A stretch of DNA of 48,622 nucleotides from contig CAVVNJ010000001.1 of NCBI GenBank assembly GCA_963749595.1, forward strand, positions 67,376 to 115,997, read 5' to 3'. Both the position numbers and the translations under genes were made by a program. The notes below the pieces were generated by a model, which searched no databases, was not told the DNA's origin, and saw nothing but the letters and a program-made list of their open reading frames with translations. Of this stretch, positions 1 to 48,622 are shown piece by piece. The stretch's first letter is position 1. Every line of letters starts with the position of its first letter. This DNA is from Candidatus Woesebacteria bacterium. GTDB taxonomy: Bacteria; Patescibacteriota; Microgenomatia; UBA1400; UBA1396.

Positions 1-1
1 G

Positions 2-478
2 GCAACCCGCGCCAAAGCACAGGCCTGGGCTTTTGAGCAAAACCTGCGCAAAAACAAAATTCTCACCAACCTCGTTTCCGAGCAAAGAATACTGGTCGAA
101 CGCTCAGTACTTGATGTGTTGGCCTACTCACGAGTCTTCGGCGGCCGGGTTGCAACCTGGACCGAAACCATGATCGCTCGGAATCAGTGGCAACCGGGAA
201 AACTAATCCTCCTGACCACCAAGTTGGAAACCTTGCAACAACGTTGGTTGCAAGAACGCGGCCTCAGCCCGACCGATTGGCAAAATCAGTGGCAACCGCT
301 AACCGCCGCCCTGATGCGCGAATACACGCGACTACAGGAAACATACGGTATTCCACGCCTGTCAACCGAAGATAATTTAAGCGTCACCCTGGCCGAATTA
401 AATGAAACCCTGAATCACGCGCCGCGTTTTACTCTGGAGGGCATGATATTCCGGCCCGGCGGCAAGGAAAGACGTTAA
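2..478 (+). CDS. 5'-partial P-loop nucleotide kinase-like protein (AAA_28 / dNMP-dNK kinase-like), C-terminal half
   Basis: Frame is open from base 2 (ATRAKAQAWAFEQ...). ILVERSVLDVLAYS resembles the DR/ER-S-x-x-D motif of nucleoside/nucleotide kinases. The Walker A motif would lie outside the window. Stop overlaps the next ATG (TAATG at 476-480). Confidence 0.4.
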   Translation, partial: ATRAKAQAWAFEQNLRKNKILTNLVSEQRILVERSVLDVLAYSRVFGGRVATWTETMIARNQWQPGKLILLTTKLETLQQRWLQERGLSPTDWQNQWQPLTAALMREYTRLQETYGIPRLSTEDNLSVTLAELNETLNHAPRFTLEGMIFRPGGKERR

Positions 479-2118
479 TGAAATCGCGAGAAAGCCATCC
501 GGTTCGTTTTGATTTTGTTTCTACTTTTTCGGACAAACACGGTGCGGCCATCGGTGAATCGCTGGGACCGGAAGCGGTGGCCGGACATCTACAGGCTGAA
601 TTTCAGGACGGGGTTCGGGTTAACCATTATGATCTCCAACTAGACTCCCTAAAAAAAATAGTGGCCCAGATAATAAAAGATCAGCCAGATATTATTGGTT
701 TATCCATTAAAATCGGCTCGCTAAACCAAACTGATGAATTACTGGCTGAGTTGGCGCGCGCTCCGTTTACTACCCGGCCGCTGATCGTCCTTGGTGGAGT
801 GGTGCCAACTTTTGCCACCAAAGAACTGCTTGAACGCTATCCCTCAGTTATTCTGGCTACCGGTGAGGGAGAGGTGGCCTCCCAAATGCTAGTGGAAGCG
901 GTGCGAGAGAACCGTTCACTAGAAGGTATTCCCGGCATCACTTACATTAATCCTGATGGAGAGATTATCAGCTCAGCCGCACAGCTTTGGCCACAGTCTA
1001 AGTTGCATTTGCCCGCTCGCCTCACCACCCAGCGCATTCACCAGGAACTACGTGGCATGATCTGGGCCGAAGACTCGCGAGGCTGTGATCATAACTGTAC
1101 TTTTTGTTCCCGGCGCTCGCTGCGCGGTTCCGGTTTCTCGGGCGATATGCCACCACAGCGGGTCGTCGATGATCTCGAGAACCTTAATCGACTTGGAATT
1201 TACCAGGTTAGTTTTTCCGGTGACGATTTCGGCGGTGACCCCGAACGAACTTTCCTGATTGCGGAAGAAATAATCCGTCGCGGCATAAAAATGGAATGGT
1301 CGGTATCTACCCGGGCCGATCACGTTTATGAACGGAAAAACACCCCGGAGCAAAATGTCCGCCTACGGGAAATAATGCAGCGTTGCGCCCAGGCGGGATT
1401 AGTACGAGTCTTTCTCGGCTTGGAATCCGGCTCACAATCCCAGCTGAAACGGTATGGCAAACAAATCACGGTTGAAGAAAACTATCGGGCCATCGAAATC
1501 TTACGCGAACTCAATATTGACGTAGTGGCCGGATACATTCCCATCGACTATCTCATGACGGTTACTGAGCTACGCGAAACATTGGAGTTCTTGGAAAATA
1601 CCGGCATGGGCTTGAAGGTTTCTAATCCACTGAGTATTCTCCGGGTTCAGGCCGGTAGCCCCTACGTAAAATTAATGAAAAATGCGGGTTTATTGGGAGA
1701 AAAAACCGAAGATTTGGTGTTTTACCACGCCCAGTTCAAAGATCCACGGATCGAGCTCATCGCCCAGTTAGCTGATCGTTGGGTGACCGATATTTATCCG
1801 TTTATTTTCGGTCTTAAGGGTGAAGTCGCCACCGCCACCCTCAACCGGTCTCGAATCGATGACCCTCTCAGCAGCGTGGAAACAACCTTGCAAGTTTTCC
1901 GCCGACTGGAACTAGAATTTCTGAAAAGCCTGGTCACAACTTTGGAAAAAATCGAAAAGATCGACCATTTTCAGATTGCCACCCTTGAAAGACACTTCGT
2001 CCAAAAACGATTGGCGCTACTGAATGAAGTTCGTCGGCGGCTGAAAAAACGGGCCTACGGTCCGGAAGCTTCGGCCCGGTTACTATCGGCCCTGGAAAAA
2101 ACAGTTTCTACCCGTTAG
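478..2118 (+). CDS. B12-binding domain radical SAM protein
   Basis: CxxxCxxC motif (GCDHNCTFC); N-terminal cobalamin-binding-like segment (PDIIGLSI...IVLGGVVPT...GEGE); radical SAM core motifs FSGDDF, GLESGS, QLKRYGK. Confidence 0.88.
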   Translation: MKSRESHPVRFDFVSTFSDKHGAAIGESLGPEAVAGHLQAEFQDGVRVNHYDLQLDSLKKIVAQIIKDQPDIIGLSIKIGSLNQTDELLAELARAPFTTRPLIVLGGVVPTFATKELLERYPSVILATGEGEVASQMLVEAVRENRSLEGIPGITYINPDGEIISSAAQLWPQSKLHLPARLTTQRIHQELRGMIWAEDSRGCDHNCTFCSRRSLRGSGFSGDMPPQRVVDDLENLNRLGIYQVSFSGDDFGGDPERTFLIAEEIIRRGIKMEWSVSTRADHVYERKNTPEQNVRLREIMQRCAQAGLVRVFLGLESGSQSQLKRYGKQITVEENYRAIEILRELNIDVVAGYIPIDYLMTVTELRETLEFLENTGMGLKVSNPLSILRVQAGSPYVKLMKNAGLLGEKTEDLVFYHAQFKDPRIELIAQLADRWVTDIYPFIFGLKGEVATATLNRSRIDDPLSSVETTLQVFRRLELEFLKSLVTTLEKIEKIDHFQIATLERHFVQKRLALLNEVRRRLKKRAYGPEASARLLSALEKTVSTR

Positions 2119-2647
2119 GGTGCAAATGAAGATATCCCGCCCAGATACAACCGCGGCTCGGCAGCTCGACAATCTTATCCTCCGCCATCAGTTGAAAAGC
2201 CTCGGCAAAAGTCATTTCGGATAATTCAATCACTTCGTCCGCTTCAAGCGCTTTTTCTCCTGGGGTAAGTCCTGTCGCCAGAAAAAAATAGTTAAGCCCT
2301 TCTTCATGGGGTCCATTATGATGCCGACTAGTTTGGACCCAACCGGTAGCCGTAAAGCCGGTTTCTTCAGCCAATTCACGCTGGGCGGCCACCAGCGGGG
2401 CTTCGCCCTCGTTAATCCGTCCCATTGGGACACCGTAAACTTCCCCATGAACATGCCGGTGCTCGCGCGTCAAAATAATTGTCCCTCGATCAGTCACCGG
2501 AAGAATCAATACTCCCTGCGGAGATTGGAGAATTTCTTTTTGTTCTTGGCGCCCGTCGTGATACTCAATTACCACTTGCGCGATCGTATGGAAGCCCTGG
2601 CGAATGATTTGCCGATCAATTTTTCGAATCAAGTTTGGCTGGTTCAT
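2108..2647 (-). CDS. NUDIX hydrolase (ADP-ribose pyrophosphatase-like)
   Basis: Nudix box GRINEGEAPLVAAQRELAEETG; C-terminal EALEADEVIEL. Confidence 0.9.
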   Translation of the reverse strand: MNQPNLIRKIDRQIIRQGFHTIAQVVIEYHDGRQEQKEILQSPQGVLILPVTDRGTIILTREHRHVHGEVYGVPMGRINEGEAPLVAAQRELAEETGFTATGWVQTSRHHNGPHEEGLNYFFLATGLTPGEKALEADEVIELSEMTFAEAFQLMAEDKIVELPSRGCIWAGYLHLHPNG

Positions 2648-2678
2648 AGTCGTATCCTACACCACCCCAATTTCGCGC

Positions 2679-2706
2679 TTCACATTTGACTAGTTGTGAG
2701 TATAAT
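2679..2706 (+). promoter_or_regulatory. Candidate sigma70 promoter of rpoD
   Basis: TTCACA (2679-2684), 16-nt spacer, TATAAT (2701-2706); GGAGA Shine-Dalgarno at 2746-2750 before ATG 2755. Confidence 0.55.
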
Positions 2707-2754
2707 TATACGGATCGTCGAATACAAAAATTACGCAATTATCCTGGAGATCTC

Positions 2755-3855
2755 ATGGCCCATCACAAATTAACCACTGTCGACGCTATTGCTGCCCTGG
2801 TCAAGCGTGCCCAGACCCAGGGCTTTATCGCTCAGGACGAAATTCTGGAGGCCATACCGGAACCGGAAAAACATATTCTGGAGCTGGACGAACTTTACGA
2901 TCGGCTGGCCCGCGAGGGGATTGACGTTTTTGAGAGCGTGTCCGCGCAACCGGCCAAATCACAAGACGAAATCGAGTTGACCGAGATGGAGCAAGAGCTG
3001 GAAATGCTCGCCTCTCTGGAAACCGCCAGCGTTTCTGATCCGGTCCGCATGTATCTCAAGGAGATCGGCCGTATTCCACTACTAACCCGGACCGAGGAAA
3101 TTGACTTGGCCCAGCGCAATGAAGTAGCCGAACAAGCGGCCAAGCAGCATTTGATTGACGCCAACCTCCGCTTGGTGGTCTCCATCGCTAAGAAGTACAT
3201 CGGCCGCGGCATGACCTTTCTGGACCTAATTCAGGAGGGCAATAAGGGCTTGATCCGCGCCGTGGAAAAATATAACTGGCGCAAAGGCTTCAAGTTTTCG
3301 ACGTATGCTACCTGGTGGATTCGCCAGGCGATTACCCGCGCGATTGCCGACCAGGCCCGGACGATTCGGATCCCGGTCCACATGGTCGAGACGATTAATA
3401 AACTCATGCGCGTCAGCCGCAAGCTGATGCAGGACTTGGGCCGCGAACCATTGGCTGAGGAAATAGCCGAAGTCATGGAGATTGAGCCGGAGAAGGTGCG
3501 GGAGATTCTGAAAATTTCCCAGAAAACCACCTCGCTGGAAACCCCGATCGGTGATGACGGCGATTCTTATCTGGGCGATTTTATTGCCGACGAAACGCAA
3601 GTCAGCCCCTATGACGCTACCGCCAACCGCATGCTGAAAGAGGACATTGAAAAGGTTCTCTCCACTTTGACCGACCGCGAAGCCAGAGTCGTCCGGATGC
3701 GCTTTGGCCTCAACTCCAGCCGCCCGATGACCTTGGAAGAAGTGGGCAAAAAGTTCGGTGTCACCCGCGAGCGCATTCGCCAAATTGAGGCCAAAGCGCT
3801 CCGCAAACTAAAGCACCCGTCCATGCGCAAAAAACTCCAAGATTTCCTCGAGTAA
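2755..3855 (+). CDS. rpoD: RNA polymerase primary sigma factor RpoD
   Basis: [70 protein letters not shown]...[17 protein letters not shown]. Start moved from 2686 to ATG 2755 because of the RBS. Confidence 0.97.
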
Positions 3856-3918
3856 CACCGTTTACCTCGGCAAAAGTCACCCCTATTCTTTTTGTCCAAA
3901 CTGGGTTAAAGTAGGACA

Positions 3919-4389
3919 ATGGATAAGCCGCGCAAGTATTCCCGGGAAGAGATTCTCGCTTTTCTCAAACATACGCCCATCCTGTCGCTAGCCGCGTGCA
4001 ACGAGGGCAAGCCGGTTTCTTCGGTCGTTGCCTTCGCGATCGACGATGACTTTACCATCTATTTCGCCACGCACAGCGACAGCATTAAGGCCGTCGCCCT
4101 CCGCCAGAACCCGATCCTCAGCTATTCGGTTTGGAAAGAAGATCAGATGTTGGTCCAAGGGGGCGGAGAAGCTCGTGAACTACAAGGCCAAGAGTATGAC
4201 CAAGCGATGAATTCAATCCTCAAGACCATTGATCAATTGGAAAACTTTTGGCCGCCGATTCTCCGCATTACCGGCACCAACTACACCGCCTACGCCGTTA
4301 AACCAACCTGGCTCCGCGCCCTGGATCTATCCGATCCCTCTTATGACGGCACGGATACCCCATTCAGCGAAGTGACTTTTAATCAATAA
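3919..4389 (+). CDS. Pyridoxamine 5'-phosphate oxidase-like FMN-binding split-barrel protein
   Basis: LSLAAC..GKPVSSVVAF...IYFATHSDSIKAVALRQNP pattern. Confidence 0.75.
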   Translation: MDKPRKYSREEILAFLKHTPILSLAACNEGKPVSSVVAFAIDDDFTIYFATHSDSIKAVALRQNPILSYSVWKEDQMLVQGGGEARELQGQEYDQAMNSILKTIDQLENFWPPILRITGTNYTAYAVKPTWLRALDLSDPSYDGTDTPFSEVTFNQ

Positions 4390-4432
4390 GCTTTAATACA
4401 AAGATTTACCCCGCCGGTTTCCCGAACACTTC

Positions 4433-4462
4433 TTGACAGCTTAGTTAAGTCTATGAAATATT
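4433..4462 (+). promoter_or_regulatory. Candidate sigma70 promoter for the small membrane protein gene
   Basis: Perfect TTGACA at 4433-4438, 18-nt spacer, AATATT (4/6 match to -10), then 6 nt to ATG 4469. Confidence 0.35.
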
Positions 4463-4468
4463 AGCCCT

Positions 4469-4678
4469 ATGCCAGAAGAAACAACTCCCACCAGCCCTGT
4501 CCCCAACACTCCCCCCCAAGAAGCCACTCCCGAACCGGCAGTCCCAGCCGGACCGATGTTGGGGAAACCGGTGGTCATGGCCTCGTCCGGTCGGAAATCC
4601 TACCTGATGTGGGTCTTATTGGCTGGGATAGTGCTAACCTTGGCGGCAGTAGGCTTTTTAGTCTGGCAAAATCAATAA
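4469..4678 (+). CDS. Small Pro-rich single-pass membrane protein
   Basis: Pro/Thr/Glu-rich N-terminus followed by one hydrophobic helix (YLMWVLLAGIVLTLAAVGFLVW). Confidence 0.6.
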   Translation: MPEETTPTSPVPNTPPQEATPEPAVPAGPMLGKPVVMASSGRKSYLMWVLLAGIVLTLAAVGFLVWQNQ

Positions 4679-4714
4679 AGTGCATTAATGCCAGTAAACC
4701 GATTCTCCATCGAG

Positions 4715-4723
4715 TGATATAAT
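4715..4723 (+). promoter_or_regulatory. Extended -10 promoter of tRNA-Asn
   Basis: TG-A-TATAAT 11 nt upstream of the tRNA 5' end. Confidence 0.7.
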
Positions 4724-4734
4724 CGACGAGCCAA

Positions 4735-5041
<307 letters not shown>

Positions 5042-5044
<3 letters not shown>

Positions 5045-6049
5045 AGCGACTTGGGACTCTAGCTCACTGGTATCAACATAGGTTCCGCCGCCACAACTTT
5101 TGCAGAAATATAAAGAGTATTCTTTATCTGAGTTTTGGTGCTTCTCTCCCCAAAAACGCGAACCGCAATCGCTGCAAAATAGGAAACCGCGTAGAAGAAA
5201 GTTGTGCTTGCGACTGCGCGATCCACCTTGGTTGTGGGCCAAAATAACCCTCTGCACCTGTGCAAATAGATCTTGAGAAATTAGCGGTTTGTGTTTACCG
5301 GCATATTCAACACTTTTCCAACGAAAGCGACCGACGTAGAAAGGATTACCCAGCGTCCGCTCGATCAAGCTCTGATGTATCTTGCCACCAGTTGGGGATT
5401 TAATCCCTTTTTCATTAAGAAAATCTGCCAGATCTGCCATCGTGTAACGTCCAGAGGCATACATTTTGAATATCTCTCGTACTAGGCTGCCAATTTCCGG
5501 CTGAACGAAAATTATCCGTCGGTCCAGAGTAGAGAAGGGCTCAGGATTATCGCCATTACGATATCCTAGCGGGGGAGTTCCGCCGGGAAACCAGCCGATC
5601 TGAGCCTTTTGCTCCATAACTTTACTAGTTTTACGTCCGGTAATTTGCGATTGAAAAGCGTTGGTCGCTGCTAACAAAGTATCAACAAGATTTCCCTCTG
5701 GGCTATCGTCAATAATCGGCTGACTGACGGAAATTACTTGCGTACCATTTTTGCGCAGAATCGCTTTGATTTGCAGGTGATCGATCGTATTCCTAGCCAG
5801 GCGGTCGGTATCTTGAACCAGCACAGCGTCAATTTTCGGCTCTTTTGCCTGGACTTTGACCAATAGATCTTGTAAAGCGGGGCGGTTCATATTGGTAGCT
5901 GATTTGCCCTCATCGACAAAGGTTGAAACAATCTCAATACCATTATCCTGGGCGTACTTTTGGCAGATCCGCAATTGCGATTCGATACTCTGGCCTTCCT
6001 TGGCCTGTTCCTCCGTCGATACCCGCGCATAGATCAAGCCCGCCCTCAC
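5042..6049 (-). pseudogene. Large serine recombinase A, C-terminally truncated after the Zn ribbon (335 aa)
   Basis: IYARVSTEEQ catalytic Ser motif, DTDRLARN, recombinase domain (GNPFYVGRF), Zn ribbon CSDC...CKSC, then an abrupt stop. The TAG is the reverse complement of tRNA bases CTA 5042-5044. GGAGGT RBS before the GTG start. Confidence 0.85.
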
Positions 6050-6252
6050 TCTGCACCTCCTAGCCCGTGTCTGAGCGCGTCCAAGACTTGCTCGCGAGAA
6101 TATTGACGGTCCCCACGTGTACCAATAGGGGTAGCTTTGAATATACCGGCCCTATCCCAGCGTCGAAGGGTGGTCGTGGTAACCCCCAAAAGCCTCGCTA
6201 CTTGGCCAATACGCAACTTCTCTGGCATGATAGTTGTCTTTTTTCCTGGCAT
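6046..6252 (-). CDS. MerR-type / excisionase-like HTH DNA-binding protein
   Basis: LRIGQVARLLGVTTTTLRRWDRAG...GDRQYS; stop overlaps the recombinase GTG start (GTGA). Confidence 0.8.
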   Translation of the reverse strand: MPGKKTTIMPEKLRIGQVARLLGVTTTTLRRWDRAGIFKATPIGTRGDRQYSREQVLDALRHGLGGAE

Positions 6253-6296
6253 GATGTATAAGTTATACCACATGAGATGAAAATGGAAATAGCAAA

Positions 6297-7001
6297 ATGA
6301 AAATCAAATATTTTTCTGTACAAGCTGAGCCACGCAAGGGTCTACCGGATAAATTTACTTGGATCGAGGAAGAGGCTAGCGCTGTCGATGTTCATCCAGA
6401 AGCCCGCGCGTTTCTATTCGCCCTATCCAGGAATCAGGAATTTGAGAAGGATATTATCCAGTGGCGAGCAGAAGCGGGAATTCCAGAAAGTGGCTTTAAT
6501 TTTAATTCAGGGGACAGGTCAGGATGTAACTGGAGCACCATTGTTGCCGCCTCGAGATCCCTTGATGCGAAATATAGTTTCCTTCAATATCTATCATCTA
6601 GACATATCCTGCTATATAACGGGGTGCTGCTACCCGTCCAACCAATCGAACTCGAAGCTGATTACGACCATCAAACAGGCCTGATGGATGGCACAGAAAA
6701 AGGGGAAGTTCGGATCATCATTAGGTCACAAATAACGAAGCATGCCCTAGTAACATTTATTGAGAAAAACTGGGAAGTCATAGAAAAAAAACTTGCAATT
6801 GCTTCGCGATTAGACCGATCTACTGTCACAGATAGGGATATGCAAATCGTCACTTTAAGGGAAGATAGCGATCTAACTTTTAATCAAATTCGGAAACAGC
6901 TTGCTGATTCAGGCGAAGTTTCTTCAGCAATGACAGAGGACGCAATCAAACAGGCCTACTACCGTACAAAAGAAAAGATTACGCAAATAAATCAAGCGTA
7001 A
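6297..7001 (+). CDS. Hypothetical protein with a probable C-terminal HTH
   Basis: 234-aa ORF ending in RDMQIVTLRE..LTFNQIRKQL...TEDAIKQAYYR, resembling a sigma region 4-like HTH. Confidence 0.55.
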   Translation: MKIKYFSVQAEPRKGLPDKFTWIEEEASAVDVHPEARAFLFALSRNQEFEKDIIQWRAEAGIPESGFNFNSGDRSGCNWSTIVAASRSLDAKYSFLQYLSSRHILLYNGVLLPVQPIELEADYDHQTGLMDGTEKGEVRIIIRSQITKHALVTFIEKNWEVIEKKLAIASRLDRSTVTDRDMQIVTLREDSDLTFNQIRKQLADSGEVSSAMTEDAIKQAYYRTKEKITQINQA

Positions 7002-7109
7002 CAATCCGATAGGGCATCACCCGTAACCCCATCCCCTTCTCACTTACAAGTTATCCACTTCATCGTTAAATCAGGCTAAAAACTGTCATACGTATTTTGT
7101 CAATTAATC

Positions 7110-7568
7110 ATGAATTCTATTTCTGAAGAGTCAGTAAAGAATTATAGAAAGTTTTTGGATCCTCAAAGTAATGTTGGACGAAATTTCCATTTCGAAATAT
7201 TAGTATTAGAAATTTTTCTTACCACACGTGCGTTTGAGATAGCCATAACTGATAACCGAGATGAACTATTAGACAAGATACACAGCATTATCTATCATCA
7301 GGCATGTAAAACTCCCGAAGAAATCGACACTTTTATCGAATTACTTAATGAAAGATATATACAATACCGAGAAACTCTTGACAAGGCATTTGAGGTGTCC
7401 GATCGAGAGGGTTTTGCTCTGTTATCCCTTGGAAATAGATTCGCCGGAAATATTGTCGGAGAGGATAAAGCACGCGGTGGATTATCCAGCTTTGTCGCTG
7501 CTAGATCCGGCCAACACCTTAAACTTTATCTTGATCTTCTTAATAGGAAAGACCAGATTCCAGGGTAA
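7110..7568 (+). CDS. Hypothetical protein
   Basis: 152-aa ORF filling the gap between neighbours; no motif recognised. Confidence 0.55.
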   Translation: MNSISEESVKNYRKFLDPQSNVGRNFHFEILVLEIFLTTRAFEIAITDNRDELLDKIHSIIYHQACKTPEEIDTFIELLNERYIQYRETLDKAFEVSDREGFALLSLGNRFAGNIVGEDKARGGLSSFVAARSGQHLKLYLDLLNRKDQIPG

Positions 7569-7619
7569 ACGCGCTACTCATGAAGTAGTCCGTCAGCCAT
7601 TGTATAATTCGAGTACTAA

Positions 7620-7635
7620 CCTCCCGGGGGAGCCA
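7620..7635 (+). other. Displaced tRNA-Asn 3' end (att junction)
   Basis: CCTCCCGGGGGAGCCA: CGGGGGA pairs with the tRNA 5' strand TCCCCTG (one G.U), followed by discriminator G and CCA. Differs from the expected T-stem at position 64 (C instead of A). Confidence 0.85.
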
Positions 7636-7639
7636 GATG

Positions 7640-7667
7640 GGACGCAGAGGCAACAAAGCGTCCTTTT
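7640..7667 (+). terminator. Candidate intrinsic terminator right after the tRNA 3' fragment
   Basis: GGACGC (7640-7645) / GCGTCC (7658-7663) stem followed by TTTT. Confidence 0.5.
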
Positions 7668-9361
7668 GTGTTGAACTGTCGGGCTTTTTTGTAAGTTCGA
7701 ATTTTCCATTTTCTAAGTCATCGATTTTTTCCACTTTCGGACCATTTGTTTCTGTTACTGCCTCGGAGAGGATTTTAAAGGTCTTTGAGTAGGTGTAGCT
7801 GAGCTTTCCCTCGTCTACTGTTAATGACCCGAAGACAAACCTTATAAGTGCTCGTTGTTCGTCCACCATGTCCTTGGCTTTGGCGGCTAGATAAATTTCT
7901 TTGGCTCTCTGGGAGAGTTCATAAATGCTGACACCAAGATTCAAGAAGCCGGTGCTGGCGTTGGAGTGTTTCTTGATTGACTCGGTTACTTCATCTTTTT
8001 CGTCTGAATACTGCTTAAATTTTCGGCTATAAAACTCTGGAGTGATCTTTTCATCGAGCTTATCATCGTACAATTTGTCCATTCGCTTCTGAATCGCCTC
8101 GTAGCGGGTGTGAAGCTCGCCGACAGTGTCGTTGTGGTATTGAAGTTCGTCCTGGTGGCTTTCCTTGAGTGCCTTCTTGAGCCAGTCGGTAATCCGGCTG
8201 TTTTTGATTCTCAGGTTCTCAAAACCGCTGATTAGTTGGTCCTCCACCTCGTCTTCTTTGACCCAGGTTGTCTGGGGACATTCGTGATAATGGTTACAGT
8301 GGCCGTAAATGTATTGGGCTTTGGCAATTTCGAAAGTAATTGAATTGTGGCAACTGGCGCATTTAATCAGACCTCTGAAAGAGGAAGTTGTGCTTACGGT
8401 ACTTGGGAGTGGTCCTACTGGTGAGCATATTCTGGATTTTATTGAATAGTTCAACGCTGATGAGCGGTTCTTGTTTGCCGTCGCAGACTTCTTTGTTCCA
8501 CCTAATTTTACCGATATAAAAGGGATCGCGCAGCAGGGAATGGATCCGACTGTGTGGCAGTCTGTGTCCTAGTTGGGATCTCATGCCTTCATCGTACATT
8601 TTCTTGACCAGCCTCTTGGTTGAATAATTGCCAGTGGCATAGAGTTCAAACATTTTCCTCACTAACGGGGCGGTGTCCTCATTGACGACGTGGATTTTGT
8701 GGCCGGTTTCGCCAATCGTTTTATAGCCATTGGGTGGTTTGGTAGGGATCCAGCCTTGGGCGATCTTCTCTTTCTGGCCTTTCTTGACGTTCTCGGATAA
8801 AAGTCGGACGTAATACTCGGCTGTGGCTACTTTCACCCGCCACATAAACCATTCGTGGGAGCGAGAGGTGTTGTGGAGGATACAGCCTTCCTTGGCCAGG
8901 TGGACCTGATGGGCTTCGTTCTCGGTAATCCAAAGGTCAATCATGGGGACATCGGCGAAGTTGCGGGTTAGGCGGTCCGTGGTTTCGACAATAATGGTGG
9001 GGATATCGTGCTTGCGGACGTAGGCTACCATCTCAATAAAGACTTTTCTCTGGGTTTTACCGGCGGCTGATTCGGAAATGGCAAAGACCTTGGCTACTTC
9101 CAGTCCTTGTTTCTCGGCATAATCGCGGAGGAACTTCTCTTGGGCTGGTAATGAATAGCCGGTGTCTTCTTGTTCTTTACTGCTTACTCGGCAGAAAATG
9201 GCAGTTTTCATAGGTTTTGATCTGGCAACACAACATAAAGGAATAACCCAGGAACATCAAGCCATTTGTCCTGTACTCGTTTGTTGTGGACTATAAGCGA
9301 GTGGGCAATAAATGAGAGGGGTTGGATGACTAGGCTCATTTCAAGGTAAAAAGGTCCCAAA

Positions 9362-9893
9362 TCCACACAAGTTTCACCCAAGAGTTGCCCAACCTTATAG
9401 CCTTCAAACTGACGAAACCTTAACGAAGTGTTGACGCAATTTTCTGTACCGATTTCATCCGTGATTTTGTCCTGATGTTATTCAGGCTAAAACCCTCATT
9501 TTCTGGGTAATCATTGGGTAACTGTTGGGAAACCTTTTTAAGGCTAAATCGCTTGAATTCTGGTGTAGGGTTGGTGTAGCTCCGGTGTAGCCTTTGCTGG
9601 TCGATTTCTGGAGAAGTATTGGAGAAGAGTTGGAGAAGTCTTTGGACGGAATTCTGGCATATCTTTGGCATACCCTTGGCATATACTGTTCTGCCAAGTT
9701 TTGCCACTTTTGCCAAGTCTACCCTGCCAAAATCCATCCAACTTTCATCCAAGTTCTGTCCAACCTTATTAGCCTTAAATGCTGACCAACTTCTGACCAA
9801 GTATTGACCAATTCCCATCCACACTTCATCCACCTTTTGTCCCACCCTTATAAGGCTTTTTCCTAGCCAAGTTTTAGCCAATTTCCGGCCAAC
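9362..9893. repeat. Array of about ten short triplet repeats with 11-bp period (TGG/CCA cores) in two orientations
   Basis: Examples: TGGTGTAG-type at 9561/9572/9583; TGGAGAAG 9609/9620/9631; TGGCATA 9655/9666/9677; TGACCAA 9783/9794/9805; GCCAA 9866/9877/9888. Confidence 0.85.
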
Positions 9894-9914
9894 CTTGTTT
9901 TTCATAGTTTGCAT
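9420..9914 (-). CDS. Hypothetical ORF spanning the repeat array (may be non-coding)
   Basis: 164-aa ORF. Its G-x-x-L-x-x-x-W pattern is simply the 11-bp DNA repeat read in three successive frames. Confidence 0.3.
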   Translation of the reverse strand: MQTMKNKVGRKLAKTWLGKSLIRVGQKVDEVWMGIGQYLVRSWSAFKANKVGQNLDESWMDFGRVDLAKVAKLGRTVYAKGMPKICQNSVQRLLQLFSNTSPEIDQQRLHRSYTNPTPEFKRFSLKKVSQQLPNDYPENEGFSLNNIRTKSRMKSVQKIASTLR

Positions 9915-10041
9915 TTCGTTTTGTTAATTATTTTTCGTTAAAAACTCCTTCTAGTTAGTTTGTCGTCCTCTCGTTTCTCGCCGACGTTATGTGACTTTAG
10001 GAATTTAGCCTTGATTTCCTTTAAATCTTCTCGTTTGTTGT

Positions 10042-10440
10042 TCACGACGAGCGAGTTGTTGCCTCGTGGATGGCAAAAATTGTGACGATTTGGGGGTTAA
10101 GGGTGTAGAGGTTATTGGCAAAGACACTGGTGCCTTTTTTGTTCTTTTGCTTTTTTTTGCGGATTTCGATTAAAGGTTCGCCATTATGTCTGGCTTTGGC
10201 AAGATTAGCTGATTCTTCTGCTGACACTGGCAATACTATTAAGGCCCAAGATTTGTTTGAGCTTGCTCAGGGAGGGGTAGCATTCGCCTTTGTCGTTGAT
10301 AAATACCGCCAGGGCGGTGAAGGTGTGCCATTGTTCAGCAGTTAACATCAGGTAAGAAGCCCACCATGAAAGATGGGGTTTCGCCAGAATTGCAGATACA
10401 AATTATCCTTTGGTTTTTCTTGTTTCATTGACATATTCAT
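10042..10440 (-). pseudogene. HTH (HTH_36 / phage replication protein-like) gene with two frameshifts
   Basis: Manual translation: MNMSMKQEKPKDNLYLQFWRNPIFHGGLLT | MLTAEQWHTFTALAVFINDKGECYPSLSKLKQILGLNSIASVSRRI | ANLAKARHNGEPLIEIRK...NNLYTLN. Breaks at about 10350 and 10208. Confidence 0.6.
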
Positions 10441-10459
10441 TTATTGTTTTGGTCTTGGG

Positions 10460-10615
10460 CTATGAGCTACCGCTCTTGGCCTCGATCTTCATGGCCGTTT
10501 CTGCAAAGCCAATAAGGACCAGGGCAATGTCCAAGACTTCCTCAAGCTTTAAATCAACGTTGTAGTCCTCTTTGAGAATCTGTCTGAGCTCGAGTAGTAA
10601 CTTTTGGCTCACCAT
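10460..10615 (-). CDS. Small 51-aa hypothetical protein of the integrative-element core
   Basis: MVSQKLLLELRQILKEDYNVDLKLEEVLDIALVLIGFAETAMKIEAKSGSS; below the ORF-track size cutoff; overlaps the upstream gene's stop. Confidence 0.6.
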   Translation of the reverse strand: MVSQKLLLELRQILKEDYNVDLKLEEVLDIALVLIGFAETAMKIEAKSGSS

Positions 10616-10867
10616 AGGCTTCTTTCGGCATAAAGCCGCGATTTAATGTCACGTAACTGGTTAAAGAATGTCTGGGGTGAGATTTTGAGTTCATTGCGAA
10701 AGTAGCCTTCAACAAGGTCTTCTAGTTCTGGGGACCGCAAGAAAACAAAGACGGCTTTGCGTGGATTGGATCGGTCAATATCCTGAATGGGAAACTGGAG
10801 GGAAATGGTAGTGGCTAGGGCTAAGTCACTGGTTACGTAAGTATCGGAAGTATGTTTGCTGATTCAT
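10609..10867 (-). pseudogene. DUF5659-like protein; ATG at 10867 is out of frame by one base
   Basis: Manual translation: YVTSDLALATTISLQFPIQDIDRSNPRKAVFVFLRSPELEDLVEGYFRNELKISPQTFFNQLRDIKSRLY. In-frame TGA immediately upstream of ISKH. Confidence 0.6.
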
Positions 10868-10995
10868 AGTAATTTATTTGAGAACTACGATCAGTTTAGG
10901 GAAGGTGCGCTGTCCATCTCAATAAACTTTGTGGTTGTTTATGTTTACTTTTGGAGACAAGGAGTAATAATTGTCTGGTAAGAAGTAGCCAATTT

Positions 10996-11004
10996 TGGTA
11001 AACT
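10996..11004 (+). promoter_or_regulatory. Extended -10 promoter candidate for the hydrolase-Ldh-AKR-YecM operon
   Basis: TG-G-TAAACT upstream of the first gene. Confidence 0.45.
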
Positions 11005-11046
11005 ATGACTAAGAATCGACGTTTTTAAATGGACATCAAATTAAAT

Positions 11047-11586
11047 ATGAACAAAAAATCAAAAGCATTGTTTCTTCAAAGTTGGTATTCAAAGGTTACC
11101 GATAATTGGTATCCATGGTTAAAGAATGAACTTGAGAAAAAAGGTTACGCCACTTATTTTCCCGATATCCCAGAAATGCGTAAAGATGTTCCTGATATGG
11201 GTAAAATACTCGAATATATTGAATCCCTGAAAGTAATTGACAAAGATACGATTATTATCGGTCACAGCCTTGGTAATTTGTTAGCAATGAGATTAGCTGA
11301 AAAATTTGAGTATAAGCAGATGATTTTAGTTTCTGCATGGGATTACGATGATTTGTGTGAAGGACACGTATTGTTTTGGAAAACAAAGATAAATCACACA
11401 AGAATTAAAGAGCATGTCAAAAACATTACCGTAATTCACTCTGACAATGACCCGTACTACACTCAGATTTCCGCTGAAGACACAAGTAAAAGGCTAAATG
11501 CAAAATTAATTATAATTAAGGGTGGTGGGCATTTCGGAACAAAAGAAGGGACGAAGGAAATGCCCGAGATATTAAAACTACTTTAA
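11047..11586 (+). CDS. RBBP9/YdeN-family alpha/beta serine hydrolase
   Basis: NWYPWLKNEL, GHSLG nucleophile, HSDNDPY, GGHF. Start could be 11029. Confidence 0.85.
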   Translation: MNKKSKALFLQSWYSKVTDNWYPWLKNELEKKGYATYFPDIPEMRKDVPDMGKILEYIESLKVIDKDTIIIGHSLGNLLAMRLAEKFEYKQMILVSAWDYDDLCEGHVLFWKTKINHTRIKEHVKNITVIHSDNDPYYTQISAEDTSKRLNAKLIIIKGGGHFGTKEGTKEMPEILKLL

Positions 11587-11594
11587 ATATATCT

Positions 11595-12584
11595 ATGAAA
11601 ATCAAAGTTTCGGAAGCCATCCAAATATCTCAGAAGTTTCTTGAAAAGCTTGGTTTATCACCTGAGGAATCAACTTTAATTACTGAGAATGTTGTTGACG
11701 CTGAACTAGCGGGTAGAAAAACTCACGGTTTTGTCCGTTTAATATCTTTCAAAAAACAGTCAGACGAGAAACGATTAAATATTGACGAACTAAAGCTCGA
11801 TATTACTGATGAATCTCCAGTTCATATTCATGTAGACGGTCACGGCAAACTCGGGTACGGTATAATTTATAAATCACTTGATCTGGCATTTGAGAAAATA
11901 AAGACCTCAAGAATGGTGTCTGTTGGCATTAAGGACTTGGGAGTGACCGGTTACATCGGAGGTTATGCAAGAAAGGCTACAGAGAAAGACTTAATTTTCA
12001 TTGGTTTTAATAACTCACCAGGTGGTTTAGTTCCTTATGGTTCAAAGAAGGAATTGTGGGGTACTAACCCGATGACCATCGGCGTTCCTACAGAAGACAC
12101 TCCAGTTATTTTAGATATGGCTTCAACCCTGACGACTTGGGGAGAGCTTATGGTGGCCAAGAACGAAGGAAGAGAAATTAAGCCTGGTGTTGCTATTGAT
12201 GCTGAAGGTAAACCGACAACTGATCCTGTTAAAGCAATGTCTGGAGGGTTATTACCTTTTGCTGGTTATAAAGGATCCGGGCTTGGTCTTATTGTTGAAC
12301 TACTCGCCGGTGCATTGACTGGAGCCAGAGTTGGTTATGCTGTTCCTGGTGGTTGGGGTTCGTTCTACATTCTCATTGATCCAACACTTTTCCGACCACT
12401 TACCGATTTTAAGAAAGACATAAAAGCTGCAATAACAGAATTAAAAAATGCTCCTAAGATGGATGGTGTTGACGAGATTTATTTTCCGGGCGAGCAATCT
12501 CATAAACTAAGACAAGAACAACTTTCAGAAGAAATGGTTGAAATTAGCGATAAGATTTTAGAACAAGTAAGGAGTCAATTATGA
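11595..12584 (+). CDS. Ldh_2-family (malate/L-lactate/sulfolactate dehydrogenase-like) oxidoreductase
   Basis: AELAGRKTHGFVRL, GTNPMTIG.P, ILDMAS, LLPFAGYKGSGLGLIVELLAG, IYFPGE. Confidence 0.88.
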   Translation: MKIKVSEAIQISQKFLEKLGLSPEESTLITENVVDAELAGRKTHGFVRLISFKKQSDEKRLNIDELKLDITDESPVHIHVDGHGKLGYGIIYKSLDLAFEKIKTSRMVSVGIKDLGVTGYIGGYARKATEKDLIFIGFNNSPGGLVPYGSKKELWGTNPMTIGVPTEDTPVILDMASTLTTWGELMVAKNEGREIKPGVAIDAEGKPTTDPVKAMSGGLLPFAGYKGSGLGLIVELLAGALTGARVGYAVPGGWGSFYILIDPTLFRPLTDFKKDIKAAITELKNAPKMDGVDEIYFPGEQSHKLRQEQLSEEMVEISDKILEQVRSQL

Positions 12585-13507
12585 TAACCAAAAATGATTT
12601 ATTTCCAATCGGTATAGGAACTTGGGGTGTTGGTGGCTTTGCAGAAAAAGACCAAACTCTAAATAAGAGCAAACAAGTTGATGCTATCGCCTACATGTTT
12701 CAAAAAGGCATGAATTATGTCGAAGCTAACCTCTGGTATTCTCAAGGTTACTCTGCCGAGATTCTTGCTGAAGCTTTCAAAAAATCAGGTAAAAAGCGCG
12801 ATGAGATATTTATCGTCCAAGCAGTTTATCTGAAGGACAATAAACTCCAAGATACTGAAGCGGAAATTGATCGTTTGTTGAAGCTGTTTGGAACTGATCA
12901 CATCGACACTCTGCAGTATACCCAAAGTGCTTTCCTGGATTATGAATTTGATGAGGTTTGTGGCATGGCCGATAAGGTTATAACTGCTGGTAAATCTCGA
13001 TATACAAGTATTACCAATGAAAACTTAGAGCTACTGAAGAAGTATCATCAAAGATTTGGTGACAAATTATTCTCCCATGAAGTGTGTTTCAACTTTGAAG
13101 TTCGTGCTAATGAGGCAGAAGGAACCATTAAGTACGCCCAGGATAATGGAATCGTGACTGCCATTTATCAGCCTTTAAGAAGGAACCGAACCGCAAACAG
13201 GAATTGGCCAATTTTAGTCGAGCTTTCCAAAAAGTACGGAATAACTCAAAACCAAGTGATCCTCAGTTGGATTATATCTAAAGGCTTATTACCTCTTACC
13301 AAGTCTGAAAATAAAGCACATATTGATGAGCATCTGGCAGCAATTGGACACAAGTTGGATCCAAATGATATCCAAATGTTAAACGACTTTGTCCCACCTG
13401 GATACAAACCGTTACCAATCGATTGGGATAAAACAGGACAAGGGTTCCGCATTGACCAGGTTAGTAACGTCTTTGATGATGAATACGATAAGCAAATTAA
13501 AGGTTAA
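12581..13507 (+). CDS. Aldo/keto reductase-fold protein with non-canonical catalytic residues
   Basis: IGIGTWG, GTDHID, GKSR, YQPL, TQNQVILSW, PKS-like TKSENKAHIDE; ATGA overlap with the upstream gene. Confidence 0.8.
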   Translation: MITKNDLFPIGIGTWGVGGFAEKDQTLNKSKQVDAIAYMFQKGMNYVEANLWYSQGYSAEILAEAFKKSGKKRDEIFIVQAVYLKDNKLQDTEAEIDRLLKLFGTDHIDTLQYTQSAFLDYEFDEVCGMADKVITAGKSRYTSITNENLELLKKYHQRFGDKLFSHEVCFNFEVRANEAEGTIKYAQDNGIVTAIYQPLRRNRTANRNWPILVELSKKYGITQNQVILSWIISKGLLPLTKSENKAHIDEHLAAIGHKLDPNDIQMLNDFVPPGYKPLPIDWDKTGQGFRIDQVSNVFDDEYDKQIKG

Positions 13508-13511
13508 TAAT

Positions 13512-13997
13512 ATGGTTTTAGATTCTTACGATAAATTTATTACTACTATCCTGAATAAAATTCAGTCTTTTGAGATTGATGTCGAAAAGTTGGATATGGA
13601 TCATATTGGCTACCAAGCATCATCTGACGAAGATTACGATAACCTGAAGAAAGAGTTTGATGGTTTAGGAAAGCTTGTGTCTGAAGAGATTGTTGGCGGA
13701 CGAAGAGTTGGTATTTATGAATTAAGCCAACCATTAAAGTTTAATCAATACACCAATGATGCGATTGAACTAGTAGCTCCTAAACAAGGGCAACAGTGTC
13801 CTTCTGCCCTTGAGCACGTTGAATTTGTGTTAACTGAAAGTTTTGAGTCCTTCATGGCTAAATATCCGAATGTACCTTGGGATACTACTGCGATAAGCCA
13901 ACCCGGATTCCCAATGATAAAACTTAAACTTGGTGATTATATCCAAGCAAAATTTCACCTACAGCCTGTATTGGATATCGTGGCGAACAAAACTTAA
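13512..13997 (+). CDS. YecM-like VOC-family protein
   Basis: MDHIGYQAS, EEIVGGRRVGIYEL..PL, IELVAPK, LEHVEFV, AKFH; start set at ATG 13512. Confidence 0.8.
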   Translation: MVLDSYDKFITTILNKIQSFEIDVEKLDMDHIGYQASSDEDYDNLKKEFDGLGKLVSEEIVGGRRVGIYELSQPLKFNQYTNDAIELVAPKQGQQCPSALEHVEFVLTESFESFMAKYPNVPWDTTAISQPGFPMIKLKLGDYIQAKFHLQPVLDIVANKT

Positions 13998-14221
13998 AAG
14001 GGAAGCAGTTCGGAAGAGTCTACTTTCAACGCCTTGGCGATTTTGTAGAGAGTCCTGATGGTTGGGTTTCTCTCGCCTCGTTCTACCATGCCCACATATG
14101 TCCTGTGCAATGACAATCTTGCCGCCAATTCTTCCTGGCTAATACCTTGAGATTTACGGACCTTTTGCATCTTCTGACCGAATTTTTCTAGAACGAATTT
14201 GTGAGTTATTGCTTTTCCCAT
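13994..14221 (-). CDS. XRE / C-protein-like HTH transcriptional regulator
   Basis: GISQEELAARLSLHRTYVGMVERGERNPTIRTLYKIAKAL. Confidence 0.92.
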   Translation of the reverse strand: MGKAITHKFVLEKFGQKMQKVRKSQGISQEELAARLSLHRTYVGMVERGERNPTIRTLYKIAKALKVDSSELLPF

Positions 14222-14378
14222 GTGTTCAAATCGTAGAGACTCCCTGTATTCTTTTCGACAGACTCCTTGTCTCTTTTGTGCTAAACTTCCTCTAGAAAGC
14301 CTATTGATTTGACTTTAGCTCTTGAAGGAAGTTAACATCTCGACACGTTATCAGTTAGCTCTGTAGGAGGATAAAAAT

Positions 14379-15245
14379 ATGACAATGAAAATGACTCAAA
14401 ACAAACCACTGGTTATTGCCTTCGCTCTCGTGGTGTTACTTGGCTCTGCCTTCTGGCTTATTCGTCCCAGGATTCAAGCAGTAAAGGTTCAACAGGCTCA
14501 GGACCAGAAGCTCCAACAAATAAAAGAACTCACTCAATCTGCCGATACTGATCCTAAATATCGGGAACATAATTCCCAGGCCAGCCGTGAGATGTCTGAT
14601 AAGCTCTGTTCTTTGACTGCCCGCTCTCCGGAAGAGAGGGAGAAAGCAGTGGCAGCTGTCCGTGATTTCTTGGAAATGCCGACTATTGCGGTGAAATATG
14701 AATGCAACGACGCCTTCTATAACCTGGAAGAGGACCGACTTATTCCTGCCAAGAGTGAAACTTACTCGGTTGACTCAACCTATTTCGTTGTTAATTCTGT
14801 AACAAACCATATCATGCAAGTAGACGAGACTCCTGGGACTTGGGGATATAAGGCTGATGGTTCTCGTTGGTTTAGTGATCAAAAGCAATACGACTACAGT
14901 GGCAAATATAGCCAAGCAGAGATTGAACAGTTGGCTCGTAACTTTATCACCAAGCATTCAGTGGCTTTAGGAAATATCGATCTCTCTAAATTCACACTGG
15001 AGACCGGCAAGAAGGATGGTGGAAACGGTAGGGTAAATTATTTCCTCATTTGGAAGGGAGAAGCCAGAACTGTCCAATTAGATCCACCAACCGAAACTTG
15101 TAGTGAGGACCTGGACAAGAACGCTCCTGGCTTATATCGCAACGGCAATGGTGTTCCTTGTATCAAGGTCTACGAATCCAAAGAACAGCCTAGCCTGAGC
15201 TGTTGCCTTTACCAATGGTGGCCAACTCATCAACTTCTCCAATGA
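14379..15245 (+). CDS. Secreted or membrane-anchored hypothetical protein; probable frameshift near the C-terminus
   Basis: AGGAGG RBS and N-terminal hydrophobic segment. After about 15199 the +1 frame reads AVAFTNGGQLINFSNELEGPLARARMR to a stop at 15282, which looks like the natural tail. Confidence 0.65.
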   Translation: MTMKMTQNKPLVIAFALVVLLGSAFWLIRPRIQAVKVQQAQDQKLQQIKELTQSADTDPKYREHNSQASREMSDKLCSLTARSPEEREKAVAAVRDFLEMPTIAVKYECNDAFYNLEEDRLIPAKSETYSVDSTYFVVNSVTNHIMQVDETPGTWGYKADGSRWFSDQKQYDYSGKYSQAEIEQLARNFITKHSVALGNIDLSKFTLETGKKDGGNGRVNYFLIWKGEARTVQLDPPTETCSEDLDKNAPGLYRNGNGVPCIKVYESKEQPSLSCCLYQWWPTHQLLQ

Positions 15246-15601
15246 GCTCGAAGGACCACTTGCCAGGGCTCGCATGCGCTAAGGTTTCTATGAAAACAAT
15301 CAAACGTTTTATTCTCCGGTATTTTGTGGTGCTTATTGAACTCCAGGTGAAGCTACTCAAGACATTGGCCCACACCGGCTCACAACGTCCCCAACGAGCC
15401 GTTTGAAGCTAAATAACGGTGAACTATGCCACTCCAGGCACGAATAGGCCACACAAGCCAACACGCGGTGCCAACGCGTATTTTGGATGGCTACTCTAAT
15501 TGCCTATCGCTATATCTGGAAAATTATTATGTGGTACAATTTTTAATATACCTATTGATTTATGTTCCATAAAATAATATTCTGAATATATTCAAGATAA
15601 A

Positions 15602-16708
15602 ATGAAGACAAACAAAATGGCACAAAAAAAGGACATACAAGATATTCTGTACCAGTTAATCAAATTAACTGCTGAAAATAAATCCGAAGATTTACAGATG
15701 TATCTCAAACGGTATCAGAAAATCTTGGGGGAAAGTTACCCTGAGTTGATAGAGAAACTTCAAACATTCAAGAAGAGTAGTTCTGGCAACTTCAGAAATA
15801 CAAGGATGGCTAACATTCCAGTAGACTTAGATACTAGGCTTGAGCTGGTTCGGATGTTTCAAAAGCCATCTGTAGACTTTGAGCCAATTTGGGAAGACTC
15901 CATTCAAAAGATCCTTAATCAGGTACTTATTGAGAGAAGCCAAAAAAGAAAACTAAGAGAACATGGATTACAAGCAACTAAGTCAATTATATTTACCGGT
16001 AAACCTGGGGTCGGTAAGTCGTTGGCAGCAAAATGGGTTGCTTCAAAATTAAACATGCCCCTTTTGGTACTGGATCTGTCTGCTGTCATGAGTAGTTTTT
16101 TGGGACGCACTGGATCAAATATTAGAAATGTACTTGATTACGCAAAAGGAATGGAGTGCGTTTTGCTTTTAGACGAGATTGACGCAATTGCCAAAAAAAG
16201 AGATGACAATGCTGATGTTGGAGAGCTTAAAAGATTAGTTACAGTTATCCTTCAAGAAATAGATGAGTGGCCCGAACATAGCTTATTGATTGCTGCAACA
16301 AATCACGCCTCATTGTTGGATCCAGCAGTATGGAGAAGATTTGATTTAGAGATCGAATTCCCAATGCCACAAACAGAACAAGTTATTAAGGCTGTAGATC
16401 TGTATCTAGGAAAAGAAAAAATTGAATCTAAAGAGGTTAAAAATTGTTTGATATCACTTTTAAACTCTTTGTCTTTCAGCGACATTGAAAGAGCGGTGTT
16501 ATCGATTAGAAGACAAGCTGTTATAAAAAAGATTGATATAGACAACGCGGTTGTCGAATATTTTGCTCAAGGTATTGATAAACTAGACAAAGAATCGAAG
16601 TTAAAAGTTGCTAAATTAATGGTTAGCCTAGGTAGTTCTCAGCGAAGGGCAAGCGAAATTGTCGGCATCAGTAGAACTACACTAAGCAAGAAAATGAAGG
16701 GAGAATAA
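15602..16708 (+). CDS. ietA: AAA+ ATPase IetA
   Basis: Walker A GKPGVGKS, Walker B LLLDEIDAI, DVGELKRLV, AATNH..LLDPAVWRRFD, C-terminal HTH; directly upstream of an S8 protease. Confidence 0.85.
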   Translation: MKTNKMAQKKDIQDILYQLIKLTAENKSEDLQMYLKRYQKILGESYPELIEKLQTFKKSSSGNFRNTRMANIPVDLDTRLELVRMFQKPSVDFEPIWEDSIQKILNQVLIERSQKRKLREHGLQATKSIIFTGKPGVGKSLAAKWVASKLNMPLLVLDLSAVMSSFLGRTGSNIRNVLDYAKGMECVLLLDEIDAIAKKRDDNADVGELKRLVTVILQEIDEWPEHSLLIAATNHASLLDPAVWRRFDLEIEFPMPQTEQVIKAVDLYLGKEKIESKEVKNCLISLLNSLSFSDIERAVLSIRRQAVIKKIDIDNAVVEYFAQGIDKLDKESKLKVAKLMVSLGSSQRRASEIVGISRTTLSKKMKGE

Positions 16709-16710
16709 AT

Positions 16711-18926
16711 ATGTCAAAAAACTTTCTTCTCGGCTTTGGTGAACGGTTAACAGAAAGAATGGATCCGCCAAAGACAGCTCCGGATAAAGTGTTGCCTTAC
16801 TCTTTTGAAGAGTCAGTAAAAAGGTTAGGAAGTCAGATTGACCAGACTTTAGAATCTGTTCGCTCCCTGCCTGATTTGGCTTGCCCTCAAAATCAAACTG
16901 TTGTTTCTTTTGTCCTACATCCAGAATTCACTGCAAAATCGTATTATCCAGAGTCTTTGTTCCGCTCCTGGAACTTAGAACAGGTTGGTAGCCGAATGAC
17001 AAAAATCAAACCTGAAAAGTGGACCAAGAAAAAGAGAAACAGCCGAGGTTGTTACTACAGAAATTTTTGTATCAGGTGAGAAAACAAAACTAGAAGCACT
17101 ACCTGGTCTTTTAAGCAAAACTCTTTCGACCTCTGTTGAAGGAGCTGAGCTGTCAAAGATTGAGATGATTAAGCCTTTGAGTGTGTCAGATAAGCTCATG
17201 CCTATACTTACAAAAAATGACAGATTGATGTTTGAGGCCGTACTGCATGCATCGGCTGACGAATCCTATCTTGTAGATGGGTTTAAGAAATACTTGGACT
17301 CACTCAAAGACGGTTCAATTATCAGCGATCTCATTTATTCAAAAGGTTTATGTTTTCTCTCCATCGAAGCACAAAAGGCAAAGGCTCACGACATTGCCGA
17401 ATTTTCTTTTTTAAGAGTGCTTAGGGAGATGCCAAAACTTCGTGGTTTTGAGCCCGCCTTACGGTCAACAGGTATGAATTTTGCAGTTAGTTTACCAGAT
17501 GTAAAACCAGTCGATCCTAACCTAAAAGTAGCGATTTTTGATGGAGGTTTTCCAGATAATAGTCCATTATCGAAATGGATTGATAAGAAAGAAATTGGGA
17601 AACTGGATAAACCAATGGCCGAAGGTTTAAATCATGGACATTGGGTATCATCTGCTTTTTTATTCGGCCCATTACAAGATGGAGTCCAACCACCTCAACC
17701 TTACGCATATGCAGACCTTTATCGTGTTTTTGACACCAACGACAATGGTGATGCAAACTTAATTAAAGTCCTTAAAAGAATAAGGGATATTCTTACTTCA
17801 ACTAACTACAATTTTGTTAATTTAAGCTGTGGACCAGATTTGCCTGTTGAAGATACTGAAGTTCATGCATGGACCTCAGTTCTTGATGAAATATTCTCGA
17901 ATGGATCAATTTTGGCAACATTGGCTGCTGGAAATAAAGGTCATTTAGATAGAGCTTCGGGGAATGCCCGTATTCAACCACCATCCGACTGTGTTAATGG
18001 ACTATGTGTGGGTGCCGCTGACAGTCAAGGAGATGCATGGCAAAGAGCAAACTATAGTTGCGTTGGTCCTGGTAGACTCCCTGGGTACATAAAACCTGAT
18101 TTACTTGGGTTTGGTGGTTCAACAAAAGAGTTTTTCTGGGTTGTCGACAACAATAATCCTGGTTTTTCTGTTCCTGTTCAAGGAACCAGTTTTGCCGCGC
18201 CGTTTGTATTAAGGACTGCGGCTGGGATTCGTTCCATATTTGGAAGCAACTTAAGCCCACTGGCAATAAAAACATTGCTCATTCATTCTAGTGAGAAGGA
18301 AAATCATGACTTGTTAGAAGTTGGTTGGGGTAAGTTAGGTTCAGATATTGATCTGATAACCTCATGCGAAGATTCCTGCATTAAGGTTGTTTATCAGGGT
18401 AAGCTAAATCCTGGAGAATGGCTGAAGGTTCCAGTTCCATTACCAAACACTCAAATAAAGGGTAAGGTCTTGGTTAAAGCCACGATGTGCTATGCCACAC
18501 CCACAGACCCACAGGACTCGGCAAACTACACCCAGAGTGGTTTAGAGATAGTTTTTAGACCAAACGAGGACAAGAAGAAGGATCCTCATCAGGAATACCC
18601 TGATTCTAAATCGTTTTTCTTCTTCCTCAAGACTTTACGAAAATTTGGGAACTGATGAAAAGAGATTTGACTCCCACAGGTGGGAGTCAACGATGTCTTC
18701 ATCCAGGTCTATGCTTGGGAGGAGCCTTAAGAATCCTGAATTTAATGTTCACTATATTGCCCGAGATGGTGGTAATAAAACAAAGGACGCTCAAGAAATC
18801 CCTTACGCTCTAGTGGTTGAGGTAAGTGCTCCACGAGAGGTTAATTTATATAACCAGGTATTTAGCCGGTTTAGAACGGTCTTAGAGATTCTCAAACCGA
18901 CCATTGAGATCCAGGTACAAACATAA
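16711..18926 (+). pseudogene. ietS: S8 serine peptidase IetS, split into three ORFs by two +1 frameshifts (about 17030 and 18615)
   Basis: N-terminal FLLGFGERLT; triad AIFDGG / NHGHWVSS / QGTSFAAP and AAGN oxyanion motif in 17165-18655; C-terminal IPYALVVEV..P...LYNQV. The skipped frames give natural continuations ETAEVVTTEIFVSG and SSSRLYENLGTDE. Confidence 0.85.
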
Positions 18927-18931
18927 CCAAT

Positions 18932-19627
18932 ATGAAGAGTACCAACGCATCACAATTTACTTCGAGTTATAAGGATTGGAACAAAGCCCAAGAGCAACAA
19001 GTTGCTGATTCTATTGATAAAGAGGTAAGTAGCTATATTCCTGATGACGATTTCTATACGGAGGCATTTAAAGCCTATGTATCTGAAAATATATCAAACC
19101 TATGGACCGAATTTGAAAATGGTTTAATGTATTGCGAATCTCCCATTGAAAAGATGATGATGGCTGCATTGGCAATAGTCGGTGGTCGTCAGGTATTTGT
19201 TGGTTTTAAAGTAAAGAAAATGTACTTTGGTAGAGATGTAGAGAGTTCCGCAGAACATTTATTAATTGCGCCCCAGGCGGAATTAGGTAGTTATAGAGTA
19301 GATTTTTTGCTGACGATGACAATTATTGCTCCAAAATTTGAATTGATTGATGGTGAATCGAAGGCGACAGGAGACAATAAGGTAATAAAACAAATGATTT
19401 TAGAATGTGATGGACATGATTATCATGAGCGCACAAAGGAACAGGCAAAGAATGACAGGACTAGGGATCGGACTCTCCAACAATTAGGTTATTTAGTGTT
19501 TCGATATACTGGCTCCGAGATCTGGGAAGACGTTTTTAAATGTGCACAAGATGCCGTAAATACTTTATATAAGCAAACTAACGATGAAGCTTGGGGTTTT
19601 AAAGACGAGAAGACTCAAACTGACTAG
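18932..19627 (+). CDS. DUF559 / Vsr-like endonuclease domain protein
   Basis: ESPIE, YRVDF, LECDGHDYHERTKEQAKNDRTRDRTLQQLGYLVFRYTGSEIW. Confidence 0.8.
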   Translation: MKSTNASQFTSSYKDWNKAQEQQVADSIDKEVSSYIPDDDFYTEAFKAYVSENISNLWTEFENGLMYCESPIEKMMMAALAIVGGRQVFVGFKVKKMYFGRDVESSAEHLLIAPQAELGSYRVDFLLTMTIIAPKFELIDGESKATGDNKVIKQMILECDGHDYHERTKEQAKNDRTRDRTLQQLGYLVFRYTGSEIWEDVFKCAQDAVNTLYKQTNDEAWGFKDEKTQTD

Positions 19628-19635
19628 CAAAACCC

Positions 19636-20127
19636 CTAAGGCTTTCTAAAATTGAGTAAGGCTTGGTCAATCTCTGGAGTAGTTGTCCAAGGCTTCAGGG
19701 TCTTGGGAATGTGGAGAAAGGTGTATTGAGAGCGAAGCTCACCTTGGTTGATTAGTTTCATTATTTTCCAGCTAATCTGGTTGCAATAGGAATTGCCGAT
19801 GGCTTTAGCGTATTTCATGGCCTCTGTTGGTTTGAGAAACGGCTTTATTTCTACCTCGGTGTATTGATCGCCATCGACCAAGTCGTTGCGGAATTGATTG
19901 GAACAGATCGTCTCGATGCGAATTTTATCCTGGTCAACACCGGAGTATGATCCCAAACCGAGGACATACGGTGGCTGATCATGGAGAAGCATATCTAGAT
20001 ACTTGTCTAGGTTGTTTGGAAAAACCAAGTAACAACAATCGATATTTTTCAATCGGTATAACAATCGGCCGGTACTGCTCAGGGCAAAACCATATACCTG
20101 CTTGCTTAATGTTGGCAATTCGTCCAT
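19636..20127 (-). CDS. Pyroglutamyl-peptidase I (C15)-like protein
   Basis: PPYVLGLG, IRIE (Glu), GNSYCN (Cys), FLHIP (His). Confidence 0.55.
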   Translation of the reverse strand: MDELPTLSKQVYGFALSSTGRLLYRLKNIDCCYLVFPNNLDKYLDMLLHDQPPYVLGLGSYSGVDQDKIRIETICSNQFRNDLVDGDQYTEVEIKPFLKPTEAMKYAKAIGNSYCNQISWKIMKLINQGELRSQYTFLHIPKTLKPWTTTPEIDQALLNFRKP

Positions 20128-20172
20128 GACGTTATAGTACCAAGTCTTGACAAGATTTTGAAATCAAAGTAT

Positions 20173-20732
20173 CTACGCTTGCAGAAAACGGTGGATTTCC
20201 TTCGCTGTGTACTCTGGGTATTCGAGCTCTGTGGTCCAGTCAGTTGTCCGAAATTGTGACCATTTCTCGAGCCAAGCTTGACGATCAGAGAAATCCAGAA
20301 GCATATCAAAGGGTTTTTGTGCTTCGTATAGCACCTTTTTACCTTCTATTCGTAGGTTCGATAGTACAAGCTTGATAAGTTGCCGTCTTTCTTCGACTTC
20401 TGAACTCCTAAACAGCTCATACGCTCGTTGGGTAAGGTCTACCAGATATGTAGCGGTTACAAAGTAGCTGTCTTCAGCTTCTTTGAGTAAGGCTAAGCGG
20501 GTGTCCACATCGGCTTCTTGTTCCTGGAACGATTGAAAGAATTTGTCATATTGATCGTCAGTAATTCGTCAGTAATACGCCCCTTCAGTTTGTCCAAATA
20601 AAGATTGTCTTTCATTGTGGTGAGTGCTTTTTGTTTCTTGGTAAGTTCTTCGTATTGTTGGTTGTGAAAATCCATCTTGGCCTCATGGGTTTGAGTCAAT
20701 CCTTCGAGAATTTGTTTCAGTACGTCATCTGG
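20173..20732 (-). pseudogene. Large serine recombinase C, C-terminal remnant, frameshifted by an 11-bp tandem duplication
   Basis: PDDVLKQILEGL..., LYLDKLKGRIT, ERRQLIKLVLSNL, QKPFDML, WLEKWSQFRT. TCGTCAGTAAT duplicated at 20555-20576. Confidence 0.8.
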
Positions 20733-21073
20733 TCGGCTTTAGAAAAATCAAAGTTGGCCGAGGTGAGGACCAGGTTGATTTGAAAATTCGTTAGATTTGT
20801 GGCATAACTGGTGTTATCGATCGTAATTGAGCGGCGATACTTCCAGCTTGTGCTGTACCAATTGCTAGTAGTCTTTAACTGAACTTGACCGGAAGAAAAT
20901 TCAACTAGTGAGTTGTTATAGGTATAATCACCGGCCGCAGAAAAATCCCACGTTTTAGTAGCGGCAGAGGTGACTGACGCCACGCCAAAAAAGATCAACC
21001 AGCTAAAGATATAGACTAATAATTTTAGTTTAGAAACAGAAATTATTCGCATATTTAGCATATTATTTCGCAA
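20717..21073 (-). pseudogene. N-terminal fragment of a DUF2341-type surface protein, truncated at a fusion with recombinase C
   Basis: Signal-like N-terminus; WYSTSWKYRRSITIDNT...NLTNFQINLVLTSANFDFSKA, then an out-of-frame run into recombinase DNA at about 20733. Confidence 0.6.
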
Positions 21074-21120
21074 ATAAGGGGTCTATGACCAATATACTTC
21101 TCAGCCAAGAAACGTACAAG

Positions 21121-21504
21121 CTATAAGTGATCTTCTTTATCCTCGTCAGCTTCTTGCCTAGTTTTGTGGACGGTGCCATCTTTATGATGTGGTGGAGAAT
21201 AGACAGTATATAGTTTCAAAAGTTTCTCGGCAGAAGTGTTAATGACATTGTGCTCTGTACCGGCCGGCACTACAAATGCATCACCATCTTTAATCAAATG
21301 TTCCTCGCCGTTCATGATGACTTTGCCTTCACCAGCTTCCACACGCAAAAATTGATCGACAATTTCGTGGATTTCCATGCCGATATCTTCATTTGGTTTC
21401 AGGGACATCGCTACCAACTGGGCATGCTGACCAGTATATAAAACCTGGCGGAAATACTCGTTTTTGAGAGTTATTTCTTCGATATTTTGCAGATAGCCGG
21501 TCAT
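21121..21504 (-). CDS. Cupin domain protein (mannose-6-phosphate isomerase-like)
   Basis: IGMEIHEIVDQFLRVEAGEG...VVPAGTEHNVIN...LYTVYSPPHH. Confidence 0.9.
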   Translation of the reverse strand: MTGYLQNIEEITLKNEYFRQVLYTGQHAQLVAMSLKPNEDIGMEIHEIVDQFLRVEAGEGKVIMNGEEHLIKDGDAFVVPAGTEHNVINTSAEKLLKLYTVYSPPHHKDGTVHKTRQEADEDKEDHL

Positions 21505-21707
21505 ATACTTCTCCCTTTTAATTTAATAGTACAATTATGATGGTTAAAAGAAGCCTACGAATTTAGAAGTTAGGTATAGATAATCAAGCTATGATCCAAG
21601 GTTGGCTGGATTATCGCCCCCGTAGTGTTGATATGGATTTGCTACAAAAAGGGTGAGAAACCACATTGGAGTTGGGGCAATCCACAAAAACCAGTAAAGA
21701 AATAATT

Positions 21708-22331
21708 ATGAAGCTCTACCTATCCTCCTACAAACTCGGCAATCATCCACAGTCCCTGGCCAACCTAATCGGTAAAAATAAAAAGATCGCCATCATCCCC
21801 AACGCCCTCGACGTCTACACCGACCTGGAAAGACGCGCCGACACTCTGCAGCGCGAAAGAGAAGGCCTCTTGCAAATCGGCCTAAAACCTGAGGAGTTAG
21901 ACCTAATAAATTACTTTGGCCAACCGGACAATCTGAACAAGAAGCTCTCCGAGTTCGGCGCTGTCTGGGTCTTAGGTGGCAACACCTTTGCCCTGCGCCG
22001 GGCATTCCAGGAAACCGGAATGGATGTTTGGTTGCAAGAGCATCGGGACGATGCAAATTTCGTTTATGCTGGCTACAGCGCCGGAGTCTGCGTTCTTTCG
22101 CCCAGCCTCGTCGGTTTAGAAACCGTCGACGAACCTCATTTAATTCCCAGTGGTTATAAACCGGAAATCATCTGGGAGGGGATCGGCCTGATTGATTTTG
22201 CCTTTGCCCCTCATTACCAGTCGGATCATCCGGAATCCGCAGCCGTTAACGACGAAGTCGAGTATTACAAGAAACATGGGATCAAATATCGGACGCTTCA
22301 TGACGGAGAAGTGATCATCATTGGCGAGTAG
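21708..22331 (+). CDS. Peptidase S51 (peptidase E-like)
   Basis: MKLYLSS, GGNTF, GYSAG nucleophile, PHY; start set at ATG 21708. Confidence 0.85.
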   Translation: MKLYLSSYKLGNHPQSLANLIGKNKKIAIIPNALDVYTDLERRADTLQREREGLLQIGLKPEELDLINYFGQPDNLNKKLSEFGAVWVLGGNTFALRRAFQETGMDVWLQEHRDDANFVYAGYSAGVCVLSPSLVGLETVDEPHLIPSGYKPEIIWEGIGLIDFAFAPHYQSDHPESAAVNDEVEYYKKHGIKYRTLHDGEVIIIGE

Positions 22332-22440
22332 GTCCCTTAAACTCAGCTAGCTCCATTTCGTACTTAATACAAAATGGTTGGAAAGATTATTGAACAACGT
22401 GCGGAAAGTAGCTAAGCTTAAATGATTAAGACTGGATACT

Positions 22441-22641
22441 ATGACTAAGAAAACCATAACGATAACTTTACTAGTGATCGCGGGTATTTACTTTTTAGCT
22501 TTTCACACCTCACCGTTTCCCTTTAGCCACGAAGCGATCGGGTTGCCTCCATATCATCTGCTTCACGCTGCCTTCGGGTTAGTTCTATTGATAACTGCTG
22601 GCTATCTATCCAAGCATTCTGGTCGCTCAAAAAAACAGTAG
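22441..22641 (+). CDS. Small membrane protein
   Basis: Two hydrophobic segments, His-containing. Confidence 0.55.
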   Translation: MTKKTITITLLVIAGIYFLAFHTSPFPFSHEAIGLPPYHLLHAAFGLVLLITAGYLSKHSGRSKKQ

Positions 22642-23373
22642 TTTTACCACCGACACCATCACTAAGAAGTAAAACACCCGCTTCACCCATTCATCGCCTT
22701 TTTTGATGGCGAGGTGGGCGCCGATATATCCCCCAATCGTCATGCCGACCAGCAAAACAACGCCTAATTTATAGTTAACAATTCCATTCTGGGCAAAGAT
22801 GAATAACGAGATGAGTGAAAGGAAAAACCAGGGAATAATTTTCGTCGCGGTGGCTTCCAAAATGGTCAACCCAAAACAGTACATGAGAGTGTAGGCGATC
22901 AAAATACCAGTGCCGCCGCCGAAGAATGAGGCGAAGATCTGAACCAAAAAGTAGATCAGGGAACCAAAAAATATTCGCAAGCCACTCACTTGATTGTGTT
23001 TTACTCCCAAATTCCTCTTGAGGACTGTCAGGGGAAGGAGTGCCAACAATATGACCCCGATGACGTTATGGAGCAGGGCCGGACTAATGTTTACCAGAAC
23101 ATAGGCGCCGATAACCGAACCAACCGAGCTGATCACCGACAGCAGCGGAACATATTGCCAGGCAATTTTTTGCGAACGGGAGAACTTGTAAAAGGCGGCC
23201 AGGGTTTGCCCCAAGCCACCGAATCGCTCGGTGGCTACCGCTACCTGAGGAGGCAGGCCCAGCAGCATCAGTAACGGAAGAGAAAGCAGCGTTCCACCGC
23301 CAACCATCGTGCCAAAAACACTCGCAAAAATGCCAATTAAAAATACCGAGACCAGCAGCAATACTTCCGACAT
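22627..23373 (-). CDS. TauE/SafE sulfite exporter family membrane protein
   Basis: GTMVGGGTLLSLP, GLPPQVAVAT, FFGGGTG, GGYIGAHLAIKKG; multi-TM. Start could be 23391. Confidence 0.88.
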   Translation of the reverse strand: MSEVLLLVSVFLIGIFASVFGTMVGGGTLLSLPLLMLLGLPPQVAVATERFGGLGQTLAAFYKFSRSQKIAWQYVPLLSVISSVGSVIGAYVLVNISPALLHNVIGVILLALLPLTVLKRNLGVKHNQVSGLRIFFGSLIYFLVQIFASFFGGGTGILIAYTLMYCFGLTILEATATKIIPWFFLSLISLFIFAQNGIVNYKLGVVLLVGMTIGGYIGAHLAIKKGDEWVKRVFYFLVMVSVVKLLFF

Positions 23374-23666
23374 GCACTCCAGACCTAGCAAACACTAATG
23401 AACTGAGATTATCTCATCTTATAGCAAAAATATTATAGAATGATTGCATATGGACAAGGATCAAGATTTAGCCAGATTATCAATCTATTGATCGGGTAGG
23501 TAGTGATTTGAAGCCAGTTGTAAGTAATTGGGAACAATCAGGCATTAAAATGCTATATACCGGGGTCGATCCTTGGAAAGACAGCGACCGAGGAGTGAGG
23601 CGGAATCTTGATGTTGAAGACCGCTGGTGAATATGCTTTACTAACTAAAATTAACCAGGGGAGTAT

Positions 23667-24047
23667 ATGGCAAAATACGTTGACGGGTTCGTGCTGGTGG
23701 TACCGAAAGACAAAACTGAAGAGTACAAAAAAATGGCCGAGCAAGGTCGAGACCTGTGGCTGAAGCATGGCGCCCTCGCCTACTATGAATGCCGGGGTGA
23801 CGATTTCTCTCAGCAAGAAATGGGCGACCAGAAAACGCGCGCCTTCCCGGAAATGGCCGGAGCCAAAAAAAACGAGCTAGTCTGGTTTTCATTCATTGTT
23901 TTTGAATCCAAAAAACATCGGAATGAGGTCAACGCCGAAGTCATGAAAGAAATGAGTCAGCCCCAGAAAAACTACCAAGAGATATCCGTGCCGTTTGACA
24001 TGAGTCGCATGGCATATGGTGGTTTCCAAGTTGAAGTCGAAGCCTAA
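23667..24047 (+). CDS. DUF1428 (YbaA-like) protein
   Basis: YVDGFVLVVP...HGALAYYEC, WFSFI.FESKKHR, PFDMSRMAYGGF. Confidence 0.9.
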   Translation: MAKYVDGFVLVVPKDKTEEYKKMAEQGRDLWLKHGALAYYECRGDDFSQQEMGDQKTRAFPEMAGAKKNELVWFSFIVFESKKHRNEVNAEVMKEMSQPQKNYQEISVPFDMSRMAYGGFQVEVEA

Positions 24048-24052
24048 TACCA

Positions 24053-24523
24053 TCAATTTAACACCACGATCCCCGCATTAAGCAGTGTGGCGAAGCTCAC
24101 CCACAAGAGATAGGGGATTAGCAGATAAAACGCTGTTCTTGATAGTGGATAAAATTTTCGCATCGTCATGATAATCATCGCCCACAGGGCAACAATTACC
24201 CCCAACCCCAGCAGCGGGGATCTTAGCCCAAAGAAAATCGGCGACCAGATAAAGTTTAGCCCCAGCTGGGCCAGAAAATACTTCCCGGCAATCTTGACCG
24301 GCTTCTTTTTCCAGCCCTGCCGCCAAATCAGATAGAACGCCACGCCCATCAGAAAATAGAGTAGGGTCCAAGCTGGACCAAAAATCCAGTTTGGTGGCGC
24401 GAAGCTGGGTTTACTGAGGGTAGCATACCAACCTGGAATAGCGGAGATGGTGAACGGCGTGCCAAGTATCCCGACCAATTCACAACCAACCACGGAAACA
24501 ATTAGCTTGGGCAGAGCTTTCAT
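24053..24523 (-). CDS. tspO: TspO/MBR tryptophan-rich sensory protein
   Basis: WYATLSKPSFAPPNWIFGPAWT, QLGLNFIWSPIFF, LLIPYLLWVSFATLLN. Confidence 0.93.
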   Translation of the reverse strand: MKALPKLIVSVVGCELVGILGTPFTISAIPGWYATLSKPSFAPPNWIFGPAWTLLYFLMGVAFYLIWRQGWKKKPVKIAGKYFLAQLGLNFIWSPIFFGLRSPLLGLGVIVALWAMIIMTMRKFYPLSRTAFYLLIPYLLWVSFATLLNAGIVVLN

Positions 24524-24544
24524 CTACCTGTAGTATAACCTAAG

Positions 24545-25300
24545 ATGACACTCACTGCAGCCGCTTATCAAGGATCGGCCTTGTATGGCGAAGTTAAAAG
24601 ATCTCTTCAGGTAATTAAAGACGTTGTGCAATGGGCGGAAGACAGTCGGGTCGATATTCTTTGTTTTCCGGAATGCTTTCTTCCGGGTTATATCCTAGAA
24701 GAAAATCGGGCACAAGAGATGAGTTTAGCCTTAGATTCTCAGGACTTCGAGTCAGTCTTAAAAGCGCTTAAAACTGAAAATACCACCATAATTCTGGGAC
24801 TAATCGAGCGTGAAAAAGATAAAATATTTAATACTGCGGTGGTGATCGAAAAAGGCAGGTTAGTCGGAAAATACCGAAAGCATTTTATTCACCATAAAGA
24901 AACAATTTTTACCCCTGGAACAGATTTTCCAATTTTCGATAAAAATGGCATTAAATATGGCATTAACATCTGCTACGACTCTCGGTTTCCAGAAACAGCC
25001 GAAAAGCTGGTCAAACAAGGGGCGCAAATCATCTTCTGTCCCCTTAATAATAGCTTGCCACATACCAAAGCCGTTGAATGGCAAAATAAGCATCTCGAAT
25101 ACTTAAGAACTAAGGCCAAAACGAGCGGGTGTTGGATTATGTCCGCGGATGTTGTTGAAAGCTCAGCGGCCAACACCGGATACGGCTGCACCAGTCTGGT
25201 CAGCCCGAAAGGCGAGGTAATTGAGTATCTTGAACATCTCAAGGTAGGAAAGTTTAGCCACACTATACAATTTATTTCCGGGACAAGACATGAAAACTGA
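24545..25300 (+). CDS. Carbon-nitrogen hydrolase (nitrilase superfamily)
   Basis: E-K-C triad: FPECFLPGY, YRKH, ICYD. Confidence 0.9.
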   Translation: MTLTAAAYQGSALYGEVKRSLQVIKDVVQWAEDSRVDILCFPECFLPGYILEENRAQEMSLALDSQDFESVLKALKTENTTIILGLIEREKDKIFNTAVVIEKGRLVGKYRKHFIHHKETIFTPGTDFPIFDKNGIKYGINICYDSRFPETAEKLVKQGAQIIFCPLNNSLPHTKAVEWQNKHLEYLRTKAKTSGCWIMSADVVESSAANTGYGCTSLVSPKGEVIEYLEHLKVGKFSHTIQFISGTRHEN

Positions 25301-25562
25301 ACCGACTCATTACATATATTTGGTGCTCTGTTCTGACCACACCTATTACTGCGGCTATACCACCGATCTTGATCGAAGGATAAAAGAACATAATGAATCG
25401 GCTCGAAAAGGGGCCAAATACACCCGCCCGCGCCGACCGGTAGAACTAAAGTATGCTGAAAAATTTTCCACCAAGAGCGAGGCCCTGCGGCGGGAATACC
25501 AAATTAAGCAACTGCCCCAGGAGGCGAAAAGAAAATTAACCGAAAATGCCTCTCTGGTATAG
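25290..25562 (+). CDS. GIY-YIG nuclease (UPF0213 / YazA-like)
   Basis: YIYLVLCSDHTYYCGYTTDLDRRIKEHN..GAKYTR.RRPVEL, EALRREYQIK. Confidence 0.9.
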   Translation: MKTEPTHYIYLVLCSDHTYYCGYTTDLDRRIKEHNESARKGAKYTRPRRPVELKYAEKFSTKSEALRREYQIKQLPQEAKRKLTENASLV

Positions 25563-25571
25563 TAAGAACAT

Positions 25572-25973
25572 ATGTTGCGCTATATCGCGATTTCTGTCTC
25601 TAGCGGCCTGATTTTGGGATTTCTGGATGGCTTGATTAACGCCAATCCTTATGCCCAAAAGCTGTTCGCAGTTTACAAACCCATCGCCAAAAGCTCAGTC
25701 AATATCGCCTTGGGGTTTGGAATCGACATTCTTTACGGTTTCGTAATGGCTGGCGTATTCCTCTTGGTTCATAAAAGCCTGCCGGGGCAAACCGCGTTAC
25801 TAAAAGGACTGAGTTTTGGCTTGATCGTTTCCTTTTTCAGTGTGGTGATGCACGTCTTTTCCCAATTGGTAATGTTTAGAGTACCGCCCAAAGCCTTAAT
25901 TTATATGTTTTTGACGGGCCTGGCGGAGATGTTGATGATCAGCCTCTTTTTAAGCCTGACTCTAAAAATCTAA
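25572..25973 (+). CDS. Hypothetical multi-pass membrane protein
   Basis: Four hydrophobic segments; LPG...KGLSFG. Confidence 0.7.
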   Translation: MLRYIAISVSSGLILGFLDGLINANPYAQKLFAVYKPIAKSSVNIALGFGIDILYGFVMAGVFLLVHKSLPGQTALLKGLSFGLIVSFFSVVMHVFSQLVMFRVPPKALIYMFLTGLAEMLMISLFLSLTLKI

Positions 25974-26031
25974 CTCCGATCGCCTGAATGAATCGCAGGC
26001 AGATTTCTCCCTAATTGGTTATACTGAGCTC

Positions 26032-26481
26032 ATGACAAATTTGGACAACGGCAAGGACACTTTTGACTTTCTCGCCTTTGAGCAGGAGAAGGGGAGGCGT
26101 AATTTGGAGCGAGCCGCCATCGAGCCATTCTGGCGCATCATCTCTGAATTGGGTTATTCTGAGACACCAGCCATGATTACCCTTAGAGAAGATTTTGCTC
26201 AACAAAGGCCGGAAGATCCTCAGCAGGTAAAGGATATGGTCGGGACGTACCTTGATCTGGGTCAACCTTTAGTGACCAACGAGCAAACTGAATTAGCTTT
26301 TAATCTACTATTATTCCTATTCTATCTTCCCAGACAGTCTGAATTTGTCCAAAAGTGTTTCTGGTATGCTGGCAAAGACGTACTGATGCAGGCCCCATGC
26401 ATTGATGCTGTACTCTCGGAAGATCTAACCAGCTTGATCGGAAAGCTATCTGCTGACGAACGGCTCGCTGACGAAGACTGA
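26032..26481 (+). CDS. Hypothetical protein
   Basis: 149-aa ORF with TATACT-N6-ATG upstream. Confidence 0.65.
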   Translation: MTNLDNGKDTFDFLAFEQEKGRRNLERAAIEPFWRIISELGYSETPAMITLREDFAQQRPEDPQQVKDMVGTYLDLGQPLVTNEQTELAFNLLLFLFYLPRQSEFVQKCFWYAGKDVLMQAPCIDAVLSEDLTSLIGKLSADERLADED

Positions 26482-26958
26482 TAAATTGGCAAACGGCGCG
26501 GCCTCACTCTCCGGTCCCAGCAACCGATTCGTGGAATAACGGAAGATAACCACCTCAGTTTTTCCGTTTTCTTTTTTAACGTAACCCCAATTAGAAGCCC
26601 CGGGACCGTCCGCGGCCAGGTTAATATCCTCGGAAAAGCCGAGTCTGGCCAGATAATCCTGGTCCTCAAGATTGCGACTAATGCTCTTGTCGCTGCCCTT
26701 GATTTCCCCCTCAACCGTCATTCCCGAAACGGAACCATAGGGTGTATCTTCCACGCTCACTTGGGCGTTACCCCAGGTAGCGGCGGGCACCCAGAGGGCT
26801 AGCTGAGAGAAGATCGGGGAAAGGGCCGCGGCGGGAGTAGGGGCGGAGACTTCCGTGGCAGCCGGAGCCGCACCACCAACAGAACCGGGATTTCCAGGGG
26901 AGGAGCAACCCGACAAGGCGAAAGCCGCAACACCGATGAAGAGAAGATATTGTTTCAT
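26446..26958 (-). CDS. Putative lipoprotein
   Basis: MKQYLLFIGVAAFALSGC lipobox, followed by a Pro/Ala linker. Confidence 0.7.
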   Translation of the reverse strand: MKQYLLFIGVAAFALSGCSSPGNPGSVGGAAPAATEVSAPTPAAALSPIFSQLALWVPAATWGNAQVSVEDTPYGSVSGMTVEGEIKGSDKSISRNLEDQDYLARLGFSEDINLAADGPGASNWGYVKKENGKTEVVIFRYSTNRLLGPESEAAPFANLSVFVSEPFVSR

Positions 26959-27030
26959 GTTTCCAGCTTAGCATCTTTGGCGTTGCCGTTATAATTAAGC
27001 AACGTCATGAAATTAATAAAGGAATGCATT

Positions 27031-27477
27031 ATGCCAGCCGCCAAGCCTAAGAAGTTCACCGGATTTACCGAAGAAGAGCGGGAAGCAATAAAAAATCGCG
27101 CCAAGGAACTGGCGGCAGAAGCCCGATCCGACAAGAGTCGGGGGCAGGGGGAAAGCGACGTGCTCCAAGCTATCGCCGCGATGCCAGAGCCAGATCGCTC
27201 CATGGCCAAGCAAATTCACGCGATCATCAAGAAGAACGCGCCTAGCCTTGCGCCAAAAACTTGGTATGGCTTCCCCGCCTATGCCAAGGACGGCAAGGTC
27301 GTTTGTTTCTTCCAAAGCGCCGCTAAATTCAAGACCCGTTATGCCACCTTGGGTTTCAACGACGTCGCGAACCTCGACGAGGGCGCGATGTGGCCAACCG
27401 CTTTCGCTCTCAAGAAGTTGACCACCGCCGAAGAGACCAAGATTGCAGCGCTGGTGCAACAGGCGGTTAATTCTTGA
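27031..27477 (+). CDS. DUF1801 (YdhG-like) protein
   Basis: [50 protein letters not shown]. Start could be 27007. Confidence 0.88.
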
Positions 27478-27490
27478 TATAATTTCAATA

Positions 27491-28741
27491 GTGCAACGGC
27501 TTCACCCAAAATTATTTACTTTCAGGTCCAAAATAATTCCACTTTTTTTTATGATCGTCGCAATTGGGCTGATTGTTTACCTGTCTTCGTCCATTCTTCA
27601 ATTAAAAAAGCGATTCCGGTATACCAACTGGATTCCGCTAGTCAAATCGGAGTTGACCGCTCGTCAGGAAGACCGGGGTCAGGGTATAGTTTTTGAAACC
27701 TGGCTCGAAGGCAATTATGGGTATAATCTCACTGGTGCTCAACCCCATCTTGATACCAAAAATCGCTATTTCTCGTTGCGGTTCAATGACCGGTCAATCA
27801 AAGAAATGCCCCTTAACCATTTCTTTTTTAACCAGATCCTGGAAGAGCAAAACAGGGCGCTGGCCCTCAATAAAAATCGCTTAGATTTCCAGTCGACTAC
27901 GCTTCCGGACGGTACTGAACGCCACAATTTCAGCTTCAGTCAAACCGACCCCAACTCGTTCCTCTTCAGTGAGGCAAAAGATAAAACTTCTTTTTTTGTT
28001 TATCATTATCCGACAAATCAAACTTATCCCATTCTGGAGAATATCGACCGAATCCAATGTCCGGGGGGAGTTGATGGCTGGTCAGACTCAACCCACGAAA
28101 TCATTTTTTCTTCTTCTTGGGATGGCACGCCCTTATCTCCAAGCGGAGAAATGATTAGGGAAATCTGTATTTATAACTACGAAAAAAAGACTATTACTTT
28201 CCGACGTCGCTTCCCAGTCGATACTTACGCCAACGCGTTTGTTTTACTCCCGAAAAGAAAATTAATCGCCTATTACCAACAGAATATGTTGGTGATTGAT
28301 CTGGACAATAACGAAAGCTACCAATACGATCTGACCGGCAAACAGGTGGATATTGGTGCGAGCACCGGGATCAGAGCTGGCACAATGCTATTGCGCACCG
28401 ATACTCAGGACAAATTTTCTTTTACTTTTCTCGATCTGAACACCATGAAGGAGGGTCCGGTATTTTCGTTCGATCGCCACCCTGGCCCCTTCCCTCAATA
28501 CAGTAGTGATGATGTTCAACTGGTTTCGATTAACGACCACCGCTCCCAAGCTCTCTTTAAACATCAACTGCCAACTTCATCTAATTTACCAGGTGAATCA
28601 AGCTGCTGGTACCTGGTAACTTTAGACACAACCAAAGTCGAGAAGATTATGTGTGACGATCAGATCCAAAAAGAATACCGGGGCAAGGATCCACGCAAGC
28701 AGGGAGAAAAGGTTTCCGTGCACTTTCAGGGTTGGCTTTGA
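27491..28741 (+). CDS. Membrane-anchored hypothetical protein with a large beta-rich extracellular domain
   Basis: N-terminal TM. GTG start chosen because of TG-A-TATAAT-N7 upstream; ATG 27551 is an alternative. Confidence 0.7.
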   Translation: MQRLHPKLFTFRSKIIPLFFMIVAIGLIVYLSSSILQLKKRFRYTNWIPLVKSELTARQEDRGQGIVFETWLEGNYGYNLTGAQPHLDTKNRYFSLRFNDRSIKEMPLNHFFFNQILEEQNRALALNKNRLDFQSTTLPDGTERHNFSFSQTDPNSFLFSEAKDKTSFFVYHYPTNQTYPILENIDRIQCPGGVDGWSDSTHEIIFSSSWDGTPLSPSGEMIREICIYNYEKKTITFRRRFPVDTYANAFVLLPKRKLIAYYQQNMLVIDLDNNESYQYDLTGKQVDIGASTGIRAGTMLLRTDTQDKFSFTFLDLNTMKEGPVFSFDRHPGPFPQYSSDDVQLVSINDHRSQALFKHQLPTSSNLPGESSCWYLVTLDTTKVEKIMCDDQIQKEYRGKDPRKQGEKVSVHFQGWL

Positions 28742-29097
28742 TCCAACCAGTCCTCCGCCTCTTGCCGAGTTTCACAAATTCTGGCCTGCTCCTGGATATT
28801 GGCCCGCTGAACCACTTCCGACTGAAGCCGGACCAAATGGGGATTGGCACCAAAAGAGGCAATTCTTTGCAGTGACAAGTTCTTTAAAAGAATCGCGTTC
28901 AGCAGCGAAACACCAGATTCCCACTCCTTAACTTGGGAACTATCAATTAATATCTTGATCGGTTTTCCATCCTTAACTAGTCCCTTGGCAATCTCAGTAA
29001 TCAATCGATTAATTTCGGCCATATCCCGCAAGGCATGTCTTTCCGGAGAAACCACCTCAATGTAACCGTCAGGATTGAGAAAAACTTGATATTTCAT
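28726..29097 (-). CDS. STAS/SEC14 (SpoIIAA-like) domain protein
   Basis: KILIDSS, RIASFG, ETRQEAEDWL tail. Confidence 0.6.
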   Translation of the reverse strand: MKYQVFLNPDGYIEVVSPERHALRDMAEINRLITEIAKGLVKDGKPIKILIDSSQVKEWESGVSLLNAILLKNLSLQRIASFGANPHLVRLQSEVVQRANIQEQARICETRQEAEDWLDQSQP

Positions 29098-29166
29098 TTA
29101 CTTAAGATCATACCAGTTTTCACTCAAATTGAAAAAATGCACTCTTATGAGATAATAAATCATAAT

Positions 29167-29571
29167 ATGAACAAACATCCAGAAAATCTTCCTTCGTTTT
29201 TAGTGGTCAGAGATAATTTAAAAGATCAGACCGTCCGTTCGGGTGAGGCCGATGCCGTTTTTTCCAACTTATCGTCACTGGATAACGCGGCTAAAGTTAA
29301 CATCCTGACTCAGCTCGCTAATTATCCCGAAGCGGTAGTTATTCCTCGGAACTTCCCCAGCCTAGACGGATATCTAGCCAAAGTTGGTAATTACCTGGGA
29401 CGTTTTACGATTCAAGTCAACGCCAATGAAGCAATCCCCCTAAATGGAATCCGAATCTGGATCAGCACTCTGGGCTCCGGATACACCAAGCAGGAACAGA
29501 TTCTGGAAATTAGACTTCCATATTCTCAGGTCAATTATCGCCTGGTGGCCGCAATCGTTGCCAACGCTTAA
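29167..29571 (+). CDS. Hypothetical protein
   Basis: Open frame; the start was moved downstream to avoid overlap with the divergent gene. Confidence 0.55.
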   Translation: MNKHPENLPSFLVVRDNLKDQTVRSGEADAVFSNLSSLDNAAKVNILTQLANYPEAVVIPRNFPSLDGYLAKVGNYLGRFTIQVNANEAIPLNGIRIWISTLGSGYTKQEQILEIRLPYSQVNYRLVAAIVANA

Positions 29572-29613
29572 GTCTCCTTTATCGATAAGTCGCTAGCCTG
29601 TTACAATTTCGGT

Positions 29614-30072
29614 ATGGTTGAAGTACGTTTGGCCGATCCTAAAATCGACGCCGCCGCTTTCGGGGAATTGCAGCGTCGCAAATCTCAAGAAGAAATTACG
29701 GAATTAGATCACAAACCTGAAAAAACAAACTGGGAATCAGTTCTAAGCCGGGACGCGTTGATTTTAATTGCCAAGAATGAAGAGGGAAAAATAATTGCCA
29801 CCGGCGGTACCAAAATTCTCAAAGATCAGCAGACTGCTAATTGGCGCGGATTATACGTTCTTCCGGAAGAACGACGGAAAGGGGTCGCCACATCCTTGGT
29901 CAAAGAAATGTTGCGCTTATTGGCAAATCGCGGCATAAGGCGGGTGATAACCGAAATTGAGGGTAACAATACTGCCTCGCTGATTCAACATAAAAAAATT
30001 GGCTTTTCCGAGTATGAAGAAGCCACCGACCAGCAGGGAAACCATTACCATCGACTGGAAATTTTCCTTTAG
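29614..30072 (+). CDS. GNAT N-acetyltransferase
   Basis: LYVLPEERRKGVATSLV motif A; NTASLIQHKKIGF motif B. Confidence 0.88.
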   Translation: MVEVRLADPKIDAAAFGELQRRKSQEEITELDHKPEKTNWESVLSRDALILIAKNEEGKIIATGGTKILKDQQTANWRGLYVLPEERRKGVATSLVKEMLRLLANRGIRRVITEIEGNNTASLIQHKKIGFSEYEEATDQQGNHYHRLEIFL

Positions 30073-30140
30073 TCACTTGCCTAGTATCATTAATTGGGTT
30101 TAAATGTTGATAAAGTCTCTAAAGTACCTCTAGGAGGGAA

Positions 30141-30671
30141 ATGAAAAAACTTTTCTTCATTTTTATACTGGCGGGGGTTTTCGCCGCAGTCACCTCGGTA
30201 ACCCGTGCCGCTCAACCGGACGGACGTGGTTTTGACGAGTTTGGCTATAACAACAATGCCCGCAACTTCGTCGGCACCTGTCGCAGCTGGCATATGGGAA
30301 AGTTCAACTCGAACACCGCCCAAGCTGAGGTCTATTGCGGCGTTTACTCTGATGATCATCTAGTGATGAAATGGAACGCAGAGTGGGATCGGGGTAATGA
30401 TGAGGGTTGGGCTAACCCGCCTTATAACGCTTGGACTGACAACCAGTGGAACGGGCAAGCGGCTGGCAGTGGCGAAGTTTGGCACTATAAGATCGCCTGG
30501 GATGCTGGTTGCGCCGCCGGAATCGCGCCGGAAAATGCCCAAAAGGGCGATGGTTATTGCCTATGGGGACCGTTTGCCATGCTGATGTCTCAGGGAACCA
30601 TTCCTGGAGCCGAACACCAAGAGCATATCTGGGACGTGCTACTCAAGCCGGCCGGATACGGAGCTTACTGA
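30141..30671 (+). CDS. Secreted Trp/Gly-rich hypothetical protein
   Basis: AGGAGG RBS and signal peptide; GFDEFGYN..ARNFVG, LVMKWN, WHYKI.W. Confidence 0.75.
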   Translation: MKKLFFIFILAGVFAAVTSVTRAAQPDGRGFDEFGYNNNARNFVGTCRSWHMGKFNSNTAQAEVYCGVYSDDHLVMKWNAEWDRGNDEGWANPPYNAWTDNQWNGQAAGSGEVWHYKIAWDAGCAAGIAPENAQKGDGYCLWGPFAMLMSQGTIPGAEHQEHIWDVLLKPAGYGAY

Positions 30672-31399
30672 GGAAGTTTTCGCGAAGCCTCACGATAGGT
30701 TAAACCACTCATTTGGGTCCGGTATTCCTTGATGAAATGCCGGACCGCAGATGGGTTTTTAATCGACATCTCACGTAACACCCAGCCAATGGCCTTGCGG
30801 ATAAAAAAACGCGCTCGTTTCCGCTGAAGGGTTTCGGAATATTCCTCATCGATCCAGCGCTCATCAAATTGCGAAACAGCGAGCTTAAAAAATAAAGCCT
30901 TATCGCCACCCACACCCCGTCGGAAGAAAAGCAACTGGGCCAGCAAAGCCGAGCGCCGTACCCAAAAATCGTCATCTTGAATCCACTTTTCCAAACAAAA
31001 GCGCGCCTTCCGATCTTTTTCAATAATCTTGGGCATCACCGGAATGATCAGATTATCCAGTAGGGCCCAGCCGCGACATTCGCGCATCATTTTTTCAATC
31101 AGGGGTAAATCGGTTGAATCGAGTTGATCGGCGTGCTGCACCAAAATATCAGTGGCCAGTATTCTTTCCTCAAAGGAAGGTTGCCGCCAAAAAACCTTAA
31201 CTAAAGCCAGAATTCCGGTTTTATCCAATCCCACCAATTCTTTTTTATGTTCCCGAAAAAACTTTGCTCGCGCGCCAAAGGGTAGACCATAATGTATTAA
31301 GTCAGAATATAGATAAGCCTTTTCTTTTTCTGCCCGTTGTAGATCGGCGTTGGCGCGTAAAAAATCCTGATAATTTTTAAGCAGAGAGGTTGGAGCCAT
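30665..31399 (-). CDS. DNA alkylation repair protein (AlkD-like)
   Basis: GWALLDNL, WIQDDDFWVRRSALL, FFIRKAIGWVLRE, SGLTYREA. Start 31399 or 31408. Confidence 0.88.
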   Translation of the reverse strand: MAPTSLLKNYQDFLRANADLQRAEKEKAYLYSDLIHYGLPFGARAKFFREHKKELVGLDKTGILALVKVFWRQPSFEERILATDILVQHADQLDSTDLPLIEKMMRECRGWALLDNLIIPVMPKIIEKDRKARFCLEKWIQDDDFWVRRSALLAQLLFFRRGVGGDKALFFKLAVSQFDERWIDEEYSETLQRKRARFFIRKAIGWVLREMSIKNPSAVRHFIKEYRTQMSGLTYREASRKLPQ

Positions 31400-31474
31400 G
31401 CTCGTCAATTATAATCAATCAGAATCTAGAATTGTGCTTGAAGTTTGCTCATTTTTCTTCGATGATAAGAAGAT

Positions 31475-32749
31475 ATGAAGTTACGACTGCCATTTTTCCT
31501 TCTTTCTCTCTCCGCCGTTTTTCTGCTCGCGACCGGGCCAGCCTTGGCCGCTTCGGCTAATCTGCCTCTGACCGAGGATACTTTCGTTAAACAAGACAGT
31601 CCGGACGTCATCTATGGCAACGGCAACGTCCTGACTGCGACCGGAGGGCAGAACCAAAACAACGCCTTCATCCTACTTAAGTTTAACCTTTCCAGTCTGC
31701 CCGAAGGATCACTGATTGACTCGGCCCGGCTCCTCCTGACCAGCTATTCTTGCTCTGGGGCAGATCCCAATCCCCGGTTGACGCTTAGATACCCTGGTAG
31801 GGACTGGGCTGAGGATACCGCCCGTTGGAATGGTCGACCAAGCATTAGTACGGAAATAGCTTCAGTGTTTTACCCTTTTCCCACGACTAAATCGTTCGAT
31901 GTTACCAGGCCGGTTGCCAAATGGGTAGATGGATCGATGGATAACTTTGGCTTGATCTTGGAAATGGAAAGCGGTGCCTATAGCTGCAATTTCTATTCCA
32001 GAGAAAGAAGCGCCGACGCGGTTAATCTGGTCGTAAACTACACCGCACCGGATACCACTAAACCAACAATTTCCCACATTCAAGTCAGCAACATTACCAC
32101 CGCCGGTGGCACCATTACCTGGAACACCAATGAGGAATCGAATTCCGAGGTCGACTACTACACGATCACCAGCGGCCAGTTACCGACTATCTTGCAAGCC
32201 ACCGGCCGGGCGAACACCACCAACCACTCGGTGGCTCTCAAGGACCTGACTGCCGGCAAAAAATACTATTACCGTGTACGGTCCAAGGACAATGTTGGCA
32301 ATGAGGCTCGTTCCAGTTATGGGAATTTCACCACCAAGAGTCTGACGCTATACGTCCCGTCTCAATTTAATCCCCAGATCAAGTTCCAAGGTTTGGCTAC
32401 TCAGAGTGCCGAGTTAAGCGCCAGCCCCACCCCAGTACCGGAAGAATCACCCACGCCAGACCAGCTGCCAGAGGAGGCCAATGTTGAGATCACCCCGACT
32501 CCGTCTCCAGAGATCGCAACTCCAGCTCCTCAAGAGACTACCAATGCCTCCACGAGCAGCGACGCCATTACTTTTACCCCAGCGCAGCTGATCATCGCCG
32601 CCCTGGCCGGACTAGTGCTCTTGCTCACTATCTTCACCATTGGCTTATTGGTTCGTCGGCCAAAAATTATTACCCGGGAGGCAAGCCACAACGACCGGCC
32701 GGAGACTACTCCCGAGGAAAAAATTTCCGAACACCGCGAGACGGAATAA
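31475..32749 (+). CDS. Surface protein: DNRLRE/CBM96-like domain, FN3 domain, Pro/Thr linker, C-terminal TM
   Basis: EDTFV...P...YG, LLKFNLSSLP, IDSARL, DVT..V..W...NFGLIL, FYSRE; TWNTNEESNSEVDY, LKDLTAGKKYYYRVRS. Confidence 0.8.
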   Translation: MKLRLPFFLLSLSAVFLLATGPALAASANLPLTEDTFVKQDSPDVIYGNGNVLTATGGQNQNNAFILLKFNLSSLPEGSLIDSARLLLTSYSCSGADPNPRLTLRYPGRDWAEDTARWNGRPSISTEIASVFYPFPTTKSFDVTRPVAKWVDGSMDNFGLILEMESGAYSCNFYSRERSADAVNLVVNYTAPDTTKPTISHIQVSNITTAGGTITWNTNEESNSEVDYYTITSGQLPTILQATGRANTTNHSVALKDLTAGKKYYYRVRSKDNVGNEARSSYGNFTTKSLTLYVPSQFNPQIKFQGLATQSAELSASPTPVPEESPTPDQLPEEANVEITPTPSPEIATPAPQETTNASTSSDAITFTPAQLIIAALAGLVLLLTIFTIGLLVRRPKIITREASHNDRPETTPEEKISEHRETE

Positions 32750-32793
32750 TCAGGGCGGAAATTCGCCATCCGTCAAGTTTGGGGAGAACTAGA

Positions 32794-33714
32794 ATGAAAA
32801 GTTGGATTTTCCTACTGCTGGCAATCTTACTTTTCAGCGGCTGCCGACCGGTCAGGGAAACCGCATCCCAACCACAAACAGTTCGATTGCTATTTGGCGG
32901 CGATCTACAATTTGATCGGTATATTCGCCAACAGGCGCAAAGACACGGGCCGGAATTCATTCTTCAGCCGCTGCGCGAGCGTCTAGCCGGTTATGACGCC
33001 GTGATTGCTAATCTGGAAGGATCGATCACCACTTTCCCGTCCAAAAGTGTTGGCTCGGCTTTCGGTTCCCGCAACAACTATCTCTTTACCTTTCCGCCCG
33101 AGACGACGTCACTATTACTCAGTGAAAATATCCGCATCGTCAACCTGGGCAATAACCACATTGGCAACTTCGGTCAAGCGGGGATTGCGCAGACTAGGGC
33201 TAATCTGGAAAAAGGTGGCCTCACCTATTTTGGTAATACGGGAAATGAAAGTGCTAACCGTTTCACGATTTTCACCGTCAGGGGTTTGCGGATCGGTTTC
33301 GTAAATTACAATCAGTTCGTTTCCGGTGGTGTGGAGGCTGCCCTGACTGACATCGATCAAGCTCGCCCGTTGTGCGATATCTTGGTGGTTTACACCCACT
33401 GGGGAGAAGAATATCAGCCGCGCGCCAACCCGGCGACGATAAAATTTGCTCATCAGTTAGTTGATCGCGGAGCGGATTTAGTGATTGGTTCCCACCCACA
33501 CGTTATTCAGCCAATGGAAACCTATCAGGGAAAAGAGATTTATTATTCACTGGGCAACTTTGTTTTTGACCAGTATTTTCGACCGGAGACTAGGAAAGGA
33601 ATGTTGGTGGAGGCCGTAATCGACCCAGCAACCAAAGCCATTACCACCGCCCCTATTTCGATCGAGCTGCTGCCCACCGGACAGACCACTGTTTCTGCCC
33701 AACTAGCCTGGTAA
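32794..33714 (+). CDS. capA: CapA-family (poly-gamma-glutamate synthesis-like) metallophosphoesterase-fold protein
   Basis: GGD, IANLEG, LGNNH, THWGEEY, GADLVIGSHPHVIQ, YSLGNFVFDQ. Confidence 0.88.
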   Translation: MKSWIFLLLAILLFSGCRPVRETASQPQTVRLLFGGDLQFDRYIRQQAQRHGPEFILQPLRERLAGYDAVIANLEGSITTFPSKSVGSAFGSRNNYLFTFPPETTSLLLSENIRIVNLGNNHIGNFGQAGIAQTRANLEKGGLTYFGNTGNESANRFTIFTVRGLRIGFVNYNQFVSGGVEAALTDIDQARPLCDILVVYTHWGEEYQPRANPATIKFAHQLVDRGADLVIGSHPHVIQPMETYQGKEIYYSLGNFVFDQYFRPETRKGMLVEAVIDPATKAITTAPISIELLPTGQTTVSAQLAW

Positions 33715-33723
33715 AATGGAACG

Positions 33724-34347
33724 ATGCAATTCATCGCCACCTCTAACTCGCACCTGACAATTCAAAAGTGGATCAGACATCTTCCTACGAGCCCTAAAAA
33801 CTTGCGCCTAGCGTTCATTGACACTGCGGCCGAGGTCTACCAAAAAGCGGAAGCGGATTGGTTGTGGGCAGATCGGCAAGCTCTGGTAACAGCCGGATTT
33901 GCGGTTACCGATTACACCCTAACCGGTAAAACTCAGTCTAGCCTTGAAATCGAGCTAACTGAGTTCGAGGTCTTATTTCTCAGTGGGGGAAACTCGTTCT
34001 ATCTGCTGGAGAAAGCTCGCAAATCCGGGTTTGTCGATTTAATTCAGAATGATTTCTTTAAAAACCAAATCTACGTTGGCTCCAGTGCCGGATCAATAAT
34101 CCTAGGACAGGATCTGGATCCGATCAAGTTTATTGATGATCCAGGCAAGTCTGATCTGACGGACTTCCAGGGAATCGGCATTATCGATACCACAATCTTC
34201 CCGCACTGGGGCAATCCAAAATTCGCCGCTAAGTATCAAAAAACCATTGATTACCTATATGAAAACTCCCTAACCGGAATCTTGTTGGCTGATAACCAAT
34301 ATCTTTTTCTGAGCAGCTCGGCTAGTCGATTAGAGTTATTGCCTTAA
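33724..34347 (+). CDS. Peptidase S51 (peptidase E-like), second paralog
   Basis: FIDTAAE, SGGNSFYLL, YVGSSAGS, PHW. Confidence 0.88.
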   Translation: MQFIATSNSHLTIQKWIRHLPTSPKNLRLAFIDTAAEVYQKAEADWLWADRQALVTAGFAVTDYTLTGKTQSSLEIELTEFEVLFLSGGNSFYLLEKARKSGFVDLIQNDFFKNQIYVGSSAGSIILGQDLDPIKFIDDPGKSDLTDFQGIGIIDTTIFPHWGNPKFAAKYQKTIDYLYENSLTGILLADNQYLFLSSSASRLELLP

Positions 34348-34766
34348 TCTTCTTCCCGAGTCGCGGTGACAATCCTGATTAGTGACACCACGGCCACGGC
34401 AACTACAAGATAGACCAATATTGCCACAATCGTTGATGGTTCCAAAACCGCCGCCGTCTCTAATCCCTCTGCCACCGCCGTCCGGAAGATGCCGCGGAAA
34501 GGCGCTTCAAAAACCGACGATAGCTGATAGATGAAACCAACAAAGGAACTGCGCGAATTAGCGCCAAGAATTTTTAGAACGAAACGGAAAACCAACAGGG
34601 TTTCGATGAGGCCGAAAAGATAAAAAACCAAACGACTCAGCGACCAGATGGCCACGTACTTTTCCGCTTCCGGCGACACTACCTGAGTTTTCTCCCGCGT
34701 AATCTGCTTTCCCATCGGGGTAACCCCAGCTTGCCGTTCATGAACTACTTCTTGGGTTTGGGCCAT
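34344..34766 (-). CDS. YggT-like membrane protein
   Basis: LLVFRFVLKILGAN..SSFVGFIY..S..FEAPFRGIF. Confidence 0.7.
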   Translation of the reverse strand: MAQTQEVVHERQAGVTPMGKQITREKTQVVSPEAEKYVAIWSLSRLVFYLFGLIETLLVFRFVLKILGANSRSSFVGFIYQLSSVFEAPFRGIFRTAVAEGLETAAVLEPSTIVAILVYLVVAVAVVSLIRIVTATREED

Positions 34767-34838
34767 ATTATTTAGCTCCTTAACTATAGTTAAGGTTAAA
34801 CGACCGTTAAAGTCAAGCCAAAAGTGTATGATGGTTTC

Positions 34839-35144
34839 ATGACCAAAAATCCGGTTGTTAATGCGCTGGCGGCCTTACTCTATATTATCGGCATCGCATC
34901 CGTGATGAACTTTGCTTCCCAAAGCGGTGACTTAGACAATTCCATCATTGCGCCGATCGCCTTTTTGTCACTGTTTACGTTCTCAGCCGCCGTCATGGGA
35001 TATATTTTTTTCTATCAGCCGATCCAGCTTTATTTAGACGGACAGAAAAAAACAGGCGTCAATCTTTTTCTGAAAACGCTGTTTTCTTTTGGGTTAATTA
35101 CCGCTGCATTAGTGGCAGTTCTAATTTCTGGAATATTTCGCTGA
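34839..35144 (+). CDS. Hypothetical three-TM membrane protein
   Basis: NPVVNALAALLYI, FSAAVMGYIFF..P; start set by TATGAT-N6-ATG. Confidence 0.7.
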   Translation: MTKNPVVNALAALLYIIGIASVMNFASQSGDLDNSIIAPIAFLSLFTFSAAVMGYIFFYQPIQLYLDGQKKTGVNLFLKTLFSFGLITAALVAVLISGIFR

Positions 35145-35146
35145 GT

Positions 35147-35905
35147 CTATTTCTGAACTTTTATTGACCCCATGATTCGGTCCATAATTTTGAGAGTTTC
35201 CTCATCCGGATCAAGAGGGGTGGAGTAGTGGCTAGAACCAAAGCCGCTCACACTGGTATATTTTTCCGATTCTTTGCTTTGCGAGCAAATCGTCCAATAA
35301 CTGGCGTTATTACTTTCACCGTTCTCCACTATACTCCGGCGTAGATTCAGGCCCCGGTCGCTGACAATTTGCACAAAGCTGGTCAATCGATTCGACGGAC
35401 CTTCAAAATCTGCATCACCGGGATAGAGGCAAAAGCCCGGACCCCAGGCCAGGGGATTGACGCTGGACACCACGTAGCTATTTTTAGATACCTTAATATC
35501 CTGTTTGAATTGTAGCTTGCCGTCTTGATATAAATCGACCGAAGCCGATTCGTCAGTGACCACCCAATCGGCTGGGTAGCTGAATTCCGATTTGCCGTCT
35601 TTAAGGCGATAAGTCTTCCAAACGACCTCCTCAGCAATCGGGGCGGAACTCGGTGATGGCGTGGCAGTCGCTTGGGGTAACGGTGTCGCACTACTAACGG
35701 GGGTTGAAACTTTACTGATCAGGGTTTGATTCTGATAAACCAGGAAGCCGATCACCACCAACATGACGAGAAAAACGAGGGTGAAAATAACGATGGCTGG
35801 AGAAATTGCGCCGGGCTTGGGTTTCTGGTAGGGGGTACTATTGGGTTCGGTTTCCTTCACTAGTTCCGGAGACTCAACTAAACCAGAAGCATTAGGTTCA
35901 ACCAT
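35147..35905 (-). CDS. Single-pass membrane protein with a Pro/Ser linker and extracellular domain
   Basis: TM VIFTLVFLVMLVVIGFLVYQN, then WKTY...FSYPADW. Confidence 0.7.
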   Translation of the reverse strand: MVEPNASGLVESPELVKETEPNSTPYQKPKPGAISPAIVIFTLVFLVMLVVIGFLVYQNQTLISKVSTPVSSATPLPQATATPSPSSAPIAEEVVWKTYRLKDGKSEFSYPADWVVTDESASVDLYQDGKLQFKQDIKVSKNSYVVSSVNPLAWGPGFCLYPGDADFEGPSNRLTSFVQIVSDRGLNLRRSIVENGESNNASYWTICSQSKESEKYTSVSGFGSSHYSTPLDPDEETLKIMDRIMGSIKVQK

Positions 35906-35920
35906 ACAACCATTTTAACA

Positions 35921-37558
35921 TTATTCATAACGCAAGGCATTAAGGGCCGAGATTTTAGTGGTACGGTAGGCTGGATAAATTCCAGTGACTATACCCACAA
36001 ACAAGGAAAGGATTAAGATCACCACCAAGAACTGGGGAGGCAGATAAGCGATATCAACCATACCCACCCCTTTGGCCACCGCGAAAATTGAGATTAGAAT
36101 CCCCAATATTTTTCCGCCCGCAAAGCCAAAAATGATACCGAATAACCCGCCGTAAAAACCCATGATCATTGATTCGGTCAGGAATAATTCCCGCACTTCA
36201 GAGGATTTCATACCCATGGCTTTAATCAATCCAACTTCTCTGGTTCTCTCCAGCAGGGACACGGTCAGAGTATTAAACATTCCGAGTGAGGCTACCGCCA
36301 AAGCCACCGTACCAATTAGCAGCAACACAGCTCGCAGAGTCGCAAATAGTGAACTAATTTGAGCCACTGTATCCGCCACAGAACGTGTTAGATAGCCCTG
36401 AGCTTCGATTAGTCGTCGCACTTTGGCCAGTTCACCCTGATTCTTGGCTACAACTTTAAGCTGCGAATAATTAAGCACTGTCAGTTGCCGCAAATCGATA
36501 AAGGCGACGTAAAAAACCGGAGTTTTTTCATCGGAAACAACGCCAACAATTTTATATTCAGCCGGATAGGACTCTAGGCGGTCCTTATTGTCGGCCAAAG
36601 AATCGCCCACAATAATAAAAGACGCTTCAAAGGTCTTGCCAACGGCCGATTCTTCCTCAATTCCGAGCACTTTTAAGGCAGCACGATTAACAATCGCCTC
36701 GCGGACACTTGATCTCTTTAAGCTCATTTTTTTAACTTCCCGCGTATCGGTTTGGGCTGAAAGCGAGGCAATCTCAATGAAGTTGGTCTGCTCAACCGCC
36801 GAAGTCGCCGCGGGAGAAGCTGTTTCAGCGGTCACGAAACCCAAATCTTGACTTGGACCTGGAAAATCGATGGGCAGGTTATCATCATCCAGCTTACTGA
36901 TAATGTCATTGCTGGCAAAAATCTCTCCCCGCACCGGCTTAATCGCCGATTGGTTCAAATAATCAGCGGTCACACCAAAAACGGCCATGTCAGAAACCGA
37001 ATTCTGATAGTTAACCCGACCGACCGCCGCAATCAGCGGTAATACCGCCTCTACGTTGGCAATCTCTTTCAGATTGGATAAGGTGCCGTCATTTATTTTT
37101 ACCGCCCCGCCGGATTGGGGGTAGACGTCAGCTTGCCGCATCTCGTCCAGTCTCGCCACGCGGGAAATTACCAACTGTTGCAAACCATAACCGATGGAAA
37201 CCAGAAAGACGATCGCGCCGACGCCAATGGCCATACCGCCGACCGTAACCAAGGTTCTAGTCTTCTTGGCCTGCATGTTACGAAACGCCAGCTCAATCAA
37301 ATCAGACCGGGAGATGGTGTTTGAATTATGTCGATCCAATAACCTTTCCCCTAATATATAGAGGCGGTTAGCCCTCGGTTCTAGCCAGTTTTTTACAGAA
37401 ACCGGAATAAGACGCCATGGAAAAAATTTCTTGAAAGTTTGATAGAGCATCAGCAACAGCACAAAGGTCACCAAGCTATATACATTGGCTCCCAGGCGTC
37501 GAAGGCTTATTCGGGAAAGGAAAGAGCGAAATGATTTAAGAGCAGAGAGAGGCTTCAC
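35921..37558 (-). CDS. MacB/FtsX-family ABC transporter permease
   Basis: RTLVTVGGMAIGVGAIVFLVSIGYG, GMFNTLTVSLLERTREVGLIKAMG, GIYPA...KISALNALRYE. Confidence 0.93.
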   Translation of the reverse strand: MKPLSALKSFRSFLSRISLRRLGANVYSLVTFVLLLMLYQTFKKFFPWRLIPVSVKNWLEPRANRLYILGERLLDRHNSNTISRSDLIELAFRNMQAKKTRTLVTVGGMAIGVGAIVFLVSIGYGLQQLVISRVARLDEMRQADVYPQSGGAVKINDGTLSNLKEIANVEAVLPLIAAVGRVNYQNSVSDMAVFGVTADYLNQSAIKPVRGEIFASNDIISKLDDDNLPIDFPGPSQDLGFVTAETASPAATSAVEQTNFIEIASLSAQTDTREVKKMSLKRSSVREAIVNRAALKVLGIEEESAVGKTFEASFIIVGDSLADNKDRLESYPAEYKIVGVVSDEKTPVFYVAFIDLRQLTVLNYSQLKVVAKNQGELAKVRRLIEAQGYLTRSVADTVAQISSLFATLRAVLLLIGTVALAVASLGMFNTLTVSLLERTREVGLIKAMGMKSSEVRELFLTESMIMGFYGGLFGIIFGFAGGKILGILISIFAVAKGVGMVDIAYLPPQFLVVILILSLFVGIVTGIYPAYRTTKISALNALRYE

Positions 37559-38322
37559 AGGTGTTCTTCCCCACTAAATTGTTTATGTTTAATGTTTACA
37601 TCATTAGTCAATTTGTCTTTATCCGTACCACGGTAAACACCCTGAATTTGGCCATCAAACATCCGCACCGAAGTCGTGGCAAAGCGCAAATATTCTAAAT
37701 CGTGAGTCACCATCACGATAGTTTTTCCGGTTTGATTTAGAGTCTGCAACAGCTGCATTACATCCTGACCGGATTCGAAATCCAGGTTGCCGGTTGGTTC
37801 GTCAGCGATGATTAGCTCCGGATTATTGATGATCCCGCGAGCCAGGGCAATTTTCTGCTGTTGGCCACTGGACAGCTCGTTAGGATGATAATCTGCCCAG
37901 TTTAGCATGCCGACTTTCTCCAAAGCCTGCCTGGCACTTTCTAAAGATTTGGTTTTTTCTTGGCCAAGCAAAGACAGGGGGAAAGAGACGTTTTCCTGAA
38001 CATTTAGTGACTTGATCCAGTTTGGTTGTTGATAAATCATGCCGACGTGTTGTTTGCGGAACTCGGAGATATCATCTTCGTGCGGCTTGGTGTACAAATC
38101 CTCATGCAAAATAGTTATTTGGCCCTCACTCGGTTTTTCCAAACCTAAGATCGTGTGCAACAAGGTAGACTTGCCGCAACCGGAAGGACCAAAAATAATA
38201 AGGAAGTCGCCGGCATCAACGGCCAAAGTTATCTTCTTTAGAATTAGCACTGATTGCTGACCAACCAGAAAAGATTTAGAGATCTCGCGAATATCGATGA
38301 TGGCGTTGTTGTGGTCAATCAT
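37555..38322 (-). CDS. ABC transporter ATP-binding protein (MacB/LolD-like)
   Basis: GPSGCGKST, LSSGQQQ, IIADEPTGNLD, MVTHD. Confidence 0.95.
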   Translation of the reverse strand: MIDHNNAIIDIREISKSFLVGQQSVLILKKITLAVDAGDFLIIFGPSGCGKSTLLHTILGLEKPSEGQITILHEDLYTKPHEDDISEFRKQHVGMIYQQPNWIKSLNVQENVSFPLSLLGQEKTKSLESARQALEKVGMLNWADYHPNELSSGQQQKIALARGIINNPELIIADEPTGNLDFESGQDVMQLLQTLNQTGKTIVMVTHDLEYLRFATTSVRMFDGQIQGVYRGTDKDKLTNDVNIKHKQFSGEEHL

Positions 38323-41300
38323 TGATTAATACTCCCTAAAAATCCAAAAGCTTGTTGTAGATTGCTGATCACTAAGTTGAGGGCATTGTCTGTCGCTTTA
38401 GGAGTAATGGTTACGGTGTCAACCGAGGTAGATACATTCCCCGCTTTATCCTTAGACCGAGCCCGCAAGTGGTAAACCTTGGCCGGATAAAGATTGGAAA
38501 TGATCACTAAGTGATTAACGGTAAGAGAGCTGTCCTCCTGGGTTTTTTGGGCATATCCGGTGCCACTACCTTCACCGAATTCCACCTGAGAAGTGGCTGG
38601 TTCGTCCGTGTTCCAAGACACCACGATTTGTGCCACTGCCTCCTGACCACTAGAGGGAACCGGGGGAATATTTTCACCTTCAACGTGAAGATCGGAAACC
38701 TGTGGGGGGCGAGTGTCGACTGAAGTGTCAACCTTTTGACTATCAGAAGAGGCTTCGTTCCCAACTTTATCGCGTCCTTTGACCACCAAAAGATAACTTG
38801 TTTGGGGCAGTAAGCCGCCAACAATCATCCGGTGCTCACCTTTGATTAGAGCCACATTCACCTCATCGCGGGAAAGACTAGGACTCCCCTCCGGATAAAA
38901 AGTGACGATGCTGGATACTTCAGTGTTGGTGGACCAAGTTACCAGAATGGTGGTTTGAGCAGTATTGACCACCTGTTGAATCCGCACCCCGGAAATCTTT
39001 GGCCGAGGGAGGGTAGTGAAATCATTGACTTGGTTATCATATTCGCTGCCGTCACTGTCAAAGGTATTAATTTTGTAATAATATTTTGTGCCGTCGGTTA
39101 ATCCGGTCAGCTCAGCCGAATAGGCAGCTTCATTGATGGAAGTTGCAATAGTTTTGGTCAAACCAAATGCTGTCGTGGTACCGTAGTAAATTTTTACTGA
39201 TGAGGCGCCAGTACTGGTAAAGGAAATAATGGTTGAACTAAGACCGATATTACCGGCTGAAACATCTTTGACCGTAGGGGCGGGTGCGGTCGTAAAACTT
39301 TTTTCGCTGGAAGAAGTCGTGTTGCCATCCTCATCGGTCCACTTCGCTTTGTAGTAATAAGTCGTTCCCGCCGTCAGACCGGTTAGACCGATAGAGTGGC
39401 CGGTAACCTGGGTAGAGTTGCTGGGCTCGACCGAACCATAACTGCCGGCGGAGGTACCATACTGGATTTTAGAATCGGCTGCGCGGTTGGTGGTCCAAGT
39501 AATGGTTGCTTTTTTCGTCGTGATACTGCTGGCTGCCGGATCAGAATCCAGCGTGGGAGCGATCGTCCAGCGACCAGTTGGTGTAATGGATACGGCATTG
39601 GTGCCGGAGCTAAGCGCCGAAGCCCCATCTTGGGTATATATCTTGTAGTAATACAGGGCCGAAGTTGGGGCACTATCAACATAAGACAACCCCGTTGAGG
39701 TACCAACTTGGGAAAAACTGGTGCCATCGGACGATCGGTGGATCAAGTAGGTAAGATTACCGGCCCCCTGGTAGCTGGGGGCAGTCCACGTCAAAGTTAC
39801 GTTCCAAAGCGACTGCGACTTAATTGAGGAATCCGAAGCTACCACATTAGCCACGTTGTCCGGGCTGGTCGAATCAAGGATAAAGTCGCCGGAAATATAA
39901 TTCGAGGGAGAGTAATTTGCCGGGGTATCATCATCCACCGCCACCACATAGACCGTATTAGAGCCGCGATTAACATTCGGCAGGGCGGCGGCGGCCAGAG
40001 TTAAGCCAGTACCATTATCCAGATATGTGGAAGCATTGGATTGTAGCGTCGCCAAAGTCGCTGGCGGGGTAGTGTTAACCATGTAGTAGTAGTGCGTCAC
40101 CGTGTTTTCATCCGGTGAGGTCGCTGCTGGCCAGGAAATTTCATAGGAATTAGTCGAGGAAGTCGAAGGAGTAACCGTGATACTGTCAGTTGGGCCAAAG
40201 GTAGGCGCCGAGCCGCCAAATTGGAGGACGCCGGTGCGAATCGCCGTGGGATCAGAAACGTTGCCCGCCTGATCGATGGTCCGGAAATAAACGGTGTTAT
40301 TACCAGCGACAATCGAACTTCCGTCCCGGTCACTCGTTAACTGGTGAGTACTGGCCGGAGCCGGGATGTAGTTTAGATCCAAGGCGGCACTGGCGGATGA
40401 ACCTTTCCAGGTACCGCTCGTGGAATTAATTTGGTACTGCCAACCCAAAAGACCAGATATCGTGTCGGTAGAAACGCTGTCGCCAGTAACCGGCCATGAA
40501 AAACTCATGTCCGCCACATTACTGAAATTCCCCGCGGCCGGACTGATGTAAGTCACGTTGGTGGGCAGGGTAGAGTCATGGCGGAACTGGAATTGAACGG
40601 CCGAACCGGCATAAATGTTGCCCACGGCGTCAATGGCTTTCACGTTCAGGTAGTAAGGTTCGGTCGAATTAGTGAGCCAAGAATCTCCGTGGTAAGACGA
40701 GGTCGACAAGTCAATGAGCGTCGTCGAAACAATAAATTGACAAGTTGTTCCGGCGGTAGAAACCGGGCTGGTACCCAGTAGTCCTTTGCTGGTGGCCGGA
40801 TCACCGGCACTATCTACGCCCAGGTACAAGCAATAGCCAGAAACGCCGGACCCGGCACCAGTATCCGCACCGGCATCCCAGGAGAAATAAGGAGTGGCTG
40901 AGTTGGTCCAGCCGTTTAAGGGAACCGCGATATCACCGGCGGCGCGGAGCATGATAATGTCGTCGGCATTAGTCTCCGGATTGGTGGAGTCAACATAGAA
41001 GGCGATCGCGCCGCCATTGGCTGTGGTGAAAGCGGATTCTAGTCCCGCCTGATCAATCGCCATTAATCGCCAGTAATAACTTCCATCGGCCAAGGTTTGT
41101 CCTTCCGCACCGGTGGCGTAAGTACCAGTGCCGGCGGCCTGACCAATGGTAAAACTTAAGCTGCCTGACGATGCCAGAGCAGAGGTGTAATCAACCAGTG
41201 GCGCCGCAAAATCGGCCGTGGTAGAAATTTGTAAACGGTACTGGACGGTATCACCCACGTTGGGATCAGAGACGGTGTAGGTCAGCGTTGGCGTTTCGTC

Positions 41301-44300
41301 GACAGTGTAGCCGCCAGTAACTAAAGTATTCGGGCCCAGCACGCTGGGACTACTGGGAGCCACGTTAAAGAAATAGGAAGAAAACCGCACGCGGTTAGGC
41401 ATAGCCCCGCCTTCCGACCAAGCGTAAATCAAATCCGACGTGCTACCGATGGCCGTGCCCCAGGAGATTGGGGGAATGTCTGACAATTGAGTCGCCACCG
41501 CGGGAGTAGTAAACGGCACCACCACCCGTGCCCGTAAATAGTAATAAGGAGTTTCCTCACCGTTCACTATAGTGGTTGCCCAGTCTGACGGTGGCAAAAA
41601 GGTTAGATAACCGGAACCTACCAGAAGTGATGGATTGGAAACTCCCAAGAAGCCGTTCAGACCAACCCAGGCTGAACTATTCCAGTACTCCCAAAACAAC
41701 TGACCGCCAATGCCGACCGTGGAGAGTCCCCAGGACAGCGCGTCGAATTTTTGTAGTTTGCCAAAATAACCGATGTCGCCAATCGCGGAGGGGAGAGCGG
41801 TATCAGCAGCGGTAGTGTTCGCTGCCGCTCCGGTGATATCGGCATAAGAACCGTCGGCGGCAGCCGTATATTTCCAATACTTATCCAGCACGCCGTGCCA
41901 ATTAATCACAGTGGTGGCGGAAGCATCAAAGTTAACGGTGGCATAGGGCGGCAGACCCTTTTTATAGACGAATCTTCGGTTTCCTGGAAGAGCGGTACTA
42001 AGATTAGTGGTGTCGCCATAGTAGACATATGCAGTGGTCCCCACGATCCCGACCGATACCCAACCACTGCTGTAGGCAGTACTAGAAACGGTCGCATTAG
42101 CCGACCAAGCCAAACCATTCCAAAAGGTAAAATAAACATTGGTGCTGGTATTCAAAGTGACATAAACCTTTCCCAGAGCGTCGCCCACGGCGGAAAAGGT
42201 GGGGGTACTAATAGCGGAGGGGCTTACCGGAGCTTCGGGGTTCCAGCTTGTCAGACCATCCGAGTCTTCCCGCCAACGCCAACGCAAGTTCGTTCCGGTC
42301 TGGGAGTTGTAGATTACTCCAATATTGCTGCCAAAACGAACCAAAGCCGGATAGTGGTAAGCACTGCTATTACCAGCGTTATCCAAGGTGCGTTGGGACA
42401 AAGTCCAAGTTGGCGCATCCGACAAATCACTGGAATTAAAGACCGAAACTTGATAGTTGTTATTGTCGTAATACCGCGCGGCTACCCATAAGCGAGTGTC
42501 ACCCTCAACCTCGATCACGGCAAAACTGTAACCATCCAACGTACCACCGCTCGCCACCGTCTGGGCTGCGCCAAGGGTCCAGGTACTGCCGGCACCTTTC
42601 GTCAATTTGCGGTAGAAAACCCCATAGAAAGCGTTGATGGTAGCAGTGTCGGTGGAGTAAACCAAATAGATATTATCACTGGCGTCAACTGTGGCTGAGG
42701 CATACATCAAGTTGGTCAGATCGTTGGAAACCTGCCCGCCGCAGGTCCAGTTTTGGCCAGAATCGGTGGAGTAGATCCAGATTAAGCCGGCCGTATTATT
42801 GAGACCATTCGACCCGGCGCAGGGGACGCTGGTAGAGGCTTGAATAAAGGCGTGGAGCGTGCCATCAGAAGTCTTTACCATCTTCCGCTGGGTGGAGTAA
42901 CGAGTAGCATTAGCCACTCCAACGGTTCCGCCGGAATACCAGGAAGAGGAAGTTAAATTGGGTTTTAATTCGGCGTAAGTCGCAGCGTTGGCAGTAGTAG
43001 TTGTAACGTCAGTTGAGTTGAAACGAACTTTCATTGGCGCAACACCAATATTTTCACTCCACAGACCGTACAGTTTTCCGGATACGGGATTAGGCAGAAA
43101 ACTACTGGCGTAGGAACGCGGCATATTATCAGCCTGAGTGCCGACCGGCGGGGTGGAGTAGGCGGTAACCACCCGGGCGCGAACATAATAGTACGGCGTC
43201 CCCTCATCATTGACCGGCGTGGTCGCCCAGTTGGTGGGTGGGGTAAAACTAACGTAACCCCGGGCGCTGACAAAGTTGCCATTGCTTTGCGATTGGATAC
43301 TGGATATTCCGGCCCAAGCTGAACCGTTCCAATATTCCCACACCACCACACCGCCAACTCCGGCCGTTGGAGTTTGCCAGTTAACGGTGTCAAATTTTTG
43401 CAATTTGCCAAAATATGCAATATCGTTAACGGCACTAACCATCTGCAGGTCGCTACCACCGATGCTGCCGGCATCAGTAGTGTCGTCCAAATAACCACCT
43501 GAAACATAACTCCAGTATTTGTCAAAAATGCCGTGATAGGAGATTAGTGGCGTCGCCACAACGTCAAACTCGCTGGCGGTATAGGGTGGAATGCCTTTTT
43601 TGTATGCCAACCGATGGTAGCCCTGCTGACCCCCAGTAAACCCGGTGAAGCCAAGGGAGTCGCCAAAAATTACCCAGACGTTATAGCCATCCGTCACCAG
43701 ACTTACCAAACCGGAGACGGTACTGGCGGTGGTATTCACTGTTGTGGTCGCGGACCAGGCCGTGCCATTCCAATAACTAAAGTAGGTCACCGAGCTATTA
43801 TTGGAGGCGTAATATACCCTCCCGGAAGAATCGCCCACCGCGCTGTAATAAGCCGCAGTAACTTGATCGGTGCCTACCGTCGCTTCGCCCGACCACGCCG
43901 TCAACTCATCAGCATCGTTCCGCCAACGCCAACGGGTTTGCGTGGTAGTGGCGTAGCCCACGCTGTAGATTACGCCAACCTTAGTGCCAAAACGAACCAA
44001 AGCTGGAAAATGCTTCGTTGTCGCTCCATTAGGCGTATCTAACGAGGTTTGTGACAAGGTCCAGGTGGGACTGGTAGAAAGATTGTTGGAGTAATAAACC
44101 GAAACCTGGTAGTTGCTGCCATCAAAATAACGGGTGGCTAACCATAACCGACTAGTTCCTTCCACCTCAACCACCGAATAGGAATAACCAATCAAACCCG
44201 AACTGGCGTCCAAGGCGATCTGGGCGTTACCAAGACTCCAGTTGGCGCCACCTTGTTTAGTCATTTTGCGGTAGTAAGTACTGTTAGCCAAGTTTGAACC

Positions 44301-47300
44301 CTCAGTCACCACGGAGTAGACCACATAGATGTTATCGTTGCCATCAACCGTTGCTGAGGCATACATGACGTTGGTCAGATCATTACTTAACTGAGCCCCG
44401 CAGGTCCAGGTTGCCCCTTCGTCGGTCGAGTAAATCCACATCAGTCCGTTATTGTTGTTGCCCGTCTGATTGCCACAAGCTAAACGGTTGTGAGCCTGAA
44501 TAAAAGCGTGCAGCGTACCATCGGACGTCCGGACTAACTTGCGCATAGTTGGCGCCCAGCTGGCGTTGGCCAGCGTGGAGTAGCCCACCACCGGCGGATC
44601 AATCTCGGCATTACTCGTGCTGGAAGTCACCGCCGACACTTCTAGGGACCCAAATCTAACCTTAGCCTGAGCGGTGGAGTTTTCGGTCCAAAGTCCGTAA
44701 ATATTGCCCGAGATCGGCATCGGTAAGAAACTACCAAAGTTGGTTTGGGAGAGGGCCACGAATTGGGTGCCGACCGGCGGGGTGGAGTAGGCGGTAACCA
44801 CCCGGGCGCGAACATAATAATAGGGAGTGGCCTCATTGCCGACATTAGTGGTTTGCCAATCGCCGGGAGCAATAAAACTTAAATAACCGTTATTCAAAAA
44901 TGTGCCGTTGGACACGCCAATAAATTTAGTCAGTTCTTTCCAGGCTGAGCCGTTCCAATACTCCCAGACCAATTGGCCGCCGATACCATTGGTCGACAGA
45001 GACCACGAAATCGAATCGTATTTCTGCAGCTTACCAAAATAAGCCATATCACCAACCCCAGTGAAAAGGGTCGCGTCCGCCGCAGTGGTATTGCCGGCTG
45101 CGGTGGTTTTGTCGGAATGGACACTGGAAACATAACTCCAATATTTGTCAAAAATATTATATTGACCCACTACGTTCACGGCGGCATCGCAAACCGCCCC
45201 GGCAAAGACACAGCGCCTATAAACAATATTACGATTACCAGGCAAAGTGGTACTTAAGCCCGCAATAGCGTTATAAAAAACCCAGACCTGAGCCCCATCA
45301 GTGGAAAGCGCAATAAAATTGTTAGCCGCCACGGTATTGGCCGCAGTAACAGTGATGCTCGGTTGCCAGGTGACTCCGTCCCAATAATTGAGGTAAATGG
45401 CGGCGTTATCCGGGTTGTAGGCCACATAAACGTTGGTCCCGTCAGAAACCGCAGTGAAGCTATTGGAACCATTCGTCGTTACTTCAGCGATGGAATCGTT
45501 GGACCAACTGGTTAAAGCATCCCCATCTTGGCGGAAACGCCAGCGCAAACCAATTTGGCCAGCAACGTTGTTGTAGTTCACACTGTTCTGACTGCTATAA
45601 ATGACGCCAATCCGGTTATTGAAACGCACTATCGCTGGAACATGGGTGCCGCTGTTGTTGGCTAAATCAAAAGCGCTGGAAGATACCGTCCAAGTCGGAG
45701 CCGCAGACTGGTTGCTGGAATAATACACTTTGACCACGTAGTTGAGGCCATCAAAATAACGGGTGGCTAACCAGAGCCGATCGGTATTTTCCGCCTCGAT
45801 CACGGAAAAACTGTACCCCTCCGTTCCGGAACTGGTCAGCACCGTCTGGGCCGCCTCCAAAGTCCAGGTTGAACCCTCTCCTTTGGTTAGCTTCCGGTAG
45901 TAGACGTTATATGCGCCGCTGGCTCCGTTCACCGCTACCGAGTAGGTGACATAAATATTGTCAGCGGTATCAACGGCTGCCGACGGAAAAAATTGGAAGT
46001 TGCTGGTCGTGTTGTCCAGAAAGATTTGCCCGCCGCAGGTCCAGTTTTGGCCAGAATCTGTGGAATAAATCCAGTTGATACCCAAACCATTATTGGTGGT
46101 TTGACTACCGCATGCCGATACGTTTCCACTGTTGACGAAAGCGTGGAGCGTCCCGTCGGACGTGCGAACTAAATGCCGCTCAGTGGATGGTTGGGTGGCT
46201 AAATTGCTGGAAGCATAAGCCAAAGTATAGGGAGCAATATCACTGGCGGCAGCGTCATTGGGTGTCCCAGCAGAAACGGTAACAGAAGCGCTACGGACTT
46301 TCACTGGTGAGGCACTATTTTCCGCCCAAAAACCATAAATTGTGTTTGCCACCGGGGCAGACAGAAAGTAGTTTAAATTTAAATTGGGAATCGCTGCCGC
46401 CTGAATACCAACAGGCGGAGTCGTGATGGCGCTAGTTACTTCCGCTCGAAGATAATAGTAGGGCGTACCCTCGCTGTTAACAATTGTCGGCTGCCAGTCC
46501 GAGGGTGCGGTAAAGGCTCCCCAACCCGCGGCGGCCGTAAAACCGGAAGCGGTCCCGGTAGTAAAGACAATTGAGGAATTCCAATCAGAGCCATTCCAAT
46601 ATTTCCAGGTCACTGCGCCGCCGACACCGGCCGTGGAAAGCGACCAAGAGATCGAATCAAAAGGCTGCAGCTTGCCGAAATAGGCCATATCACCAATGGC
46701 TGAAGGGAAAGATGAGTCGGCCGAGGTGACGTTACTAAGATCGGCAGTATCGTCAGTATAGGTATCGCCGCTAGCGGTATATTTCCAGTATTTGTCGAAA
46801 ACGTCTTGGTAAGGTACTGCCTTAGTGGCAGTGAGCTCAAAGTCGTTCGTAGTGTAGGGTAGCCAACCACGCTTATAAACCAACTTACTATTGCCGGATA
46901 ATCCACTGGTTAAACCCGTCGTTTCCTGATAGAACACCCAGACGTTGGTCCCATCGGTGGATAACGAGGCCGCGCCAGAACCAAGGCCAGCTGAGGAAAC
47001 GATGGCGTTAGGTGACCAAACCGAGCCGTTCCAATAATTAAAAACCACACTCGCCCCAGAAACGAGCACTAAGTAAACATTGCCGTTGGCGTCAGAGATC
47101 GCGTTAAAGCGAGCCGAGGTACCAATTGTGGTGGTCACAATATTTTCCGGTGACCAACTGGTTAGTCCGTCGGCGTCATCACGCACCCGCCAGCGGAGAT
47201 AGGCCTGGGGAAACTGTGACTGGTAAACCACGCCAATCTTAGTCCCAAAACGAACAATTGACGGATAGTGTAGGCCGTTATTGTTTCCTGGCGTATTCAG

Positions 47301-47993
47301 GCTGGCTTGAGAAATGGTCCACGTCGGGTTATCGGAAAGATCGTTGGAGTAATAAACCGAAACTTGGTAGTTGGCACCATCAAAATAGCGAGTGGCCACC
47401 CAGGTTCGGGTGCCGTCATTCTCGATTACCGCAAAACTGTATCCTACGCTTGATGATCCTGCAATCACTGTTCGAGCATCGCCCGTTGCCCAGACCGCCC
47501 CCTCACCCTTAGTAAGTTTACGATAAAAAGTTCCGTAGGCCGTGCTCGCCCCACCGTTGCCGGCCGAGTAGATCAAATAAACGTTGTCCGACACATCGAC
47601 CGTGGCGGAAGCGTACATCAGATTGGTGGTATCGCTCGACAACTGTGCGCCACAGGTCCAGCTAGCACCAGCATCGGTCGAATAAAACCAAATCAAGCCA
47701 GATTTGGCCACGCTGTCACACAGAGTAGTTTGGGTGCCCGTTTGAACAAAAGAGTGCAGCGTCCCATCCGAAGTCCTAACTAGCCGCTTCTGGGTCATGC
47801 TGGACGTTGCCAAAGTCGTGGAGGAATTACTGATGAAGAAAGATGAGGTTGCCGCCAGAACCACCGCCGCTGTTAAGGCTACCCCGACCAACCCAACGAT
47901 TACGGCTAAAAACAACTTCTCGCGATACTGTAATGCGGGCAGTAATTTACGAGGGAAAGGTTTCAAACGGAAGGAAATCTTGGGCCGGCGCAT
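38319..47993 (-). CDS. Giant 3224-aa surface protein: N-terminal TM, four ~545-aa BNR/Asp-box repeat modules, C-terminal FN3/Ig-like domains
   Basis: Uninterrupted ORF. [R/K]TSDGTLH x4; Asp boxes STDAGASW, STDSGQNW (x2), STDEGATW; FN3 signatures LTGLTAGTTYYYK, LTGLTDGTKYYYK, WNTDEPATSQVEF. Confidence 0.92.
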   Translation of the reverse strand: MRRPKISFRLKPFPRKLLPALQYREKLFLAVIVGLVGVALTAAVVLAATSSFFISNSSTTLATSSMTQKRLVRTSDGTLHSFVQTGTQTTLCDSVAKSGLIWFYSTDAGASWTCGAQLSSDTTNLMYASATVDVSDNVYLIYSAGNGGASTAYGTFYRKLTKGEGAVWATGDARTVIAGSSSVGYSFAVIENDGTRTWVATRYFDGANYQVSVYYSNDLSDNPTWTISQASLNTPGNNNGLHYPSIVRFGTKIGVVYQSQFPQAYLRWRVRDDADGLTSWSPENIVTTTIGTSARFNAISDANGNVYLVLVSGASVVFNYWNGSVWSPNAIVSSAGLGSGAASLSTDGTNVWVFYQETTGLTSGLSGNSKLVYKRGWLPYTTNDFELTATKAVPYQDVFDKYWKYTASGDTYTDDTADLSNVTSADSSFPSAIGDMAYFGKLQPFDSISWSLSTAGVGGAVTWKYWNGSDWNSSIVFTTGTASGFTAAAGWGAFTAPSDWQPTIVNSEGTPYYYLRAEVTSAITTPPVGIQAAAIPNLNLNYFLSAPVANTIYGFWAENSASPVKVRSASVTVSAGTPNDAAASDIAPYTLAYASSNLATQPSTERHLVRTSDGTLHAFVNSGNVSACGSQTTNNGLGINWIYSTDSGQNWTCGGQIFLDNTTSNFQFFPSAAVDTADNIYVTYSVAVNGASGAYNVYYRKLTKGEGSTWTLEAAQTVLTSSGTEGYSFSVIEAENTDRLWLATRYFDGLNYVVKVYYSSNQSAAPTWTVSSSAFDLANNSGTHVPAIVRFNNRIGVIYSSQNSVNYNNVAGQIGLRWRFRQDGDALTSWSNDSIAEVTTNGSNSFTAVSDGTNVYVAYNPDNAAIYLNYWDGVTWQPSITVTAANTVAANNFIALSTDGAQVWVFYNAIAGLSTTLPGNRNIVYRRCVFAGAVCDAAVNVVGQYNIFDKYWSYVSSVHSDKTTAAGNTTAADATLFTGVGDMAYFGKLQKYDSISWSLSTNGIGGQLVWEYWNGSAWKELTKFIGVSNGTFLNNGYLSFIAPGDWQTTNVGNEATPYYYVRARVVTAYSTPPVGTQFVALSQTNFGSFLPMPISGNIYGLWTENSTAQAKVRFGSLEVSAVTSSTSNAEIDPPVVGYSTLANASWAPTMRKLVRTSDGTLHAFIQAHNRLACGNQTGNNNNGLMWIYSTDEGATWTCGAQLSNDLTNVMYASATVDGNDNIYVVYSVVTEGSNLANSTYYRKMTKQGGANWSLGNAQIALDASSGLIGYSYSVVEVEGTSRLWLATRYFDGSNYQVSVYYSNNLSTSPTWTLSQTSLDTPNGATTKHFPALVRFGTKVGVIYSVGYATTTQTRWRWRNDADELTAWSGEATVGTDQVTAAYYSAVGDSSGRVYYASNNSSVTYFSYWNGTAWSATTTVNTTASTVSGLVSLVTDGYNVWVIFGDSLGFTGFTGGQQGYHRLAYKKGIPPYTASEFDVVATPLISYHGIFDKYWSYVSGGYLDDTTDAGSIGGSDLQMVSAVNDIAYFGKLQKFDTVNWQTPTAGVGGVVVWEYWNGSAWAGISSIQSQSNGNFVSARGYVSFTPPTNWATTPVNDEGTPYYYVRARVVTAYSTPPVGTQADNMPRSYASSFLPNPVSGKLYGLWSENIGVAPMKVRFNSTDVTTTTANAATYAELKPNLTSSSWYSGGTVGVANATRYSTQRKMVKTSDGTLHAFIQASTSVPCAGSNGLNNTAGLIWIYSTDSGQNWTCGGQVSNDLTNLMYASATVDASDNIYLVYSTDTATINAFYGVFYRKLTKGAGSTWTLGAAQTVASGGTLDGYSFAVIEVEGDTRLWVAARYYDNNNYQVSVFNSSDLSDAPTWTLSQRTLDNAGNSSAYHYPALVRFGSNIGVIYNSQTGTNLRWRWREDSDGLTSWNPEAPVSPSAISTPTFSAVGDALGKVYVTLNTSTNVYFTFWNGLAWSANATVSSTAYSSGWVSVGIVGTTAYVYYGDTTNLSTALPGNRRFVYKKGLPPYATVNFDASATTVINWHGVLDKYWKYTAAADGSYADITGAAANTTAADTALPSAIGDIGYFGKLQKFDALSWGLSTVGIGGQLFWEYWNSSAWVGLNGFLGVSNPSLLVGSGYLTFLPPSDWATTIVNGEETPYYYLRARVVVPFTTPAVATQLSDIPPISWGTAIGSTSDLIYAWSEGGAMPNRVRFSSYFFNVAPSSPSVLGPNTLVTGGYTVDETPTLTYTVSDPNVGDTVQYRLQISTTADFAAPLVDYTSALASSGSLSFTIGQAAGTGTYATGAEGQTLADGSYYWRLMAIDQAGLESAFTTANGGAIAFYVDSTNPETNADDIIMLRAAGDIAVPLNGWTNSATPYFSWDAGADTGAGSGVSGYCLYLGVDSAGDPATSKGLLGTSPVSTAGTTCQFIVSTTLIDLSTSSYHGDSWLTNSTEPYYLNVKAIDAVGNIYAGSAVQFQFRHDSTLPTNVTYISPAAGNFSNVADMSFSWPVTGDSVSTDTISGLLGWQYQINSTSGTWKGSSASAALDLNYIPAPASTHQLTSDRDGSSIVAGNNTVYFRTIDQAGNVSDPTAIRTGVLQFGGSAPTFGPTDSITVTPSTSSTNSYEISWPAATSPDENTVTHYYYMVNTTPPATLATLQSNASTYLDNGTGLTLAAAALPNVNRGSNTVYVVAVDDDTPANYSPSNYISGDFILDSTSPDNVANVVASDSSIKSQSLWNVTLTWTAPSYQGAGNLTYLIHRSSDGTSFSQVGTSTGLSYVDSAPTSALYYYKIYTQDGASALSSGTNAVSITPTGRWTIAPTLDSDPAASSITTKKATITWTTNRAADSKIQYGTSAGSYGSVEPSNSTQVTGHSIGLTGLTAGTTYYYKAKWTDEDGNTTSSSEKSFTTAPAPTVKDVSAGNIGLSSTIISFTSTGASSVKIYYGTTTAFGLTKTIATSINEAAYSAELTGLTDGTKYYYKINTFDSDGSEYDNQVNDFTTLPRPKISGVRIQQVVNTAQTTILVTWSTNTEVSSIVTFYPEGSPSLSRDEVNVALIKGEHRMIVGGLLPQTSYLLVVKGRDKVGNEASSDSQKVDTSVDTRPPQVSDLHVEGENIPPVPSSGQEAVAQIVVSWNTDEPATSQVEFGEGSGTGYAQKTQEDSSLTVNHLVIISNLYPAKVYHLRARSKDKAGNVSTSVDTVTITPKATDNALNLVISNLQQAFGFLGSINQ
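41370..47790 (-). repeat. Four tandem intragenic repeat modules (approximate extent)
   Basis: The [R/K]TSDG codon begins at 47777, 46166, 44531 and 42875 (spacings 1611, 1635, 1656 bp). Confidence 0.88.
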
Positions 47994-48622
47994 TACGGAT
48001 CCTCACCCTGGATTAAGGCCGCGATACTATTCATGATCTGCCAGTAGTCCGCCTGTTGCCGGAAAAAAGTGGTGTAGTCGCCCACCGAATAGGTATCAAT
48101 CATGGTTTTGGTCCGACTAACATACAAGGCAGCCAGACTTTTTAGTCCCACTGGATCCACCTTAGGATCGACTTTCGTAAAAAAATCACTGAAAATCGTT
48201 GGGAAGGCGCTGATTGGCTTCAGCTGCTTGGCTTTTTCACCATTATCCTTTTGGCTGGCCGCCTGAGCATAGGCCATAAAGGCAGCCGTTTGCATTCGCC
48301 ACATCGTTTGGAACTCATAGCGGATTTTTTCGTCGTAATGTTCACCCAACCACAGGGAAATAGCCGTGGCATTATTTTCCAAAGCTTGGGCTGATGCTTG
48401 AGACTCGACGTCACTTCGACTAAACAGACTTAGGGTTAGGAGAGAGGCATGTTCCTTGAATAGGTCGTGCAGCGCATCGTTGGAGTGAGTATAGACTAGA
48501 TATTTTTGTTGATTAACTTTTAACTGGACGTAAAAAAAGACATTAGCGGCGACACTTAGTACGATGAAAAAAGCAAAAACAAAAGCACACAAGGCGCCCC
48601 AATGAACTTTAGTTAAGTTTCT
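47993..48622 (-). CDS. 5'-partial membrane-anchored hypothetical protein, first visible gene of the giant-protein operon
   Basis: Frame is open to the window edge (RNLTKVHWGALCAFVFAFF...); TM followed by a helical domain; its TAA overlaps the giant gene's ATG. Confidence 0.7.
   Translation of the reverse strand, partial: RNLTKVHWGALCAFVFAFFIVLSVAANVFFYVQLKVNQQKYLVYTHSNDALHDLFKEHASLLTLSLFSRSDVESQASAQALENNATAISLWLGEHYDEKIRYEFQTMWRMQTAAFMAYAQAASQKDNGEKAKQLKPISAFPTIFSDFFTKVDPKVDPVGLKSLAALYVSRTKTMIDTYSVGDYTTFFRQQADYWQIMNSIAALIQGEDP

What the first reader, a model, noticed from the sequence alone, without database searches (positions are those of the whole stretch)
5042..7635. The tRNA T-arm supplies the recombinase stop codon, so integrase C-termini would switch with recombination state
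Seen: tRNA bases 62-64 (CTA) read TAG on the minus strand and terminate recombinase A. Recombinase B reads TGG CTC CCC CGG (WLPR) through the tRNA 3' end in the same register. Joined to the native tRNA it would stop at WLPR*, but at the present junction the codon is GAG and it reads on to WLPREVSTRIIQWLTD... Remnant C ends WLEKWSQFRTTDWTTE..., giving a shared W-L-x6-R-x3-W-x-T-[DE] tail. Inference: the att core lies inside the integrase gene, and a ~27-aa tail is present in the attP/attR-type state and removed on integration. This could be a built-in directionality or stability switch.
Basis: partly seen in the sequence, partly recalled or inferred. Interest (0 to 1): 0.75.

Follow-up and report, generated by a model that had tools for sequence, protein, structure and literature searches.

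The report
Serine integrase gene crossing its attachment site
Three broken copies of a small mobile element sit in one tRNA-Asn gene; their serine integrase gene runs across its own recombination site, so intact relatives end in a conserved ~30-residue tail when excised and in a few tRNA-derived residues when integrated.

Summary
CTA at 5042-5044 is tRNA-Asn positions 62-64 and is read as the TAG that ends recombinase A. Recombinase B reads WLPR through the tRNA 3' end (7624-7635), and a same-genus intact tRNA would give WLPR-stop. Remnant C ends in a related tail.

In about 170 relatives, large serine recombinase (LSR) genes end antisense inside a tRNA 3' end. Where no tRNA adjoins, they carry a 15-57-residue non-tRNA tail. 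In two single integrated elements that tail lies in frame at the far junction, so the crossover is inside the ORF, at the Leu codon of W-L. Distal tail codons are under protein-level purifying selection.

Three corrections:
- Recombinase A is a deletion remnant. Homologues have 500-530 residues against its 335, so its T-arm stop is an accident, and the tRNA is left unrepaired.
- B is frameshifted and C is a stump, so nothing switches here now.
- The shared W-L-x6-R reflects DNA. WL is GAGCCA, and R is a T-loop mimic placed 5 bp further out, the canonical attP/attB offset.

A directionality switch remains untested. I found no published description. Mx8 IntP/IntX is the closest analogue.

The parts
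4735..4768 (+). tRNA-Asn(GUU) 5' exon, up to the second anticodon base
   Evidence: Identical to the intact G001 tRNA.
4769..5015 (+). Group I intron in the anticodon loop
   Evidence: Rfam RF00028, 76.4 bits, E 9e-18. Removing it restores the tRNA of G001.
5016..5044 (+). tRNA 3' exon up to canonical A64. T-loop TTCGAGT, then CCTA. CTA at 5042-5044 is read as TAG on the minus strand.
5042..6049 (-). Recombinase A: LSR truncated at residue 335, after the second CxxC of the zinc ribbon. It lacks the coiled coil and C-terminal region.
   Evidence: Pfam Resolvase, Recombinase and Zn_ribbon_recom. About 1000 homologues, the listed full-length ones 480-552 residues. Alignment to P0004 and P0002 ends at residues 335 and 334 of A. 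The missing part is nowhere else in the genome.
6046..6273 (-). MerR/HTH_17 small protein, overlapping the start of recombinase A. It is a conserved partner of this LSR family.
   Evidence: Pfam. Same arrangement in L024, L027 and L167; L026 has an HTH_17 gene upstream of its tRNA-proximal LSR.
6297..7568 (+). Two cargo ORFs of element A (234 and 152 aa) with no family match
7540..7629 (-). P arm of element A. It holds a T-loop mimic TTCGAGT (7608-7614) 5 bp further from the core than in the tRNA. It encodes the 27-residue tail now fused to B (EVSTRIIQWLTDYFMSSAFTLESGLSY, 7543-7623; stop at 7540-7542).
7624..7635 (+). tRNA-Asn 3' end CCGGGGGAGCCA. It is read on the minus strand as WLPR of B. 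The inferred crossover is G71-A72, at 7630-7631.
7540..9211 (-). Recombinase B: LSR with one frameshift near 8372-8377. Its natural end would be WLPR-stop at 7621-7623.
   Evidence: 70-77% identical to the intact G013 LSR, which ends ...PIWLPG-stop inside tRNA-Asn.
9212..20172 (.). Cargo of element B: serine hydrolase, Ldh_2, aldo-keto reductase, YecM, XRE HTH, AAA ATPase, S8 subtilase, DUF559-like nuclease
   Evidence: Pfam. This stretch is absent between the same flanks in G001.
20173..20268 (-). P arm of element B. It encodes the conserved tail EKWSQFRTTDWTTELEYPEYTAKEIHRFLQA-stop, now fused to remnant C.
20269..20274 (+). GAGCCA, the tRNA-end remnant at the B/C junction. It is read as the WL of C.
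20173..20699 (-). Remnant C: frameshifted C-terminal stump of a third LSR
   Evidence: 66% identical to residues 414-493 of the tRNA-proximal LSR of L026.

Best explanation
**What is there**
Window 5045 to about 20700 is a decayed tandem stack of three small integrative elements in one tRNA-Asn gene. Each was inserted by its own large serine recombinase (LSR). The family is widespread in Patescibacteria.

**Shown**
- In this family attP lies inside the 3' end of the LSR gene.
- The last conserved codons (..V-R-V-R-x-x-W-L) are also the P' half-site plus a copy of the tRNA 3' end.
- After integration the ORF runs on into the antisense of the tRNA. It stops after 1-12 arbitrary residues, often at the TAG formed by T-stem CUA.
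- In the excised circle, or when a newer element lands beside it, the ORF runs into the P arm instead and gains a 25-35-residue tail.
- The first 8-9 tail residues are fixed by att DNA. They contain a T-loop-like TCGAAC placed 5 bp further out than in the tRNA, which is the canonical attP/attB offset of the zinc-ribbon motif.
- The distal ~20 residues are under protein-level purifying selection.

**Inferred**
- The crossover is at the Leu codon, tRNA G71-A72.
- The tail-bearing isoform, made only from the circle, is the integration-proficient enzyme.
- Clipping the tail on integration biases the element toward staying in, as with Mx8 IntP/IntX.

**State of this window**
- C is a stump.
- B is frameshifted and carries A's tail.
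- A has lost its last ~170-190 codons together with tRNA positions 65-76 in one deletion. Its T-arm stop is therefore an accident, and the tRNA is unrepaired.
For: - Native tRNA and both junctions.
- A is truncated.
- B compared with an intact relative that ends WLPG-stop at tRNA-Asn.
- Family C-termini fall into tRNA-antisense and tailed classes.
- LSR 3' ends overlap tRNA-Asn, -His, -Ser or -Glu by 11-70 nt in about 30 loci.
- Tandem arrays have a tailed distal LSR.
- At the far junctions of G150 and G179, 11- and 14-nt repeats of the tRNA end are followed in frame by a tail. The G150 tail is 83.5% identical in DNA to the tail of P0004.
- TCGAAC starts +12 nt after the Leu codon in 16/16 tRNA-side arms, and +17 (one at +16) in 10/13 P arms.
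- The mirror motif GTTCGA ends 15 nt before the Leu codon in 15/20 LSR 3' ends.
- The 5-bp shift is the published LI integrase model (PMC3783163).
- Distal tails have pS 0.56-0.99 against pN 0.14-0.50, Fisher p from 6e-5 to 0.02.
Against: - No circular (attP) molecule was observed. The short contigs that carry tailed LSRs have no terminal repeats.
- AlphaFold gives the tail as helices at only pLDDT 36-56.
- Tail conservation could partly reflect recent shared ancestry or exchange of P arms.
- Nothing shows that the tail changes activity.
- All three local recombinases are disabled.
- The exact crossover dinucleotide is inferred from repeat overlap and symmetry, not observed.
Confidence: 0.72

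Rival explanations
1. The tail swap is a neutral by-product. attP was packed into the end of the integrase gene to restore the tRNA in a tiny element. The ORF simply reads on to the next stop, and the peptide has no role.
For: - Integrated-state endings are arbitrary in length and sequence.
- The proximal tail motif is explained by att DNA.
- The tail is modelled with low confidence.
Against: - Distal tail codons lie beyond a 25-28-bp half-site, yet they show saturated synonymous change with conserved residues, for example R as CGT versus AGG and L as CTG versus TTA.
- Tails stay open for 15-57 codons in 13/13 cases that lack a tRNA.
- At least three conserved tail classes recur on divergent LSR bodies.
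Confidence: 0.2
2. Recombinase A is an intact enzyme whose natural stop is the T-arm TAG. The 27 residues now on B are its excised-state tail, toggling at this locus.
For: - The stop at 5042-5044 is real and in the family's usual register.
- The arm at 7540-7629 is a genuine P arm.
Against: - A ends at residue 335 of a 500-530-residue family. It lacks the coiled coil that LSRs need for synapsis.
- The tRNA is not restored at A's junction.
- The tRNA match ends 6-7 nt short of the inferred core.
Confidence: 0.04
3. Assembly artefact or chance. The junctions come from mis-joined repeats in a metagenome-assembled genome, and the tail similarity is coincidence.
For: The genome is an 83%-complete 12-contig assembly, and reads could not be checked.
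Against: - The junctions share only 3-6 nt, too little to mis-assemble.
- The same architecture recurs in dozens of independent genomes and samples.
Confidence: 0.03

Closest known systems
Phage-type large serine integrases (Listeria A118/LI, phiC31, Bxb1, SPbeta SprA)
   Same: - Resolvase, Recombinase and zinc-ribbon domains, with a coiled-coil hairpin.
- Short att sites.
- A zinc-ribbon-domain DNA motif 5 bp closer to the centre in attB than in attP (PMC3783163). That offset is reproduced here.
   Different: - The targets are tRNA genes. The Islander paper of 2014 (PMC4383910) says serine integrases were not known to target them.
- attP lies inside the enzyme's own ORF, so the C-terminus depends on the recombination state.
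- The carriers are 3-15-kb elements with no phage or conjugation genes.
- A MerR/HTH_17 gene overlaps the LSR start.
Myxococcus phage Mx8 IntP/IntX
   Same: - attP lies within the int coding sequence.
- Integration creates a new 3' end of int and changes the enzyme's properties (PMC6070905, citing Tojo 1996 and Magrini 1999).
- From my own recollection, attB lies in tRNA-Asp genes.
   Different: - Mx8 Int is a tyrosine recombinase of a 49-kb phage.
- In Mx8 a large C-terminal segment is replaced.
- Here the enzyme is a serine recombinase and only the last ~30 residues are swapped.
SSV-type ('suicidal') integrases of archaeal viruses and plasmids
   Same: The recombination site lies inside the integrase ORF, so integration disrupts the gene (PMC7253208 abstract, PMC4383910).
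   Different: - These are tyrosine recombinases.
- Their gene is split into two pseudogene halves.
- Here the catalytic and DNA-binding body stays intact and only a tail is exchanged.
tDNA-targeting genomic islands (Islander type)
   Same: The element carries a copy of the tRNA 3' end that restores the gene, and tandem arrays build up at one tRNA.
   Different: - Those islands use tyrosine integrases.
- Here the restoring fragment is only about 6-16 nt and is also coding sequence.
- At element A in this window the restoration has been lost.

Membership tests
Large serine recombinase (serine integrase) | N-terminal resolvase catalytic domain with the Ser nucleophile motif | tested here: met
   PF00239 in A (E 3e-33) and B (E 6e-20). 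YxRVS is invariant in the family alignment.
Large serine recombinase (serine integrase) | Recombinase domain plus zinc ribbon with an inserted coiled coil | tested here: inconclusive
   - PF07508 and PF13408 are found in A and B.
- The family model shows a helical hairpin at 343-439.
- A itself ends before the coiled coil.
- So the feature is met for the family and for B, and not met for A.
Large serine recombinase (serine integrase) | attP and attB half-sites share a zinc-ribbon-domain motif that is shifted 5 bp toward the centre in attB | tested here: met
   - TCGAAC starts at +12 in 16/16 tRNA arms.
- It starts at +17 (one at +16) in 10/13 P arms.
- The mirror motif is found in the P' arm in 15/20 cases.
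- Reference model: PMC3783163.
Large serine recombinase (serine integrase) | 2-bp staggered crossover that is identical in both partners | not testable with these tools
   Inferred as G71-A72. The basis is the overlap of the flanking repeats (G150 positions 67-76, G179 61-74, window B 71-76) and the site symmetry.
Large serine recombinase (serine integrase) | A separate recombination directionality factor is needed for excision | not tested
   The conserved MerR/HTH_17 gene upstream of the LSR is a candidate only.
Mx8 IntP/IntX-type self-altering integrase | attP inside the int ORF, with the C-terminus replaced on integration into a tRNA gene | tested here: met
Mx8 IntP/IntX-type self-altering integrase | Tyrosine recombinase catalytic fold | tested here: not met
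   Only serine recombinase domains are present. This is an analogue, not a member.
SSV-type suicidal integrase | Integration splits the gene into two non-functional parts | tested here: not met
   Only residues after W-L are exchanged. The 500-residue body stays contiguous in integrated relatives.
tDNA island that restores its target | A full tRNA is regenerated at the int-proximal junction, and a displaced 3' fragment marks the far junction | tested here: inconclusive
   - Met in relatives (aragorn finds whole tRNAs; displaced fragments in G150 and G179).
- Met formerly for B.
- Not met at element A: the tRNA stops at A64, and no other tRNA-Asn is found in the assembly.

The most novel reading that the evidence does not exclude
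The tail swap is a built-in state sensor for a serine integrase. Only the excised circle can make the tailed isoform, and that isoform is the one competent for, or restricted to, attP x attB integration. The integrated copy makes a clipped enzyme. That enzyme is either locked or needs the MerR-like partner to excise. Directionality would then be partly written into the DNA rearrangement itself rather than supplied only by a separate factor. This would sit in a large clade of serine integrases that target tRNA genes, which I did not find described.
Probability: 0.3. Interest if true: 0.85.

Novelty: new variant of a known kind. Interest (0 to 1): 0.62.

Why it matters
- Serine integrases are major genome-engineering tools. 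Their one-way behaviour is explained by coiled-coil geometry plus a separate directionality factor.
- A natural clade in which the enzyme's own C-terminus is rewritten by each recombination event offers a directly testable new layer of control.
- The clade would also supply compact integrases (about 500 residues, about 50-bp sites) aimed at conserved tRNA ends.
- It contradicts the earlier generalisation that only tyrosine integrases target tRNA genes.
- It helps explain how minimal 3-15-kb islands, here carrying defence-like and metabolic cargo, pile up at one tRNA in the reduced genomes of Patescibacteria.
- The local copy also shows the cost: a deletion at the junction has destroyed the only detected tRNA-Asn gene.

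Tried and rejected
- **Genome-contig scan with the family alignment.** The patterns were too general. The best hits were 41% identical or less, and only about a dozen loci were useful. I used order-level genome search plus region fetches instead.
- **Viral-contig scan.** No close relatives, at most 31% identity. I saw no sign that these are phages.
- **Circular contigs.** Four short contigs carrying tailed LSRs (P0004, three contigs; P0029, one) have no terminal repeats.
- **P0063, a 330-residue relative.** It lies at a contig end, so it says nothing about a short class.
- **AlphaFold of a tailed relative (P0067).** The body is confident, but the tail is helical at only pLDDT 36-56, so docking cannot be judged.
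- **Crossover within CCT of the T-stem (tRNA 61-63).** I first read A's two junctions this way. I rejected it because position 64 is C at 7623. The repeats in G150, G179 and the B/C junction overlap only at positions 71-74.
- **A's missing C-terminus at the other end of the element or elsewhere.** Not found.
- **A spare inverted attP copy, reported for relatives in earlier notes.** None in this window.
- **Another tRNA-Asn gene.** None in the 83%-complete assembly.
Full report
**1. What is in the window**

Positions 4735-5044 hold a tRNA-Asn(GUU) gene. A 247-nt group I intron interrupts it between anticodon bases 35 and 36 (4769-5015; Rfam RF00028, 76 bits). ARAGORN does not call it.

I joined the exons and added the 12 nt at 7624-7635. 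The resulting 75-nt tRNA is 100% identical to an intact, intron-less tRNA-Asn in a genome of the same genus (G001). That tRNA reads ...GGTTCGAGTCCTACCGGGGGAGCCA.

The window follows the tRNA only up to canonical A64 (5044). CCGGGGGAGCCA occurs once, 2.58 kb downstream.

Synteny with G001 resumes at about 22630. The stretch from 5045 to about 21 kb is therefore an insertion.

**2.

All of it checks out.
- CTA at 5042-5044 is tRNA positions 62-64. Its complement TAG ends ORF 5042-6049(-).
- Recombinase B reads TGG CTC CCC CGG (WLPR) through 7624-7635. It then reads GAG where the native tRNA would give TAG, followed by 27 more residues.
- Remnant C ends AWLEKWSQFRTTDWTTELEYPEYTAKEIHRFLQA.

**3. 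What the three recombinases are**

All three have large serine recombinase (LSR) domains.

*Recombinase A* has 335 residues. About 1000 homologues match it at E <= 0.001. In the top 120, all but four short or partial entries have 497-552 residues and align from residue 1. A's alignment to P0004 and P0002 stops at residues 335 and 334 of A, just after the second CxxC of the zinc ribbon. No trace of the missing ~170-190 residues exists in the genome. A is a deletion remnant that lacks the coiled coil.

*Recombinase B* is 70-77% identical to an intact LSR in G013. That relative ends ...LLPQRPIWLPG-stop inside its tRNA-Asn. B has one frameshift near 8372-8377.

*Remnant C* matches residues 414-493 of the tRNA-proximal LSR of locus L026.

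**4. The family pattern**

Among 120 database homologues, the C-termini fall into two kinds.
- Endings such as ...VRVRxxWLP[RGD]-stop or WLPGLDSNQ... These are antisense translations of a tRNA acceptor stem and T-arm.
- Non-tRNA tails, which form recurring classes:
  - VHELIRNLHxFIASPDVIGAK...
  - WNDFRTxDW..EYPE...
  - LVDAFRNxExEFGFSLQNIQTVFETF...

I fetched about 55 loci from the same order and from metagenomes. They gave 51 distinct LSR 3' ends.
- 36 have an antisense T-loop at the ORF end. ARAGORN finds a convergent tRNA-Asn, -His, -Ser or -Glu overlapping the LSR by 11-70 nt.
- 13 have no adjoining tRNA and carry 15-57 extra residues.
- The other two are L127 and L036: aragorn places L127 on a tRNA-His, and L036 is unclear.

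In tandem arrays the distal LSR is tailed. In L026 the proximal one ends in the tRNA; L024 shows two tailed LSRs with the tRNA out of view. Remnant C's tail belongs to the EYPE class, with homologues in L125, L121, L024 and P0029.

**5. Direct test of "the core lies inside the ORF"**

*G150* carries a single element.
- Its LSR ends NGWLPG-stop in tRNA-Asn.
- An 11-nt repeat of the tRNA end, ATGGCTCCCCG, lies 12.7 kb upstream of the LSR.
- It is followed in frame by VHELIRNLHHFIASPDVIGAKLVNFSTT-stop. No start codon precedes it.
- This is the tail fused to protein P0004. The two are 83.5% identical in DNA, while the LSR bodies barely align at the DNA level.

*G179* shows the same layout, with a 14-nt repeat and the tail VAKRTKDW....

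The flanking repeats (G150 positions 67-76, G179 61-74, window B/C 71-76) overlap only at tRNA positions 71-74. This places the crossover in the Leu codon of W-L.

**6. Site architecture**

Measured from that Leu codon:
- The T-loop TCGAAC starts at +12 in 16 of 16 tRNA-side arms.
- A TCGAAC-like motif starts at +17 (one at +16) in 10 of 13 tail-encoding arms.
- A mirror GTTCGA ends 15 nt before the Leu codon in 15 of 20 LSR genes. There it is read as the conserved V-R-V.

This is the attP/attB design established for LI integrase. In that model the zinc-ribbon-domain motif sits 5 bp nearer the centre in attB (PMC3783163). Symmetry points to G71-A72 as the core.

Three consequences follow for the window.
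- The arm at 7608-7629 is TTCGAGT + ACTAA + CCTCCCGGGG. That is a T-arm mimic with a 5-nt spacer and one mismatch, which explains C at 7623 where the tRNA has A64.
The proximal part of the shared motif is therefore DNA-driven.
- A's left junction ends the tRNA match 6-7 nt short of the core. It is a deletion endpoint, not a crossover.

**7. Is the tail a real peptide?**

I tested only codons beyond the half-site, from codon 13 onward.

| Pair | pS | pN | Fisher p |
|---|---|---|---|
| Window C vs L125 | 0.89 | 0.27 | 6.5e-5 |
| Window C vs L024 | 0.83 | 0.45 | 0.024 |
| L125 vs L024 | 0.99 | 0.50 | 8e-4 |
| G150 attR vs P0004 | 0.56 | 0.14 | 0.003 |

Synonymous multi-base changes occur, such as CGT/AGG for Arg and CTG/TTA for Leu. 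This argues for selection on the protein in the LSR frame.

AlphaFold models the tail of P0067 as two helices at only pLDDT 36-56. Its fold and its contacts with the rest of the protein are unknown.

**8. Reading of the locus**

C integrated first, then B. B's P arm gave C the EYPE tail. A integrated last, and its P arm gave B its present tail.

Later, one deletion of about 0.5 kb removed tRNA positions 65-76, A's restoring fragment and A's last third. That deletion happens to keep the family's register, so the T-stem TAG closes the stump.

No other tRNA-Asn gene is detectable in the 83%-complete assembly.

**9. Mechanism and its status**

The anatomy is shown: attP lies in the ORF, the C-terminus depends on the recombination state, the tail is selected, and the half-site geometry is that of a canonical LSR.

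It is inference that the tail is required for integration or restricts the enzyme to it, and that clipping it stabilises the integrated state. The closest analogue is Mx8 IntP/IntX (PMC6070905).

**10. Novelty**

The Islander paper states that serine integrases are not known to target tRNA genes. It names Mx8 and SSV, both tyrosine recombinases, as the integrases that extend across attP (PMC4383910).

My searches found no description of tRNA-targeting LSRs in the candidate phyla radiation, or of an LSR whose ORF spans attP. Absence from this library is not proof.

Earlier notes of this scan report the same design in other genomes. I reached it independently here and treat those notes as leads only.

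As an exemplar this window is poor, because all three copies are dead. It did lead to a clean family-level result.

Noticed in passing
window 4769-5015: Group I intron between anticodon bases 35 and 36 of tRNA-Asn(GUU). The same-genus genome G001 lacks it. An intron at the same place appears in the tRNA-Asn next to the LSR in six other genomes of the order (G004, G015, G223, G055, G198, G069), which is why ARAGORN misses those tRNAs.
   Followed up: partly
window 4735-5044 and 7624-7635: tRNA-Asn is physically split and not restored. Positions 65-76 are missing at the junction with A. No other tRNA-Asn is found by ARAGORN or BLAST in the 12-contig, 83%-complete assembly.
   Followed up: partly
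window 15602-19627: Cargo of element B includes an AAA ATPase, a small ORF, an S8 subtilase and a DUF559/MTES_1575-like nuclease. This could be a defence module. Metabolic genes lie alongside (Ldh_2, aldo-keto reductase, YecM, serine hydrolase).
   Followed up: partly
family loci, e.g. L110 about 2005-2030; window 7636-7660: The conserved C-terminal V-R-V-R..W-L of these recombinases is dual-coded. The same bases are the P' half-site (GGTTCGAGT, a sense copy of the tRNA T-loop) and the restoring tRNA 3' end.
   Followed up: yes
window 9356-9398 and 9727-9769: A 43-nt direct repeat (79% identity) lies in a region of short phased repeats upstream of recombinase B, inside ORF 9420-9914, which has no family match.
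   Followed up: no
window 5929-5959 versus 13130-13160: A 31-nt inverted repeat (87% complementary) between the N-terminal coding region of recombinase A and the aldo-keto reductase gene of element B. It could be chance or a recombination scar.
   Followed up: no
L024 (ENA ERZ24794676, contig of 11.7 kb) and L026: Tandem arrays of MerR-LSR mini-elements of 4-6 kb, carrying cargo such as APH-like kinase, MFS transporter, peptide deformylase and rRNA adenine dimethylase. Stacking at tRNA-Asn is common.
   Followed up: partly
L167 2411-2501 versus L148 7278-7368: The P arm and tail are far more conserved in DNA (83.5%) than the recombinase genes of the same two elements. This suggests strong constraint on the arm or its exchange between elements.
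   Followed up: no

What the first reader, a model, noticed from the sequence alone, without database searches (positions are those of the whole stretch)
9211..10867. Hidden core module: DUF5659, 51-aa protein, HTH rep-like gene, phased repeats, serine recombinase
Two of these genes are absent from the ORF track and the HTH gene shows there only as its last fragment; they were recovered by manual translation. They are co-directional and tightly packed, with DUF5659 overlapping the 51-aa gene. There are no capsid, conjugation or relaxase genes in the window. Inference: the backbone of a minimal integrative replicon or satellite-like element of Patescibacteria that shuttles defence and metabolic cargo into tRNA sites. 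I recall similar gene sets in CPR genomes but know of no functional description.
Basis: partly seen in the sequence, partly recalled or inferred. Interest (0 to 1): 0.62.

Follow-up and report, generated by a model that had tools for sequence, protein, structure and literature searches.

The report
Broken control operon of a tRNA island
The stretch is the conserved but here inactivated "engine" operon of a small mobile island that a serine integrase inserts into tRNA genes of ultra-small (Patescibacteria) bacteria. The operon has two unknown small proteins, a DNA-binding protein, an odd translated repeat array and the integrase, and the island carries defence and metabolic genes as cargo.

Summary
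On the minus strand of 7540-10867 lie, in order:
- a DUF5659 gene
- an overlapping 51-aa gene
- a winged-helix (HTH_36-like) gene
- a ~560-bp array of 11-bp-phased word triplets
- a large serine recombinase

Only the 51-aa gene is intact. The others are broken by single-base insertions.

The same five-part operon, intact, recurs widely. In 70 of 76 Patescibacteria genome loci, DUF5659 is followed by a same-strand serine recombinase. In 39 of those, the recombinase 3' end overlaps a tRNA gene. A search seeded with the HTH protein found the same order in 57 metagenome loci.

Cargo differs between copies. Here it is the IetAS defence pair plus Ldh_2, an aldo/keto reductase, YecM and a hydrolase.

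So "backbone of an integrative cargo island at tRNA sites" is supported. "Replicon" and "satellite" are not:
- no Rep or packaging genes
- no circular contigs
- almost no hits in viral or plasmid collections

New points:
- The array sits inside an ORF whose frame is always kept open and ends ATGA on the integrase start. It nevertheless evolves under DNA-level constraint (dN/dS 0.74, depressed dS, no period-3 signal).
- The array always accompanies the HTH gene and lies just upstream of a conserved integrase promoter.
- The window's ten frameshifts are all insertions. This is unexplained, and reads could not be checked.

The parts
10609..10867 (-). DUF5659 gene, 85 aa in relatives. Here a pseudogene: one extra base at about 10849-10851 shifts the frame after codon 5.
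   Evidence: Pfam PF18903 E=3.9e-10. Homologs are 93-97% identical, all 84-85 aa and starting MNQQ. Insertion mapped. dN/dS among intact relatives is 0.05.
10460..10615 (-). 51-aa helical protein ('s51'), intact. Its start overlaps the DUF5659 stop by 7 nt.
   Evidence: ORF. The identical protein is encoded in 45 contig blocks of public assemblies, always directly after DUF5659. dN/dS is 0.03. No Pfam, PHROG, NCBIfam or PDB match.
9938..10440 (-). Winged-helix DNA-binding protein gene (HTH_36-like, 161-166 aa in relatives). Here a pseudogene with five 1-nt insertions (about 10352, 10343, 10208, 10054, 10029).
   Evidence: Three-frame reading. Insertions mapped against L100/L101/L002/L014. HTH_36 E=4e-5, below the cut-off. 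phrog_12720 at 1.3e-19. AlphaFold model is wHTH plus a long C-terminal helix, pLDDT 65. Foldseek gives MarR/HpaR, RepE and RctB winged helices at E>=1.6e-3.
9208..9914 (-). 'Array ORF': an open reading frame running through the repeat array and ending ATGA on the recombinase start. Here it is broken (9420..9914 plus 9208..9381) by 1-nt insertions at about 9477 and 9464.
   Evidence: In 14 of 15 distinct intact relatives one ORF spans the whole 318-800-nt gap and stops at +3 of the recombinase ATG. The other five frames have 2-19 stops. All 10 pairwise indels are multiples of 3. dN/dS is 0.74 and dS is 0.10-0.39, against 0.37-1.7 in the flanking DUF5659 and recombinase genes. Period-3 power is 0.0-0.2, against 20-219 in neighbouring genes.
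9340..9900 (.). Array of about 12 blocks. Each block is three copies of a 7-8-nt word at 11-bp spacing. Words differ between blocks but mostly share a TGG/CCA core: TTGG-type in the first part, CCAA-type in the second. An AGCCTTA/TAAGGCT linker motif recurs.
   Evidence: Lag-11 z = 10.4. Whole blocks are gained or lost between relatives, and the three copies of a block change together. There are 91 exact triplets in 69 distinct array regions and 0 in 52 recombinase-gene controls; 75 of the 91 contain TGG or CCA. The signal is present in 19 of 19 loci with the HTH gene and in 7 of about 50 without it.
9232..9260 (-). Promoter-like site for the recombinase (P_int): TTGATG, 17 nt, TATGTT, about 20 nt before the ATG at 9211.
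   Evidence: TTGAYA-N15-19-TATRTT is present in 47 of 99 distinct recombinase upstream regions, including module variants that lack the array. It is below the threshold of the generic scan.
7540..9211 (-). Large serine recombinase B (535-557 aa in relatives). Here it is split by one inserted base at about 8376-8381. Its 3' end runs across the attachment site.
   Evidence: Pfam Resolvase, Recombinase and Zn_ribbon_recom. 72-91% DNA identity to relatives, ending at 7620-7630 in most relatives whose contigs reach that point. dN/dS is 0.03.
10868..10965 (-). Conserved control region of the operon: promoter-like TTGAGA-18-TAAACT (10922..10893), preceded by the inverted repeat GTAAAC-N15-GTTTAT.
   Evidence: Promoter scan. 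The stretch is almost invariant across relatives, including the L004 group, whose genes are only about 67% identical.
7620..7635 (+). Right junction of element B: the 3' acceptor end of the tRNA-Asn (..GGGGAGCCA) displaced from the gene at 4735-5044.
   Evidence: Sequence read. Homology to relatives stops here. Group I intron in the tRNA 5' part.
20180..20276 (.). Left end of element B. It is homologous to the left end of the L002 element and to the 3' tail of the recombinase gene in L014.
   Evidence: 97.5% identity to L002 2034-2113 and 84% to L014 9080-9174.
14379..15245 (+). Conserved backbone partner on the other strand: a 296-300-aa protein with an N-terminal membrane helix. Here its C-terminal end is altered by one inserted base at about 15200.
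   Evidence: 70-90% DNA identity to L002, L003, L014, L016, L017, L019, L022 and L026. HMM hits in 19 loci. Insertion mapped. No Pfam hit near the cut-off (one chance-level JSRP match, E=0.0027, 18 bits against 25), and no PHROG or PADLOC family.
15602..18655 (+). Cargo: the IetA (AAA+ ATPase) and IetS (subtilase) defence pair.
   Evidence: PADLOC IetA 2.6e-84 and IetS 4.8e-38. Pfam AAA and Peptidase_S8.
11029..13997 (+). Cargo: serine hydrolase, Ldh_2 dehydrogenase, aldo/keto reductase and YecM. All ORFs are intact.
   Evidence: Pfam. The Ldh_2 gene has no indel relative to L014.

Best explanation
**What it is**
Window 7540-10965 (minus strand) is the backbone operon of 'element B'. Element B is a ~12.6-kb genomic island (7630-20274) inserted by a large serine recombinase into the tRNA-Asn gene next to rpoD of a Microgenomates-type Patescibacterium.

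The operon order is: conserved promoter/operator, DUF5659 (85 aa), 51-aa helical protein, 161-166-aa winged-helix protein, translated array of 11-bp-phased word triplets, conserved P_int, integrase. The integrase 3' end spans the attachment site.

**Shown by comparison**
- The gene order is conserved.
- The operon is linked to tRNA 3' ends.
- The four proteins are under strong purifying selection.
- The array is under DNA-level constraint while its reading frame is kept open.
- Cargo varies between copies.

**Inferred mechanism**
- The integrase does the attP x attB reaction.
- The winged-helix protein binds the TGG/CCA-core words. Three identical words sit on one face of the helix per block, directly upstream of P_int. 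Binding sets integrase transcription (a regulatory nucleoprotein array rather than an origin).
- The array stays translatable because ribosomes of the upstream operon must run up to the ATGA junction.
- DUF5659 and the 51-aa protein are the small regulators or directionality factors of the switch.

**This copy**
Ten single-base insertions leave only the 51-aa gene intact, while the cargo ORFs tested are open and the one compared with a relative (Ldh_2) is indel-free. As assembled, the island is immobilised and its cargo domesticated.
For: **Synteny**
- Intact operons in L002-L013.
- 70 of 76 DUF5659-seeded genome loci have a downstream same-strand recombinase, 39 of them with a tRNA at its 3' end.
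- All HTH-seeded metagenome loci with room show DUF5659 + s51 upstream and the recombinase downstream.
- The exact 51-aa protein is found in 45 contig blocks with intact neighbours.

**Boundaries**
- Homology to most relatives whose contigs reach that point ends at 7620-7630, and the left end at 20180-20276 matches L002 and L014.
- tRNA-Asn with intron at 4735-5044; rpoD at 2686-3855, as in L011-L013.

**Selection**
- dN/dS is 0.05, 0.03, 0.13 and 0.03 for DUF5659, s51, HTH and the recombinase, against 0.74 with depressed dS for the array ORF.
- Period-3 power is 0.0-0.2 in the array, against 20-219 in the genes.
- All indels are multiples of 3, and the ORF is ATGA-coupled in 14 of 15 relatives.

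**HTH-array link**
- The array signal is present in 19 of 19 loci with the HTH gene, against 7 of about 50 without.
- The model has a winged-helix fold.

**Promoters and cargo**
- Promoter-like sites.
- Cargo.

**Inactivation**
-.
Against: - No experiment or read-level data exist for any step.
- Binding of the HTH protein to the array is inferred only from co-occurrence and position.
- DUF5659 relatives (57% identity) also occur in two IMG/VR contigs without any serine recombinase. One of these is a real phage with an SU10-type capsid gene. DUF5659 is therefore not an integrase-specific factor.
- The DUF5659 model (pLDDT 86.7) has no solved structural relative (best Foldseek E = 0.45). The 51-aa protein matches nothing. 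Their roles are guesses.
- Module variants lacking HTH and array exist (L007-L010, L029-L031 and others), so that pair is not essential to the family.
- The insertion-only frameshift pattern (10 insertions, 0 deletions, half in non-repeat contexts) is unlike other decayed copies, which are deletion-biased. The 'dead copy' reading could be an assembly artefact.
Confidence: 0.72

Rival explanations
1. Mini-replicon. The winged-helix protein is a replication initiator and the phased repeats are its iteron origin, so the excised circle replicates autonomously.
For: - The HTH gene and the adjacent repeat array always travel together.
- Distant homologs (30-40% identity) sit at the head of replication modules in Paenibacillus phage Tripp and in a B. 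thuringiensis plasmid, between ParM and the DnaB/primase genes.
- Foldseek lists RepE, Rep-DUE and RctB winged helices among the best matches.
- L014 shows an attP-type junction, so excised or tandem forms exist.
Against: - No Rep, primase or helicase family was found in Pfam, NCBIfam or PHROGs.
- The protein has one winged helix, not two. All the Foldseek matches have E > 1e-3 and are generic wHTH folds.
- The repeats are 7-8-nt words at 11-bp spacing that differ from block to block, not identical 17-22-bp iterons. They lie inside a translated ORF and directly upstream of a promoter.
- None of 11 whole contigs of 5-13.6 kb has overlapping ends, and the L014 contig ends do not overlap.
- Only 3 IMG/VR loci were found through DUF5659. 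HTH-protein tblastn found only distant (under 41% identity) relatives in PLSDB plasmids and INPHARED phages.
- Sister modules work without either part.
Confidence: 0.15
2. Phage satellite. The island senses a helper phage through phage-like early proteins (DUF5659), excises, and is packaged by the helper.
For: - DUF5659 relatives occur in CPR phage contigs.
- The island carries defence cargo, is 10-13 kb, and relatives have an HTH_17/AlpA-like gene.
Against: - No terminase, capsid, portal or capsid-remodelling gene was found in the window island or in the annotated relatives.
- The module is essentially absent from IMG/VR.
- No helper is known.
Confidence: 0.08
3. The 'hidden' state is an assembly or polishing artefact. 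In the real genome element B has an intact operon, and the ten extra bases were introduced where reads of related elements cross-map.
For: - All ten frame-breaking differences from the nearest relatives are 1-nt insertions and none is a deletion. About half are in non-repeat contexts, and all lie in the family-conserved backbone genes.
- Other decayed copies show the usual deletion bias: L022 has 13 deletions of 1-5 nt plus one of 160 nt against 1 insertion, and L015 has 1 deletion.
- Many variants of this family coexist in environmental samples.
Against: - Host genes in the same window are intact, including a 3224-aa ORF.
- The Ldh_2 cargo gene, shared with L014 at 87% identity, has no indel.
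- The neighbouring elements A and C and the tRNA itself are truncated, which fits an old, decaying insertion site.
Confidence: 0.3
4. The array ORF encodes a functional 11-residue-repeat protein, and the DNA periodicity is a by-product.
For: - The frame is open in 14 of 15 relatives.
- All indels are multiples of 3.
- The ORF is ATGA-coupled to the integrase.
Against: - dN/dS is 0.74, with 'synonymous' sites 3-5 times more conserved than in the flanking DUF5659 and recombinase genes.
- Variability shows no period-3 signal.
- Substitutions fall in the 4-nt spacers regardless of codon position, and the three copies of a word change together.
- The same words occur in rotated reading frames in different blocks.
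- No family match was found.
Confidence: 0.12

Closest known systems
Large-serine-recombinase integrative elements and prophages (phiC31, Bxb1, A118/LI, TP901-1, SPbeta SprA/SprB; SCCmec Ccr; Anabaena XisF)
   Same: - Resolvase + Recombinase + Zn-ribbon integrase at one end of the element.
- Best NCBIfam and PHROG matches are XisF, CcrB and phage integrase (phrog_95, 5e-78).
- Small accessory genes sit next to int, as with TP901-1 orf7 and SPbeta sprB (from my own knowledge).
   Different: - Targets the 3' end of tRNA genes.
- The attachment site lies inside the integrase gene's own 3' end.
- The accessory genes (DUF5659, 51-aa) belong to no known RDF family.
- A translated 11-bp-phased array lies upstream of int.
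Tycheposons of Prochlorococcus (bioRxiv 10.1101/2020.12.28.424599)
   Same: Small (10-20 kb) cargo-carrying elements of streamlined genomes. They integrate at tRNA genes, stack into islands, have short hallmark modules plus variable cargo, and mostly lack packaging genes.
   Different: - 910 of 937 of those elements use a tyrosine recombinase, and many carry polymerase, primase or helicase genes.
- Here the integrase is a serine recombinase and no replication enzyme is present.
Iteron-type plasmid replicons (RepE/pi/RepA) and RepA_N plasmids with an origin inside the rep gene
   Same: A winged-helix protein gene next to direct repeats. RepA_N replicons are a precedent for repeats embedded in coding sequence (from my own knowledge).
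   Different: - A single winged helix and no Rep family hit.
- Words of 7-8 nt at 11-bp spacing, in triplets that differ from block to block.
- No evidence of an autonomous circle.
parC centromere of plasmid R1 (two sets of five 11-bp iterons bound by ParR; from my own knowledge)
   Same: Many short sites at one-helical-turn spacing, which would assemble a protein along one face of the DNA around a promoter.
   Different: - parC iterons all share one sequence and work with the ParM actin-like ATPase.
- No ParM or ParA is present here.
- The binding protein here would be wHTH, not ribbon-helix-helix.
Pfam DUF5659 (PF18903)
   Same: The first gene is a member: above the cut-off, and a confident model whose only structural relatives are other DUF5659 phage proteins.
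   Different: The family has no described function, and no paper in the searchable library mentions it. Its near-universal position at the head of a serine-integrase operon in Patescibacteria has not been described in any paper I could find.

Membership tests
Large serine recombinase integrative element | Integrase with Resolvase catalytic domain, Recombinase domain and zinc-ribbon domain | tested here: met
   Pfam PF00239 6e-20 and PF07508 1e-17 on 8363..9211; PF13408 1.2e-5 on 7540..8454. The gene is split by one inserted base.
Large serine recombinase integrative element | Site-specific insertion with a definable junction at a conserved target | tested here: met
   Homology to relatives ends at 7620-7630, at the displaced tRNA-Asn 3' end. 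In 39 of 70 relatives a tRNA overlaps the recombinase 3' end. The flank is rpoD and tRNA-Asn, as in L011-L013.
Large serine recombinase integrative element | A recombination directionality factor that switches the integrase to excision | not testable with these tools
   DUF5659 and the 51-aa protein are candidates by position only. No known RDF family matched.
Pfam DUF5659 (PF18903) | Score above the curated cut-off over the whole domain | tested here: met
   39.9 bits against 23.6, profile positions 2-74 of 75. Single copy in the genome.
Pfam HTH_36 (PF13730) | Score above the curated cut-off | tested here: inconclusive
   23.7 bits against 25 for the read-through window protein, and only 'faint' precomputed hits in relatives. 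A distant module variant (L067) passes at 40.4 bits. The model has a winged-helix fold.
Iteron-type replicon (Rep + iterons) | Initiator of a recognised Rep family (two winged helices, RepA_N, Rep_3 and the like) | tested here: not met
   No Rep family was found in Pfam, NCBIfam or PHROGs. The model has one wHTH plus a helix. Profile search of the PDB gave nothing below E = 0.28.
Iteron-type replicon (Rep + iterons) | Several near-identical 17-22-bp iterons | tested here: not met
   The words are 7-8 nt at 11-bp spacing, in triplets that differ between blocks.
Iteron-type replicon (Rep + iterons) | Existence as an autonomous circular molecule | tested here: inconclusive
   No terminal overlap in 11 whole contigs or in L014. 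L014 does show an attP-type junction.
Phage satellite (PICI, P4-like, cfPICI, PLE) | Packaging or capsid-redirecting genes (terS, capsid, Sid/Psu-like) | tested here: not met
   None was found among the Pfam hits of the island ORFs or of the annotated relatives.
Tycheposon | Lineage-specific tyrosine recombinase and shared replication hallmark genes | tested here: not met
   The integrase is a serine recombinase and there are no replication genes. Definition taken.
IetAS defence system (cargo) | Adjacent IetA AAA+ ATPase and IetS subtilase | tested here: met
   PADLOC IetA 2.6e-84 (15602..16708) and IetS 4.8e-38 (17165..18655). The IetS match covers profile positions 165-634 of 749.
Type II partition centromere (parC/ParR) | Arrays of identical iterons together with a ParM-type ATPase | tested here: not met
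   The 11-bp spacing is shared, but the words differ and no ParM or ParA gene is present in the island.

The most novel reading that the evidence does not exclude
The winged-helix gene plus the triplet array may be a new kind of cis-regulatory device.
- It would be a 0.3-0.8-kb field of 'three identical words per three helical turns', drawn from a small TGG/CCA-core vocabulary.
- It must be both bound as DNA and translated through, and it gates a serine integrase from its own promoter.
- DUF5659 and the 51-aa protein would be the long-sought small directionality or regulatory factors of a phylum-wide, undescribed family of tRNA-targeting serine-integrase cargo islands.
Probability: 0.3. Interest if true: 0.75.

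Novelty: new variant of a known kind. Interest (0 to 1): 0.55.

Why it matters
- Patescibacteria have tiny genomes and few recognised routes of gene exchange. A compact island family that carries defence systems and metabolic genes into tRNA genes would be a main route of their genome plasticity.
- The backbone defined here gives a search key for such islands in fragmented MAGs: promoter/operator, DUF5659, a ~50-aa protein, DNA-binding genes, P_int, and an integrase spanning its own att site.
- It gives the large DUF5659 family its first consistent genomic context. The family has 2155 clusters at 50% identity.
- The array is a rare, clear case of DNA under sequence constraint at all codon positions while its reading frame is still kept open.
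- Compact serine integrases with natural, conserved tRNA targets, and their unknown accessory factors, are also of interest as genome-engineering tools.

Tried and rejected
- **Alternative code or quadruplet decoding for the broken frames.** Rejected. Neighbouring genes end on ordinary TGA/TAA stops with ATGA overlaps. The extra bases share no 4-letter word, and relatives simply lack them.
- **ARAGORN for the tRNA.** Nothing found. The tRNA was found through the Rfam group I intron and by reading the sequence.
- **Direct repeats at the element ends.** The repeat finder and blastn-short found no long repeat. Ends were set by homology to relatives instead.
- **Function of DUF5659.** The PDB profile search gave nothing (best E = 3.9). 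Foldseek against the PDB gave nothing. BFVD gave only other uncharacterised DUF5659 proteins. tblastn of a relative (P0084) against 50,697 phage records found no match. PHROGs, NCBIfam and PADLOC gave nothing for P0017.
- **Function of the 51-aa protein.** PDB profile and Pfam searches gave only chance-level hits.
- **Middle genes of sister modules.** No Pfam families except HTH_36 in L067. My impression that the 117-aa protein is SpoVG-like was not confirmed.
- **Circular forms.** No terminal overlaps were found.
- **Iteron-like repeats next to the distant HTH homologs** in phage Tripp and a Bacillus plasmid. Only weak two-copy repeats were found.
- **Literature.** No paper mentions DUF5659. 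None combines Patescibacteria, serine recombinase and integrative.

Full report
**1. What is in the window**

On the minus strand between 10867 and 7540 there are five co-directional, tightly packed units.

(a) DUF5659 gene
- ATG at 10867, stop at 10609-10611.
- Pfam PF18903 matches at E=3.9e-10 (39.9 bits against a cut-off of 23.6).
- The ATG is in another frame: MNQQTYFRYLRNQ*. The 89 homologs found (18 of them 93-97% identical) are 84-85 aa and begin MNQQ(T/I)(S/N)SDTY. One extra base near 10849-10851 therefore breaks the gene after codon 5.

(b) 51-aa ORF, 10460..10615
- It is intact.
- Its start overlaps the DUF5659 stop by 7 nt.

(c) Gene at 9938..10440
- It reads only by hopping frames.
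- Intact relatives encode a 161-166-aa protein.

(d) A ~560-bp array of 11-bp-phased repeats

(e) Large serine recombinase in two frames, 8363..9211 and 7540..8454

**2. The broken frames**

I aligned the window with its nearest intact relatives: L100/L101 at 90.7% identity, plus L002, L003, L014 and L017. The frame breaks are:
- one 1-nt insertion in DUF5659
- five in the HTH gene
- two in the array ORF
- one in the recombinase
- one in the conserved 288-aa gene at 15200

There is no 1-nt deletion. About half of the inserted bases are not duplications of a neighbouring base.

The Ldh_2 cargo gene has no indel relative to L014. Host genes in the window are intact, including a 3224-aa ORF.

Other decayed family members show the usual deletion bias. 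L022 against L021 has 13 deletions of 1-5 nt plus one of 160 nt, and one insertion. L015 has one deletion.

The insertion-only pattern is therefore unusual. It is either an odd mutational history or an assembly or polishing artefact in a region where reads from sister elements cross-map.

Alternative codes or quadruplet decoding do not explain the breaks. The inserted bases share no context, and neighbouring genes use ordinary stops.

**3. Is the module conserved?**

DUF5659-seeded loci
- Neighbourhoods of DUF5659 homologs show intact operons: DUF5659 (82-85 aa), a 51-59-aa ORF, a 161-166-aa ORF, a 117-208-aa ORF, then a 535-557-aa serine recombinase. Host genes follow (rpoD/dnaG in L011-L013).
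- A scan of one genome per species gave 77 loci, nearly all Patescibacteria MAGs.
- With my own HMMs and ARAGORN, 70 of the 76 loci with a DUF5659 ORF have a same-strand serine recombinase 133-3439 nt downstream (median 1367).
- Of the six without one, two have too little contig left and two are truncated remnants.
- In 39 of the 70 the recombinase 3' end overlaps an opposite-strand tRNA: Asn 24, Ser 5, Gln 4, Arg 2, Trp 2, Thr 1, Met 1.
- Others have intron-bearing tRNAs like this window's (L042, L048 and L052 match the intron region) or end at the junction.

HTH-seeded loci
- The reciprocal scan, seeded only with the HTH protein, gave 57 metagenome loci.
- Every one with room upstream has DUF5659 and the small ORF. 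Every one with room downstream has the recombinase.

Abundance
- The window's exact 51-aa protein is encoded in 45 contig blocks from many samples, with intact neighbours.
- The DUF5659 subfamily has 2155 clusters at 50% identity.

**4. The element in this window**

- Homology to most relatives whose contigs reach that point stops at 7620-7630. There the plus strand reads ..GGGGAGCCA, the acceptor end missing from the tRNA-Asn at 4735-5044. That tRNA carries a group I intron (RF00028, 3.5e-18).
- rpoD lies at 2686-3855, the same context as L011-L013.
- The other end is at about 20274. Window 20197-20276 is 97.5% identical to the left end of the L002 element.
- Element B is thus about 12.6 kb.
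- Its cargo is a serine hydrolase, Ldh_2, an aldo/keto reductase and YecM, the IetA/IetS defence pair (PADLOC 2.6e-84 and 4.8e-38) and a DUF559-type nuclease.
- A second backbone gene lies on the other strand (14379..15245). It encodes a 296-300-aa protein with an N-terminal membrane helix and is found in 19 loci.
- Relatives often have an HTH_17 excisionase-like gene beside that partner. In the window the only homolog (6070-6228) belongs to element A.
- Cargo elsewhere includes type I RM with an AbiU2 HEPN domain, GmrSD, OLD-like ATPase, RhuM, MmeI-like enzymes, ZnuABC/Fur and BlaR-like genes.

**5. The proteins**

| Gene | Median dN/dS among six intact relatives |
|---|---|
| DUF5659 | 0.05 |
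| 51-aa ORF | 0.03 |
| HTH | 0.13 |
| Recombinase | 0.03 |

All four are real, constrained proteins.

- DUF5659: AlphaFold gives a confident beta-alpha-beta-beta-alpha-alpha model (pLDDT 86.7). It has no solved relative (best Foldseek E = 0.45). In BFVD it matches only other uncharacterised DUF5659 phage proteins.
- HTH protein: the model (pLDDT 65) is a winged helix followed by a long helix. Its best matches are MarR/HpaR, RbkR, TFIIE, RepE, RctB and RTP, all with E >= 1.6e-3. This is a generic wHTH fold.
- tblastn finds 30-40% identical 'DNA binding proteins' in Paenibacillus phages, a few genes before the replication genes. It also finds them in Bacillus plasmids, between ParM and the DnaB/primase genes. 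This is weak guilt by association for a replication-linked role.
- The 51-aa protein matches nothing.
- No paper in the library mentions DUF5659.

**6. The array**

Structure
- Lag-11 identity is 0.458, against 0.257 +/- 0.019 in shuffles (z = 10.4).
- Read in operon orientation, the array is about 12 blocks. Each block has three copies of a 7-8-nt word at 11-bp spacing with variable 3-4-nt spacers.
- The first blocks have a TTGG core (TTGGC, GGTGGA, TTGGTCA, TTGGA, TTGGCA). The next have its complement (TATGCCA, CTTCTCCA, CTACACC, TTACCCA). TTGG-type words then return.
- The linker motif AGCCTTA/TAAGGCT recurs.

Conservation
- The same architecture occurs at the same place in relatives. Whole blocks are gained or lost between copies.
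- The three copies of a block change together. For example, CTTCTCCA x3 corresponds to TTACTCCA x3 in L016, and TTCGTCA x3 to TTCGG x3.
- Across 69 distinct array regions there are 91 exact triplets, against none in 52 recombinase-gene controls. Of the 91, 75 contain TGG or CCA. A small vocabulary recurs in distant relatives: TTGGTCA, CTTCTCCA, TTACTCCA, GTTGGA, TATGCCA, TACACCA.

Reading frame
- The array is not intergenic. In 14 of 15 distinct intact relatives one ORF starts 24-32 nt after the HTH stop (or overlaps it). It spans the whole 318-800-nt region and stops at +3 of the recombinase ATG (ATGA).
- The other five frames hold 2-19 stops.
- All ten pairwise indels inside the ORF are multiples of three: 33, 36, 39, 42, 81, 93, 105, 198, 231.

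Mode of selection
- The ORF does not evolve like a protein. The period-3 power of site variability is 0.0-0.2, against 20-219 in the neighbouring genes. There are modest peaks at periods 11 and 33.
- dN/dS is 0.74.
- dS is only 0.10-0.39, against 0.37-1.7 in the flanking DUF5659 and recombinase genes.
- The same word triplet is read in rotated frames in different blocks.
- The sequence is therefore constrained as DNA (or RNA) at all codon positions, and in addition its frame is kept open.

Association and position
- The 11-bp signal is present in 19 of 19 genome loci with the HTH homolog. It is present in 7 of about 50 without it; those seven may hold diverged partners.
- The array ends about 60 nt upstream of a conserved promoter-like site, TTGAYA-N15-19-TATRTT, itself about 20 nt before the recombinase ATG.
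- That site occurs in 47 of 99 distinct upstream regions, including sister modules that have no array. In the window it is at 9260..9232.

**7. The operon's own control region**

- The ~95 bp upstream of DUF5659 are almost invariant, even in the L004 group, whose genes are only about 67% identical.
- The stretch contains TTGAGA-18-TAAACT (window 10922..10893) and an inverted repeat GTAAAC-N15-GTTTAT.

**8. Interpretation**

Shown
- This is the backbone operon of a widespread family of serine-integrase islands. The islands target tRNA 3' ends in Patescibacteria and carry variable defence and metabolic cargo.

Most likely mechanism (inferred)
- The wHTH protein coats the phased word triplets upstream of P_int and so controls integrase expression.
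- The array is kept translatable because upstream ribosomes must reach the ATGA junction, either for coupling or to avoid polarity.
- DUF5659 and the 51-aa protein are the regulators or directionality factors.

Caveats on DUF5659
- It is not integrase-specific. Relatives at 57% identity occur in two IMG/VR contigs without a recombinase. One of these has an SU10-type capsid gene and an amidase.
- This makes it more likely a regulator than an integrase-specific directionality factor (my inference).

Replicon and satellite readings
- The replicon reading is weak. There is no Rep family, the protein has a single winged helix, and the repeats are not iteron-like. No whole contig has overlapping ends, and sister modules lack the pair.
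- L014 (a 10.4-kb contig) does have the recombinase 3' tail joined to the homolog of window 20274-20180. This is an attP-type junction, so excised or tandem forms exist.
- The satellite reading lacks any packaging gene.

**9. Comparison and novelty**

- It works like phage-type serine-integrase elements and, ecologically, like tycheposons.
- It differs from both in the tRNA target of a serine enzyme, the accessory genes and the array.
- Earlier notes of this scan describe the same island family in more than 50 genomes and once mention the triplet mini-arrays. I treated those notes as leads and re-derived the points used here.
- I found no published description.
- I class it as a new variant of a known kind. 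As assembled, this particular copy is a dead one.

Noticed in passing
window 10851, 10352, 10343, 10208, 10054, 10029, 9477, 9464, 8381, 15200: All ten frame-breaking differences from the nearest relatives are single-base insertions and none is a deletion. About half are not duplications of a neighbouring base. They hit only the family-conserved backbone genes; the one cargo gene that could be compared with a relative (Ldh_2) has none. Decayed copies in other genomes are deletion-biased.
   Followed up: partly
window 9232-9260 (minus strand); relatives: A conserved promoter-like TTGAYA-N17-TATGTT(GTGTTGC) lies about 20 nt upstream of the recombinase ATG, inside the last codons of the upstream ORF. 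It is shared by module variants with quite different upstream genes.
   Followed up: partly
window 10868-10965 (minus strand): A nearly invariant ~95-bp control region lies upstream of DUF5659. It has TTGAGA-18-TAAACT and an inverted repeat GTAAAC-N15-GTTTAT, and is conserved far beyond the level of the adjacent genes.
   Followed up: partly
L014 9080-9174 (contig JAAXWV010000035.1, 10,404 bp, Roizmanbacteria MAG): The recombinase 3' tail (a 557-aa form) is encoded by sequence that in the window sits at the opposite end of element B (20274-20180). This is an attP-type junction of an excised or tandem copy. The contig ends do not overlap.
   Followed up: partly
window 16711-17165: The IetS match starts at profile position 165 of 749. 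A 122-aa ORF without any family lies just upstream in another frame, so IetS may itself be split or may have a separate N-terminal partner.
   Followed up: no
window 6070-6228 (minus strand): An HTH_17/excisionase-like ORF (32-40% identical to those of L002/L003) lies directly upstream of recombinase A (5042..6049). Element A therefore has a different, Xis-Int type of backbone without DUF5659.
   Followed up: partly
L035 7450-7600, L040 7240-7350: In sister modules without the HTH homolog, word triplets (GTTACACCGAG x3, CTATTCCAAG x3, ACGGCAA x3) sit in the 3' part of a 178-192-aa ORF that precedes the recombinase. The array can therefore be embedded in the tail of a different gene.
   Followed up: no
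L091 10001-13502 (IMGVR_UViG_3300038436_000160): A phage contig with an SU10-type major capsid protein and an amidase carries a DUF5659 gene 57% identical to the island type, about 1.2 kb upstream of the capsid gene. It has no serine recombinase, small ORF or HTH partner.
   Followed up: partly
L122 10971-12731 and 18734-20218; L138 1263-2945 and 10891-12504: Two serine recombinases of this family lie in tandem on one contig, the outer one ending in tRNA-Asn. Stacked elements like the window's three appear to be common.
   Followed up: no
L007-L010, L030, L035, L040, L059 (between DUF5659 and the recombinase): An alternative middle cassette replaces the HTH gene and array. It has an 83-aa paralog-like second small ORF, a conserved 116-118-aa protein (MTITINDITVKIKLL...) and a 178-217-aa protein. 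None has a Pfam family.
   Followed up: partly

What the first reader, a model, noticed from the sequence alone, without database searches (positions are those of the whole stretch)
35921..48622. Giant surface protein translationally coupled to a MacB-type ABC transporter, with an amphipathic C-terminal tag
Seen: four genes joined by overlapping stop/start codons (TAATG 47991-47995, ATGA 38319-38322, GTGA 37555-37558). The 3224-aa protein has an N-terminal TM and ends NALNLVISNLQQAFGFLGSINQ, an amphipathic helix rather than a TM or sortase signal. No MacA or TolC partner is visible. Known: MacB/LolCDE-type transporters act by mechanotransmission on extracytoplasmic substrates. Inference: a dedicated system that extracts, positions or releases a host-attachment protein in an episymbiotic bacterium, with the C-terminal helix as recognition signal.
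Basis: partly seen in the sequence, partly recalled or inferred. Interest (0 to 1): 0.62.

Follow-up and report, generated by a model that had tools for sequence, protein, structure and literature searches.

The report
Surface fibre protein with dedicated ABC machine
An ultra-small (Patescibacteria) bacterium encodes a 3224-residue surface fibre directly coupled to a MacB-type ABC ATPase and permease, and the fibre's conserved stalk and end helix occur only in genomes that also carry this ABC type, which points to an undescribed way of holding or handling attachment proteins.

Summary
All three overlapping stop/start junctions are at the stated coordinates. The 3224-aa protein, its hydrophobic N-terminus, its amphipathic C-terminal helix and the MacB-type ATPase and permease are all real.

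- A 32-position HMM of the tail found 97 cluster representatives among 1.84 billion proteins, nearly all with the match within a few residues of the C-terminus.
- In 72 of 79 related loci the ATPase and permease lie next to the tailed protein. In 6 of the other 7 the contig ends too soon to tell. The seventh genome has the permease on another contig.
- In 61 genomes of the order, stalk and permease co-occur in 11, neither occurs in 48, and the stalk never occurs alone.

One correction: the tail is not a portable tag. It always ends a conserved module of about 870 residues, made of eight FN3-like domains, which sits under variable heads (a 4x propeller repeat here; lectin, Kelch or DGR-diversified heads elsewhere).

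My best reading is a Sec-exported adhesin-like fibre whose stalk end and tail dock on a type VII ABC transporter, as EnvC docks on FtsEX. Physical contact is inferred, not shown. I found no publication describing the cassette. Earlier notes of this scan describe it repeatedly.

The parts
47993..48622 (-). Upstream gene, 5' end cut by the contig end (>=209 aa). It has an N-terminal hydrophobic segment followed by a domain of unknown family. Its stop overlaps the giant's ATG (TAATG).
   Evidence: No Pfam or NCBIfam hit. Homologues occur only beside the two full-length orthologues of the giant (L053 37% id, L097 30% id), so it is a lineage-specific accessory and not part of the family core.
38319..47993 (-). 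Giant surface protein, 3224 aa: signal sequence or anchor, four-fold repeated head, eight-domain FN3-like stalk, C-terminal helix.
47850..47918 (-). N-terminal hydrophobic segment (residues ~26-48, LFLAVIVGLVGVALTAAVVLAA), followed by TSS. It is a Sec signal peptide or a signal anchor.
   Evidence: The full-length orthologues have the same layout with small residues before the mature part (IWAA/ISS, LVYAA/TST). Cleavage is inferred, not tested.
41124..47783 (-). Variable head: four tandem repeats of ~540-590 aa (residues 71-607, 608-1152, 1153-1704, 1705-~2290), 45-49% identical to each other. Each begins with a TSDGTLH motif and an Asp-box-like YSTDxGxxWT motif.
   Evidence: No Pfam or PDB sequence match. 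The same 4-repeat architecture occurs in L053 (3213 aa) and L097 (3202 aa). Other family members carry different heads.
38403..41006 (-). Conserved stalk (residues ~2330-3197): eight consecutive beta-sandwich (FN3/Ig-like) domains, shared at 30-70% identity by all relatives.
   Evidence: AF2 model md0e377ee3ef1 has mean pLDDT 88. Foldseek matches FN3/Ig chains. Pfam gives Pur_ac_phosph_N and fn3.
38322..38402 (-). C-terminal tail (residues 3198-3224, PKATDNALNLVISNLQQAFGFLGSINQ). The amphipathic helix spans 3204-3221. The family motif is A-L-[DN]-L-V-[IV]-x-N-L-x-x-[AVI]-F-G-F-L plus 0-10 residues.
   Evidence: AF2 predicts a helix with pLDDT <50, not packed on the last FN3 domain.
37555..38322 (-). 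ABC ATPase, 255 aa. Walker A (GPSGCGKST), signature (LSSGQ), Walker B (IIADEPT) and H-loop (VTHD) are all present. It belongs to the FtsE/LolD/MacB-type NBD clade. Its start overlaps the giant's stop (ATGA).
   Evidence: Orthologues lie next to the stalk protein in related loci, and in eight loci the ATPase is fused to the permease.
35921..37558 (-). Type VII (MacB-fold) ABC permease, 545 aa. It has an N-terminal extension with a conserved hydrophobic helix, then TM1 (~99-134), an ectodomain (~135-393) and TM2-4. Its GTG start overlaps the ATPase stop (GTGA). It lacks the ~140-aa ectodomain insert found in most orthologues.
   Evidence: AF2 model mbc8b5c74acf0 has pLDDT 83.8, with residues 223-271 disordered where the insert is missing. 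Foldseek matches MacB, LolC/E, Spr0694-0695 and YtrEF at E 1e-17 to 1e-21.
35147..35905 (-). Downstream 252-aa membrane-anchored protein, 15 nt after the permease. It is probably not part of the system.
   Evidence: No homologue in any related locus.

Best explanation
The cassette encodes a Sec-exported, fibre-like surface protein and its own type VII (MacB-fold) ABC transporter. The fibre has a lineage-variable binding head (here four propeller-type repeats), a conserved rod of eight FN3-like domains and a conserved C-terminal amphipathic helix.

I propose that the cell-proximal end of the fibre, meaning the last stalk domains and above all the unpacked tail helix, docks non-covalently on the outer face of the permease dimer. 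This would resemble the way EnvC, PcsB and RipC dock on FtsX, or MacA on MacB. The transporter would then be the membrane socket of the fibre. ATP binding and hydrolysis by the cytoplasmic ATPase would be transmitted through the permease (mechanotransmission) to hold, reposition or let go of the fibre.

Shown here: the gene layout, the folds, the C-terminal position and strong conservation of the tail, and the near-obligate genomic linkage of stalk+tail with this ABC subfamily. Inferred: the physical contact, the tail as the contact element, and the outcome of ATP hydrolysis.
For: 1. Linkage. In 72 of 79 loci recovered with the stalk/tail profile, the ATPase and permease lie next to the tailed protein. 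In 70 they lie directly downstream on the same strand, and in eight of those the two are fused. In six of the other seven the contig ends too soon to tell: three are cut within ~0.6 kb of the stop codon (two of them inside the ATPase gene) and three have a histidine-kinase gene or a gap before the end. The one clear exception (L124) has a full orthologous permease on another contig (E 1e-255).

2. Phyletic pattern. In 61 genomes of the order, 11 have both, 48 have neither and 0 have the stalk only. Two have the permease only, and both of those are contig-edge fragments. Fisher p = 2e-10. The same-genus genome G001 lacks both.

3. Translational coupling here and in most relatives.

4. The tail HMM finds 97 cluster representatives in 1.84e9 proteins, nearly all with the match ending within a few residues of the C-terminus.

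5. Tail conservation. A1, L4, V5, L9, F13 and F15 are >=96% conserved. The polar or small positions N8 and G14 are 84% conserved. The tail core ranks in the top 6% of 16-residue windows of the module. Yet it is the only strongly conserved segment that AF2 leaves unpacked (pLDDT <50). That is the signature of a partner-binding motif.

6. Many relatives have signal-peptidase-like sites after the N-terminal hydrophobic segment (21 of 27 with the QFNL motif; L038 and L040). This would leave the C-terminal end as the only conserved candidate for retention on the cell.

7. The head-stalk-C-terminal-anchor order matches classical monoderm adhesins. Heads in relatives are lectin-like (LamG, FGE/C-type-lectin with an adjacent DGR) or Kelch propellers.

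8. All characterised type VII ABC systems work with an extracytoplasmic protein partner: FtsEX-EnvC, LolCDE-LolA, MacAB-TolC and YbbAP-TesA (PMC12646458, PMC7668044, PMC5985334).

9. In this genome the other MacB-like paralogue has a HlyD-type adaptor next to it, whereas this one has the giant protein in that position.

10. Genomes with several tailed proteins have fewer ABC pairs, as expected for clients of a shared machine.
Against: No interaction was tested. Only single-chain structure prediction was available.

The tail never occurs without the ~870-residue stalk. Comparative data therefore cannot separate tail recognition from stalk recognition, or from any other functional coupling of the two genes.

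In distant subfamilies the tail diverges about as much as the stalk and the permease. It is not an invariant signal.

Some tailed proteins are not adjacent to an ABC pair (L125, L127, L129, L131, L132).

If the N-terminal segment is an uncleaved anchor, as its 22-residue hydrophobic core in this protein might suggest, the C-terminus could be the distal end of the fibre.

A note from a later check within this scan gave low odds to the strongest 'ABC-powered organelle' version of this idea. That is an unverified AI note and I treat it only as caution.
Confidence: 0.45

Rival explanations
1. Transient substrate rather than docked partner (LolCDE- or HrtBA-like extractor). After Sec export, the amphipathic tail lies in the outer leaflet as an in-plane anchor. 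The ABC transporter extracts it in order to release the fibre, hand it to the wall or S-layer, or shed it on demand.
For: Several type VII ABC systems extract hydrophobic or amphipathic moieties from the outer leaflet (LolCDE, HrtBA, YbbAP; structural matches; PMC12646458). The tail is amphipathic and often ends in basic residues. All linkage data fit this reading as well as they fit stable docking.
Against: Identity-level conservation of polar and small positions (N8, D/N3, G14) is more typical of a protein-protein interface than of a lipid-embedded helix. A 16-residue helix with mean hydrophobicity 0.30 is a weak membrane anchor for a 3224-aa protein. No acceptor protein (a LolA analogue) is conserved in the cassette.
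Confidence: 0.2
2. Functional but not physical coupling. The ABC transporter does something the fibre needs. It might remodel or open the cell wall for passage of a giant protein (FtsEX- or YtrEF-like control of wall enzymes), export a small molecule, lipid or glycan, or sense envelope state and signal. It would not bind the fibre.
For: Among the full-length Foldseek matches, YtrEF has the best TM-scores (TMq 0.57, TMt 0.69). YtrEF is implicated in cell-wall phenotypes, though its function is unresolved (PMC13729185). Most orthologous permeases carry an ectodomain insert with a faint SH3_3-like signal (4 of 20 members, best E 0.019). About 15 of 79 loci add a histidine kinase and/or a receiver domain to the cassette, which recalls BceAB-type sensing.
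Against: This does not explain why the stalk and tail, rather than the head or protein size, track the transporter. It also does not explain why the most conserved unpacked element sits at the extreme C-terminus. No wall hydrolase or other candidate partner is conserved in the cassette. The window's permease lacks the insert yet keeps everything else.
Confidence: 0.2
3. The N-terminal segment is the real membrane anchor. The tail is then at the distal tip or is an oligomerisation helix that bundles several fibres. The ABC pair would act on the N-terminal anchor or on something else.
For: The hydrophobic core of the N-terminal segment is long here (22 residues). Of 51 complete relatives, 27 carry a conserved [RK]xQFNL motif just before that segment, so the N-terminus also carries information. 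The a/d-like spacing of hydrophobic tail residues would suit a coiled coil.
Against: Twenty-four of 51 relatives, this window included, lack the N-terminal motif but keep the tail and the ABC pair. Signal-peptidase-like sites follow the hydrophobic segment in most motif-bearing members. Placing the variable, sometimes DGR-diversified head next to the membrane and the invariant stalk outside would be the reverse of every known adhesin.
Confidence: 0.1
4. Neighbourhood without shared function: a conserved operon kept together by co-transfer on mobile elements.
For: The cassette is patchy (absent from the same-genus genome G001). In some relatives it lies near DGR and other accessory genes.
Against: Adjacency survives rearrangements: ABC upstream in L092, divergent in L110, permease before ATPase in L043, and NBD-permease fusions. 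It holds across subfamilies with ~30% identity, with overlapping start and stop codons. The stalk is never found in a genome without the ABC type.
Confidence: 0.03

Closest known systems
FtsEX with its extracytoplasmic partners (EnvC in E. coli; PcsB, CwlO and RipC in monoderms and mycobacteria)
   Same: A type VII ABC pair (separate ATPase, 4-TM permease with an ectodomain). It transports nothing across the membrane. It binds helical elements of an extracellular protein and moves them by ATP-driven mechanotransmission (PMC7668044, PMC10694151). This is the best functional analogy.
   Different: FtsX is ~300 aa with a small ectodomain. The NCBIfam FtsX models score 22-30 bits here against cut-offs of 225-255. 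Its partners are coiled-coil regulators of wall hydrolases, not 1000-3200-aa FN3 fibres ending in one short helix. There is no cell-division context here.
MacB / MacAB-TolC
   Same: Same permease fold (Foldseek E 1e-21 to 1e-18). Some relatives have the MacB-style NBD-permease fusion. The ectodomain is engaged by a dedicated partner.
   Different: No MacA-type adaptor lies next to it and the genome has no TolC. The organism is presumably monoderm. There is no evidence for a small-molecule or peptide substrate. The permease has an extra conserved N-terminal hydrophobic helix, and most relatives have an ectodomain insert.
LolCDE (lipoprotein extraction) and other type VII extractors (HrtBA, YbbAP-TesA, BceAB)
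   Same: Same fold. These act on membrane-embedded or amphipathic moieties of extracytoplasmic clients. Dedicated recognition of a terminal feature of a protein (the lipid-modified N-terminus in Lol) is a precedent for recognition of a terminal signal.
   Different: Reading the sequence, I see no lipobox and no Cys after the signal sequence. The LolC/E models are far below cut-off (62 bits against 362). The candidate signal is a C-terminal helix, not an acylated N-terminus. No LolA-like acceptor is present.
Giant RTX adhesins retained on their type 1 secretion system (LapA/LapBCE of Pseudomonas, MpIBP)
   Same: A giant repeat adhesin is encoded with a dedicated ABC system and held on the cell through that system.
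   Different: T1SS uses a different ABC fold, a C-terminal secretion signal for Sec-independent export, and an MFP and TolC. The protein here has an N-terminal Sec-type signal and a type VII ABC transporter that has no transmembrane channel.
C-terminal sorting signals of monoderm surface proteins (LPXTG/sortase; PEP-CTERM, PGF-CTERM, GlyGly-CTERM with exo/archaeo/rhombosortases)
   Same: Head, stalk and C-terminal cell-proximal signal in the same order. The signal is strictly C-terminal, and a dedicated machine is encoded nearby.
   Different: There is no motif-TM-basic tripartite signal and no TM helix. No NCBIfam sorting-domain model matches. The partner is an ATPase-driven ABC complex, not a transpeptidase or protease. 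The tail is not portable between unrelated proteins.

Membership tests
Type VII ABC transporters (MacB/FtsX/LolCE superfamily) | Permease with four TM helices and a large extracytoplasmic domain between TM1 and TM2 (Porter/Sabre-type core) | tested here: met
   Pfam MacB_PCD (49 bits against cut-off 27) and FtsX (62.7 against 25.5). The AF2 model has long helices at 99-134, 394-437, 452-495 and 508-535 with a mixed alpha/beta domain between them. Foldseek matches MacB, LolC/E, Spr0694-0695, YtrEF and HrtB at probability 1.0.
Type VII ABC transporters (MacB/FtsX/LolCE superfamily) | Cognate cytoplasmic NBD of the FtsE/LolD/MacB clade with intact catalytic motifs | tested here: met
   ABC_tran E 1.9e-34. 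Top NCBIfam hits are FtsE, LolD, DevA and MacB. Walker A, signature, Walker B and H-loop can be read in the sequence.
MacAB-TolC tripartite pump | Adjacent membrane-fusion protein (MacA/HlyD family) and an outer-membrane factor (TolC/OEP) | tested here: not met
   The genome has no OEP match, while controls are positive. Two HlyD_3 matches lie elsewhere in the genome: the stronger one on contig C8, beside another MacB-like paralogue, and a weaker one on contig C2. Neither is in this cassette.
FtsEX cell-division system | FtsX-type permease reaching the curated family score, with a coiled-coil hydrolase regulator as partner | tested here: not met
   FtsX models score 21.7-30.4 bits against cut-offs of 225-255. 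FtsE scores 193 against 264.85. The neighbour is an FN3 fibre with a single short terminal helix.
LolCDE lipoprotein release system | LolC/E equivalog score and a lipoprotein (lipobox Cys) client | tested here: not met
   lolCE scores 62 bits against a cut-off of 362. Reading the sequence, I see no lipobox or Cys after the signal segment of the giant protein.
Type 1 secretion of RTX-type giant adhesins | Type IV-fold ABC exporter with MFP and OMF; substrate without a Sec signal, with a C-terminal secretion signal and RTX repeats | tested here: not met
   The ABC transporter here is MacB-fold. The substrate has an N-terminal Sec-type segment. Pfam finds no RTX repeats. The genome has no OMF.
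Sortase / exosortase-type C-terminal sorting signals | Short signature motif followed by a TM helix and a basic cluster; the signal is shared by unrelated proteins of one genome | tested here: not met
   The last 45 residues contain no LPXTG motif and no TM helix, and no NCBIfam model matches at E<=10. The tail occurs only on proteins that carry the same ~870-aa stalk.
Patescibacterial 'tailed FN3-stalk protein + type VII ABC' cassette (operational family defined here and in earlier notes of this scan; not a published family) | C-terminal module of eight FN3-like domains ending in A-L-[DN]-L-V-[IV]-x-N-L-x-x-x-F-G-F-L, with the ATPase and MacB-fold permease adjacent | tested here: met
   The window's protein matches over residues 2330-3224 at 30-70% identity, and the tail core is identical to the family consensus at every position conserved at >=82% in the family.

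The most novel reading that the evidence does not exclude
The C-terminal helix, with the last stalk domain, is a new kind of surface-protein anchoring signal. It would be recognised by a type VII ABC transporter acting as an ATP-controlled, non-covalent socket. Patescibacteria would then hold, tension or release exchangeable-head (sometimes DGR-hypervariable) attachment fibres with an ABC motor, instead of a sortase or a lipid anchor. Where a histidine kinase and receiver are built into the cassette, the same machine could report fibre engagement to the cell.
Probability: 0.15. Interest if true: 0.85.

Novelty: new variant of a known kind. Interest (0 to 1): 0.6.

Why it matters
How ultra-small, host-dependent Patescibacteria recognise and hold on to other cells is largely unknown beyond type IV pili. 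Their giant surface proteins are usually listed only as candidate adhesins (for example PMC13059738).

This cassette gives such proteins a defined architecture: an exchangeable head, a fixed eight-domain stalk and a conserved terminal helix. It also gives them an obligatory partner machine. About a quarter of sampled genomes of the phylum match the last 200 residues of the stalk and tail (111 of 401; the weakest of these matches cover FN3 domains only).

If the partner really is the anchor or actuator, that would extend the type VII ABC 'mechanotransmission' principle from wall-hydrolase control, lipoprotein release and efflux to the handling of adhesin fibres. It would also add a new entry to the short list of ways monoderm bacteria attach proteins to their surface.

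The hypothesis is directly testable with a 20-residue peptide, one ectodomain and the genetically tractable Saccharibacteria.

Tried and rejected
- The tail as a portable tag. Rejected: all full-length proteins found by the tail-only HMM also carry the whole ~860-aa stalk.
- A known C-terminal sorting domain. No NCBIfam hit for the tail even at E<=10.
- A T1SS-like export signal. Rejected on the fold of the ABC transporter and the presence of a Sec-type N-terminus.
- P0004 and P0005 as core members. Rejected: P0004 is seen only with the two full-length orthologues and P0005 is not seen at all in related loci. Clustering of all flanking ORFs finds no fourth universal gene. The commonest extras are DGR RT/Avd (22-23 loci) and HK/receiver (14-15 loci).
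- Sequence searches of one head repeat and of the stalk against the PDB. Nothing found.
- Pfam on one head repeat. Nothing found.
- Ectodomain insert of orthologous permeases as an SH3b domain. Only a faint SH3_3 signal in 4 of 20 members and no PDB profile hit, so inconclusive. Because the window's permease and L115 lack the insert but the tails are intact, the insert cannot be the obligatory tail receptor.
- The N-terminal [RK]xQFNL motif as the feature linked to the ABC pair. Rejected: 24 of 51 complete relatives lack it.
- Literature. Seven full-text searches found no description of the cassette.
- Tail-permease covariation. Not attempted: about 70 pairs, near-invariant tails and strong phylogenetic structure give too little power.

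Full report
**1. Observation**

ORF listing and the sequence itself confirm four co-directional genes on the minus strand.
- A 5'-truncated gene (48622..47993).
- A 3224-codon gene (47993..38319).
- A 255-codon ABC ATPase gene (38322..37555).
- A 545-codon permease gene (37558..35921).

The contig ends at the window's end, so the first gene is incomplete.

The ATPase has all catalytic motifs. Its best family matches are FtsE, LolD, DevA and MacB, all below their equivalog cut-offs. The permease has MacB_PCD and FtsX domains above Pfam thresholds. A confident AF2 model (pLDDT 83.8) matches MacB, LolC/E, Spr0694-0695, YtrEF and HrtB (Foldseek E 1e-21 to 1e-11). It is therefore a type VII ABC system.

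No TolC-family protein is encoded in the genome. The only clear HlyD-type adaptor lies beside a different MacB-like paralogue on contig C8.

**2. Anatomy of the giant protein**

After a basic N-region there is one hydrophobic segment (residues ~27-48), followed by TSS.

Residues 71-~2290 are four tandem repeats of ~540-590 aa. They are 45-49% identical to each other, and each has an Asp-box-like motif. They match no Pfam family or solved structure by sequence.

Residues ~2330-3197 are predicted with high confidence (pLDDT ~90) as eight consecutive beta-sandwich domains. These resemble FN3/Ig chains.

The last 27 residues contain a helix (3204-3221) that AF2 does not pack against anything (pLDDT <50). 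It is amphipathic: the hydrophobic moment is 0.35, reached by 3.5% of shuffles.

**3.

Orthologous permeases occur in 13 of 61 genomes of the same order. Wherever context was available, a large protein next to them ended in the same tail.

A profile of the last 200 residues recovered 269 relatives in a species-representative genome collection, and 79 loci were kept. The record titles name many Patescibacteria lineages: Microgenomates groups, WWE3, WS6, and some records labelled Saccharibacteria or Parcubacteria. Some third-party assemblies are labelled Gammaproteobacteria or Pseudomonadales, which looks like mislabelling.

In 72 of the 79 loci the ATPase and permease lie beside the tailed protein. 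In 70 they are directly downstream on the same strand, and in eight of those they form an NBD-permease fusion.
- Three of the other seven are cut by a contig end within ~0.6 kb of the stop codon, two of them inside the ATPase gene.
- Three more have a histidine-kinase gene or a gap before the contig end.
- The single clear exception has a full orthologous permease on another contig.

In 58 of 72 loci there are at most 30 nt between the giant's stop and the ATPase start.

At genome level in the order, the stalk/tail and the permease co-occur in 11 genomes and neither occurs in 48. The stalk never occurs alone. The two permease-only cases are fragments at contig edges (Fisher p = 2e-10). The same-genus genome lacks both, so the cassette is gained and lost as a unit.

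A tail-only HMM (32 positions) searched against 1.84 billion representative proteins found 97 at E<=1e-3. Nearly all matches end within a few residues of the C-terminus.

Over 165 distinct tails the motif is V-T-I-T-P-K-A-T-[DE]-[NS]-A-L-[DN]-L-V-[IV]-x-N-L-x-x-[AVI]-F-G-F-L plus 0-10 residues. Six positions are >=96% conserved. The polar N and the G are each 84% conserved. The tail core is in the top 6% of 16-residue windows of the module for conservation.

The refutation condition is therefore not met.

**4. A correction to the interpretation**

Every full-length protein found by the tail HMM also carries the complete ~860-residue stalk. Only this C-terminal module is shared between relatives (30-70% identity).

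The N-terminal parts differ.
- The four-repeat head occurs here and in L053 and L097.
- FGE/C-type-lectin heads occur in L046 and L050, each with an Avd gene and a reverse-transcriptase gene (a DGR) immediately upstream.
- LamG heads occur in L069 and L075.
- Kelch propellers occur in L114.
- Other heads match no family.

So the tail is not a free tag. It is the end of a conserved stalk that carries exchangeable heads. The element that co-varies with the transporter is stalk plus tail.

More distant subfamilies across the phylum keep the same logic. They have a diverged tail (...S-x-[FL]-D-L-[IV]-L-x-S-...-G-W-L-F-G-G) and a shorter ~400-aa permease. Some genomes have several tailed proteins, often in tandem, and fewer ABC pairs. 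That fits clients sharing a machine.

**5. Mechanism**

I commit to the following, with confidence 0.45. The protein is Sec-exported, and its head is distal. The cell-proximal stalk end and tail helix dock on the outer face of the MacB-fold permease dimer. The transporter serves as the socket and uses ATP-driven mechanotransmission to hold, reposition or release the fibre.

Arguments beyond linkage:
- The tail is the only strongly conserved segment that is not part of a folded domain.
- Its polar positions are conserved as well as its hydrophobic ones.
- Many relatives have signal-peptidase-like sites after the N-terminal segment. This leaves no other conserved retention device.
- The head-stalk-C-terminal-anchor order is that of monoderm adhesins.
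- All characterised type VII ABC systems act through an extracytoplasmic protein partner (PMC12646458, PMC7668044, PMC5985334).
- In this genome the other MacB-like system has a HlyD adaptor in the position where this one has the giant protein.

None of this shows contact.

The rivals are:
- a Lol-like transient extraction or release of the tail (0.2);
- functional coupling without binding, for example wall remodelling or sensing (0.2);
- an N-terminal anchor with the tail distal or acting in oligomerisation (0.1);
- mere co-transfer (0.03).

**6. Peculiarities of this copy**

The window's permease (545 aa) lacks a ~140-aa ectodomain insert present in most orthologues (620-860 aa). AF2 leaves a disordered linker at that place.

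The insert has only a faint SH3_3-like signal. The tail is intact here and in L115, which also lacks the insert. The insert therefore cannot be the obligatory tail receptor.

The family-typical [RK]xQFNL motif before the N-terminal hydrophobic segment is absent here, as it is in 24 of 51 complete relatives.

The upstream gene has homologues only beside the two full-length orthologues. The downstream 252-aa gene has none.

**7. Novelty**

Seven full-text searches found papers on type VII ABC systems and on large patescibacterial surface proteins as candidate adhesins (PMC13059738). None linked the two.

Earlier notes of this scan describe the same cassette in many other genomes and reach similar readings. 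They are AI notes, not independent evidence. One later check gave low odds to the boldest 'ABC-powered organelle' version, and I keep that reading at 0.15.

I class the finding as a new variant of a known kind: a type VII ABC transporter with an extracytoplasmic protein partner, where the partner is a giant, head-swappable fibre with a C-terminal helix.

Noticed in passing
window 36750-36900 (permease residues ~223-271); compare L046-L124 orthologues: The window's permease lacks the ~140-aa ectodomain insert (W-x-R-V-R...G-Y-T-K-R...Cys-rich C-D...D-C-E-D-G) present in most orthologues. AF2 shows a disordered linker at that place. L115 also lacks the insert. Its fold is unresolved: SH3_3 is hinted in 4 of 20 members (best E 0.019).
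   Followed up: partly
L034:12911-15043; L081:10594-13228; L098, L101, L117, L090, L116; L071:13497-13865: In about 15 of 79 related loci a sensor histidine kinase (CHASE4-PAS-HisKA-HATPase) and/or a stand-alone receiver domain is built into the cassette. It usually lies between the giant gene and the ATPase gene. This hints at signalling coupled to the ABC machine, as in Bce-type systems. The window has none.
   Followed up: partly
L046:3587-5480; L050:4207-5268; L051:4116-5900; L054; L064: Family members with an FGE/C-type-lectin head have a bAvd gene and a reverse-transcriptase gene (a diversity-generating retroelement) immediately upstream of the giant gene. RT is present in 23 of 79 loci and Avd in 22 of 79. 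The window's contig ends just upstream of the giant gene, so nothing can be said about this copy.
   Followed up: partly
N-termini of giants in L046, L051, L054, L059, L060, L070-L072, L084, L085, L100, L110 and others: Of 51 complete relatives, 27 carry a conserved motif (Y-F-x-x-P-R-F-H-F-S-R-F-Q-F-N-L or K-I-T-I-A-K-W-Q-F-N-L) at the cytoplasmic edge of the signal segment. In 21 of the 27 this is followed by a [VIL]-F-A|[LATSV] peptidase-like site. This is a specialised signal peptide of unknown meaning. It is absent from the window's protein.
   Followed up: partly
G000 contig C8:196046-198512 (outside the window): A second MacB-like permease (421-aa frame) in the same genome has a HlyD_3-type adaptor gene directly upstream. 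It is a conventional adaptor-type MacB system and useful as a negative control for the giant-linked one.
   Followed up: no
permease residues 19-74 (window ~37337-37504) and all orthologues: A conserved N-terminal extension with a hydrophobic helix (F-x-L-L-L-x-x-Y) precedes the canonical elbow helix and TM1. It is kept in NBD-permease fusions, so it cannot be a simple extra transmembrane pass. Its topology and role are unexplained.
   Followed up: no
L125 (three in tandem), L126, L129, L130, L100; G260, G097, G208, G275: Some Patescibacteria carry up to seven tailed giants, often in tandem arrays. There may be one ABC pair per array, or an ABC pair elsewhere in the genome. A distant subfamily (L127, L131, L132) has a longer tail (Q-L-I-L-K-S-L-E-E-T-F-A-W-T-K-N-L...) and no adjacent ABC pair.
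   Followed up: partly
L047, L048, L054, L057 and many other 'MAG TPA_asm' records: Many third-party assemblies carrying this cassette are titled 'uncultured Gammaproteobacteria' or 'Pseudomonadales', although gene content and relatives are patescibacterial. These labels are probably taxonomic errors in the records.
   Followed up: no
L047:5938-7077 with 7325-10603; also L048, L055, L073, L087: In five loci the giant gene is split into an N-terminal ORF of ~380-400 aa and a C-terminal ORF of ~1100-1180 aa. This could be a frameshift, an assembly problem or a real split. I did not examine it.
   Followed up: no
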